A DNA stretch of 32,000 nucleotides, taken from contig JAEZTB010000042.1 of NCBI GenBank assembly GCA_023443745.1, positions 110,402 through 142,401 on the forward strand, written 5' to 3'. How positions within the stretch are numbered: the first letter of the stretch is position 1; every line of letters begins with the position of its first letter. The notes under the pieces are model-generated. The model did not search any database, was not told the DNA's origin, and worked only from the letters and a program-made list of their open reading frames with translations. This DNA comes from Bacillota bacterium. Its GTDB lineage: Bacteria; Bacillota; Clostridia; DSM-8532. Shown here in pieces: positions 1-32,000 of this stretch. The translations under genes were made by a program, and so were the position numbers.

Positions 1-782
1 GGGAAAACTACAAGCTTGATAAAAGCCTTCCTCATTATTTTGGTAAGGTTCCAGTCATATATTATGAAAACAATGACGAGGGCCTAGGGGACTTTGATAA
101 GATTGTTACTCTCATAGACGATTACGATAAGAGAGAGTCGGATAACTCAAATGAACTTGAAGCTTTTCGCTTTGCCTATTTGAAAATCAAAAATATGTCA
201 AACACAAGTGATGACGATATAGCTCGAGCGAAAAAAATCAAGGCTTTTTTTGTTGATGGTGATGGTGATGTTAGTTTTGTAGAAAAGAATATCAATGATG
301 GTTTCTCGGAACATCACTTGGAACGACTTGATAAGAATATTCATAAGTTTTCCAAGATACCCAACCTATCAGATGAAGCTTTTGGCGGTAATTTATCCGG
401 CGTAGCCATTAAGTTCAAGCTTTGGCCGATCGAGCAGCTGGCCATAGCAAAAGAACGCAAGTTCAAAACTGCATTGAAGCGCAGAATAAGGCTCATTTGT
501 GAGATATTCAGGATCAAGGCAAAGAACTACAATTGGAAAGATGTCGGTTTTACATTTAAACGAAATATGCCGTCCAACCTGCTTGAATTGGCTCAGATGA
601 TACCCAATATGGCGGGTACATTGTCAAACCGGACAATAATTAGCCAGATGCCTTTTGTTGAGGATCCGGATGAAGAGATCCGGCAACTTAAAGAAGAGCA
701 GAATGATCCTGATTCATATAGCGATTTCTTTAAAAAATCGGCTCTAAAGCAGGGTGAACGCCATGAAGAAGAAAAAGAATGA
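1..782 (+). CDS. Phage portal protein, SPP1 gp6-like, C-terminal part (5' end outside window)
   Basis: Frame 3 is open from base 3 (ENYKLDKSLPHYFGKVPVIYYENNDEGLGDFDKIVTLIDDYDKRESDNSNELEAFRFAYLKIKNM...). It has an acidic C-terminal tail and lies immediately upstream of the MuF/gp7 gene, as in SPP1-type head modules. Confidence 0.8.
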   Translation, partial: ENYKLDKSLPHYFGKVPVIYYENNDEGLGDFDKIVTLIDDYDKRESDNSNELEAFRFAYLKIKNMSNTSDDDIARAKKIKAFFVDGDGDVSFVEKNINDGFSEHHLERLDKNIHKFSKIPNLSDEAFGGNLSGVAIKFKLWPIEQLAIAKERKFKTALKRRIRLICEIFRIKAKNYNWKDVGFTFKRNMPSNLLELAQMIPNMAGTLSNRTIISQMPFVEDPDEEIRQLKEEQNDPDSYSDFFKKSALKQGERHEEEKE

Positions 783-2175
783 CATTTTAGAAAAAACAGT
801 AGCTATTGCCGATGACACCTTTAAAAAAGCAGAAAAACTTGGGGTTATTTTACAGGATGAATATATCTATACCCTTGAGGAGATGCAGAAAAGTATCGCA
901 GATTTTTACAGGAAGTATGCAAAAGAAACCGGAATGACCTATCAGGATGCTGTAAAATATCTCTCAAATGTTGAGCTTAAGCCATTTCGACATAAGATAA
1001 AAAAGTATACTCAGCTCATTAATAATGGTGATTTAGGTCTACTTGAGAGATTGAGGGCATTGGACACCAAAGAAAAAATAACCCGGCTTGAAAGCCTTAT
1101 AGCAGAAATAAACATAGAGCTGTACAAGCTGACATCTGCTAATGAAAATGCTTTAACGGAGCATCTTACAGAGTTATGTAAGAATACATATGAAGGTGTT
1201 GCAAATATTTTAGAGGGGAATCCCCATTTAAAGACATCCTTCGGAAAGCTGAACACCAGCCTGATTAATGAAACTATTAATATTAACTTCCCATGGTCGG
1301 GTGAGAGTTTCAGTGAAGCATTATGGGGTAATACGCAAAAGCTCTCCAGAGAGGTTAAGCGCGAGTTGGTGCGAGGCTTTACAAGAGGCTCAACAGTTCC
1401 CAAAATGGCATCCAATTTGTCAAAAACCATGGAAAGATCATATAAAGATGCTTTGAGGGTGGTAAGAACGGAGTCGGCTTATGTGCTGAATAAAACAAGC
1501 CTGCAAAGCTATAGTGATAGTGGTGTGGTCACTGCTGTTGAGTTTCTGGCCGTTCTGGACGGCAATACATCGGCGTTATGTTTTAACCTCAATGGTGATG
1601 TTATTTTGCTTGACAAGGCTGTACCGGGGGAAAATATTCCTCCCCTCCACCCTAATTGCCGTTCAACAACTATACCGGTTATTGACGACACAGAAGAATA
1701 TGTCGGTAAAATTGATATGGATCCTAAAAACGTGAACAAGGCTCTGGTGAAATATGAGGATAGGATATATAATCAACCTATAGAATATGCCTATACCATA
1801 TTGCCGGATGGGAATGTATATAAGATTACCGGCAATACGAGCGAGGTTCACCCGGAAAACATGGGGTTAGGCCTTAAAGGTGCGATAATAACACATAACC
1901 ACCCAGCGAATTCGAGCGAAGGCGGGTTTAGTAAAGATGATATCCGTTTCTTCTCAGAGTCCAAGCTGAAAGAACTTAGATTGGTGGACAAGGATTTTCG
2001 ATATTCATTGAGCGGAACAACTGGTGATATCGACACATATAAAAAAGCCATAAAAAATGTATGGAACACATATGATGTAGACGAATTGGACGATAGACAA
2101 ACACTATTGCATATATATGCAGAGGAATTTGCAAAGCTCACTGGAGCCAGATATACCCGTAAAGAAAGGAAATAG
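763..2175 (+). CDS. Head morphogenesis protein, Phage_Mu_F / SPP1 gp7 family, with an extra C-terminal RadC/JAB-like domain
   Basis: MuF-type core with the ...PPLHPNCRSTTIP motif (about nt 1640-1670). The C-terminal ~140 aa contain GNTSEVHPEN...GAIITHNHPANSSEGGFSKDDI (nt 1894-1941 = HNHP...SKDD). ATG 763 follows AGGGTG. GTG 754 is an alternative start. Confidence 0.8.
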   Translation: MKKKKNDILEKTVAIADDTFKKAEKLGVILQDEYIYTLEEMQKSIADFYRKYAKETGMTYQDAVKYLSNVELKPFRHKIKKYTQLINNGDLGLLERLRALDTKEKITRLESLIAEINIELYKLTSANENALTEHLTELCKNTYEGVANILEGNPHLKTSFGKLNTSLINETININFPWSGESFSEALWGNTQKLSREVKRELVRGFTRGSTVPKMASNLSKTMERSYKDALRVVRTESAYVLNKTSLQSYSDSGVVTAVEFLAVLDGNTSALCFNLNGDVILLDKAVPGENIPPLHPNCRSTTIPVIDDTEEYVGKIDMDPKNVNKALVKYEDRIYNQPIEYAYTILPDGNVYKITGNTSEVHPENMGLGLKGAIITHNHPANSSEGGFSKDDIRFFSESKLKELRLVDKDFRYSLSGTTGDIDTYKKAIKNVWNTYDVDELDDRQTLLHIYAEEFAKLTGARYTRKERK

Positions 2176-2176
2176 T

Positions 2177-2425
2177 ATGTTAGACCAAGATACGCTTGAC
2201 TTCATTGACACTTTTTTAGAGAAAAATAGAAAAGTGATTAGTGAAAATATGTTTGAAAAAGCCAAGGATGAATATACCTCAATTTATGAGGAGTATTACA
2301 AAAAAGCATCTAAAATCAAGCATAGTGGTGGTCTTGATGGCTCCGATGTTCCATTTCAAATTAGTTTAGATAAAGAAATCATGAAAAATATTAAACAGTT
2401 CAAACAGAAATACAACATTATCTGA
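2177..2425 (+). CDS. Hypothetical 82-aa helical protein, coupled to the MuF gene (candidate partner/immunity protein)
   Basis: ATG 2177 lies 1 nt after the MuF stop (TAG 2173-2175) with AAGGAAA just upstream. It is the same frame as track ORF 2117..2425. Sequence: MLDQDTLDFIDTFLEKNRK...KQKYNII. Confidence 0.6.
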   Translation: MLDQDTLDFIDTFLEKNRKVISENMFEKAKDEYTSIYEEYYKKASKIKHSGGLDGSDVPFQISLDKEIMKNIKQFKQKYNII

Positions 2426-2462
2426 TTTGACAAATTATTTGCGAAATTAACCATTTGATTAG

Positions 2463-2487
2463 AAACACCCATGAGGGTGTTTTTATT
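2463..2487 (+). terminator. Rho-independent terminator-like hairpin after the small ORF
   Basis: AAACACCC-ATGA-GGGTGTTT followed by TTATT. It lies in the 95-bp gap before the scaffold gene. Confidence 0.55.
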
Positions 2488-2520
2488 ATACTCAAAATCG
2501 TTTTATAGGAGGTTTTACAC

Positions 2521-3141
2521 ATGTTTCTTGGAAAGCATTTTTTATGTTTATCCCCTGATGGTGGTGCTGCAGGTGGCGGGTCAGGTGGAGGCGCTGCCGG
2601 TGAATCCGGATCGGGTGAAGGAACCAAGGCCGGTGAACAGAGCAGGGGCAGTCAAGAAGGTATCGAGCTGCCAAAGTCAGCTGATGAGCTAACTAAGATT
2701 ATTCAAGCAGAAACTGCAAAAGCGGTAACGGAAGCCACTGAAAAACTGACAACAGAGTTTAACACCAAGCTTGAGACCGAAAAGACAGAAGCGGTCAGAC
2801 TTGCGAAGCTCAGTGGAGAAGAGCGCGAAAAGGAGCAGGAAAAGAAACGCAAGGATGAATTGGATCAGCGCGAGTCTACTATCAAGCAGCAGGAGCTTAC
2901 TTTAAAAGCTACGGATATGCTTACCGCAAAAAACCTGCCGCTTGAGATCAGAAGCATGGTCATCGGGAAGGATGAAGCTGATACCAAATCCAGGATTGAA
3001 GCGTTTGAAGGTGTTTTTCAAAAAGCTGTTGAGGCGGCTGTATCCGCGAAGCTTGCCGGAAGTGCAAAGCCCGGTGCGGGCAAAGAACCGGACGAGGAAG
3101 CTGCTATCCGGTCCGAAATTGCCAGAGGTTTGGGCATATAA
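2521..3141 (+). CDS. Capsid scaffolding protein (DUF4355-like)
   Basis: AGGAGG lies 8 nt upstream of the ATG. Gly-rich N-terminus (SPDGGAAGGGSGGG), then an E/K-rich coiled-coil-like body. Position between MuF and the major capsid gene fits. Confidence 0.7.
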   Translation: MFLGKHFLCLSPDGGAAGGGSGGGAAGESGSGEGTKAGEQSRGSQEGIELPKSADELTKIIQAETAKAVTEATEKLTTEFNTKLETEKTEAVRLAKLSGEEREKEQEKKRKDELDQRESTIKQQELTLKATDMLTAKNLPLEIRSMVIGKDEADTKSRIEAFEGVFQKAVEAAVSAKLAGSAKPGAGKEPDEEAAIRSEIARGLGI

Positions 3142-3161
3142 CGAATAGGAGGATTTTTTAA

Positions 3162-4085
3162 ATGGCTAATCTTATTGAAAAGGCAAAAATATTCCAACAG
3201 GAGCTTGATAAACAGATGCTTGCCGGTGCTACATCCGGATGGATGGAAGATAATGCCGGTCAGGTAAAGTACAATGGCGGCAGCGAGGTCAAGATACCTA
3301 AAATCTCTATGGACGGCCTTGGAGATTATGACAGAGAAGAAGGGTTTGCGCAGGGTTCGGTTACCCTTTCCTTTGAAACGAAGACATTAACCCAGGACAG
3401 ATCCAGATCGTTTATGCTGGATAGCATGGATGTGAATGAATCTAATTTTATTGCGAACGCATCCAAGGTTATCGGTGAATTCCAGCGAACTAAGGTTATA
3501 CCTGAAGTCGATGCATACCGTTACTCGTCCATCACAGCACAAGCCATCGCTAAAGCAAAAGCAACAGGTGGCTATACTGCCGCTGCTGCAAGCATTCTGA
3601 CCAAAATCCAGGATGACATCAACGCTATACAGGATGTTACCGGAGAAATACAGCTGATGATCATACTCAGCGGTGCCATTGCCGGTTTGCTCGACAGCTC
3701 TTCCGAGATTCAGAAGAAGCTCAGTGTTATCGACTTTGCTCGAGGTGAATTAAAGCTGAAGGTAAAAGGAATTGATATTCATCCTATCATCCGGGTTCCA
3801 TCAGCACGAATGAAGTCAGCTTATGTTTTCAATAATGGTAAAACTGCCGGGCAGGAAGCCGGAGGCTTTACACCGGCAGTCGGGGCTAAAAATGTCAACT
3901 GGATCATTATTCCGCGGACAGAACCAATTGCTGTGTCAAAAACCGACACCCTCAGAATATTTGATCCGGCCACCAATCAAAAGGCTGATGCCTGGAAGAT
4001 CGACTATAGGAAGTATCATGATCTGTGGATCAAAGACAATGCTTTTGATGCTATCCGTGTCAATATAAAAGAAGCATTGGCGTAA
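3162..4085 (+). CDS. Major capsid protein
   Basis: 307 aa with a strong AGGAGG RBS. It lies directly after the scaffold gene, and the size and position fit the XkdG-type capsid gene. Confidence 0.75.
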   Translation: MANLIEKAKIFQQELDKQMLAGATSGWMEDNAGQVKYNGGSEVKIPKISMDGLGDYDREEGFAQGSVTLSFETKTLTQDRSRSFMLDSMDVNESNFIANASKVIGEFQRTKVIPEVDAYRYSSITAQAIAKAKATGGYTAAAASILTKIQDDINAIQDVTGEIQLMIILSGAIAGLLDSSSEIQKKLSVIDFARGELKLKVKGIDIHPIIRVPSARMKSAYVFNNGKTAGQEAGGFTPAVGAKNVNWIIIPRTEPIAVSKTDTLRIFDPATNQKADAWKIDYRKYHDLWIKDNAFDAIRVNIKEALA

Positions 4086-4097
4086 GGGGATATATGA

Positions 4098-4568
4098 ATG
4101 TTTACGCTTCAGAAACTTAATGTTGTCAAGGTGGTTGACTCCGAAGCCAAGAAAAACTTCTTGATTTCTCAGGGATTTGCATTGCTATCTGATGCCGATG
4201 AGCCTGATCAGGATGATGATCAACCCCCTGCAGCTGGTGAGCCTGGCAAGGGTAATGATCAACCTCCTGCAGCTGGTGAGCCCGGTCAGAGTGATGATCA
4301 ACCTCCTGCAGCCGATGAGCCCGATCATGATGATGAGCAACCCCCTGTAGCCGATGAGCCCGGTCAGGGTAGTGATCAACCTCCTGCAGCTGGTGAGCCT
4401 GGTCAGGTTGATGATCAACCTCCTGCAGCCGATGAGCCTGGTCAGGTTGATGATCAACCCCCGGCAGCCGATGAGCCCGGTCAAGGTGAAGACCAGCCTC
4501 CAGAAACTATAAGACCAAGGAGAGCGACATCACGGAACTCTACACCTAGGAAAAGAAGCACTAAATAA
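4098..4568 (+). CDS. Acidic Pro-rich tandem-repeat protein with a basic C-terminal tail (possible head decoration or accessory protein)
   Basis: AAGGGGA RBS 7 nt upstream. 35-aa N-terminal domain (MFTLQKLNVVKVVDSEAKKNFLISQGFALL), then about 8 copies of DQPPAA(G/D)EPGQxD, then TIRPRRATSRNSTPRKRSTK. Confidence 0.7.
   Translation: MFTLQKLNVVKVVDSEAKKNFLISQGFALLSDADEPDQDDDQPPAAGEPGKGNDQPPAAGEPGQSDDQPPAADEPDHDDEQPPVADEPGQGSDQPPAAGEPGQVDDQPPAADEPGQVDDQPPAADEPGQGEDQPPETIRPRRATSRNSTPRKRSTK
4192..4505 (+). repeat. 39-bp in-frame tandem repeat, 7 full units (4218-4490) plus partial units at each end
   Basis: Units start at 4218, 4257, 4296, 4335, 4374, 4413 and 4452 (gatcaacc[t/c]cctgcagc[t/c]g[g/a]tgagcc[t/c]ggtcag...). 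The region is locally GC-rich relative to its flanks. Confidence 0.95.
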
Positions 4569-4595
4569 TCACCATTACCTAAAAGGAGTTGTAAT

Positions 4596-4910
4596 ATGGC
4601 CATGGATAATGAAAGCATTCTGATTGAGCTTAAGGCAAGAAATGTTATAGCAGCATCTGATGAACCAAAGATACTAAGCTACATAAAGCAGATGAAATCA
4701 AAATCCATGGCCTACTGCAACCTAACAGAGCTACCGGATGGTTTATTTTATACCCTTGTGGAAATGGTTGAACAGCGCATGGGTGTGAACCAAGTATCCA
4801 GTATCACCAGAGGTGACACAACTATAAAGTATGCCGTTCCGACTCCTGATGAAATCATTTCAAATTTCCAATCTGAACTGAATAAATTCAAGAGGATGAA
4901 AATGATATGA
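4596..4910 (+). CDS. Head-tail connector protein (gp6-like)
   Basis: 104 aa with an AAGGAG RBS. Its position after the capsid gene, and its size and pattern, are typical of Phage_connect_1-type proteins. Confidence 0.5.
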   Translation: MAMDNESILIELKARNVIAASDEPKILSYIKQMKSKSMAYCNLTELPDGLFYTLVEMVEQRMGVNQVSSITRGDTTIKYAVPTPDEIISNFQSELNKFKRMKMI

Positions 4911-5272
4911 ACGCTGCTGATATACTTGCAAGCACATACAATGACCGTTGTGATGTCTATGGCTATGGAAAAACAGTGGTAAACGGTGTTACAAAATTTA
5001 AAGACGTTTTGAAGTATACGGCTTTGGAATGTGCATTGTCGAAGGAGTCTTTAGCTAAGGTATCCGGTAGTAATGTGGCTGAAATAAAAGCCAGCCAAAA
5101 GGTCTTTTTCAGACCGGATGCTGATATTCAGGAAGGTGATAAACTTAGGATCACTCAGCAGGGCAGCAGTTCGCCCAGGGACTACAAGGCAGGCGAGGTG
5201 TTCAGGTATTCCGGCTCTCATTTGGAGGTCCAGGTCACAAGGGATGATATAGCAAGGCGTGATAATGTATGA
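4907..5272 (+). CDS. Head closure / head-tail adaptor protein
   Basis: 121 aa. ATGA start/stop overlap with the upstream gene. Call rests on its position in the neck module. Confidence 0.5.
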   Translation: MNAADILASTYNDRCDVYGYGKTVVNGVTKFKDVLKYTALECALSKESLAKVSGSNVAEIKASQKVFFRPDADIQEGDKLRITQQGSSSPRDYKAGEVFRYSGSHLEVQVTRDDIARRDNV

Positions 5273-5751
5273 ATAGCAATCGCCGCATAAACTCAGCTAA
5301 TATCAAGAAATTTCGCAAAGAGCTTCAGACTATGCTGGAAGACATCAAAAAAATTGACAAAAAGGTGCTCAATAAAGCCATGATGGAAGGCCTGCGGGTG
5401 GTCAAAGTAAATACTCCTGTTGGTAATTACCCCAGCGAGGTGCATTTTACAACAAAGGATGGCAAGGAAGTCCGCTTTAATGTGCCTAAATTGGTCGGAG
5501 GACACTTGCGCAGGAATTGGTTTATAACGGTAACCGATACTGGTAACGGCGTTGAAGCAGAATTGTTTAACAATGTCGAGTATGCTCCTTATGTAAATTA
5601 CGGGCATCGGGTCAGGAATAGAGCTGGTGCAACGGTTGGATTCGTAAAGGGCAAATTTATGCTAGAAAAAGCAATGGCAGCGGTTGATAGGAGAATCGGA
5701 ACTGAGTTTCGCAAAGAGGTTGAGAGGTTGAATAAAGATCATGATAAATGA
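5269..5751 (+). CDS. HK97 gp10-family neck/tail-joining protein
   Basis: 160 aa with ATGA overlap. The motif ...NNVEYAPYVNYGHR... resembles the HK97-gp10 family signature. Confidence 0.6.
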   Translation: MNSNRRINSANIKKFRKELQTMLEDIKKIDKKVLNKAMMEGLRVVKVNTPVGNYPSEVHFTTKDGKEVRFNVPKLVGGHLRRNWFITVTDTGNGVEAELFNNVEYAPYVNYGHRVRNRAGATVGFVKGKFMLEKAMAAVDRRIGTEFRKEVERLNKDHDK

Positions 5752-6151
5752 TGTAAAACAGGCTATTACGAATAAGTTAATGGAACTCTTCCCACCTGCC
5801 GAGGGTTACACAGTTTACGATGAAGATATTCCTCAAAACTTTGATGAACGCTCTTTTATGATTCACATGCATGATCAGGATTATAGCAAGCTCATTGGGA
5901 ACAGATTCAAGAGTTTGCTTTCTTTTGATATTGCATATTTCACCGACAGTGAGCTTGATGCTCAATCCGACTATCACCGGGTACAGATGGAGCTGCTGCG
6001 TATCAATATGTTTGGCAGCTACAGACCACTTAAAAAGAAGGCTAATATTACTGATAATGTGCTGCATTTTACATTCAACATCCGTTATGCTGAGCTAAAA
6101 GCAGAGGACTATAATCCCATGCAGCAGCATGAAACCCATACAAATATTTAA
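5741..6151 (+). CDS. Tail terminator / tail completion protein (XkdJ position)
   Basis: 136 aa. It overlaps the upstream gene by 11 nt and lies immediately before the sheath gene. Confidence 0.5.
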   Translation: MINDVKQAITNKLMELFPPAEGYTVYDEDIPQNFDERSFMIHMHDQDYSKLIGNRFKSLLSFDIAYFTDSELDAQSDYHRVQMELLRINMFGSYRPLKKKANITDNVLHFTFNIRYAELKAEDYNPMQQHETHTNI

Positions 6152-6169
6152 AGAAAGAAGGTTGTAAGT

Positions 6170-7219
6170 ATGGCTGGATCATGGATAAGTCAAAACAAAA
6201 TTCTTCCGGGTGCCTACATTAATTTTCTGACAAATGCCCCTCTCTCCATTACACCGGGAGACAGGGGCACGGTTGTATTATTACAGGAAATGAGCGTAGG
6301 TGCCAAAAGCGAAATATATGTTATAACAGCAACGGATCAAAGTGAGTATCCTGATGGAATTACTGCAGCTGACAAGATGCTTGTCAACGAAGCCTTAAAG
6401 GGAGCCAAGACCGTAATCATTTACAATTTGGGTAATGCTGCACACACAGCTGCCGATATTGAAACAGCTTTAGCAGCTTTAAGAACCGTAGTATTTGATG
6501 TGCTTGTCTATCCCCACGATGATGCGGCGCATGTCGCTATCAAGCCTGTAATTACAGCTTGGATAAAAGCTATGCGTGAGGATGAGGGTGTAAAGGTGCA
6601 AGGTGTGCTTGCCAACCACAAAGCAGACAGTGAAGCGGTTATAAATGTGACACAGGGTGTGGAATTGGTCGATGGTACTGTGCTTACCGCTGCACAGACC
6701 ACCGCGTGGGTGGCTGGAGCTGCAGCAGGTGCAAGTATCAATCAATCCAATACTGGAAGAAAATATGTCGGGGCTATTGATGTTGTACCGAGGATGACTA
6801 AAACCGAAATGGAAGCTGCCATTACCGCTGGTGAATTTATTTTTAAGGTTGACAGTGCACAAAATGTGACGTCCGTATATGACATCAATTCACTAACCAC
6901 TATAACACCTGATAAAGGTGCTCAGTTTAAAAAGAACCGAGTAATACGCACTGTTGACAGCATTAATAATGACATCACGAATATTTTCGAGAGCAACTAT
7001 GTTGGCAAGATAAACAACAATCTGGATGGCAGATCTCTGCTCAGAGCAACCCTGATTGAATATTTTGGGGAGCTCCAGCGGCTTAATGCCATACAAAATT
7101 TTGACGCAGAGGATGTGACTGTAACCTCTGGAACAGCGTCCGATGCTGTAGTTATTAATTGTTACATTCAGCCTGTCGACAGCGTTGAAAAGATTTACAT
7201 CACTGTTGCACTAATCTAG
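6170..7219 (+). CDS. Contractile tail sheath protein (XkdK-like)
   Basis: 349 aa. The N-terminus ...ILPGAYINF... is typical of phage tail sheath proteins, and the tube gene follows. Confidence 0.85.
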   Translation: MAGSWISQNKILPGAYINFLTNAPLSITPGDRGTVVLLQEMSVGAKSEIYVITATDQSEYPDGITAADKMLVNEALKGAKTVIIYNLGNAAHTAADIETALAALRTVVFDVLVYPHDDAAHVAIKPVITAWIKAMREDEGVKVQGVLANHKADSEAVINVTQGVELVDGTVLTAAQTTAWVAGAAAGASINQSNTGRKYVGAIDVVPRMTKTEMEAAITAGEFIFKVDSAQNVTSVYDINSLTTITPDKGAQFKKNRVIRTVDSINNDITNIFESNYVGKINNNLDGRSLLRATLIEYFGELQRLNAIQNFDAEDVTVTSGTASDAVVINCYIQPVDSVEKIYITVALI

Positions 7220-7235
7220 AAAGGAGGGTCAAACT

Positions 7236-7715
7236 GTGAGTAATGGCAATTATACAAAGCTGACCGATACCATATCGGCAACAGAGGGTAAGGCATACAT
7301 CACTATAAATGGCTTAAACAGAGAGCTTTTTGAAATATCAAAATTAGAAGCTCACCTGGAAATGATCATTCAAGGCAGACGAATGCTAGGGCACCGAATG
7401 ACGCAGCACAAGGTTACTGGCGCAGAAGGTAAAGGCAGCATGACCATGTACTTTATGAACAGCGATATGCTGAAGCTTGCTATCGCCTACATAAAAAAAG
7501 GTTCTTATGGCGGCATAAAGATACAGGTAAAGAATGAAGATGAACAGTCCACAATAGGCACTCAGGAGGTTGTGCTCCAAAATATCATATTGGGCACGAT
7601 TCCTGTAACCACACTTGATGATCAATCCGAAGATCCAATAACCATTGACACGGATTTCACTTTTGACGACATCGATGGCCTAAGCTATTTCAACTTACCG
7701 GAAAATTACAGATGA
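7236..7715 (+). CDS. Tail tube protein (XkdM-like)
   Basis: 159 aa. GTG start with an AGGAGGG RBS. Position between the sheath and chaperone genes fits. Confidence 0.8.
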   Translation: MSNGNYTKLTDTISATEGKAYITINGLNRELFEISKLEAHLEMIIQGRRMLGHRMTQHKVTGAEGKGSMTMYFMNSDMLKLAIAYIKKGSYGGIKIQVKNEDEQSTIGTQEVVLQNIILGTIPVTTLDDQSEDPITIDTDFTFDDIDGLSYFNLPENYR

Positions 7716-7716
7716 C

Positions 7717-7745
7717 AAGAGCAGAAAAAAATCTGCTCTTTTTTT
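7717..7745 (+). terminator. Hairpin plus T-run after the tube gene (likely partial terminator/attenuator)
   Basis: AAGAGCAGA-AAAAAA-TCTGCTCTT followed by TTTTT, 2 nt after the tube stop codon. Confidence 0.55.
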
Positions 7746-7761
7746 GAGGAGGAAATTTTTT

Positions 7762-8163
7762 ATGAGTTCTTTGAAAGCATTTTTAAATCCTATTCAGGTT
7801 GAAAACAAGGAAGTTATTGTATCTAACCGTTTCGTTGAAAATGGGAAGCCGGTGCCTTTTATAATCCGGCCTATCACGCAAAAAGAAAATGAGCAGCTCA
7901 TTAAGAAGCACACCAGGAAGGATAAAAAGAATGAAGAAGTTCTTAACCGTACAGAGTATGTACAGTCTTTGGTTGCACGTGCGGTAGTCTCCCCTGATCT
8001 GGCTGACGCTGAGCTGCAAAAGAAATACGGTCTTGGCGAAACAGAAGTACTAAAGAATATGCTTTTTGTGGGCGAATTTGCTGAGTTATCACAGGCTGTG
8101 CAAGAGCTTAGCGGACTTGATACCAATATTAACGATGACATTGAAGAAGTAAAAAACGCATAA
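7762..8163 (+). CDS. Tail assembly chaperone (XkdN-like), zero-frame product
   Basis: ATG 7762 lies 9 nt after GAGGAGG. The TTG at 7744 in the track falls inside the RBS. Position between the tube and tape measure genes fits. Confidence 0.75.
   Translation: MSSLKAFLNPIQVENKEVIVSNRFVENGKPVPFIIRPITQKENEQLIKKHTRKDKKNEEVLNRTEYVQSLVARAVVSPDLADAELQKKYGLGETEVLKNMLFVGEFAELSQAVQELSGLDTNINDDIEEVKNA
8151..8157 (+). promoter_or_regulatory. -1 programmed ribosomal frameshift slippery heptamer A_AAA_AAC
   Basis: The zero frame reads GTA AAA AAC GCA TAA. The -1 frame is open from 8145 to 8375 and ends 1 nt into the tape measure ATG. Confidence 0.65.
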
Positions 8164-8375
8164 GGCAAGGTGACGCAGAATTCAACTTGGCTCACTTTGC
8201 CTTACAAAAGCTCCATATAAGGCCCAAGGTGCTTGTTGGGGAAGGTTCTATAAATGAACCTATAGATGAAAAAGAACGTGCCTTCATATATGGCAGCATC
8301 CAGCTTCGCGCGGAGACTGAGAATAAAAATACCCCTAAAAACAAAGCAAGGAAAGGTGGTAGAAGAATAAAATAA
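8157..8375 (+). CDS. -1 frame extension of the tail chaperone (G/GT-type fusion product 7762..8157 + 8157..8375)
   Basis: The -1 ORF (track 8187..8375) has no convincing RBS or ATG of its own (TTG only), overlaps the end of the chaperone gene, and has a basic C-terminus (KNKARKGGRRIK). Confidence 0.6.
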   Translation, partial: RIRQGDAEFNLAHFALQKLHIRPKVLVGEGSINEPIDEKERAFIYGSIQLRAETENKNTPKNKARKGGRRIK

Positions 8376-10354
8376 TGGTTGGTTTAAATGCAATTTTTAA
8401 GCTCTTCGATGGTTATTCTTCTACCATCAATAAGATTATCCCCAAAACGGATGCGGCAACAAACAAAATACTGAATGCAAGCGGGGCTACTGATAAATTA
8501 AATGAAAAGCTTGCGGCTACCGGGGTCAGCGCAGGTTCTGCAGCTAAGGGATTGGATAAGACAGTCCAGAAGACTGATAAAATGGCTGATGACCTTTCAA
8601 ACGCAAGCGGAGCAACGGATAAACTGAACAAAAAGCTTGGAGCTACCGGGGCCGGTGCCAGTTCTGCAGCTGCTGGCCTCGGTAAATTTATAAAGGCGGC
8701 AATAACTCTTGCCATGTTAAAAAAAGGCATGGATATTGTTGATGAATATGCAAACACCTCCGCCCGGCTTGCTCTTATCAACGATGGCTTGCAAACTCAA
8801 GCTGAACTCCAGGATAAGGTATTTGCCTTAGCCGAAAGGTCAAGAGGTTCTTATAACGATATGGCATCTGCTATAGCAAAAATGGGATTGCTTGCTAAGG
8901 ATGCATTCACCGACAACGATGAGCTGCTAGCATTTACTGAGCTTGTACAAAAGAGCTTTAAGATTGGCGGAGCTGATACATCTGAGCAACAAGGTGCTAT
9001 GAGGCAATTATCCCAGGCTATGGCTTCCGGACGGCTCCAAGGTGATGAATTGGTATCCATTATGGAAAATGCTCCAATGATCTACGAAGCCATTGCAAAG
9101 TATACGGGTAAATCAAAGGGAGAACTAAAAAAGCTTTCGTCCGATGGTTTCATCACGTCACAGATAATCAAAGATTCGATGTTTATGGCTGCAGATGATA
9201 TAAATAGCAAGTTTGCGAGTATGCCAAAAACCTTTGCGGATGGCTGGACACGCATGAAAGATGGTGCATTAAAAGCCTTTGGCCCCGTTATGCAGAACAT
9301 AATTGCAATATTGAATCGCCCTGAAACAACAGCATTTATAGACGGCTTCACAAGCGGCCTAAACTTTATTGCATTTGCAATCAACATTATTATTAGCACA
9401 ATCGGTGAGGTGATAGACTTGATTTCTTACTTTTGGCCGGTAATTGAACCTATTCTTGTGGCAATAGGAGCTGCGCTGCTTTTGTGGGGTGTTACCCAGA
9501 TTCCTATGTTAATTACGAAGCTCTGGCTCATGGTCGCGCCTATTTTGGCACAAGCTGGAGCCTGGGCACTGGCAAATATGCCTATTTTGTTATTAGGTGC
9601 GGCTATCGGGTTGTTACTTTACGCAATACTGAAATTCGGGGATACTGTCATTGAAGTGGTTGGCGTAATCGGAGGGATATTTGGTGGTTTGTACGCTTTC
9701 ATGCTTAATGGTATAGCTGCTATGGTAAACCCATTTATATCATTTGCCGAGTTTTTTGCCAATGTGTTTAATAATCCGGTTTACAGTATTAAAAAGCTGT
9801 TTGTAGACCTTGCAACAAATGTCCTAAACCTTTTGCAGTCTATTGCAGAAGGTATTGATAACGTGCTGGGAAGTAATATGGCCGATGGTCTGCAAAATCT
9901 AAAAGACAATATGAGTGAATGGCTGGGTGATAAGCCAGAAAATTACAAAGAATTTACCAAAATGAAGATGGTCGACATTGCAGAGTACGCTAATAATGGA
10001 TACGATGTTGGCAAGCAAGCTGGCTCATGGGCAGTAAACGGTGTACAGGACATAGCAAGTAAGCTTGGTAACCTGTTTGGAATGTCAGAAAAAGGCACTG
10101 ACACTCCTGTGAAAGTTAAAGGTACAGGATCTGGTGGATCAGTTCAAGTTAATATGGCAGATGAGGATTTGCAATATCTCCGTGATATCGCTGAACGCGA
10201 CTATGTCGCGAATGTAGCCAATAATACTCTTGCCCCACAAGTCACTTTCCAGTTTGGTGACATCCGAGAAACAGCTGATGCTGATGCTATAAAAAAGAGG
10301 CTTGAGGAAATAATGAGAGAAGAAATTGCCGTTTCAAGCGAGGGGGTCTATTAA
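8375..10354 (+). CDS. Tail tape measure protein
   Basis: 659 aa and the longest tail gene. It has an Ala/Gly-rich repeated N-terminus and a long central hydrophobic block (aa ~325-470). TAATG overlap at both ends. Confidence 0.85.
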   Translation: MVGLNAIFKLFDGYSSTINKIIPKTDAATNKILNASGATDKLNEKLAATGVSAGSAAKGLDKTVQKTDKMADDLSNASGATDKLNKKLGATGAGASSAAAGLGKFIKAAITLAMLKKGMDIVDEYANTSARLALINDGLQTQAELQDKVFALAERSRGSYNDMASAIAKMGLLAKDAFTDNDELLAFTELVQKSFKIGGADTSEQQGAMRQLSQAMASGRLQGDELVSIMENAPMIYEAIAKYTGKSKGELKKLSSDGFITSQIIKDSMFMAADDINSKFASMPKTFADGWTRMKDGALKAFGPVMQNIIAILNRPETTAFIDGFTSGLNFIAFAINIIISTIGEVIDLISYFWPVIEPILVAIGAALLLWGVTQIPMLITKLWLMVAPILAQAGAWALANMPILLLGAAIGLLLYAILKFGDTVIEVVGVIGGIFGGLYAFMLNGIAAMVNPFISFAEFFANVFNNPVYSIKKLFVDLATNVLNLLQSIAEGIDNVLGSNMADGLQNLKDNMSEWLGDKPENYKEFTKMKMVDIAEYANNGYDVGKQAGSWAVNGVQDIASKLGNLFGMSEKGTDTPVKVKGTGSGGSVQVNMADEDLQYLRDIAERDYVANVANNTLAPQVTFQFGDIRETADADAIKKRLEEIMREEIAVSSEGVY

Positions 10355-11022
10355 TGTATGCGATATTCTTTGACAAAGATAACATAACTTATAGGCTCCC
10401 TGTTAATCCGGAGCATATTGAACAAAGCAGTTCCCAGGCTGTTGAGAAATATGAAATTCTCAAAGCTGGACAGATCGTGATTCCGACTCACATGGAGCTG
10501 AAGGAATTCAGCTTTGAATGTGAATTCCCTCATGAGCCAACTTACTATATTGAGACATCAGGAGGCTTTAAAGATGCGGATTTTTACTTGAATCTGTTCC
10601 AAAAGTGGCGTGACAGTCTCACGCCTGTGAGATTTATAGCCAGCAACGAAATTGGTGATGATATTAACCTCTTAGTTCTTATTAAAGAGTGTGGAATTAT
10701 AGAAAAAGCCGGAGAGGAAGGCGATAAATATGTCAAGTTCTCCTTGCTGGAATTTAGGGAGTATGGAAAGAAGTCTGCTGTTGTTGCTGTGTCTTCACAG
10801 CCAAATAAATTATTGGCAGTAAAAAAACAAGCTCCTGCTGCTAAGACCAACCCAAAGAGTAATGGCAATCATGTCGTAAAAGCTGGAGATACCCTATATA
10901 AGATTGCTAAATATTACTATAATGATGGATCCAAGTACATGAAGATTGTCAATGCCAACAAGGATAAAATAAAAAATCCGTCTCTGATCTATCCAGGCTG
11001 GAAGCTGGTGATCCCGGCGTGA
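10354..11022 (+). CDS. LysM-domain tail protein (XkdP-like)
   Basis: C-terminal LysM motif HVVKAGDTLYKIAKYYYNDGSKYMKIVNANKDKIKNPSLIYPGWKLVIP. Confidence 0.85.
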   Translation: MYAIFFDKDNITYRLPVNPEHIEQSSSQAVEKYEILKAGQIVIPTHMELKEFSFECEFPHEPTYYIETSGGFKDADFYLNLFQKWRDSLTPVRFIASNEIGDDINLLVLIKECGIIEKAGEEGDKYVKFSLLEFREYGKKSAVVAVSSQPNKLLAVKKQAPAAKTNPKSNGNHVVKAGDTLYKIAKYYYNDGSKYMKIVNANKDKIKNPSLIYPGWKLVIPA

Positions 11023-11963
11023 GTATGGAATTTGTTGTGCAGGTGGACGGTGAAGTGTATGAAATCAGTGAGCTGGTCACAAATGTATCCTACAAAGATG
11101 TTTTGAATGATGGCTGCAGCAAGCTTGAATTTTCCTACATTAACGATGACTTAGTAATAAAGAATGGTAGTGTTGTCAGGTTCAAATTTAATGATGCCAA
11201 TGTTTTTTATGGCCGTGTGTTCAAGTATAGCGGTAATAAAGGTAAAGAAATAAGCGTTACCGCATATGATCAGCTTCGGTATTGCAAAGCCCAGGATACT
11301 ATTGTTATAAAAAACGACACTGTAACAACTTTAGCATTTAAAATGTCAAATTATTTCGGTTTGCAAAAAGGCCATCTGACTGATACGGTGTACAAGCTGC
11401 CTACAAGCGTGCAAGATGATAAAACATGGCTGGATATTATCTATGCAAGTATTGCTGATACTCTTAGATTCACGGGCAGATTATATACCTTAAGGGATGA
11501 ATATGGCAGCCTTGCAGTTCGAAATCTGGATGAGCTCAGGCTTGACCTCGTGTTGGGGGATGAAAGTCTTGCCTATGATTACCAATATGAAAAATCTATT
11601 GACGAGAACTTCTATAACCAAATAAAGCTGGCTTCTGACAACGAGTCTACTAAGAAAAGAGAGATCCATATAGCTAAAGATAGTGGTTCTATAGCAACTT
11701 ATGGCCTCCTGCAATATTTTGAAGTTCTAGACAAAAAGGCAAATGCGTCCCAAGCAAAGTTAAAAGCAGATATGCTTTTAAAGCTTTACAACAGAGTTGC
11801 AGAATCAATTAGCCTGGAATGTATGGGAGATACAAGAGTAAGGGCCGGATCTAGCGTTTATGGTCAGATTGATGATATCAAGCTTAATAAAAGGCTGATT
11901 GTCAGGTCTGTTACTCATAAATATCTACCCTCGCACACCATGAGCATTGAGGTGATGTTATGA
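11019..11963 (+). CDS. Baseplate hub / late-control-D-like protein (XkdQ-like)
   Basis: 314 aa. GTGA overlap start (ATG 11025 is an alternative). Call rests on synteny after the LysM protein. Confidence 0.6.
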   Translation: MSMEFVVQVDGEVYEISELVTNVSYKDVLNDGCSKLEFSYINDDLVIKNGSVVRFKFNDANVFYGRVFKYSGNKGKEISVTAYDQLRYCKAQDTIVIKNDTVTTLAFKMSNYFGLQKGHLTDTVYKLPTSVQDDKTWLDIIYASIADTLRFTGRLYTLRDEYGSLAVRNLDELRLDLVLGDESLAYDYQYEKSIDENFYNQIKLASDNESTKKREIHIAKDSGSIATYGLLQYFEVLDKKANASQAKLKADMLLKLYNRVAESISLECMGDTRVRAGSSVYGQIDDIKLNKRLIVRSVTHKYLPSHTMSIEVML

Positions 11964-12274
11964 TAAACGAAATAAAGGTAGTAGTTCAAAATTACCTAAA
12001 TAACGCAAAGCTAACAAGCCTTGTGGACGGTATTGCTACCACTGACGGTATTAAGGTAAGTGATAAGCTTACTATCCCAATGGAGCTTATAAAAGGTAAT
12101 TTGAAAGATTACACAGCTGTTGGCGATCGGGTAAGGCTTATTCGCAATCACGGAGGCCAGGAATTTTATATTGTAGAGATCATCGGCAAGCATTTCATTA
12201 CAAAGGGCTGCACTGTCAGCCTCACCTTGAATGGACATACCGGTGATTACAAGGTGGAGGACGTGAAAAAATGA
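11960..12274 (+). CDS. Small baseplate protein (XkdR-like, DUF2577-type)
   Basis: 104 aa with a GAGGTGA RBS and ATGA overlap. Call rests on synteny. Confidence 0.5.
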   Translation: MINEIKVVVQNYLNNAKLTSLVDGIATTDGIKVSDKLTIPMELIKGNLKDYTAVGDRVRLIRNHGGQEFYIVEIIGKHFITKGCTVSLTLNGHTGDYKVEDVKK

Positions 12275-12666
12275 TACCTAAATCGCTTATAGATGCAAAT
12301 ATTACTATTATAGATACCACAGAAACAACAAGTACATACAAAATATCAGGTGCCCGGATTCAAGGGTCTACAGATAGTTTAAACGCATTACAGCAAGCTA
12401 TATATAAGGTGCTCCAAACTGAAAAATACGAGTATCCCATATATAGCTTTAATTATGGCGTAGAATTAGAAAGCCTTATTGGAAAGGATTTAGCCTATAT
12501 CAAGGTTGAGCTGAAGCGCAGGATCCGGGAGTGTCTTCTACAGGATGAGAGAATTAAAGATGTTGAGAATTTCAATTATCAGAGCACCGGCGATAGTTTG
12601 CTCTGCTCTTTTGTTGTTACCAGCATATATGGCAATATCTCTGTTTCAAAGGAAGTGAGTTTTTAA
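12271..12666 (+). CDS. Baseplate wedge protein (XkdS-like, DUF2634-type)
   Basis: 131 aa with ATGA overlap. Call rests on synteny, directly before the baseplate J-like gene. Confidence 0.5.
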   Translation: MIPKSLIDANITIIDTTETTSTYKISGARIQGSTDSLNALQQAIYKVLQTEKYEYPIYSFNYGVELESLIGKDLAYIKVELKRRIRECLLQDERIKDVENFNYQSTGDSLLCSFVVTSIYGNISVSKEVSF

Positions 12667-13685
12667 TGTTTGAGAATATGACCTATGAAAGCTTATTAAA
12701 TGATATGCTCAGCCGTGTTACAAGCGATGTTGACAAAAGAGAAGGCAGTATTATCTATGATGCCCTTGCCCCCTGCGCTTTGAAGCTGGCCGAAACTTAT
12801 TTCAACCTTATGAACTTCATTGACCTTGTATCCGGTGACACGGCAGTTGGTAATTACCTTGACCGGGTTGTTGCGGATTATGGTATTTCAAGAAAGGCAG
12901 CCACACACTCTATAAGAAAAATCGAAACCACCGGGGCTGTTGATATAAACACACGCTGGGGTATTAATGGTGTAACCTATAAAATAACCGCCTTACTCTC
13001 ACCTAATGTTTACAGTGCCATTTGCGAACAGGTCGGAGAAATAGGCAACTTGTACAGTGGAATGCTTGACAATATTGATGATGTATCCGGCATCATAGCA
13101 ACCTTGACAGATATAATGGCTTCCGGAGTTGAAGAGGAAACTGATGATAATCTAAGAGCCCGGTTCTTTACTCAAATTCAAGCACCATCTACATCCGGAA
13201 ATGCAGACAATTATATTAAGTGGGCACTTGATGTGCCTGGTGTAGGAAAAGTAAGGGTATTTCCTTTGTGGAATGGTCCCGGCACCGTAAAAGTACTCAT
13301 AGTGGACAGTAACATGGAGGTAGATGAAACCCTTGAACCAAAAGTGGCAGAGCACATTGAATCTGTAAGACCTATAGGAGCAGCGGTGACTGTGGAGAGT
13401 CCAGCAGATAAAATAATTAACATCGCCGCTAACGTCATGCTTGATGGCTCCGTGGCAATTGCCGATGTTATAGCGTTATTTACGGCTGAGTGTTCCAAAT
13501 ATCTCAAGAGCATGGTATTTGAAACCTATATTGTTAGCTATGCCAAAATAGGCAGCTTACTATTGGCTACCCCTGGTGTTAAGGATTATACCGGCCTTCT
13601 TATAAACGATGATACGGCTAATATAATCATATCTGATGCAGAAATGCCCATATCCGGAACGATAACTCTGACAGGGGTGATATAG
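12666..13685 (+). CDS. Baseplate J-like protein (XkdT-like)
   Basis: 339 aa with TAATG overlap. Size and position are typical of Baseplate_J family proteins. Confidence 0.7.
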   Translation: MFENMTYESLLNDMLSRVTSDVDKREGSIIYDALAPCALKLAETYFNLMNFIDLVSGDTAVGNYLDRVVADYGISRKAATHSIRKIETTGAVDINTRWGINGVTYKITALLSPNVYSAICEQVGEIGNLYSGMLDNIDDVSGIIATLTDIMASGVEEETDDNLRARFFTQIQAPSTSGNADNYIKWALDVPGVGKVRVFPLWNGPGTVKVLIVDSNMEVDETLEPKVAEHIESVRPIGAAVTVESPADKIINIAANVMLDGSVAIADVIALFTAECSKYLKSMVFETYIVSYAKIGSLLLATPGVKDYTGLLINDDTANIIISDAEMPISGTITLTGVI

Positions 13686-13686
13686 G

Positions 13687-14223
13687 ATGAAGCTTATAGA
13701 TCTCCTGCCGGATTACTATGCCGAGAATATCACAATGGAAGAACTACAGCGGATACTTACAAATAACATCAATTCTTTGGCCAAAAGTTTTGATAAAACA
13801 ATTGACGAATGCTTTGTGAACACGGCATCTGCCCTCTTATCTCGCTATGAAAGGATCTACGGTCTTAAGGTTGATGTATCAAAATCTGATGAATTTAGGC
13901 GCGAGCGGATCAAGGCTAAGATAAGGGGTATCGGCACCGTAACTAAACAGATGATCATTGATGTAGCCAGATCCTACAGCAACGGTGAAGTGGCGGTCAT
14001 TGAGGATCCGGCAAATTATAGCTTTAAAGTAAAATTTGTAGGAACTGTGGGTATTCCGGCAAATATGGCAGACCTGACGCTTTCAATCAATTCAATCAAG
14101 CCTGCTCATTTGATTTATACATTTGAATATATTTACCGTACCAACATGGATATACATGGCCTTACCCATCTGCAATTAAGCACAAAGACACATAATAAAA
14201 TACGAGAAGGAGTGTTAGACTAA
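13687..14223 (+). CDS. Baseplate/tail-fibre-associated protein (XkdU / YmfQ-like, DUF2313-type)
   Basis: 178 aa. The N-terminus MKLIDLLPDYY... resembles this family. Position between the baseplate J and fibre genes fits. Confidence 0.55.
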   Translation: MKLIDLLPDYYAENITMEELQRILTNNINSLAKSFDKTIDECFVNTASALLSRYERIYGLKVDVSKSDEFRRERIKAKIRGIGTVTKQMIIDVARSYSNGEVAVIEDPANYSFKVKFVGTVGIPANMADLTLSINSIKPAHLIYTFEYIYRTNMDIHGLTHLQLSTKTHNKIREGVLD

Positions 14224-15612
14224 ATGGCATCAAATACGGCAAATTACAATCTATCTAAACCCGGTCAGGAAGATTATTACAACATAGATATACAAAATAG
14301 CAATATGGATGTGATTGATGCTGCTCTTACTCCAACGGCGGATCCGGATCAAGCTCCAATTGGATTAACCGGAAAAATAGTACAGTGGGTAAGCTGGATT
14401 GTCAACCGAATTAAGGCTATAACTGGAAAGGCTAATTGGTATGATGCTCCAGCGACCACCCTCGAAGCAGCCAAGGTACATGCCGATGCAGCTGCTCCCC
14501 ACTCCGGCCATGAGACTCCTGCAGGGGCTCAGACAAAAGTTAATACTTCAATGACTGCCCATATCAATACTTCAGATCCACATTCACAGTATGCCTTGGA
14601 TACAGATGTGGCCGGAATACAGAACACATTTAATTCGCATATGGCAGATTATGTGCGGCAAGCTGGGTACGGAACTGCTACAGGTACTAATGCACTAGTA
14701 ATCACGCTCAACCCTGCTCCAACTGCATATTTAGATGGTATGGCTATAAGCTTTAAAAATACCACTCAGAACACAGGCACAGTAACGATCAATGTTAATG
14801 GGCTAGGTGCTAAGAGCGTTTTGAAATCAAATGGATTAGCACTAGCTTCTGGTAATTTAAAGGCTAACAGCGTATACACAATACGCTATAATGGCTCAAA
14901 TTTTATATTACAGGGTGAAGGAGGTGATGAAAGGCAAGGAGATAATGTTGCCTTAGCAATGTCACTCTCTGGAACCACATTAAAATTAAGAGCGCCTGAA
15001 GGTATTTATGATGGCATTGATGATAACGTTACGTATAATGAGCCTAATCTATTAGCTACCAACATAGCAGAAGGTATACCTATGTTTGGGTTGGTTGGCA
15101 CACACAAAAATATAGGTGTAAAAAGTGTACAACGAGGTTCTACACAATTACAGGCTGGTGTATCATATGTGGATATTACAATAAGCAGTGTAGACTTAAA
15201 TAAGGCTATACCCATGCTTACAAGCTCCCCAGGGTATGGTAATACGGAGAGTACTGTTACTTTAGAAATAATAGGTTATACAACTTTAAGAATAAGCCGA
15301 AAATCAAACCCGGACTACGCTGGAGAATTGTTATTTTGGCAAGTCGTGGAATTTGAAGGACTCAAATCTCTCCAAAAGGGGAGTATTACAGCAAGTTCTC
15401 CAGACTATCCGAATGATCCTATTGTTGATGTTACTGTGTCCAGTGTAAACATATCAAAATCTATATTATTCGCAACTATACACCATAACGTAGGTGGTTC
15501 ACCGTCATATGCTAGTGCTATGCTCATTAATGCTACAACAATAAGATTTTACGGTTTTAAAAGACCATCTTATACTTCGACAGGAGTTTATTATTTAGCA
15601 GAATTTAATTAA
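14224..15612 (+). CDS. Tail fibre / receptor-binding protein
   Basis: 462 aa. Conserved fibre N-terminus (ANYNLSKPGQEDYYNIDIQNSNMDVIDAAL; HSGHETPAGAQTKV...DPHSQY) and a C-terminal duplicated ~81-aa domain. Confidence 0.7.
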   Translation: MASNTANYNLSKPGQEDYYNIDIQNSNMDVIDAALTPTADPDQAPIGLTGKIVQWVSWIVNRIKAITGKANWYDAPATTLEAAKVHADAAAPHSGHETPAGAQTKVNTSMTAHINTSDPHSQYALDTDVAGIQNTFNSHMADYVRQAGYGTATGTNALVITLNPAPTAYLDGMAISFKNTTQNTGTVTINVNGLGAKSVLKSNGLALASGNLKANSVYTIRYNGSNFILQGEGGDERQGDNVALAMSLSGTTLKLRAPEGIYDGIDDNVTYNEPNLLATNIAEGIPMFGLVGTHKNIGVKSVQRGSTQLQAGVSYVDITISSVDLNKAIPMLTSSPGYGNTESTVTLEIIGYTTLRISRKSNPDYAGELLFWQVVEFEGLKSLQKGSITASSPDYPNDPIVDVTVSSVNISKSILFATIHHNVGGSPSYASAMLINATTIRFYGFKRPSYTSTGVYYLAEFN

Positions 15613-15628
15613 AGAAAGGATTGTTAAA

Positions 15629-15907
15629 ATGGTACATTTAGCAGAATTAAATGAGAATGGCATCTGTATCGGTACTAAAACGGTGAAAGAGTTTATTAAT
15701 GACGGACATCATGTTGAAGTTGAATCTCCTGATTTTGTAAACTTCTCATGGAGGAAGTATCAGGATGGCACTTGGTCAAGTGAAAAATTTGAGCCTACAA
15801 GTACTGCTCCCCTTACTGAGTTTGAACAATTAAAATCCAGCACACAACTAATGGAAAAGCAAATATCAGACCTTAATATTGCAATGGCTCAAATGATGGG
15901 GGTGTAA
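15629..15907 (+). CDS. Hypothetical fibre-associated protein (XkdW position)
   Basis: 92 aa with an AAAGGA RBS, co-oriented directly after the fibre gene. Confidence 0.45.
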   Translation: MVHLAELNENGICIGTKTVKEFINDGHHVEVESPDFVNFSWRKYQDGTWSSEKFEPTSTAPLTEFEQLKSSTQLMEKQISDLNIAMAQMMGV

Positions 15908-15911
15908 GAAT

Positions 15912-16052
15912 ATGCCAGCATGGAAGTTAAATATTTTTGTGAATGCCATTAAGGCAAGGATGGCACAAGAAAGCCGTACAGCAGAAGATATCATTCAAGA
16001 GTACACTAAGCTCACAGAGACAGAAAAGGTTGAGATTTTAGCGGCAATATAG
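15912..16052 (+). CDS. XkdX-like small protein (46 aa, below the ORF-track cutoff)
   Basis: Translates as MPAWKLNIFVNAIKARMAQESRTAEDIIQEYTKLTETEKVEILAAI. The ATG lies 4 nt after the upstream stop. Size and position match the XkdX-family genes that follow fibre genes. Confidence 0.5.
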   Translation: MPAWKLNIFVNAIKARMAQESRTAEDIIQEYTKLTETEKVEILAAI

Positions 16053-16107
16053 GACGCATAAGGATATGAATACGGCCTAAAATTCTACACAAAATAGCAA
16101 AGATTTC

Positions 16108-16136
16108 TTGTAAATAGAACAAATGTTCGATATAAT
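16108..16136 (+). promoter_or_regulatory. Sigma-A type promoter TTGTAA-17 nt-TATAAT
   Basis: -35 at 16108-16113, -10 at 16131-16136, spacer exactly 17 nt. It lies in the 241-bp non-coding gap upstream of the recombinase gene. Confidence 0.6.
16116..16129. promoter_or_regulatory. LexA (Cheo/SOS) box aGAACAAATGTTCg inside the promoter spacer
   Basis: GAAC-N4-GTTC at 16117-16128 matches the Firmicute LexA consensus CGAACATATGTTCG at 12 of 14 positions, with both half-sites perfect. Confidence 0.6.
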
Positions 16137-16142
16137 TAATGC

Positions 16143-16296
16143 AAGGTCTTTGCTATAAATAATTTCATATAGCAAAGGGAGCCTCCCGGCTGGTATCCGG
16201 TTAGCTCCCTCACACAGACCCCTACGTAGGAGGGGAAATGTGCTTGCGCTATAATTATAACATTCTGCCTCCTGCGTATCAATAGGAGGCTTTTTG
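16143..16296 (+). ncRNA. Structured ~150-nt 5' leader or small RNA, unclassified
   Basis: Four successive hairpins: 16148-16177 (CTTTGCTAT/ATAGCAAAG), 16176-16210 (AGGGAGC..CCGG-7nt-CCGG..GCTCCCT), 16219-16235 (CCCCT/AGGGG) and 16267-16290 plus a T-run. The 5' end is inferred from the promoter. Confidence 0.4.
16267..16295 (+). terminator. Terminator-like hairpin that contains the recombinase RBS
   Basis: GCCTCCT-10 nt-AGGAGGC followed by TTTTT. The right arm AGGAGG (16284-16289) lies 7 nt upstream of ATG 16297. Confidence 0.55.
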
Positions 16297-17286
16297 ATGA
16301 AAGAGGAACTTATTGTTAGGATCCTCACCCGCGCGTCTGAATTTCTGGATGATGTCCAGGTCAAGCAGCTCAGGCTTGTTCTTGACGAAGAATTCTACCA
16401 TGTACGTATTACATCAGAGTGTACAGATCTTGTAGTAACAGAAAACACACCTGGGAAGGTGATGTTATTTTTAGCTGCAAAAAAGCTTGATGGGATGAGC
16501 ATTAATACTATTAAAAATTATGCCATCATTCTCCGACGATTTTGTAACGTGGTACATAAGGATATTGAACAGATTACCTCTATGGATATCCGGATGTTTT
16601 TGGCATTACGAAGCAAAGACGGACTCAAGAAAAGTTCTATGGCTTCTACTATTGCTGCGCTGAAAAGCTTCTTCTCTTGGTTAGAAAATGAAGACTACCT
16701 TGTAAAAAGCCCAATGAGAAAAATCAAGAACATCAAGGTTGAAAAACGGCTCCGCAAGGCTTTATCACGGGAAGAGCTCGAAATGCTGCGTGATACGGCT
16801 AAAACTATAAGAGAAAAAGCTTTGCTTGAATTCTTTTATTCAACCGCCTGTAGGCTTGATGAAGCACAGACGCTTAATTTATCTGATATTGATTGGGTGA
16901 ATAATCAAGTAAGAGTTATCGGCAAAGGTAATAAGGAAAGAATAGTCTTCCTCAACGCGCGTGCCAGATTGCATTTAAAAAAATACCTTAAATCTCGAAA
17001 AGATAGCTGTGAAGCATTATTTGTCAGCGAAAGACTTCCACATGATAGACTTGGTCGGCGCGCAATTGAAAAAACTTTTACAGAACTCGGCATAAAAGCT
17101 GGGTTGCCTAAAAAGCTTTTTCCTCATCTAATGCGGCATACAACAGCTACACATATGCTCCAAGGCGGCGCAACATTAGAAGAGGTGCAAAATTACCTAG
17201 GCCATGACAGTCCGGCCACTACCCAGGTCTACACTCAAATTAGCACAGATGCAATTAAACAAAGTCATTTAAAACATGTTATTTGA
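16297..17286 (+). CDS. Tyrosine site-specific recombinase / phage integrase (XerC/XerD-like)
   Basis: N-terminal SAM-like domain, then catalytic residues: R in STACRLDE, K in GKGNKER, HLMRHT (H-x-x-R), LGHDS, and Y in TQVYTQ. ATG 16297 is preferred over TTG 16294. Confidence 0.9.
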   Translation: MKEELIVRILTRASEFLDDVQVKQLRLVLDEEFYHVRITSECTDLVVTENTPGKVMLFLAAKKLDGMSINTIKNYAIILRRFCNVVHKDIEQITSMDIRMFLALRSKDGLKKSSMASTIAALKSFFSWLENEDYLVKSPMRKIKNIKVEKRLRKALSREELEMLRDTAKTIREKALLEFFYSTACRLDEAQTLNLSDIDWVNNQVRVIGKGNKERIVFLNARARLHLKKYLKSRKDSCEALFVSERLPHDRLGRRAIEKTFTELGIKAGLPKKLFPHLMRHTTATHMLQGGATLEEVQNYLGHDSPATTQVYTQISTDAIKQSHLKHVI

Positions 17287-17305
17287 GGACGGGTTATCCC
17301 GTCCT
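17286..17305 (+). terminator. Hairpin after the recombinase gene (weak terminator)
   Basis: AGGACGGG-TTAT-CCCGTCCT followed by TTAAAATAAA. The U-tract is poor. Confidence 0.35.
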
Positions 17306-17339
17306 TAAAATAAATATTTAAGAAAGATGGTGACTCCAA

Positions 17340-17963
17340 ATGAAAATTATTGAAGAAACTTATAAGTGGAAACCCGGAGTAAAATTTTCACCCAATGTGC
17401 CTGATACGATAGTTATTCATCATGCTGGATCAAAAAGTTGTACAGCACAGGAAATCCACAGATGGCACCTAGATAGAGGATGGATAGGCTTTGCTTACCA
17501 TTACTTTATTAGAAAAGATGGAACAATCCATCATGGCCGTCAGGAAAATCAAAGAGGTGGCCATTTATTAGGTGCAGAGAACATAAACACCGTGGGAATT
17601 TGCTTGGAAGGTTGCTACACAGATTACATTGCAAAAGGGCAAGTACTGACCGAAAAAATAGTACCCGAATCCCAATTAAAAGCATTAATTGAGCTTTGCA
17701 TGGATATTAAATCTCGTTGGGCAATTAAGGCTATTAAGAAGCATTCAGATTATTCATCAGCTCAACAGGCAAAAAAAGACTGCCCTGGTCGTTACTTTCC
17801 ATGGGAACAGTTCACTCTTATGGTACATAACCCATTCCTGGCTTATCAAAAAATAATCCAAGAAAAATGTCACTTCTCAAATCCTGATGGAGTTTGGAAA
17901 GTACTTAATACCCACCCTTTTGCGGAGGCTTTGTATAAGCAATGGGTCGAAAGCTACAAGTAG
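17340..17963 (+). CDS. N-acetylmuramoyl-L-alanine amidase (Amidase_2/PGRP-type endolysin)
   Basis: Motifs TIVIHHAGS, GWIGFAYHYFI, NTVGICLEG and KKHSDY...KDCPG. Only 207 aa, with no recognisable cell-wall-binding repeat domain. Confidence 0.85.
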   Translation: MKIIEETYKWKPGVKFSPNVPDTIVIHHAGSKSCTAQEIHRWHLDRGWIGFAYHYFIRKDGTIHHGRQENQRGGHLLGAENINTVGICLEGCYTDYIAKGQVLTEKIVPESQLKALIELCMDIKSRWAIKAIKKHSDYSSAQQAKKDCPGRYFPWEQFTLMVHNPFLAYQKIIQEKCHFSNPDGVWKVLNTHPFAEALYKQWVESYK

Positions 17964-18008
17964 TTTAAATTGCTTGCACCCAGGCATTAAGGGAAGAAAG
18001 GACACATT

Positions 18009-18407
18009 ATGAAATTTCGCAAAATTCTATTTGGCAGCATCATTACGCTCTTTGCACTTATAATGATGAGTACCATGGCTTTTGCTGCTGATGCATTACC
18101 ATCTGATAATGTAGGCAGCTACATGACATGGGAATTTCTCGGTACAATTTCAGGTGCAACAGCAGCCGTGTTACTGATTGTACAATTCATCAAAGCTCCA
18201 TTGGATAAGATTTGGCGGATTCCAACACGATTCATTGTTTATATTTTTTCTTTTATCATCTTAATTTCCGTTGAATATTTTTCCGTAGGTAATATCTCAT
18301 ATAATCGGTTCGGCCTTATATTGCTTAATGCGATTATAGTCACTATTGCTGCCATGGGAGCTTACGAAGCTACATTTCATAAATTGGATATCAAAAAACA
18401 GACTTAG
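18009..18407 (+). CDS. Membrane protein with an N-terminal signal-peptide-like segment and 3 TM helices (putative holin or exclusion protein)
   Basis: MKFRKILFGSIITLFALIMMSTMAFA-ADA..., then three hydrophobic helices. GAAAGGA RBS. It is the last prophage gene before the junction. Confidence 0.5.
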   Translation: MKFRKILFGSIITLFALIMMSTMAFAADALPSDNVGSYMTWEFLGTISGATAAVLLIVQFIKAPLDKIWRIPTRFIVYIFSFIILISVEYFSVGNISYNRFGLILLNAIIVTIAAMGAYEATFHKLDIKKQT

Positions 18408-18430
18408 CTCAAAAAAATATGTTATAATAA

Positions 18431-18457
18431 AACCCTCGGAAAAATCCGGGGGTTTTT
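18431..18457 (+). terminator. Rho-independent terminator closing the prophage late/lysis transcript
   Basis: AACCCTCGG-AAAAAT-CCGGGGGTT with the run TTTTT. Confidence 0.7.
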
Positions 18458-18532
18458 GACTTTAAATCTGTGAACAAATTCAAAAAAAATTTGTCAAATT
18501 ACGTGCGAAAAATTGTCAAAAAATTTGCGAAG

Positions 18533-19060
18533 CTACACGTACGCTTCGATATAATCTATGGCGTAATCAGTCAGACAGTCTGTGCGATAACCGTCAAACT
18601 CAATCTTATTACCATCTTTATCAAAAACATAGCCACCGTAGCCGTGGGAGGTGAATTCCAATACATCGGAAGCCATCCAAAAGTCGTCATATCCACCACG
18701 CCTGTCAAGGGGAACGGCTATCGTTTCGAAATGATTGCATTCATGATCGGAGGCTAAATGCCATTTACCGACATAACCTACATTATAACCGGCTTCACGC
18801 ATTCTCCTGGCAATTGTATGCGCGTTAAGGGGAAGGGAAATGGCATTGCGATAGCAGCCTGTTTGCGTGGGATAAAGCCCTGTCTGGAGCATGGCCCTTG
18901 CAGGCCCGCATACAGGCTGAGGTGTAAAGGCATTAATAAAGTTTACACCCTCCTCAGCAAACTGATCCAGGTTGGGAGTAATATCCAGAGGTTGACCATT
19001 GCATCCAAGCGTATCATAGCGCTGTTGATCGGATAAGAAGACCAAAATATTCTGTTTCAT
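18533..19060 (-). pseudogene. Cys-type sulfatase, N-terminal 175 aa only (3' end removed by prophage insertion)
   Basis: MKQNILVFLSDQQRYDTLG..., CGPARA (C-x-P-x-R formylglycine motif) and GKWH. Typical sulfatases are about 450-500 aa. Similarity stops at ...DYAIDYIEAYV*, next to the AT-rich phage end. Confidence 0.8.
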
Positions 19061-19071
19061 CCTATTGCCTC

Positions 19072-19905
19072 CTACTCTTTAACTGCGCCGGCAGTCAGTC
19101 CTGAAATCATATACTTCTGAAGGAAGATGAACAATAGTAGTATAGGAATAGCCGCGCTGACAGCAGAAGCCATGACTCTGCCCCAATCATAATTGTACTC
19201 ACCCAGATAAGTCATTGCTATCCCTGAAGCAAGCGTACGCATGGTAGTCTTGTTAACTAGGGTAAGGCCCCAGAGAAAGTCCTCCCATGAAATTAAAAAT
19301 GAATAGAGGCCGACAGCAAGAATGCCCGGCTTGACCAATGGTAGAATGATTTGAAAAAGAGCCCTGGGCTTACTGCATCCATCAATAGAGGCAGCTTCCT
19401 CCAACGATTTCGGAATAGTATCAAAAAAGCCCTTTAATATCCAGACCGACATTGGCAACGCATTGGTGGAACAGGCCAGTACCAAAGCGGTGTAACTGTT
19501 AATGAGACCCATCTTGCTATACATATTGAATAGAGCAATCAAAAGCGTCATTGCAGGGAACATCTGAGTAGACAGGAATAACATTAAGAGAAACTTGTCT
19601 CCTTTAAATCTATACCTTGAAAACGCATATGCCGCAAATACTGCCAAAGCCATGGTAACAAGCGTGGTAACCCCGGATACAATAACATTGTTCTTATAGA
19701 ATACCACGAAATGTCCGTCACCCAGAATTCCTTTGTAATTTTCCAGGGTTACATGTTGCGGAAGAAGCTGCGGAGGCAGCCTTAAAATGGCTTCATTAGG
19801 CTTAACTGACGTTAAAATCATCCAATAGATCGGAAAGACAAAACATATTGTTATTGATAAAAGGCCAAGAAACATGAGCCATTTATTTGATTTTCCAGAT
19901 AGCAT
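19072..19905 (-). CDS. Carbohydrate ABC transporter permease (MalG-like)
   Basis: Six TM segments. EAA loop: LEEAASIDGCSKPRALFQIILPLVKPG. Confidence 0.9.
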   Translation of the reverse strand: MLSGKSNKWLMFLGLLSITICFVFPIYWMILTSVKPNEAILRLPPQLLPQHVTLENYKGILGDGHFVVFYKNNVIVSGVTTLVTMALAVFAAYAFSRYRFKGDKFLLMLFLSTQMFPAMTLLIALFNMYSKMGLINSYTALVLACSTNALPMSVWILKGFFDTIPKSLEEAASIDGCSKPRALFQIILPLVKPGILAVGLYSFLISWEDFLWGLTLVNKTTMRTLASGIAMTYLGEYNYDWGRVMASAVSAAIPILLLFIFLQKYMISGLTAGAVKE

Positions 19906-19919
19906 CCCACCCTACCCCC

Positions 19920-20798
19920 TTAATACTGTATCTCTTTTTTAGAAAGTATCTTGTTATATACTGTTGAAAAGATGATGAGAAACAAAAGCCAGCATACGCC
20001 TATTGCGGCACCCTTTCCCATATTAAAGCCTGTAAAAGCAGTTTCATAGGTATAGAGCGGGAGTGTTGTGCTTGCACGTACAGGCCCGCCTCCTGTCATC
20101 GTAAAGAACAGTACAAACATTTGGAAATTGGAAATGATGGATGTGAGCGTTACGGTTTTAATGACTGGCATGATGCAGGGTATGGTGATGACCTTAAACT
20201 TCTGCCAGGTGCTTGCACCATCAATAACAGCTGCTTCCTTAAGGTCTTCCGGTACTGTTTGAAGACCTGATAAGAGCATAATCATCATAAGAGGCATTTG
20301 TTTCCACACTGCAGCGACAATTACACCAAGCATTGCAGTCTTTGAGCTTCCAAGAATGCTGTAATCACCAAGCTGGAGAAGATAATTGGCAATACCGTAC
20401 TGAGGCTGGAATATGAACATCCAGGTCACGGCTACAACAAGCGAGGGAATAGTCCACGGAAGGAAGAGCAGACTGCGAAAAAGCTTTCTGCCCCTTATTT
20501 TGCTATTGTTAAGTAAAAGTGCAACTGCCAAACCGATAAAGAATTGTGTTGAAACGGTACCCAGTACATAGATCAATGTGCGTAAAAAGGTTTGTAAAAA
20601 CTCTTTATCGGTGAATACCGATTTGTAGTTGGCGAAATTATTCCAGACAATATTTTGGATATCCATAAGGCTATAGTGAAAAAAGCTCATGCCGATCACA
20701 ACGAAAACAGGAATAATAATGGTAAACGTCAGCATTGCTACTGCAGGAGTGAGCAGGCCGATCATAAACCAGTTGAATTTTCTCTTGCCGTTTGCCAT
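19920..20798 (-). CDS. Carbohydrate ABC transporter permease (MalF-like)
   Basis: EAA loop: LKEAAVIDGASTWQKFKVITIP. ATG 20798 lies 6 nt after GAGGTG. The GTG 20807 in the track overlaps the RBS. Confidence 0.9.
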   Translation of the reverse strand: MANGKRKFNWFMIGLLTPAVAMLTFTIIIPVFVVIGMSFFHYSLMDIQNIVWNNFANYKSVFTDKEFLQTFLRTLIYVLGTVSTQFFIGLAVALLLNNSKIRGRKLFRSLLFLPWTIPSLVVAVTWMFIFQPQYGIANYLLQLGDYSILGSSKTAMLGVIVAAVWKQMPLMMIMLLSGLQTVPEDLKEAAVIDGASTWQKFKVITIPCIMPVIKTVTLTSIISNFQMFVLFFTMTGGGPVRASTTLPLYTYETAFTGFNMGKGAAIGVCWLLFLIIFSTVYNKILSKKEIQY

Positions 20799-20816
20799 TT
20801 TAAACACCTCTGTCTT

Positions 20817-20847
20817 AAAAAAATGAGGAGGGGTAATTCCCCTCCCC
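20817..20847 (-). terminator. Intra-operon hairpin/attenuator after the binding-protein gene
   Basis: On the - strand: GGGGAGGGG-AATTA-CCCCTCC, then TCATTTTTTT. Confidence 0.45.
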
Positions 20848-20863
20848 GTAAAATTCTGGCTTT

Positions 20864-22207
20864 TTATTGGCCGTATATGGTCTTTATTGTAGCTTCAGTT
20901 TCTGCTAAAACTGTTTTAATATCTTCTTTTGCAACAACAATACGCTCTACCGCTTTTGTCATTTCGTTCATTGCATTGTCGAACATTGCACTGGTTGCAG
21001 GCAACGGACTCGCGGTTTCAGATTGTTTATTAAATACTTCCATGAAATAGTCCTCATTCATCTCAGGCAGAGCAGCAATAGATTTTCTTGCCGAAAGGAC
21101 TGCATTGGATTTGTGATATTTCAGCATAGCATCTTTACTAATGAGATACTCGCAGAGCTTTATAGCTGCTTCTTTCTTTTCGGACTTGGCATAAACAGCC
21201 AACTGATGCTCTGTATATACTGTTTCACTGCGGCCGGTCTTACCGGTAGGAATGATAGCTATGCCCATTTTTTTGTCAAATTCCTTATCCAAACCGCTGC
21301 TCTTTCTGTATGCACCACGTCCCATATCACCATCGAAAATGATGCCGATCTGACCGGCGGCAAAGAGACCTCTGAGATCCTTGATTTCTAGGCCCATGGG
21401 GATTACTTTTTCATCAACAAGGGTTTTAAGATATGTAAGGGCTTCAATGTTTCCTTCGTTGTTTATGACAACTTTGCCGTCCGCATCAACAAACCGGCCT
21501 CCAAAGGCATAAAGTACGCCATTTAGAACTGTACCGGTATGAGCAACCTTACCGGTAGGGATTCCTAAGCCATAAAGAGTATTACCCGATGCATCCTTGC
21601 CAAGCTTGGAAATTGCTCTGGCAGCCGCCGTCATCTCCTCCCATGTTGCAGGAGCTTTTTCGGGGTCAAGACCAGCTTTCGTGAAGAGTTCCTTATTGTA
21701 GTACATCGCGATAGGGTGAGGAGCCCAGGAAAGAGCCTTGACCTTACCATTATAGGTAGTGCCGGAGAGATAGCCGGGATAAATATCAGCCAGGACTTCT
21801 TTGGATGCCAATGTATCCAACTCCGCCAAGATGCCTGACCCGTTAAAAGCACTCATCATCTGTGAATTTCCCATAATGACATCTGCTGTATTTCCGGATG
21901 TACCGGCAATTAAAATCTGATCTTTATACTGATTAAAGGGAATGGCAATTGACTCAACCTTGATGCCTGGATTTGCTGCCATAAAATCATTTAAGAGCTC
22001 TTTAAATATTGCTGAGGTTGCTTCTTCAGCTTCCAGCCAGTTACTTATTGTAATTGTAACGTCTTTTGCAGGCTCAGGCGTGCTTGAGGTTTCTGCCGGA
22101 GCCGAGGAAGTTGGCGTTGCACTGTTTTCGGCAGGCTGGCTTCCGCATCCCGCTAAGGCCACTACAACCATAATTATAGCCAAAAGTAAGCTTAAAAACT
22201 TTTTCAT
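20864..22207 (-). CDS. ABC transporter extracellular solute-binding lipoprotein (sugar family 1)
   Basis: Lipobox LAGC in MKKFLSLLLAIIMVVVALAGCGS, followed by a Ser/Thr/Pro linker. 447 aa with an AGGAGG RBS. Confidence 0.9.
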   Translation of the reverse strand: MKKFLSLLLAIIMVVVALAGCGSQPAENSATPTSSAPAETSSTPEPAKDVTITISNWLEAEEATSAIFKELLNDFMAANPGIKVESIAIPFNQYKDQILIAGTSGNTADVIMGNSQMMSAFNGSGILAELDTLASKEVLADIYPGYLSGTTYNGKVKALSWAPHPIAMYYNKELFTKAGLDPEKAPATWEEMTAAARAISKLGKDASGNTLYGLGIPTGKVAHTGTVLNGVLYAFGGRFVDADGKVVINNEGNIEALTYLKTLVDEKVIPMGLEIKDLRGLFAAGQIGIIFDGDMGRGAYRKSSGLDKEFDKKMGIAIIPTGKTGRSETVYTEHQLAVYAKSEKKEAAIKLCEYLISKDAMLKYHKSNAVLSARKSIAALPEMNEDYFMEVFNKQSETASPLPATSAMFDNAMNEMTKAVERIVVAKEDIKTVLAETEATIKTIYGQ

Positions 22208-22288
22208 GGTAATCCTCCTTTAATGATATAAATCTTTTGAACATGAGGCTTTTTGTGATCACACTAATGATTATAAATGACAGTAATA

Positions 22289-22326
22289 TGAAAAAATAGG
22301 ACATTAAATTCACTTTGCGTCCTATT
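22289..22326 (-). terminator. Terminator-like hairpin after the response regulator gene
   Basis: On the - strand: AATAGGAC-16 nt-GTCCTATT followed by TTTTTT. The loop is large. Confidence 0.45.
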
Positions 22327-22374
22327 TAATCAGTATTCTTTGTTTTTCAGAACAATTATTATCTATTTTGCCGG

Positions 22375-23082
22375 TTAACGCTCAGAACTCGGTGTTACGC
22401 CAAAATACTCTTTGTAGATATGAGTGAAGTGCTTGGTACTGTTATATCCTATCATTCTGCTTATATCAATGATGGAGAGGTCGGTATTTTGTATTAATTT
22501 GCGGCTTTTATCCATGCGAAGCTCAGTTAGGTAATCTATATATTTCTTGCCTGTCTGCTTTTTGAAAAGCGTAGAAAAGTAATTTGTATTCATATTGACT
22601 TCCCGGCTTACATCTTCAAGACTGATGTTTTTGTAAAAATTGTTTTCGATAAAGGATAGAGCCTTACTGATTGTATCCTGAGTTATCTTTGGCTGTGAGT
22701 TCTCTGTGGGAGCATCAGGGATATGCCACAAGGCATTCAGGCGTTGGATTAATTCAAAGCGGTTTATTGGCTTCAGGATATAATCGTGCACCCCATACTT
22801 GATAGCAGTTCGGGCATATTCAAACTCACTGTATGCACTTATAATGATAAACTGTGTCTTTAGATCACTGTTGTGAGCCTTTTGGATCATCTCCAGCCCG
22901 TTCATGAAGGGCATTTTAATATCTGTTATGGCAATGTCGGGACAAAAGGAAACTAAATTCTGATAGCCTTCCCTGCCATTCTCACATTCTTCAATCAATA
23001 AATCGGCGTAGGTCTTTTCTAAAATTTTGCGTATCCCTTGTCTGATAATACCTTCGTCATCACATATTAATAGCTTTTTCAT
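22375..23082 (-). CDS. Two-component response regulator, CheY receiver + AraC-type HTH (YesN-like)
   Basis: MKKLLICDDEGIIRQG...DIAITDIKMPFMNG (receiver domain) and a C-terminal AraC HTH (ISRMIGYNSTKHFTHIYKEYFGVTP). ATG 23082 lies 8 nt after GAGGAG. Confidence 0.9.
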   Translation of the reverse strand: MKKLLICDDEGIIRQGIRKILEKTYADLLIEECENGREGYQNLVSFCPDIAITDIKMPFMNGLEMIQKAHNSDLKTQFIIISAYSEFEYARTAIKYGVHDYILKPINRFELIQRLNALWHIPDAPTENSQPKITQDTISKALSFIENNFYKNISLEDVSREVNMNTNYFSTLFKKQTGKKYIDYLTELRMDKSRKLIQNTDLSIIDISRMIGYNSTKHFTHIYKEYFGVTPSSER

Positions 23083-23102
23083 CGGTATCACTCCTCACCA
23101 AT

Positions 23103-24794
23103 TTATTGAATCGGTATTTTTATGGATGTAATTGTACCAAAACCTGAGCGTGACCTAATCCGGAAACAACCTTTCTCTCCATAAGTCAGGCGCAGCCTTC
23201 GACTTAAGTTTCTCAGGGCGAAGCAGTCCATGGTTTCATCATTATTATCAGATTTAAGAAGCTCGTGAATGCGATGAATTCTATCTTTTGATATGGCCTC
23301 GCCATCATTATAGACATGTATGATAAGAAATTTTTTGGTTTTTCGGGCCGTAATCAACAAATGACAATGACCCTGGGGTATATTTTCAAAGCCATGCTTG
23401 ACGGCATTTTCAACAAGAGGCTGTAAGCAGAGCCGAGGCAATGACTGTAATAAACAATTGTCGGATATGCGGTAAGATATCTCAAATTTCTCTGGTGCTC
23501 TTATTTTCTGAATAGTCACATAATTCTTAACATTTTCCAGCTCCTCGGACAGCTTAACCTTCGTATCAGGGTTCATGGCATATCGCATCATTGCCGAAAA
23601 GGCATGTGTGATTTCAACAATTTCATAATTATCGCGAATAACGGCCAGCATTGATATACTTTCAAGCGTATTGTATACAAAATGAGGATTGATTTGGCTT
23701 TGAAGTGCTTGTATTCGTGCATGCTGGTTTTCTATCTGGGAAAGGTAATTTTTTTCAATCAATAATTTCATATCTCTTGCCATGGTATTAAGACTTTTGG
23801 AAAGATCTCCTATTTCATCGTTATGACGGTCTGAGACAGCTACCTCCAGATTGCCTGCTGCAATTTCCTTTGTTGCATTGCGAAGCTTAATAATCCTTTT
23901 GGCAAACCAATCTGTGAACATCTTGTCAATAAAGTAAAGAAAAAACAATACAGCAACCAGTCCTGCAGTAAAATATAGATAAGCAATACTAGAGTCTTTT
24001 TGAATCTCTTTGAGCGGAAGCCGGTATTCTACTTGAAGGCCGAGTGCTTTCCCATAGACTGAAAAATAGTTTTTATTTGGAATGTAATGATCAGAAGCTA
24101 TTAATTCATCTCCAAGTAGAACGGCGTTGGCATTATCATTGATGAGGGTCTTAAAAATATCGTAAACTTTATTTCTATCCAGCTCCACATACGATATACC
24201 TATTACCTTTCCGTTCTGCATGTCGAAAATGGTATTGGCCAGCACGATAACCGGCTCTCCTTTCTCAAGGCTTTTCCCTGTACCAAAATAAAAGGGAGCT
24301 TCGCCTGTTAAAAGGCCTTTAAACCATTCTGCGTCAGAATAGGCCAAATAAAGATCCAAATCCATAAAATCCTTGGAAAAGGTTTTACTTGAATCGCTCA
24401 GGTATAAGGACAAATTCACAGTGCGCATGTCCGAGGAATAAATATTGGCCAGCCTGTTACGCATGAAGTCCCTCGTATCGAGCCTGGCTTTGTAATTTTC
24501 AACAGTATAGTTCCTTATGGCCTTCTGTACATTGATATCTGTTGAAAGAGAAAAGATTCCTTCCTTCGCACGAGAAACCCAAAGATCCATTTCTTCGACT
24601 GTTTTATCCAAAGCTATTTGTGCCTGTGTTTTGGCGTTGTCAACCGTAACATTGAAAAAGATAATAGAAGTAACGGTAAATATAATAATTAGAGGAATTA
24701 CAGCCACAATCCAATGGGAGAGTGTCAGCTTGGTATGAATTGAAAAATCACTAATACGAAAGCGAAATTTTTCCATTGACCGGCCCTTCATCAT
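23103..24794 (-). CDS. Sensor histidine kinase (YesM-like: 2 TM, HAMP, His_kinase, HATPase)
   Basis: HAMP region (KRIIKLRNATKEIAAGNL...), QINPHFVYNTLESI H-box, and LQPLVENAVKHGF N-box. The start is uncertain (ATG 24794, 24791 or 24776; GTG 24800 overlaps the RBS). Confidence 0.85.
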   Translation of the reverse strand: MMKGRSMEKFRFRISDFSIHTKLTLSHWIVAVIPLIIIFTVTSIIFFNVTVDNAKTQAQIALDKTVEEMDLWVSRAKEGIFSLSTDINVQKAIRNYTVENYKARLDTRDFMRNRLANIYSSDMRTVNLSLYLSDSSKTFSKDFMDLDLYLAYSDAEWFKGLLTGEAPFYFGTGKSLEKGEPVIVLANTIFDMQNGKVIGISYVELDRNKVYDIFKTLINDNANAVLLGDELIASDHYIPNKNYFSVYGKALGLQVEYRLPLKEIQKDSSIAYLYFTAGLVAVLFFLYFIDKMFTDWFAKRIIKLRNATKEIAAGNLEVAVSDRHNDEIGDLSKSLNTMARDMKLLIEKNYLSQIENQHARIQALQSQINPHFVYNTLESISMLAVIRDNYEIVEITHAFSAMMRYAMNPDTKVKLSEELENVKNYVTIQKIRAPEKFEISYRISDNCLLQSLPRLCLQPLVENAVKHGFENIPQGHCHLLITARKTKKFLIIHVYNDGEAISKDRIHRIHELLKSDNNDETMDCFALRNLSRRLRLTYGEKGCFRIRSRSGFGTITSIKIPIQ

Positions 24795-24894
24795 GAACAC
24801 CTCAATGGTCCAGTTTTCATCAGTATATTATAGATAGAAAATTAATTCAAAGATAAGTTTTTTGGCAATATGATTTGAAAGTTAGGAGCATTTA

Positions 24895-24933
24895 TCAAAA
24901 AAGCTGCCCCGTATTCTAACGAGGCAGCTTTTT
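24895..24933 (-). terminator. rpoBC operon terminator (bidirectional-looking hairpin)
   Basis: On the - strand: AAAAAGCTGCCTCG-loop-CGGGGCAGCTTTTTT, 35 nt after the rpoC stop. Confidence 0.7.
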
Positions 24934-24967
24934 CATGATACTTATACCATTTTGTTTAGTCTACTGA

Positions 24968-27900
24968 TCATTTGTCATTAATGTCTAGTTCTATATCCCT
25001 ATATTTGGCCATACCTGTTCCTGCAGGGATAAGCTTACCAATAATGATATTTTCCTTAAGACCAATGAGCGGGTCAATCTTGCCCTTTATAGCGGCTTCA
25101 GTGAGAACCCTTGTGGTTTCCTGGAAGGATGCCGCCGACAAGAAGGATTCGGTTGCGAGGGACGCCTTGGTAATACCCAGGAGTGAACGCTTGCCGGTTG
25201 CAGGCCTTAAGCCCTGTTCCTCAGCAGCACCATTCTTCTCCTCAAATTCAAACATATCCACAAGACTTCCTGGAAGCATATCGGTGTCACCATACTCATC
25301 AATTTTAACTTTTCTGAGCATTTGACGGACGATAACTTCAATATGCTTGTCGTTGATATCAACGCCCTGCAGTCTGTAAACCTTCTGGACTTCCTGGAGC
25401 AGATATCTTTGAACAGCTTGAATACCCTTGATTTTCAGGATATCGTGAGGATTGACGGAACCTTCGGTAAGTTCGTCACCGGCCTCGATAACCTCACCAT
25501 CGGCTACCTTTATTGATGAACCGTATGGGATGAGATAGGTCTTGGCTTCTCCGTTTTCGTTGTTGGTAACCTCTATCTCACGCTTTTTCTTGGTATCCTT
25601 AATGCGCACGGTTCCTGCCAATTCGGAAACGATGGCAAGACCCTTGGGCTTACGGGCTTCGAAAAGCTCCTCAACACGGGGAAGACCCTGAGTAATGTCA
25701 TCACCGGCTACACCACCGGTGTGGAAGGTACGCATGGTGAGCTGGGTACCAGGTTCACCAATGGACTGGGCTGCAATAAAGCCTACTGCTTCACCCACAT
25801 TACATTCCTCACCATTGGCAAGGTTAACACCATAACACTTGGCGCAAACGCCTACACGTGAACGGCAGGTGAGAACTGAACGTATCTTCATCTTGTTGTA
25901 TCCGGCCTTCTCAACCTTTTCAGCAAGAGGCTCGGTAATGAGCTCATTGGCTTTTACAATAACCTCTCCGGTAGCCTTGTCAACGATATCTTCGGGTGCG
26001 AAACGGCCTGTAAGACGTTCAGCCAAGCCCTCAATGGTCTTGCCGCTTATAACGATGGGCTGAATCTCAATGCCGTCGGTTGTACCACAGTCATCCTCAC
26101 GGATGATCACATCCTGGGAGACGTCAACCAGACGACGGGTCAGGTATCCTGAGTCAGCGGTACGAAGAGCAGTATCGGCCAGACCCTTTCTTGCTCCGTG
26201 AGTGGAGATAAAGTATTCCAAAACATTGAGTCCTTCACGGAAGTTGGACCGGATCGGAATCTCAAGGGTTTCACCGGAGGTATCTGCCATAAGTCCACGC
26301 ATACCGGCCAGCTGTCTGATCTGGTTGATATTACCGCGGGCTCCTGACTGAGACATCATGTAAACCGGATTAAACCTATCCAGAGAACTGATCAAGGCAT
26401 TCTTGATCTCCTCGGTGGTCTTGTTCCAGGCTGTGATGATGGCGCTCTTGCGTTCTTCTTTATTATAGAGACCGTTTCTGTAGTGCTTTTCGATCTCTTC
26501 GACCTTCCTGTCGGTCTCTTCAAGGTATCTCTGCTTAACCTCAGGAATGGTCATATCGGTAATACCGATGGTGATGGCTCCCTTTGTAGAGTATTTAAAG
26601 CCCAGCGACTTAATATTGTCGAGCACAACGGCTGTCTTGTTGGTGCCGTTAATGCGGATGGAGCGATCAATGATTTTACCCAGTTCCTTCTTGCCTACCA
26701 GGAAGTCAACTTCGTAGTTAAACATGGTTTCAGGATCGGTTCTGTCCACATAACCCAGGTTTTGGGGAATGGCAGTATTGAATATGATCTTACCCACAGT
26801 GGTATTAATGACCTTTGATTTTTCCACGCCGTCGAATACCCTTGTGACTCTGACCTTAATACGTGAATGCAGGCTTACGGCTTTATTTTCATAGGCCATA
26901 ACAGCTTCTTCGGTGCTGGCAAAAACCTTGCCTTCACCTATTACGCCATTGGTGATGTTACCGTTCTCATCTCTTTCAGCCTCTTTTTCTATGGTTAGGA
27001 AGTAGCTGCCCAGAACCATATCCTGGGTAGGAACAGTAACCGGCTTGCCGTCCTGCGGCTTTAAGAGGTTATTGGCTGAAAGCATCAGAATACGCGCTTC
27101 AGCTTGAGCCTCAGCAGAAAGTGGAACGTGCACAGCCATCTGGTCACCGTCAAAGTCGGCATTATAGGCAGTACATACCAGAGGATGCAATTTAATGGCA
27201 CGGCCCTCAACCAAAACCGGTTCAAAGGCTTGTATACCTAATCTGTGAAGGGTAGGCGCACGGTTTAAAAGAACGGGATGTTCCTTGATAACTTCTTCAA
27301 GAACGTCCCAGACCTCTGTCTTAACACGCTCCACCATACGCTTCGCACTCTTGATGTTATGAGCAAGTCCTCTTTCTACAAGCTTCTTCATGACGAAGGG
27401 CTTGAAGAGCTCCAGAGCCATTTCCTTGGGAAGGCCGCACTGGAAAATCTTAAGCTCAGGGCCTACCACGATAACGGAACGACCGGAGTAGTCAACACGC
27501 TTACCCAGAAGGTTCTGGCGGAAGCGGCCCTGCTTACCCTTAAGCATGTCGGAGAGGGACTTCAGCGGACGGTTGCCCGGTCCGGTAACAGGACGCCCAC
27601 GGCGACCATTGTCAATAAGCGCGTCAACAGCTTCCTGAAGCATACGCTTTTCATTTCTGACAATGATTTCAGGTGCGCCGAGATCTAAAAGTCTCTTCAA
27701 ACGGTTATTTCTGTTTATCACTCTTCTATACAGATCATTTAAGTCGGAGGTAGCAAAACGGCCGCCATCCAACTGAACCATAGGACGAAGCTCCGGAGGA
27801 ATGACAGGTATGACATCAAGAACCATCCATTCCGGACTATTTCCGGAACCACGGAAGGCTTCTACGATTTCCAGACGCTTGATGGCACGAATCTTCTTCT

Positions 27901-28501
27901 GACCGTTAGCGTTTTCTACCTCGTCTCTCAGATCCTTGGCCAGCTTTTCCATATCCATATTGGACAGGAGCTCTTTTACAGCTTCCGCACCCATGCCGGC
28001 TCTGAAGTTATTCCCGAATTTATCAATACTCTCACGGTATTCTTTCTCATTTAAGACCTGCTTCTGAGAAAGAGGGGTGCTCCCTGGATCAATGACCACA
28101 TAGGAGGCGAAGTAAAGAACCTTTTCAAGAGCTCTTGGCGACATATCCAAAAGTAAGCCCATTCGGCTGGGTATACCCTTGAAATACCAGATATGGGAAA
28201 CAGGTGCAGCCAGTTCAATATGGCCCATGCGCTCACGGCGTACCTTTGAGCGTGTTACCTCAACACCGCAGCGATCGCATATGATACCCTTGTAACGAAC
28301 GCGCTTATATTTTCCGCAATGGCATTCCCAGTCCCTGGTAGGTCCAAAAATCCTCTCACAGAACAAACCGTCTCGTTCGGGCTTCAAGGTTCTATAATTG
28401 ATGGTCTCGGGCTTTTTAACCTCTCCTCTTGACCATTCACGGATTTTTTCCGGGGAGGCAAGACCAATCTGTATGGCATCGAAATTATTCAATTCAAACA
28501 T
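24968..28501 (-). CDS. rpoC: DNA-directed RNA polymerase subunit beta'
   Basis: 1177 aa. Zn-finger [23 protein letters not shown], catalytic NADFDGD, and an N-terminus that is unmistakably RpoC. Confidence 0.98.
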
Positions 28502-28515
28502 TCCTTGTCACCCTC

Positions 28516-31500
28516 CTATATTTCATCATCGTCATCGATCATGTCATCATCGATGCCGAACATATCGCCGACAATGTCCTCATTAAGTTCATCGCCTTCT
28601 GCAATTTCACCGACGTCAAGGGTGTCTATTCCAAACTCTTCGTCTATAACATCACGACCCTCTTCATCATCCAGGTCAAGATAGGATAAGGTTTCATCCT
28701 CCCTGCCCTCGATATTGACATCAAGCTCTTCCAGGTCGTCATAAATGGATTCCTTGATCTCGATCTCTTCACGCTGGTCGCTGAAGACCTTCACGTCCAG
28801 AGCAAGGCTCTGAAGCTCCTTCATAAGAACCTTGAAGGATTCAGGAATACCAGGCTCAGGGACATTTTCACCCTTAACAATGGCTTCATAGGTCTTGACA
28901 CGGCCCACCACGTCGTCGGATTTGACGGTCAGGACTTCCTGGAGTGAATAGGCGGCACCATAAGCTGCCAATGCCCAAACTTCCATTTCACCGAAACGCT
29001 GGCCGCCGAATTGGGCTTTACCACCCAAGGGCTGCTGGGTAACCAGTGAGTAAGGACCTGTGGAACGGGCATGTATTTTATCATCAACCAAGTGAGCAAG
29101 CTTCAGGTAATACATATACCCTACAGTTACGCGGCTGTCAAAAGGATCACCGGTACGTCCGTCATAGAGAACGGACTTTCCATCCTCCGGCAGTCCGGCA
29201 TGTCTCAGGGTTTTAAAGGTATCTTCCTCATTGGCTCCGTCAAAAACGGGGGTTGCAATCTTCCAGCCCAGAGCCTTTGCCGCATAGCCCAAATGAACCT
29301 CCAGAACCTGCCCGATATTCATACGGGAAGGAACACCTAAAGGATTGAGCACAATCTGTAATGGTGTACCGTCCGGCAGGAAGGGCATGTCCTCCACCGG
29401 CAGAATTCTTGAAATAACGCCTTTATTACCATGGCGTCCGGCCATTTTATCGCCCACAGAGATTTTTCTCTTCTGAGCAATGTAAACGCGAACCAATTGG
29501 TTAACACCGGGGGGCAGCTCATCACCGTTTTCACGGGTGAACACCTTGACATCCACAATAATACCCGACTCGCCATGGGGCACTCTTAGAGATGTATCTC
29601 TGACTTCACGAGCTTTTTCACCGAAGATGGCACGAAGGAGGCGTTCTTCAGCGGTTAGCTCGGTTTCACCCTTGGGAGTAACCTTACCCACCAGAATATC
29701 GCCGGAACGTACCTCGGCACCGATACGGATAATACCGCGCTCATCAAGATCCTTTAAGGAATCCTCGCCTACATTGGGAATGTCACGGGTGATTTCTTCC
29801 GGACCAAGCTTGGTGTCCCGGGATTCGGATTCGTATTCCTCGATGTGAATGGAGGTATACACATCATCACGAACGAGCTCCTCTGAAATCAGAATAGCAT
29901 CCTCGTAATTATAACCCTCCCAGGTCATAAACCCGATAAGAACATTCTTTCCCAGTGCGATTTCACCATTATCGGTGGAAGGTCCGTCTGCAAGAATATC
30001 GCCTACTTCAACCTGTTCACCCTTTCTTACAAGGGGACGCTGGTTGATGCAGGTACCTTGATTGGAACGCTTATATTTCAGAAGCTTATACTGATTCTTC
30101 TGACCTTTTGGGGTGCGAATAACAATTTCACTGGCTGTTACTTTCTCAACAACACCGGCATTCTTTGCAACAAGACAAACACCGGAGTCCTTAGCTGCGC
30201 GGTATTCAATACCGGTTCCGATGATGGGCGCCTGGGGCTTGATAAGAGGAACGGCCTGACGCTGCATGTTGGATCCCATGAGCGCACGGTTGGCGTCATC
30301 ATTTTCAAGGAACGGGATCATGGCGGTAGCAACAGAAACAAGCTGCTTAGGTGAAACGTCCATGTAATCCACGTAATCCCTGTCCACTTCAAGTATCTTA
30401 TCCTGGAAGCGGCAGCCTACGCGCTTATGAACAAATCTGCCCTCTTCATTAAGAGGTTCATTTGCTTCAGCTATGACATAGAGATCCTCTACATCGGCTG
30501 TCATATATTGAACCTGATCGGTAACAATACCCTTATCTTTGTCAACCTTCCGGTATGGCGCTTCAATGAAGCCATAGTCATTGATGCGGGCAAAAGTACT
30601 TAATGATCCGATCAAACCGATGTTAGGACCTTCAGGAGTCTCTATAGGACACATACGGCCATAGTGGGAGTGGTGAACGTCACGCACTTCAAAACTTGCA
30701 CGGTCACGTGAGAGACCACCGGGTCCCAAGGCGCTCAGACGGCGCTTATGGGTCAGTTCAGCCAACGGGTTGGTCTGATCCATAAATTGCGACAGCTGGC
30801 TGGAACCAAAGAATTCTTTGATAGCCGCAGCTACCGGGCGGATATTGATAAGGGCCTGGGGTGTTGCCGCATCAATGTCCTGGATGGTCATTCTTTCTCT
30901 GACCACACGCTCCATACGGGCAAGGCCTATGCGGAACTGGTTCTGGAGGAGTTCTCCGACAGAACGCAGACGTCTGTTGCCCAAATGGTCGATATCGTCG
31001 GTATGGCCGATACCATGATCCAAATTCAAGATATAGCAGATGGAAGCGATAATATCTTCCTTGGTGATGTTTTTTGGCATCAGGTTATCGCGGTTTTCTT
31101 TAAGAACCGCAATCAGATCGGCTCCCTTGACGCCATTATGTTCTTCAAGCAGTGCTTTAAGTACATCATAACGTACCTTCTCATTAATACCAGCCTTGGA
31201 AGGCTCAAAAGGAATATACCCTGTAATATCAACCGTCATGTTGCCCACAACCTTGACGGATTTGCCTTCTACTTCAACATGGGCAGCATTGGTTCCTGAG
31301 TTCTGGATTTTCCAAGCCATCTCCTCATTGATTTCAGTACCGGCTTTAACCAGCACCTTTCCTGTGTTGCCATCCTTGATATCCTCCGCAGCAATCTGGT
31401 TGCGAATGCGGTTGGCAAGAGAAAGCTTCTTGTTAAACTTATAGCGGCCTACGCTGGAAAGATCATAGCGCTTGGGGTCAAAGAACAAATTGTTAATAAG

Positions 31501-32000
31501 CGTGCTTGCGCTTTCTTCGGTGGGCGGCTCGCCCGGACGAAGACGCTTGTACACCTCAAAGAGTCCTTCTTCCCTGCTCTTTGTTCCATCCTTGGAGATG
31601 GTAGCCTGAAGCTTGGTTTCCTCACCGAACAGATTGAGAATCTCAGCGTCGGTACCTAAGCCCAATGAGCGCAGGAACTGGGTAATAGGAAGCTTTCTGG
31701 TTCTGTCGATACGGACATAGATGACCTCGGCCGAATCGGTTTCATATTCGAGCCAAGCGCCACGATAGGGAATAACAGTATTGGAGAAAAGGTTATTACC
31801 GCTCTTATCCTTTTCTCTGGAATAGTAAACGCCGGGAGAACGGACCAACTGGCTTACGATAACACGCTCGGCACCATTGATGACAAAGGTTCCGTGCTCT
31901 GTCATGAGTGGGAAATCACCCATGAATATTTCCTGTTCCTTAACCTCTCCGGTTTCCTTATTGATGAGACGAACCTTGACCTTTAAAGGAGCAGAATAGG
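28516..32000 (-). CDS. rpoB: DNA-directed RNA polymerase subunit beta (N-terminus outside window)
   Basis: The frame stays open to the window edge ([33 protein letters not shown]...). Conserved RpoB blocks run throughout. The stop lies 14 nt before the rpoC start. Confidence 0.98.

Follow-up and report, generated by a model that had tools for sequence, protein, structure and literature searches.

The window analysed here is a 32,000-nucleotide stretch of a Bacillota (Clostridia) contig, JAEZTB010000042.1, and the features of interest belong to a prophage head module near its start (Table 1). The MuF/gp7 gene lies between the portal gene and the scaffold and capsid-like genes, which is the position expected for MuF/gp7. 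From the GTG at 754 it encodes 473 residues, while the database gene call starts at the ATG at 763 and gives 470 residues; an identical protein (P0001) is present in the public collection. Phage_Mu_F (PF04233) matched residues 200-307 with 56.6 bits (cut-off 29.6) and TIGR01641 (phageSPP1_gp7) matched with 78 bits (cut-off 39.65). Additionally, phrog_115 ("minor head protein") aligned with residues 3-441 (E 3e-86). As both curated cut-offs were exceeded, the N-terminal part of ~320 residues is the SPP1-gp7/MuF domain that the first-pass annotation had read it to be. A prohead-protease role suggested by the label of phrog_595 was dropped because that match was confined to the MuF part.

Table 1. 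Features of the head module around the MuF gene in window coordinates.
Feature	Position	Strand	Basis or remark
Portal gene, 3' part	180..782	+	Pfam SPP1_portal, E 9.6e-53; head module starts here
MuF/gp7 minor head protein gene with C-terminal extension	754..2175	+	ORF list, Phage_Mu_F, TIGR01641, phrog_115
MuF carrier part, aa 1-320	754..1713	+	Ends ...CRSTTIPVIDD, the end point of the MuF protein in the closest relatives
RadC/JAB-like domain (predicted), aa 323-473	1720..2172	+	Homologues, AF2, hhalign to RadC, weak BFVD matches
Predicted metal/catalytic residues	1783..1941	+	E344 1783-1785, H381-N-H383 1894-1902, S393 1930-1932, D396 1939-1941
82-aa candidate partner ORF	2177..2425	+	Family HMM; neighbours of JAB-bearing head proteins; none after non-JAB MuF
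Hairpin (11-bp stem, 4-nt loop) and T-run	2460..2489	+	Upstream of scaffold gene; outside cassette
Scaffolding protein gene	2521..3141	+	Pfam DUF4355 (Gp46 scaffold), E 2.2e-21; downstream slot boundary
Capsid-like ORF	3162..4085		ORF list

The C-terminal domain and its remote kinship to RadC

The last ~150 residues of the MuF protein form a separable domain and are not an ordinary part of gp7. In the closest relatives, L065 and L186, the MuF protein has 308 residues, is 51% identical, ends in ...IPVVDD and lacks the JAB domain. Searches of Pfam, NCBIfam and PDB sequences revealed no match to these ~150 residues, and the single-protein search and the HMMER profile search of the domain against PDB sequences returned only noise. 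No Pfam toxin domain was found in the C-terminal domain. A match to DUF5104 (E 0.12) was under the cut-off and was dropped, as was an identity with the PBECR/MuF-C RNases, since the domain had no match to them at E <=1 and its conserved residues are E/HxH/S..D; PBECR/MuF-C was also absent from the Pfam matches listed for 42 members of the family (25 of 36 families, E <=10). An exhaustive phmmer search yielded homologues of the domain in 507 cluster representatives (clusters at 50% identity).

The T-H-N-H-P segment of the domain was located at residues 380-384. Among 150 homologous domains, E344, H381, H383 and D396 were invariant (150/150), S393 was kept in 134/150, and N382 and P384 were near-invariant, which argues that the motif noticed in the first-pass annotation is not accidental. 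The quoted C-terminal peptide and the spacing given there, H381-x-H383-x9-S393-x-x-D396, were both found as written. The canonical spacing is x7 between the second His and the Ser, and this loop is x6 in one relative, P0028, as counted by eye. Judged from the alignment, the domain agrees with the JAMM motif E...HxH...SxxD in its residues but not in its exact spacing. The domains are acidic, with a mean net charge of -8 and a pI of 5.2 (42 members).

The AF2 model built with the alignment had a pLDDT of 93.9 for the C-terminal domain; the model of the whole protein from a single sequence had a pLDDT of 36.6 and was not usable. The predicted domain starts with a helix, continues with a core of five strands among which two helices are interspersed, and finishes with a C-terminal extension in a helix-helix-strand arrangement. 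In particular, strand 56-60 of the model ends in HNH, and S..D lies at the N-terminus of helix 72-80. The N-terminal helix bears a conserved Glu, not a His, and the C-terminal extension bears a conserved His and Y-x-R.

Comparison of the domain alignment with 12 RadC JAB domains by hhalign gave a probability of 77.5% and an E-value of 1.9e-5 over 74-94 columns, while the negative controls gave probabilities of 0.2% and 0.9%. The two alignments were in register at E/E, G/G, V.P/V.P, HNHP/HNHP and S..D/S..D, and at lower stringency LRGxD was also paired with LDH. RadC was the only Pfam family matched by more than one of the 42 members among the matches listed, although only 2 of the 42 single domains matched it, at E 0.024 or weaker. 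P0076, which carries four JAB copies, scored 28.8 bits, above the gathering score of 22.1, and P0028 scored 20.6 bits against the same gathering score; neither the window protein nor its C-terminal domain matched Pfam RadC at E <=1. Foldseek with the domain model found nothing meaningful in the PDB (best E 0.11, TM below 0.3). Against the BFVD viral models it revealed weak JAB, MPN, DUB and deaminase matches (E 0.007-0.07, TMq 0.34-0.41), and all named BFVD matches outside the family itself were JAB, MPN, DUB, metalloprotease or deaminase models. Profile comparison, motif geometry and these weak viral-model matches thus suggest a JAB-type fold for a domain that is remotely related to RadC. The RadC-type JAB assignment of the first-pass annotation was upheld as a specific remote profile kinship, but Foldseek placed no solved JAB structure beside it. 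Because the relationship is remote, we call the domain RadC-like and do not regard it as a member of the RadC family.

Among 123 representatives, the carriers were Phage_Mu_F (51), Phage_min_cap2 (18), VG15 (6) and a portal protein, Phage_portal_3 (1), and the domain was also found alone. No secretion-system or other polymorphic-toxin carrier domain lay beside the JAB domain in these 123 representatives, and such residence on head carriers only is atypical for a polymorphic-toxin domain. Only 3 of 50,697 GenBank phage records had a match to the domain (tblastn). In some relatives, three or four intact JAB copies are joined by conserved linkers rich in Gly (GGPGSGIxGH in P0076 and GSGNWAHTGLEDVHGGS in P0028), and P0076 combines MuF, a DRAT-like ART and four JAB domains. 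Our literature search, which covered few subscription papers, gave no description of a MuF-JAB fusion.

The 82-residue ORF and the cassette

The MuF stop codon (TAG, 2173-2175) and the ATG of the 82-residue ORF at 2177 are separated by 1 nt, as had been noted at first pass, and the AGGA Shine-Dalgarno sequence of the ORF lies within the 3' end of the MuF gene. From this arrangement, the ORF appears to be translationally coupled to the MuF gene. In the predicted protein, charged helices flank a G-G-L-D-G turn, and the C-terminus reads ...KQKYNII. Matches to EcoR124_C and MazE (E 0.003-0.12) were under the cut-offs and were dropped. Against a leave-one-out HMM of the partner family, whose members have 60-104 residues, the ORF scored 10.6 bits, and 5 of 5000 shuffled sequences scored as high (empirical p about 0.001); its probable membership of the family hangs on this low score.

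JAB loci were collected by searching DNA for a degenerate pattern that encodes G-A-x-V-T-H-N-H-P; each of the 48 loci returned was a true hit. A coupled small ORF was present in 26 of 33 distinct JAB loci, 16 of the 26 being of the window type; the other 7 of 33 had none by the criteria used. The partner family was found directly 3' of the JAB domain on three of the four carriers, and one JAB clade has an unrelated Cys-rich partner instead. Of six small-ORF homologues found independently, four were the immediate 3' neighbours of a JAB domain carried by Phage_min_cap2 or VG15. No small-ORF module was fused to the JAB protein among 150 representatives. By eye, the Cys-rich partner seems to be fused to the JAB protein in P0028.

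The control MuF loci included 50 with other long tails. A coupled small ORF was observed in 39 of these 50 loci and in 11 of 43 short MuF loci, but no ORF of the partner family was found after any of the non-JAB MuF genes (0/93 loci). L065 and L186 lack both the JAB domain and the 82-residue ORF. As evident from these results, the JAB domain and the 82-residue ORF are co-inherited as a cassette. The first-pass annotation had proposed a survey of whether the two co-vary, and had named two findings that would speak against its reading: an ordinary gp7-family C-terminus without a JAB fold or metal site, and an ORF that is a conserved head gene regardless of the C-terminal domain. The survey found co-variation, as L065 and L186 have neither element and the pair is found again on three different carriers; the first of the two findings was contradicted by these relatives and by the invariant residues, and the second by the absence of partner-family ORFs after non-JAB MuF genes.

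The hairpin at 2460-2485 has a predicted energy of -14.3 kcal/mol (z = -4.3; 0 of 200 shuffles folded as well), and a simple terminator scan did not report it. The cassette-less L065 keeps both GGTGTTTTTATTATAC and the hairpin ahead of its scaffold gene. The hairpin with its T-run is therefore real, as had been described, but it is not the cassette's own terminator.

Candidate functions of the cassette

We propose that the locus probably encodes a virion-delivered RadC-like metallohydrolase with its cognate inhibitor, of the MuF polymorphic-toxin kind, and the known pattern of a MuF toxin followed by a small ORF is the one that fits the architecture best. MuF proteins are portal-bound, enter the capsid in few copies and exit with the DNA, as is established for SPP1 gp7. 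The MuF/gp7 part of the window protein would serve as the capsid-targeting carrier, and the protein would be packaged and ejected in the same manner. The fused, divergent RadC-type JAB domain appears to retain a full JAMM-like site, in which the Glu is predicted to be the general base, the His-x-His pair and the Asp the metal ligands, and the Ser the oxyanion residue. If so, the domain would be an active Zn-dependent hydrolase that is carried into the cell together with the genome at infection and has a host target there. To our knowledge, the only characterised MuF cargoes are the alarmone synthetase Apk2 and the ADP-ribosyltransferase Bxa. Apk2 and Bxa are characterised MuF toxins (PMC11699363), and small immunity proteins neutralise them. 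By analogy, the 82-residue protein would be a cognate partner, most likely a stoichiometric inhibitor or immunity protein that shields the producing cell. The metalloprotease, isopeptidase, nuclease, anti-defence and toxin/immunity readings raised at first pass are all treated here as conditional; for the substrate, a peptide or isopeptide bond is slightly preferred here to the nucleic acids or nucleotides proposed for RadC.

An ordinary, non-catalytic gp7 C-terminal extension with a coincidental motif, followed by a generic head-assembly gene, would agree with the phrog_115 alignment reaching residue 441 and with how often a small ORF follows a MuF gene. The present tests already contradict this reading, which is extremely improbable: neither element is present in the closest relatives, E, HxH and D are kept without exception in 150/150 domains, four unrelated carriers bear the domain and it also stands alone, partner-family ORFs follow 0 of 93 non-JAB MuF genes, and the domain is rare in GenBank phage records. 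A self-processing or maturation peptidase is unlikely in our estimate. In that case, the JAB domain would cut the MuF protein, cargo linkers or scaffold in the procapsid or after ejection, and the small protein would be a regulator or chaperone. The repeated JAB copies with Gly-rich linkers in relatives resemble polyprotein junctions, peptidase domains have been proposed to process capsid-packaged polyvalent proteins (Iyer et al. 2017, PMC5512222), and no recognisable prohead protease was found among the scanned genes of the window head module. However, the window protein has a single JAB copy and no Gly-rich linker, and L065 and L186 have the same head module and do without the domain, which indicates that it is dispensable for morphogenesis; strict co-inheritance of a small partner is also more typical of an enzyme/inhibitor pair.

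The architecture and the partner logic would be the same for a RadC-like nuclease or nucleotide-processing toxin acting on DNA, RNA or a nucleotide signal. Iyer et al. predict that the RadC JAB domain processes nucleic acids or nucleotides, on the grounds of a fold common to deaminases and of fusions with helicases and ArdC-N (PMC5512222); nucleases make up more than half of the known MuF toxins (PMC5576092), and the BFVD matches also include deaminase models. Nevertheless, the acidity of the domains (42 members) is unusual for nucleic-acid binding, the Ser that supplies the oxyanion role in JAMM peptidases is retained in 134/150, and our literature search gave no RadC protein with demonstrated nuclease activity, so that we consider a nuclease decidedly unlikely. 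JAMM chemistry is classically isopeptidase chemistry, and the domain could instead strip ubiquitin-like conjugates of the Bil or CBASS Cap2 type from phage or host proteins early in infection. Delivery with the DNA would place such an enzyme ahead of any phage gene expression, and phage or viral DUB and Rpn11-like models are among the BFVD matches. This anti-defence role is very improbable, as in profile comparisons the domain sides with the RadC clade and not with Prok-JAB or classic MPN+ proteins, a ubiquitin-tail groove is missing from that clade according to Iyer et al. (2017, PMC5512222), and a co-inherited inhibitor would have no obvious purpose. We give a little more credit, though it is still quite improbable, to a capsid-delivered enzyme with a dedicated inhibitor that is either an injected isopeptidase stripping Bil/CBASS-Cap2-type ubiquitin-like conjugates or another new early-infection hydrolase. 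If true, this would be a new class of pre-packaged anti-defence effector, and the family would be the first tractable handle on RadC-type JAB activity.

MuF-carried cargo is a known but barely explored route by which temperate phages inject enzymes. The locus adds to it a large cargo family that is absent from Pfam (at least 507 clusters at 50% identity) and that has a complete predicted JAMM-type site, four capsid carriers and a small partner of its own. Plasmids, prophages and chromosomes very commonly encode RadC-like JAB proteins, whose biochemical function is still disputed. A RadC-like version that has a likely inhibitor and a natural means of delivery would open this question to direct genetic and biochemical assay, and the family may expose a new early-infection effector in gut Firmicutes phages.

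Comparison with known systems

The metallohydrolase/inhibitor pair that we favour is closest to the MuF polymorphic toxins (Jamet et al. 2017, PMC5576092). In both cases, a prophage encodes a MuF carrier between its portal and scaffold genes, the carrier ends in a separable domain that is enzymatic or, in the window, predicted to be so, a small ORF (<150 residues) follows immediately 3', and related MuF N-terminal domains occur with and without the extension, as in L065 and L186. In contrast, the cargo in the window is RadC/JAB-like and belongs to none of the ART, RelA-like, nuclease, deaminase and zincin types, non-phage toxin carriers were absent among its 123 representatives, and its partner belongs to a new family of 60-104 residues.

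The likeness to RadC (Pfam PF04002; E. coli YicR and the plasmid and prophage RadC paralogues) is remote and lies in the order of the motifs: a Glu in strand 1, a Gly after the hairpin, V-x-P, a strand ending in HNHP, the S-x-x-D helix and an Asp strand. The single-copy window protein scores under the Pfam threshold, the second His and the Ser are 9 residues apart and not 7, FS..D replaces PS..D, and no "SG" follows HNHP. Additionally, the window domain is extended by a helix at its N-terminus and by a helix-helix-strand element at its C-terminus, and it resides on capsid proteins, whereas RadC is found with HhH, ArdC-N or helicases.

The polyvalent proteins (Iyer et al. 2017, PMC5512222) resemble the window protein in the fusion of an enzymatic domain, here a predicted one, to MuF or portal carriers, for which PBECR, 2H, InPase and PRTase domains have been described, and in multi-domain relatives such as P0076; the window family differs in that its phage head carriers bear a RadC-like domain. 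Finally, the N-terminal 320 residues match TIGR01641 and PF04233, and the gene lies directly 3' of an SPP1-type portal gene, as for SPP1 gp7. Compared with this prototype short MuF protein, the window protein adds a 150-residue enzyme-like domain and a candidate partner gene.

Prophage setting and the MuF C-terminal domain

The window starts inside a prophage head module. Beyond the capsid-like gene we found tape-measure, tyrosine recombinase and amidase genes, followed by host genes on the opposite strand; the presence of host genes beyond the phage genes indicated that the element is an integrated prophage.

Features of the prophage head module and its surroundings
Feature	Position (nt)	Strand	Remarks
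SPP1-type portal gene, 3' part	180..782
MuF/gp7 ORF, 473 aa	754(GTG)/763(ATG)..2175
Small partner ORF, 82 aa	2177..2425
DUF4355 scaffold gene	2521..3141		95-nt spacer between 82-aa ORF and scaffold
Capsid-like gene	3162..4085
Tyrosine recombinase (Phage_integrase)	16294..17286		between tail region and amidase
Amidase endolysin	17340..17963
Host genes: ABC transporter, histidine kinase, rpoC, rpoB	18533..31923	-	adjoin prophage end
rpoC	24968..28501	-	host
rpoB	28516..31923	-	host

A 156-aa ORF (4098..4568) located 3' of the capsid gene contained a 39-nt unit repeated 7.9 times in tandem (82% matches), and this array (4194..4501) encodes repeats that are acidic and rich in Pro (...DDQPPAAGEPGQ...). 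The homologue at the equivalent position (6093..6323) in the comparison locus L065 had the same N-terminus, with an Ala/Lys/Glu-rich repeat instead.

The 473-aa protein scored 56.6 bits against PF04233 (cut-off 29.6) and 78 bits against TIGR01641 (cut-off 39.65), and it matched phrog_115 with an E-value of 3e-86; by these profile matches, it is a bona fide MuF/gp7 protein. Its C-terminus contained the peptide quoted in the first-pass annotation, with the H-x-H-x9-S-x-x-D spacing (H381-N-H383-x9-S393-x-x-D396) and E344 upstream. The 82-aa ORF started 1 nt past the MuF stop codon, with its Shine-Dalgarno sequence within the MuF 3' end. The earlier observation was confirmed, and its interpretation was supported in part.

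Residues 323-473 had no match in Pfam, NCBIfam, PHROGs (phrog_115 aside) or PDB sequences, and a word-indexed homologue search with the domain found none. When 1.84 billion cluster representatives were searched exhaustively with phmmer, 507 proteins were found at E ≤1e-3 and 81 at ≤1e-10. In the alignment of the best 150 of these 507 homologues, whose listing numbers were shifted by -2 to give protein numbering, E344, H381, H383 and D396 were invariant, S393 was kept in 134, and N382, P384, G353, G360, E335, D412, H453, Y467 and R469 were near-invariant. Among 123 representatives, the domain came after Phage_Mu_F (51), Phage_min_cap2 (18), VG15 (PF25310; 6) or Phage_portal_3 (1), and the remaining 47 were short or stand-alone; no secretion-system or other toxin-carrier domain was found beside it in this set. 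As judged from sequence comparison, the last ~150 aa make up a domain of their own that is widespread and uncatalogued. These results showed that MuF carrier and cargo domain are separable, that the catalytic residues of the domain are strictly conserved, and that its carriers are portal-proximal head proteins only. Using tblastn, we found that 3 of 50,697 GenBank phage records matched the domain, which indicated that it chiefly belongs to uncultured phages and prophages.

Tandem copies, all intact, were present in two relatives, namely P0028 (823 aa, three copies) and P0076 (1232 aa, four copies), the latter also containing a MuF domain and a DRAT-like ADP-ribosyltransferase. Conserved Gly-rich linkers (KGGPGSGIxGH and GSGNWAHTGLEDVHGGSDPGGG) lay between the copies; they resemble the junctions of a polyprotein, or sites of processing. 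Other versions of the domain, 223-330 aa long and either stand-alone or with a short N-terminus, occurred in other phage contexts (L017, L026, L038, L041, L047, L057, L058 and L059), and some of their genes come after a run of 106-169-aa genes, not a portal gene.

Relationship of the domain to RadC

AF2 with a 42-sequence alignment produced a model of the C-terminal domain with a pLDDT of 93.9 and a pTM of 0.88. The model (model numbering) comprised a helix (2-16), two strands (23-27 and 33-37), a short helix (45-48), a strand (56-60), a helix (72-80), two strands (85-89 and 93-98), two helices and a last strand. In particular, the Glu was located before strand 1, the HxH at the end of strand 3 and the S..D at the start of the next helix; as modelled, this placement fits the JAMM arrangement. 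Compared profile to profile with 12 RadC JAB domains (E. coli YicR and plasmid homologues), the family reached a probability of 77.5% and an E-value of 1.9e-5, versus 0.2% for an unrelated profile and 0.9% for a reversed RadC profile. The E, G, V-x-P, HNHP and S..D positions were in register, and at lower stringency the LRGxD of the JAB-like family aligned with the LDH of RadC. RadC was also the sole Pfam family matched by more than one single-copy member; four-copy P0076 was above the RadC gathering score (28.8 vs 22.1 bits), three-copy P0028 scored 20.6 bits, and the window MuF protein itself was below the reach of the Pfam model. Given the profile-profile match and the motif placement, the JAB-like assignment made in the first-pass annotation holds in the form of a remote RadC-like JAB relative, which has an intact catalytic set and lies outside PF04002 as now defined. 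The domain is probably a RadC-like metal hydrolase.

A Foldseek search of the model against viral models (BFVD) returned the domain's own family first and uncharacterised NCLDV proteins next. The named matches thereafter (E 0.007-0.07) were deaminase, metalloprotease, deubiquitinase, Rpn11-like subunit, MPN and JAB models, and one crAss-like model labelled ubiquitin-like protein. Foldseek of the model against the PDB gave no match, nor did an HMMER profile of the domain against PDB sequences. ASFV F317L, Frog virus 3 3R and proteins from Harvfovirus, Heterosigma akashiwo virus and iridoviruses, all uncharacterised and from large DNA viruses of eukaryotes, matched at E 1e-4 to 1e-2 (TMq 0.41-0.55), and most outranked the annotated JAB/MPN models.

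The small partner and the cassette

We retrieved 48 IMG/VR loci with a degenerate DNA pattern encoding G-A-x-V-T-H-N-H-P, and the family HMM confirmed all 48. In 26 of the 33 distinct JAB loci with downstream sequence, a 40-130-aa ORF started -60 to +15 nt from the JAB-gene stop, mostly overlapping the JAB gene by 4-16 nt. The design of the window ORF (two helices, the first of them charged, on either side of a G(G)-L-D-[GST] turn, with [KR]-K-Y-G at the C-terminus) was common to 16 of the 26, a count that is partly circular because the family HMM was built from those sequences. With an HMM built without it, the window ORF scored 10.6 bits, which was equalled by 5 of 5000 composition-matched shuffles. 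A profile search revealed 27 partner-family members (60-82 aa), all of which lacked Pfam domains; four of the six looked up were directly 3' of JAB-bearing Phage_min_cap2 or VG15 proteins (JAB E-values of 1e-38 to 1e-54), and the other two were orphans in bacterial neighbourhoods. In five loci of a more divergent JAB clade, we found an 88-aa Cys-rich partner instead (CxxCxxCxxCKHF...C.AF..IP), whose ORF overlapped the JAB gene stop by 4 nt in L019, L023, L033 and similar loci. By eye, P0028 had a module very similar to this partner at its N-terminus, with the three JAB copies after it; such a fusion would count as Rosetta-stone-type evidence for cooperation between JAB domains and small partners.

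The strong partner homologues P0162 and P0169 (L191 2501..2740 and L194 2501..2707) had bacterial-looking neighbourhoods; in both, an ApbE gene was present and no JAB domain lay within 2.5 kb. Either gene may be a prophage remnant or an orphan immunity-like gene.

For the control set, we collected 99 distinct MuF loci with a P-P-x-H-P-N-C-R pattern; the 93 that lacked a JAB domain had no small ORF of the partner family after the MuF gene (maximum 6.5 bits). A coupled small ORF of any kind followed 11 of 43 short MuF genes versus 39 of 50 long-tailed non-JAB MuF genes, an excess that reproduces the published MuF-toxin pattern (PMC5576092). The most telling evidence came from the closest relatives of the window head module, L065 and L186, which were collinear with it and whose MuF N-domains were 51% identical to that of the window; the L065 scaffold and capsid proteins were clearly homologous to those of the window. 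The MuF proteins of the two relatives had 308 aa and ended in ...IPVVDD, and the scaffold gene began 88 nt further with neither a JAB domain nor a small ORF in between, which indicated an insertion/deletion unit of approximately window 1714..2425. The JAB-like domain was shown to be co-inherited with a small, translationally coupled partner, and the two very probably form a cassette; the absence of both from L065 and L186 and the 0 of 93 in the control bear out this part of the earlier proposal.

The cassette's "own terminator" did not stand. An 11-bp hairpin followed by a T-run was present at 2460-2485 (-14.3 kcal/mol, z -4.3), and L065, which lacks the cassette, had an equivalent hairpin with identical GGTGTTTTTATTATAC before its scaffold gene; the hairpin is a feature of the MuF-scaffold intergenic region rather than of the cassette. 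The region (window 2426..2520, L065 4419..4506), in which the hairpin and T-run precede the TATAGGAGGT ribosome-binding region, was conserved despite 51% MuF N-domain identity and could act in regulation or set the stoichiometry between the low-copy genes (portal, MuF) and the high-copy ones (scaffold, capsid).

Proposed function and comparison with known systems

By analogy with SPP1 gp7 and MuF toxins (PMC5576092, PMC11699363, PMC5512222), the MuF part would load the enzyme into the capsid, and the enzyme would enter the next cell along with the DNA. The partner, as in MuF toxins, would hold the enzyme inactive in the producer cell. A capsid-delivered RadC-like hydrolase with a cognate partner is the best overall explanation and moderately probable, and the chances are about even that the small partner is an inhibitor or immunity protein. 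Regarding the substrate, the completeness of the JAMM set, in which the oxyanion Ser is kept, and the acidity of the JAB-like domains (mean pI 5.2) tilt the prediction slightly towards a peptide or isopeptide bond; Iyer et al. argue for nucleic acids or nucleotides as RadC-domain substrates (PMC5512222).

The window locus was similar in architecture to MuF polymorphic toxins, although differences were present. The cargo domain was outside Pfam and outside the cargo types named in the accessible sections of PMC5576092 and PMC11699363, and among the 123 representatives the JAB-like domain was seen on no non-phage toxin carrier. In the 2017 polyvalent-protein survey, RadC domains were found in conjugative-element proteins only and in none of the phage-type ones (PMC5512222), and we found no published description of a MuF-JAB fusion in the open-access literature. 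How such a system would operate is known from earlier work; the novelty lies in a large enzyme family that has not been studied before and comes with its own partner, and this family could open the disputed function of RadC-like proteins to experiment.

Follow-up and report, generated by a model that had tools for sequence, protein, structure and literature searches.

The window analysed here, a stretch of 32 kb, contains the gene for a tyrosine recombinase of the Xer type, preceded by a promoter, a putative operator and a conserved leader (Table 1), and about 1.2 kb of lysis genes lie between this gene and the end of the prophage. The product carries the Pfam Phage_integrase and SAM-like domains, scores 229.1 bits with the NCBIfam XerA model (cut-off 220) and has XerA and XerD as its closest solved structures. 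The motifs ACRLDE, GKGNKER, HLMRH, LGH and VYT were read from an alignment to 4a8e, and the catalytic set R-K-H-R-H/W-Y in a two-domain architecture points to an Xer-type enzyme. Relatives with at least 50% identity number more than 120; among cultured phages, a protein search returned relatives at 40% identity or less only, and a nucleotide search gave no match. The possibility of an integron integrase was rejected, given that the TIGR02249 model, with its cut-off of 265, gives the gene 94.8 bits and that the ORF lists show no cassette array in the vicinity.

The combination that would mark a prophage integrase, namely a sole recombinase with an adjoining attP, attL or attR, was not found. 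L033 and L040 each encode a large serine recombinase as well, and Terrisporobacter phage TPELB_ph1 has a second gene, annotated simply as 'integrase'. With a further, distinct recombinase in three phages that have this gene family, the enzyme encoded in the window is probably not the integrase and would be an accessory, Xer-like one. In most relatives a canonical intrinsic terminator stands right after the recombinase. This argues against read-through into the amidase gene, as suggested in the initial annotation, being a conserved design; in the window itself it may occur, because the hairpin after the gene, which the terminator scan did not list, has a poor T-run.

Table 1. Features of the recombinase locus and its control region (positions in the window)
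Feature	Position	Strand	Remarks
Candidate dif/lox-like core site	16050-16079		immediately 3' of the stop of an upstream ORF of 46 aa
Repeat copy 1, ATAGCAAAGA	16094-16103	+	4 nt 5' of the -35; outside the sense transcript
Sense promoter, sigma-A type, TTGTAA-17 nt-TATAAT	16108-16136	+	-35 TTGTAA 16108-16113; -10 TATAAT 16131-16136; spacer 17 nt; 10/12 matches in promoter scan
Putative LexA (Cheo/DinR-type) operator, GAACAAATGTTC	16117-16128		in the 17-nt spacer, 2 nt 5' of the -10
Conserved 5' leader RNA of the recombinase mRNA, 154 nt	16143-16296	+	covariation, model R1
Hairpin P1	16147-16178	+	5' end of leader; arms are repeat copies 2 and 3
Repeat copy 2, TCTTTGCTAT	16147-16156	+	5' arm of P1
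Repeat copy 3, ATAGCAAAGG	16169-16178	+	3' arm of P1
Hairpin P2 (GGGAGC...CCGG-loop-CCGG...GCTCCC)	16177-16209		minus-strand continuation UUUGCUAUAU
Invariant TCACACAGACCCCT and AGGAGGGG...TGTG	16210-16242	+	local hairpin CACA/UGUG, CCCCU/AGGGG
Long-range helix P3	16223-16233 / 16268-16278	+	96.9% paired, covariation
Intrinsic terminator and RBS sequestrator, GCCTCCT-loop-AGGAGGC, then TTTTT	16267-16295 (helix 16267-16290)	+	
Convergent sigma-A promoter in the P3 loop	16282-16254	-	TTGATA 16282-16277, 17 nt, TGnTATAAT, -10 at 16259-16254
Predicted cis-antisense RNA, about 80 nt	16247-16167	-	5' stem-loop complementary to OFF hairpin, P2c, U-tract
Xer-type tyrosine recombinase, 329 aa	16297-17286	+	ATG at 16297
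Hairpin GGACGGG-TTAT-CCCGTCC, then TTAAAATAAA	17287-17312	+	after the recombinase stop; weak terminator

Re-reading of the sequence bore out the strings and coordinates previously given for the promoter, the box and the three repeats around it. The proposal that a LexA/Cheo-type operator lies in the spacer of the sigma-A promoter driving the recombinase is supported by comparison. In 13 distinct homologous promoters, GAAC-NNNT-GTT(C/T)-G recurs with the box 2 nt 5' of TATAAT, in the shared layout TTGnnn-3 nt-GAAC-NNNT-GTTY-G-n-TATAAT, and all 13 LexA-type relatives retain TTGnnn-17-TATAAT. The GAAC and GTTY half-sites are invariant across these variants, and the N4 between them drifts through 11 kinds (AAAT, AAGT, AGAT, TATT, AATT, GGTT, AACT, ATGT, TTTT, GCCT and ATAT). 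The box exceeds chance, because 13 homologous promoters share it against a background of about one GAAC-N4-GTTY site per 20 kb (about 190 kb of related loci). Within the 32 kb, GAAC-N4-GTTC is found twice against 0.29 expected; the other copy, at 453-464, sits within the portal gene and was set aside as a chance match. A palindrome that overlaps a promoter and keeps its half-sites while its spacer drifts has the properties of an operator. The same comparison agrees with the proposed transcription start near 16143, given that a conserved AAGGTC begins 7 nt past the -10.

Among the relatives, the 3' end of the half-site alternates between GTTT and GTTC. The LexA operators of C. difficile have GTTT in lexA, recA and ruvC, and GTTC in uvrB (PMC4234289), and both GAACAAATGTTC and the GTTT/GTTC variants of the relatives fit this clostridial LexA consensus (PMC4234289). 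It could be argued that GAAC-N4-GTTY is bound not by host LexA but by a phage repressor (CI-, ImmR- or LexA-like), so that the recombinase would follow the phage switch, considering that phages in the set encode HTH/ImmA-type regulators and that an operator within a promoter spacer is a generic arrangement. We consider this improbable: the phages that carry LexA-type cassettes have unrelated backbones, and the neighbours of the cassettes differ, so that the shared half-sites favour a host factor; moreover, the box equals the Bacillus/Clostridium LexA consensus. Control by LexA would be common in these recombinase leaders and not obligatory, because five promoter types of the family (L010, L011/L020, L014/L027, L029 and L032) have no LexA-type box.

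The initial annotation, which had found the box, overlooked what lies between promoter and gene: a leader of 154 nt with a terminator, a minus-strand promoter that faces the first one, and the pairing of repeat copies 2 and 3. Its suggestion that the recombinase may be wired directly to the SOS response is supported, on comparative grounds, as far as the operator goes, and is incomplete: between promoter and gene lies a conserved switch of antiterminator and terminator, in which the ribosome binding site can also be buried, and SOS cannot be the sole gate. Model R1 of the leader scores 82-172 bits at 21 distinct loci, each directly upstream of a recombinase homologue. In these 21 sequences 92.3% of the cells are paired and 12 pairs show double changes; the covariation score of 0.226 compares with 0.101 in shuffles, of which 0/500 reach the observed value, and with at most 0.092 for slid partners, and the fold energy has a z of -3.45. 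The 21 sequences are mutually related and many were recovered by pattern from the invariant block, so that the apparent invariance there is biased. Among more distant relatives, R1 detected no leader in front of L005, L007, L042 and L043, and gave just 15 bits for the leader region of L044. No family of Rfam 15 (4227 families) matched the 32 kb at gathering score, and a search by E-value of positions 15900-16500 returned chance matches only (E of at least 0.34). Taken together, the comparative evidence indicates that the leader is a new cis-regulatory RNA family with 21 distinct members and no Rfam match.

The individual helices differ in what they reveal. Covariation is seen in 3 of the 4 inner pairs of P2 and, in P3, 6 of 11 pairs have changed on both sides, one of them through four pair types. 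The terminator helix is fully paired (100%) in 16/16 sequences, with a closing pair that varies between GC, GU and AU, and its 3' arm includes the Shine-Dalgarno sequence GGAGG at 16285-16289. Both P3 and the terminator need CCUCCU at 16268-16273, and P3 therefore excludes the terminator. The leader thus has a mutually exclusive antiterminator and intrinsic terminator 5' of the ribosome binding site, in which P3 would act as antiterminator and anti-sequestrator. RNAalifold selects the hairpin of 16210-16242 jointly with the terminator; its pairs are near-invariant, so that covariation is uninformative, and it can hold the 5' arm of P3, as a helper of the OFF state and a probable antisense target. 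Attenuation by a leader peptide was discarded, given that the ORFs that start from the invariant (A/C)TGTG vary in frame, stop position and length (4 to more than 20 codons). A helix P0 (GGUC/GACC) closing a three-way junction was also discarded: it is without covariation, and L039 alters both sides with loss of the pair. One of the leaders, L014, is a mosaic of the 5' half of L027 and the 3' half of L009, joined in the invariant block.

The three repeats of 9-10 bp had been regarded as possible targets of a second regulator or of the recombinase itself. Copies 2 and 3 are instead the arms of the RNA hairpin P1, in which compensatory changes replace CG by UA in four sequences and AU by UA in one; a further change, AU to GU in three sequences, fits pairing in the sense strand only. 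Copy 1 is kept only in the subclade of the window (exact in L036/L037 and L038, with one mismatch in L034) and is missing from most relatives, among them L003, L004, L006, L019 and L025; it is a lineage-specific extra copy. That the three copies of ATAGCAAAG are DNA sites for a second regulator or the recombinase, or, in a variant of the same idea, that copies 1 and 2 flank a fim-like invertible promoter, is in our opinion very improbable. It is true that three exact 9-mers stand inside 85 bp and nowhere else in the 32-kb window, that copies 1 and 2 flank the promoter as a 10-bp inverted repeat, and that the subclade has retained copy 1. Nevertheless, copies 2 and 3 co-change in a way that preserves RNA pairing, and the G.U pairs of three sequences break the DNA symmetry. 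An invertible promoter of the fimS or RecV type was rejected on the mostly absent copy 1, the size of the segment (53 bp, to our knowledge far below that of the known tyrosine-recombinase switches) and the single orientation of all 21 loci, among which no flipped promoter variant was found. On the minus strand, the complements of copies 1 and 2 could pair with each other, and in 4/4 members of the subclade a U-rich run follows that of copy 1.

The opposite strand of the leader appears to carry a promoter of its own. The minus-strand promoter is the best match in a scan of 4 kb (11/12, with TG), and TTGnnn-17/18-TATAAT is present in 21/21 leaders (16/16 of a first set and five added; L038 has TATACT), with the spacing of 17-18 nt preserved despite indels. 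Transcription from it is predicted to start at about 16247-16244, which is 3' of the segment 16223-16235 on the plus strand, so that the RNA made from this convergent promoter inside the leader would be able to base-pair with the antiterminator at its 5' arm. We infer the ends of this RNA, which may reach further than drawn in Table 1. The minus strand folds with -48.3 kcal/mol (z = -5.7). In P2, the wobble-type departures amount to 23 cells with A.C or C.A in the sense strand, which are G.U in the antisense, and sense G.U is seen in none (0); P2 is therefore fully paired in the antisense transcript only. On the minus strand, P2 is likely to form the stem-loop at which the antisense RNA terminates. 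An invariant UUUGCU stands after P2c; since UUUGCUAUAU makes a rather poor U-tract, the 3' end is a guess.

The invariance of CACACAGACCCCU seems to go beyond the needs of an antisense RNA alone, and a ligand or protein partner could account for it. It has to be considered, then, whether the leader works as a riboswitch or as an attenuator that binds a protein. A ligand, or a protein that might be the recombinase, would act at the P1-P2 junction and the conserved CACACAGACCCCU to choose between P3 and the terminator, the minus-strand 'promoter' being a conserved RNA loop motif. An invariant single-stranded block of 17 nt, together with a conserved multi-helix 5' domain, is typical of aptamers, and two alternative 3' structures make a standard expression platform. 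However, the bases of the loop spell a minus-strand TTGnnn-17/18-(TG)nTATAAT in 21/21 leaders, with the spacing kept through indels; the departures in P2 (23 A.C against no G.U) would be disruptive in a sense aptamer and neutral in an antisense RNA, and no Rfam family was matched. We regard this reading as rather unlikely, and an antisense-controlled attenuator as the better account of the leader.

Our results suggest an SOS-gated, antisense-attenuated control region in front of a self-contained Xer-like recombinase cassette of about 1.2 kb, a reading drawn from sequence comparison to which we assign a probability of roughly 0.55. At a first layer, host LexA bound to its box between -35 and -10 would block the sigma-A promoter until it is cleaved upon SOS induction. 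At a second layer, the leader would adopt either of two folds: in the ON fold, 16223-33 pairs with 16268-78 (P3), leaving the Shine-Dalgarno free and preventing the terminator, and in the OFF fold, CCUCCU pairs with the Shine-Dalgarno to form the terminator just 5' of the ATG. Covariation establishes the structures of this layer, and from them we infer the mechanism of the switch. At a third layer, the opposite-strand promoter in the loop of P3 would produce a short antisense RNA complementary to 16167-16247, which would pair with the nascent leader and take the 5' arm of P3, so that the terminator/sequestrator forms, in a countertranscript-driven attenuation like that of pT181 and pIP501. Synthesis of the recombinase would then require that sense transcription, once derepressed, outpace the antisense RNA, and the response to SOS would have a threshold. 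If this model is true, the locus offers a compact natural stack of LexA and an antisense-RNA attenuator that works as a thresholded DNA-damage switch.

The unit that is conserved comprises the promoter, the leader and the gene, with its own terminator in most relatives, and measures about 1.2-1.25 kb. It sits at varied positions of the late region in many Clostridia (pro)phages that are otherwise unrelated. Its left edge is the candidate core site of Table 1, in which imperfect inverted arms, TAGGACGCATA and AATACGGCCTA, surround AGGATATG with an arm match of 8/11. At the equivalent position, L019 has a perfect 11-6-11 site (ATGACGCATTA ggataa TAATGCGTCAT), sites of 7-8/11 are present in L004, L006, L029, L034 and L038, and TPELB_ph1 has TGCACAAT-ttgaatct-ATTGTGCA; scores at a single locus are no better than those of the best chance inverted repeats. 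Starting at the central GGATTA and reading to the right, L003 and L004 share 99.75% identity; they differ at 3 positions of their left arms and are unrelated upstream of the arm. This is suggestive of a dif-like site for the Xer-like recombinase. No second copy of the candidate site was found in the window; a match with 2 mismatches at 8156 was dismissed, its arms being direct and not inverted. A search for an 'empty site' phage by way of the amidase neighbour found no relative. One MAG has two copies of the cassette, and both contigs break exactly at it.

Given that the enzyme is Xer- or integron-integrase-like and that mosaic leaders such as L014 exist, the hairpins and the invariant block might be thought to act as DNA, for instance as folded single-stranded substrates like attC or the CTX attP, with the RNA switch as an incidental property. 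This is the least probable of the explanations that we weighed. The terminator, the interplay of Shine-Dalgarno and anti-Shine-Dalgarno, the U-tract and a constant spacing from the start codon belong to transcription and translation, homologous recombination within the longest stretch of identity would account for the mosaics just as well, and a better core site of the duplex type lies upstream, at 16050-16079. The dif-like site, the LexA promoter, the antisense-gated leader and the Xer-like gene could together form an autonomous, SOS-triggered recombination module, which moves between phages or swaps modules of late genes between co-resident phages at its own site. We put this forward as a speculative and rather doubtful extension; if true, the tight repression in three layers would guard against an unscheduled burst of the enzyme, with rearrangement of the host chromosome where two copies reside.

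Parts of the proposed control resemble known systems. Temperate phages such as GIL01, coliphage 186 (tum) and CTXphi (rstA) use host LexA directly. The likeness lies in a phage promoter wired to host LexA, and not only to a phage repressor; in those phages LexA bears on the lysis-lysogeny decision, whereas here it appears to gate one accessory enzyme. The rep genes of pT181, pIP501 and pAMbeta1 are controlled by countertranscript-driven transcription attenuation, and have in common with the leader an exclusive antiterminator/terminator just 5' of the ribosome binding site and a convergent promoter for a short antisense RNA against the 5' arm of the antiterminator. In contrast to those plasmids, the gene here codes for a phage recombinase and not for a replication initiator, LexA is added, there is no sequence similarity, and the antisense RNA is a predicted one. 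In IS10, the antisense pair RNA-OUT/RNA-IN controls the transposase. There, as predicted here, a cis-antisense RNA from an opposing promoter holds a DNA-rearranging enzyme at a very low level, but the control in IS10 is of translation and stability only, without a terminator switch and without a LexA box.

Single-recombinase Xer modules with an adjoining site are represented by XerS-difSL, XerH-difH and Cre-loxP. The Xer-like gp50 of tyroviruses is accompanied by a site of 11-6-11 layout within the structural module (PMC9703825). Like all of them, the locus would have an Xer-like gene beside a site with inverted arms and a centre of 6-8 bp, and it shares with gp50 the presence in phages of an Xer-like gene of unexplained function among late genes; it differs in that its site is a candidate, degenerate in the window, and in a leader and a LexA box that are not described there. 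If the model is true, the cassette bears on a puzzle raised by that work, namely why Xer-like recombinases occur amid the structural and lysis genes of Firmicutes phages (PMC9703825). Its small size, together with the candidate 11-6-11 site, makes both the regulation and the substrate of the enzyme directly testable.

A parallel to the combination of enzyme and operator is found in the integrons. LexA-repressed promoters of integron integrases (PintI) were reportedly described by Guerin et al. in 2009. LexA controls the recombination of integron cassettes (PMC4234289). As in PintI, a tyrosine recombinase related to Xer would here be placed under a LexA box that overlaps its promoter, so that recombination is licensed by SOS. 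Unlike PintI, the locus has the Gram-positive box GAAC-N4-GTTC and no evident attI or attC, and to the LexA-type promoter it adds an RNA attenuator and a putative antisense promoter.

The promoter upstream of the recombinase gene belongs to a larger, conserved control region with several layers, in a portable recombinase cassette made up of a candidate dif-like site, promoter, leader and Xer-like recombinase gene. Relatives (loci numbered L001-L045) were gathered by protein-guided scans, scans with the invariant leader block CCTCACACAGACCC and exact-protein look-ups, three routes that together yielded 21 distinct leaders. All 21 score 82-172 bits with a covariance model made from the first 16, and each is followed by a recombinase homologue of 47-82% identity. 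DNA similarity between loci starts at or just upstream of the promoter and stops at, or about 20 nt past, the recombinase stop codon (window versus L001, 16107-17305; L003 versus L006, 3763-4990), and in most relatives a canonical terminator lies directly 3' of the gene. The cassette precedes holin/endolysin genes in the window, L001, L006/L033, L012, L034 and L039, lies within tail genes in L040 and upstream of head-completion or head-tail connector genes in L020 and L010, and heads a run of large ORFs in L009 (without Pfam hit) and L027 (not annotated here). It forms an autonomous, moron-like transcription unit.

Features of the cassette and the prophage end in the window
Feature	Position	Strand	Remark
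Repeat-plus-box pair in portal gene	444-464		ATAGCAAAA, then immediately GAACGCAAGTTC; GAAC-N4-GTTC at 453-464
Candidate dif/lox-like site	16050-16079		arms 8/11
Repeat copy 1	16094-16103		exact ATAGCAAAG at 16094; 5' of the -35 and not in the sense transcript
Sense promoter	16108-16136		TTGTAA-17-TATAAT, 10/12 matches in promoter scan
LexA box	16117-16128		GAAC-N4-GTTC, in promoter spacer
Leader RNA	16143-16296		154 nt
P1	16147-16178
Repeat copy 2	16147-16156		exact ATAGCAAAG at 16148, minus strand
Repeat copy 3	16169-16178		exact ATAGCAAAG at 16169
P2	16177-16209
P3	16223-33 with 16268-78
Antisense promoter	16282..16254	-	TTGATA-17-TGnTATAAT, 11/12, best match of the same scan
Terminator ending the leader	16267-16295		GCCTCCT-loop-AGGAGGC-TTTTT; 3' arm is the Shine-Dalgarno sequence
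Recombinase gene	ATG 16297		329-aa tyrosine recombinase
Promoter-like site	17283-17311		weak, TTGAGG-17-TAAAAT
Post-recombinase hairpin	17287-17312		after stop codon
Terminator at prophage junction	18433-18457		strong
27-nt direct repeats	18476-18502, 18510-18536		3' of that terminator
Sulfatase gene	18533-19060	-	truncated at Pfam profile position 157 of 301

One MAG (GCA_023415205.1) holds two copies, L001 and L035, on contigs JAEZLR010000022 and JAEZLR010000017; both contigs stop at the -35, 193 nt before the recombinase start, which is what a repeated cassette that breaks the assembly would produce. The L014 leader is a mosaic, with promoter, P1 and P2 as in L027 and a 3' half (P3, loop, terminator) as in L009, the switch falling inside the invariant CTCACACAGACCC block; this pattern points to recombination between cassettes. 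L042, a relative without a detectable leader, has a second, shorter tyrosine recombinase (286 aa, 5143-6003) directly 3' of the first and upstream of terL. L044 (Ruminiclostridium papyrosolvens ATAY01000028) has a homologue of 52% identity behind FtsK/SpoIIIE and Replic_Relax genes; this neighbourhood resembles an integrative mobilisable element more than a phage, and the match to the leader model there is weak (15 bits).

In the window, the recombinase gene follows phage morphogenesis genes (SPP1-type portal, Mu-F-like head protein, baseplate J, Gp48-like and tail-fibre-like proteins), two small ORFs and a 244-bp gap, and precedes an Amidase_2 endolysin and a 132-aa membrane protein. The truncated sulfatase gene and host transport genes come next, and the prophage therefore ends at ~18.41-18.53 kb. 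The sulfatase is cut at about half of its profile, exactly at this end, so the prophage appears to have inserted in a sulfatase gene. The junction itself carries two direct repeats. Unlike the terminators of relatives, the hairpin after the recombinase gene has no T-run, and the weak promoter-like site overlaps it just upstream of the amidase, whose expression may thus depend on read-through or on this site.

The stretch from promoter to ATG folds on the + strand with -55.5 kcal/mol (z = -3.45), and Rfam gave no match to the leader region. In the model-based alignment of 21 sequences, standard pairs fill 92.3% of cells, 12 of 30 pairs change on both sides, and covariation scores 0.226, compared with 0.101 +/- 0.008 for shuffles (reached by 0/500) and no more than 0.092 when partners are slid. 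P3 is the best-supported helix (96.9% paired; 6/11 pairs covary, one with four pair types), and the terminator helix is paired in all members of the 16-sequence alignment, its closing pair varying between GC, GU and AU. The two are mutually exclusive because both need CCUCCU (16268-73). The RNAalifold consensus is the other state, the terminator plus a local CACA/UGUG and CCC/GGG hairpin that holds the P3 5' arm, a hairpin on which covariation is uninformative because its pairs are invariant. The leader structure is thus very probably genuine, and the leader is a new RNA family.

The initial annotation had proposed that the repeats flanking the promoter could be sites for a second regulator or for the recombinase. 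Exact ATAGCAAAG is confined to these three copies in the window. Copies 2 and 3 are instead the two arms of P1, the leader's 5'-most hairpin, and change jointly across the family (CG to UA in 4 sequences, AU to UA in 1, AU to GU in 3); RNA tolerates a G.U pair, which would make a DNA site asymmetric. Copy 1 recurs unchanged in L036 and L038 and with a single mismatch in L034; the L003/L004/L006/L019/L025 group lacks it. In the window and its subclade members L034, L036 and L038, a U-rich run comes after the minus-strand complement of copy 1, and we conjecture that this copy might help to terminate antisense read-through.

The minus-strand promoter occurs in 21/21 members as TTGnnn, 17 or 18 nt and TATAAT (TATACT in L038), usually preceded by TG. 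In the sense structure it falls in loops, which should be free to drift, and its -35 varies in position relative to the RBS with indels. Wobble-type departures in P2 (23 cells, several lineages) are all A.C or C.A in the sense strand and never G.U; read in the complementary RNA they are G.U, so only the antisense transcript pairs perfectly throughout P2. P1 has the opposite pattern, with G.U in the sense strand. The complement of P2 is directly followed by an invariant UUUGCU(A/U)UAU, and together they form a plausible, not strong, antisense terminator. Folding the minus strand between 16248 and 16140 gives -48.3 kcal/mol (z = -5.7), and the predicted antisense RNA is complementary to the P3 5' arm. 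By pairing with the nascent leader it would leave CCUCCU free, and the terminator/sequestrator would form. We consider this predicted antisense layer rather likely.

A direct check of the window sequence found all strings reported for the promoter at their given coordinates. GAAC-N4-GTTC occurs twice in 32 kb against 0.29 expected; the second copy, inside the SPP1-type portal coding sequence, echoes the repeat-plus-box pair and is treated as chance. One layout, TTGnnn, 3 nt, GAAC-NNNT-GTT(C/T)-G, 1 nt, TATAAT, is common to thirteen distinct promoter variants, with N4 being AAAT (window, L001/L034), AAGT (L036), AGAT (L038), TATT (L003), AATT (L006), GGTT (L019), AACT (L025), ATGT (L031, L039), TTTT (L009), GCCT (L016) or ATAT (L040); in 190 kb of these loci the motif appears, outside these promoters, about every 20 kb. 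Constant half-sites around a drifting centre, in cassettes that lie in unrelated phage backbones, speak for a conserved operator of a host factor, probably LexA, and the earlier suggestion of LexA control is well supported by this comparison. Five promoter types of the family lack the box (L010, L011/L020, L014/L027, L029, L032), which suggests that predicted LexA control is frequent and replaceable; it is perhaps ancestral. In the lysogeny module of the cassette-bearing L033 phage, a perfect 24-bp palindrome containing a Cheo box, AATCAAGAACAATTGTTCTTGATT (11023-11046), lies between an ImmA-like gene and a 269-aa gene and may mark a second LexA-controlled promoter. GAACGGAGGTTT, 6 nt downstream of TATAAT on the minus strand at L012:2876 and L015:5555, is another possible LexA-overlapped promoter of a cassette-bearing phage.

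In most cassettes, a GGAT-rich centre of 6-8 bp lies between inverted arms of the form (G)ACGCAWWA ... TWWTGCG(T), just past the stop codon of the upstream gene and ~70-85 nt before the transcription start, at the left cassette edge. The site is perfect (11-6-11) in L019, clear in the cultured Terrisporobacter phage TPELB_ph1 upstream of a distant Xer-like gene, and also listed for L036, L043 and L045 (3155-3185). L003 and L004 are 99.75% identical for 2 kb rightwards from the site centre, differ at 3 positions in the left arms and are unrelated upstream, diverging exactly at the left arm, as a crossover at such a site would leave them. Within a single locus, the best chance inverted repeat scores at least as well as these arms, and the dif/lox-like site is a candidate, a lead and not a result. 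The window holds no second copy; with one site per genome, multimer resolution or cyclisation would fit better than inversion.

The recombinase passes the NCBIfam XerA model (229.1 bits, cut-off 220) and falls well short of the integron-integrase model. Among solved structures, P. abyssi XerA and E. coli XerD are the nearest, and the catalytic motifs can be read in the structure alignment. A large serine recombinase is also encoded in L033, where it adjoins ImmA/HTH genes, and in L040; TPELB_ph1, with the order tail, Xer-like gene, holin, endolysin seen in cassette loci, has a second gene annotated 'integrase'. These second enzymes suggest that the Xer-like one is accessory.

Taken together, the composite mechanism has a probability of roughly 0.55 in our estimate. 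Attenuation in pT181 and pIP501 follows the same logic, antisense pairing with the nascent leader leading to a terminator, and the likeness lies in this antisense-driven logic, through a predicted antisense RNA in the cassette. A comparable Xer-like gene, likewise unexplained, is found in the structural module of tyroviruses next to an 11-6-11 site (PMC9703825); the cassette's own site is a candidate only. A LexA-controlled recombinase and an antisense attenuator are both known kinds of system.
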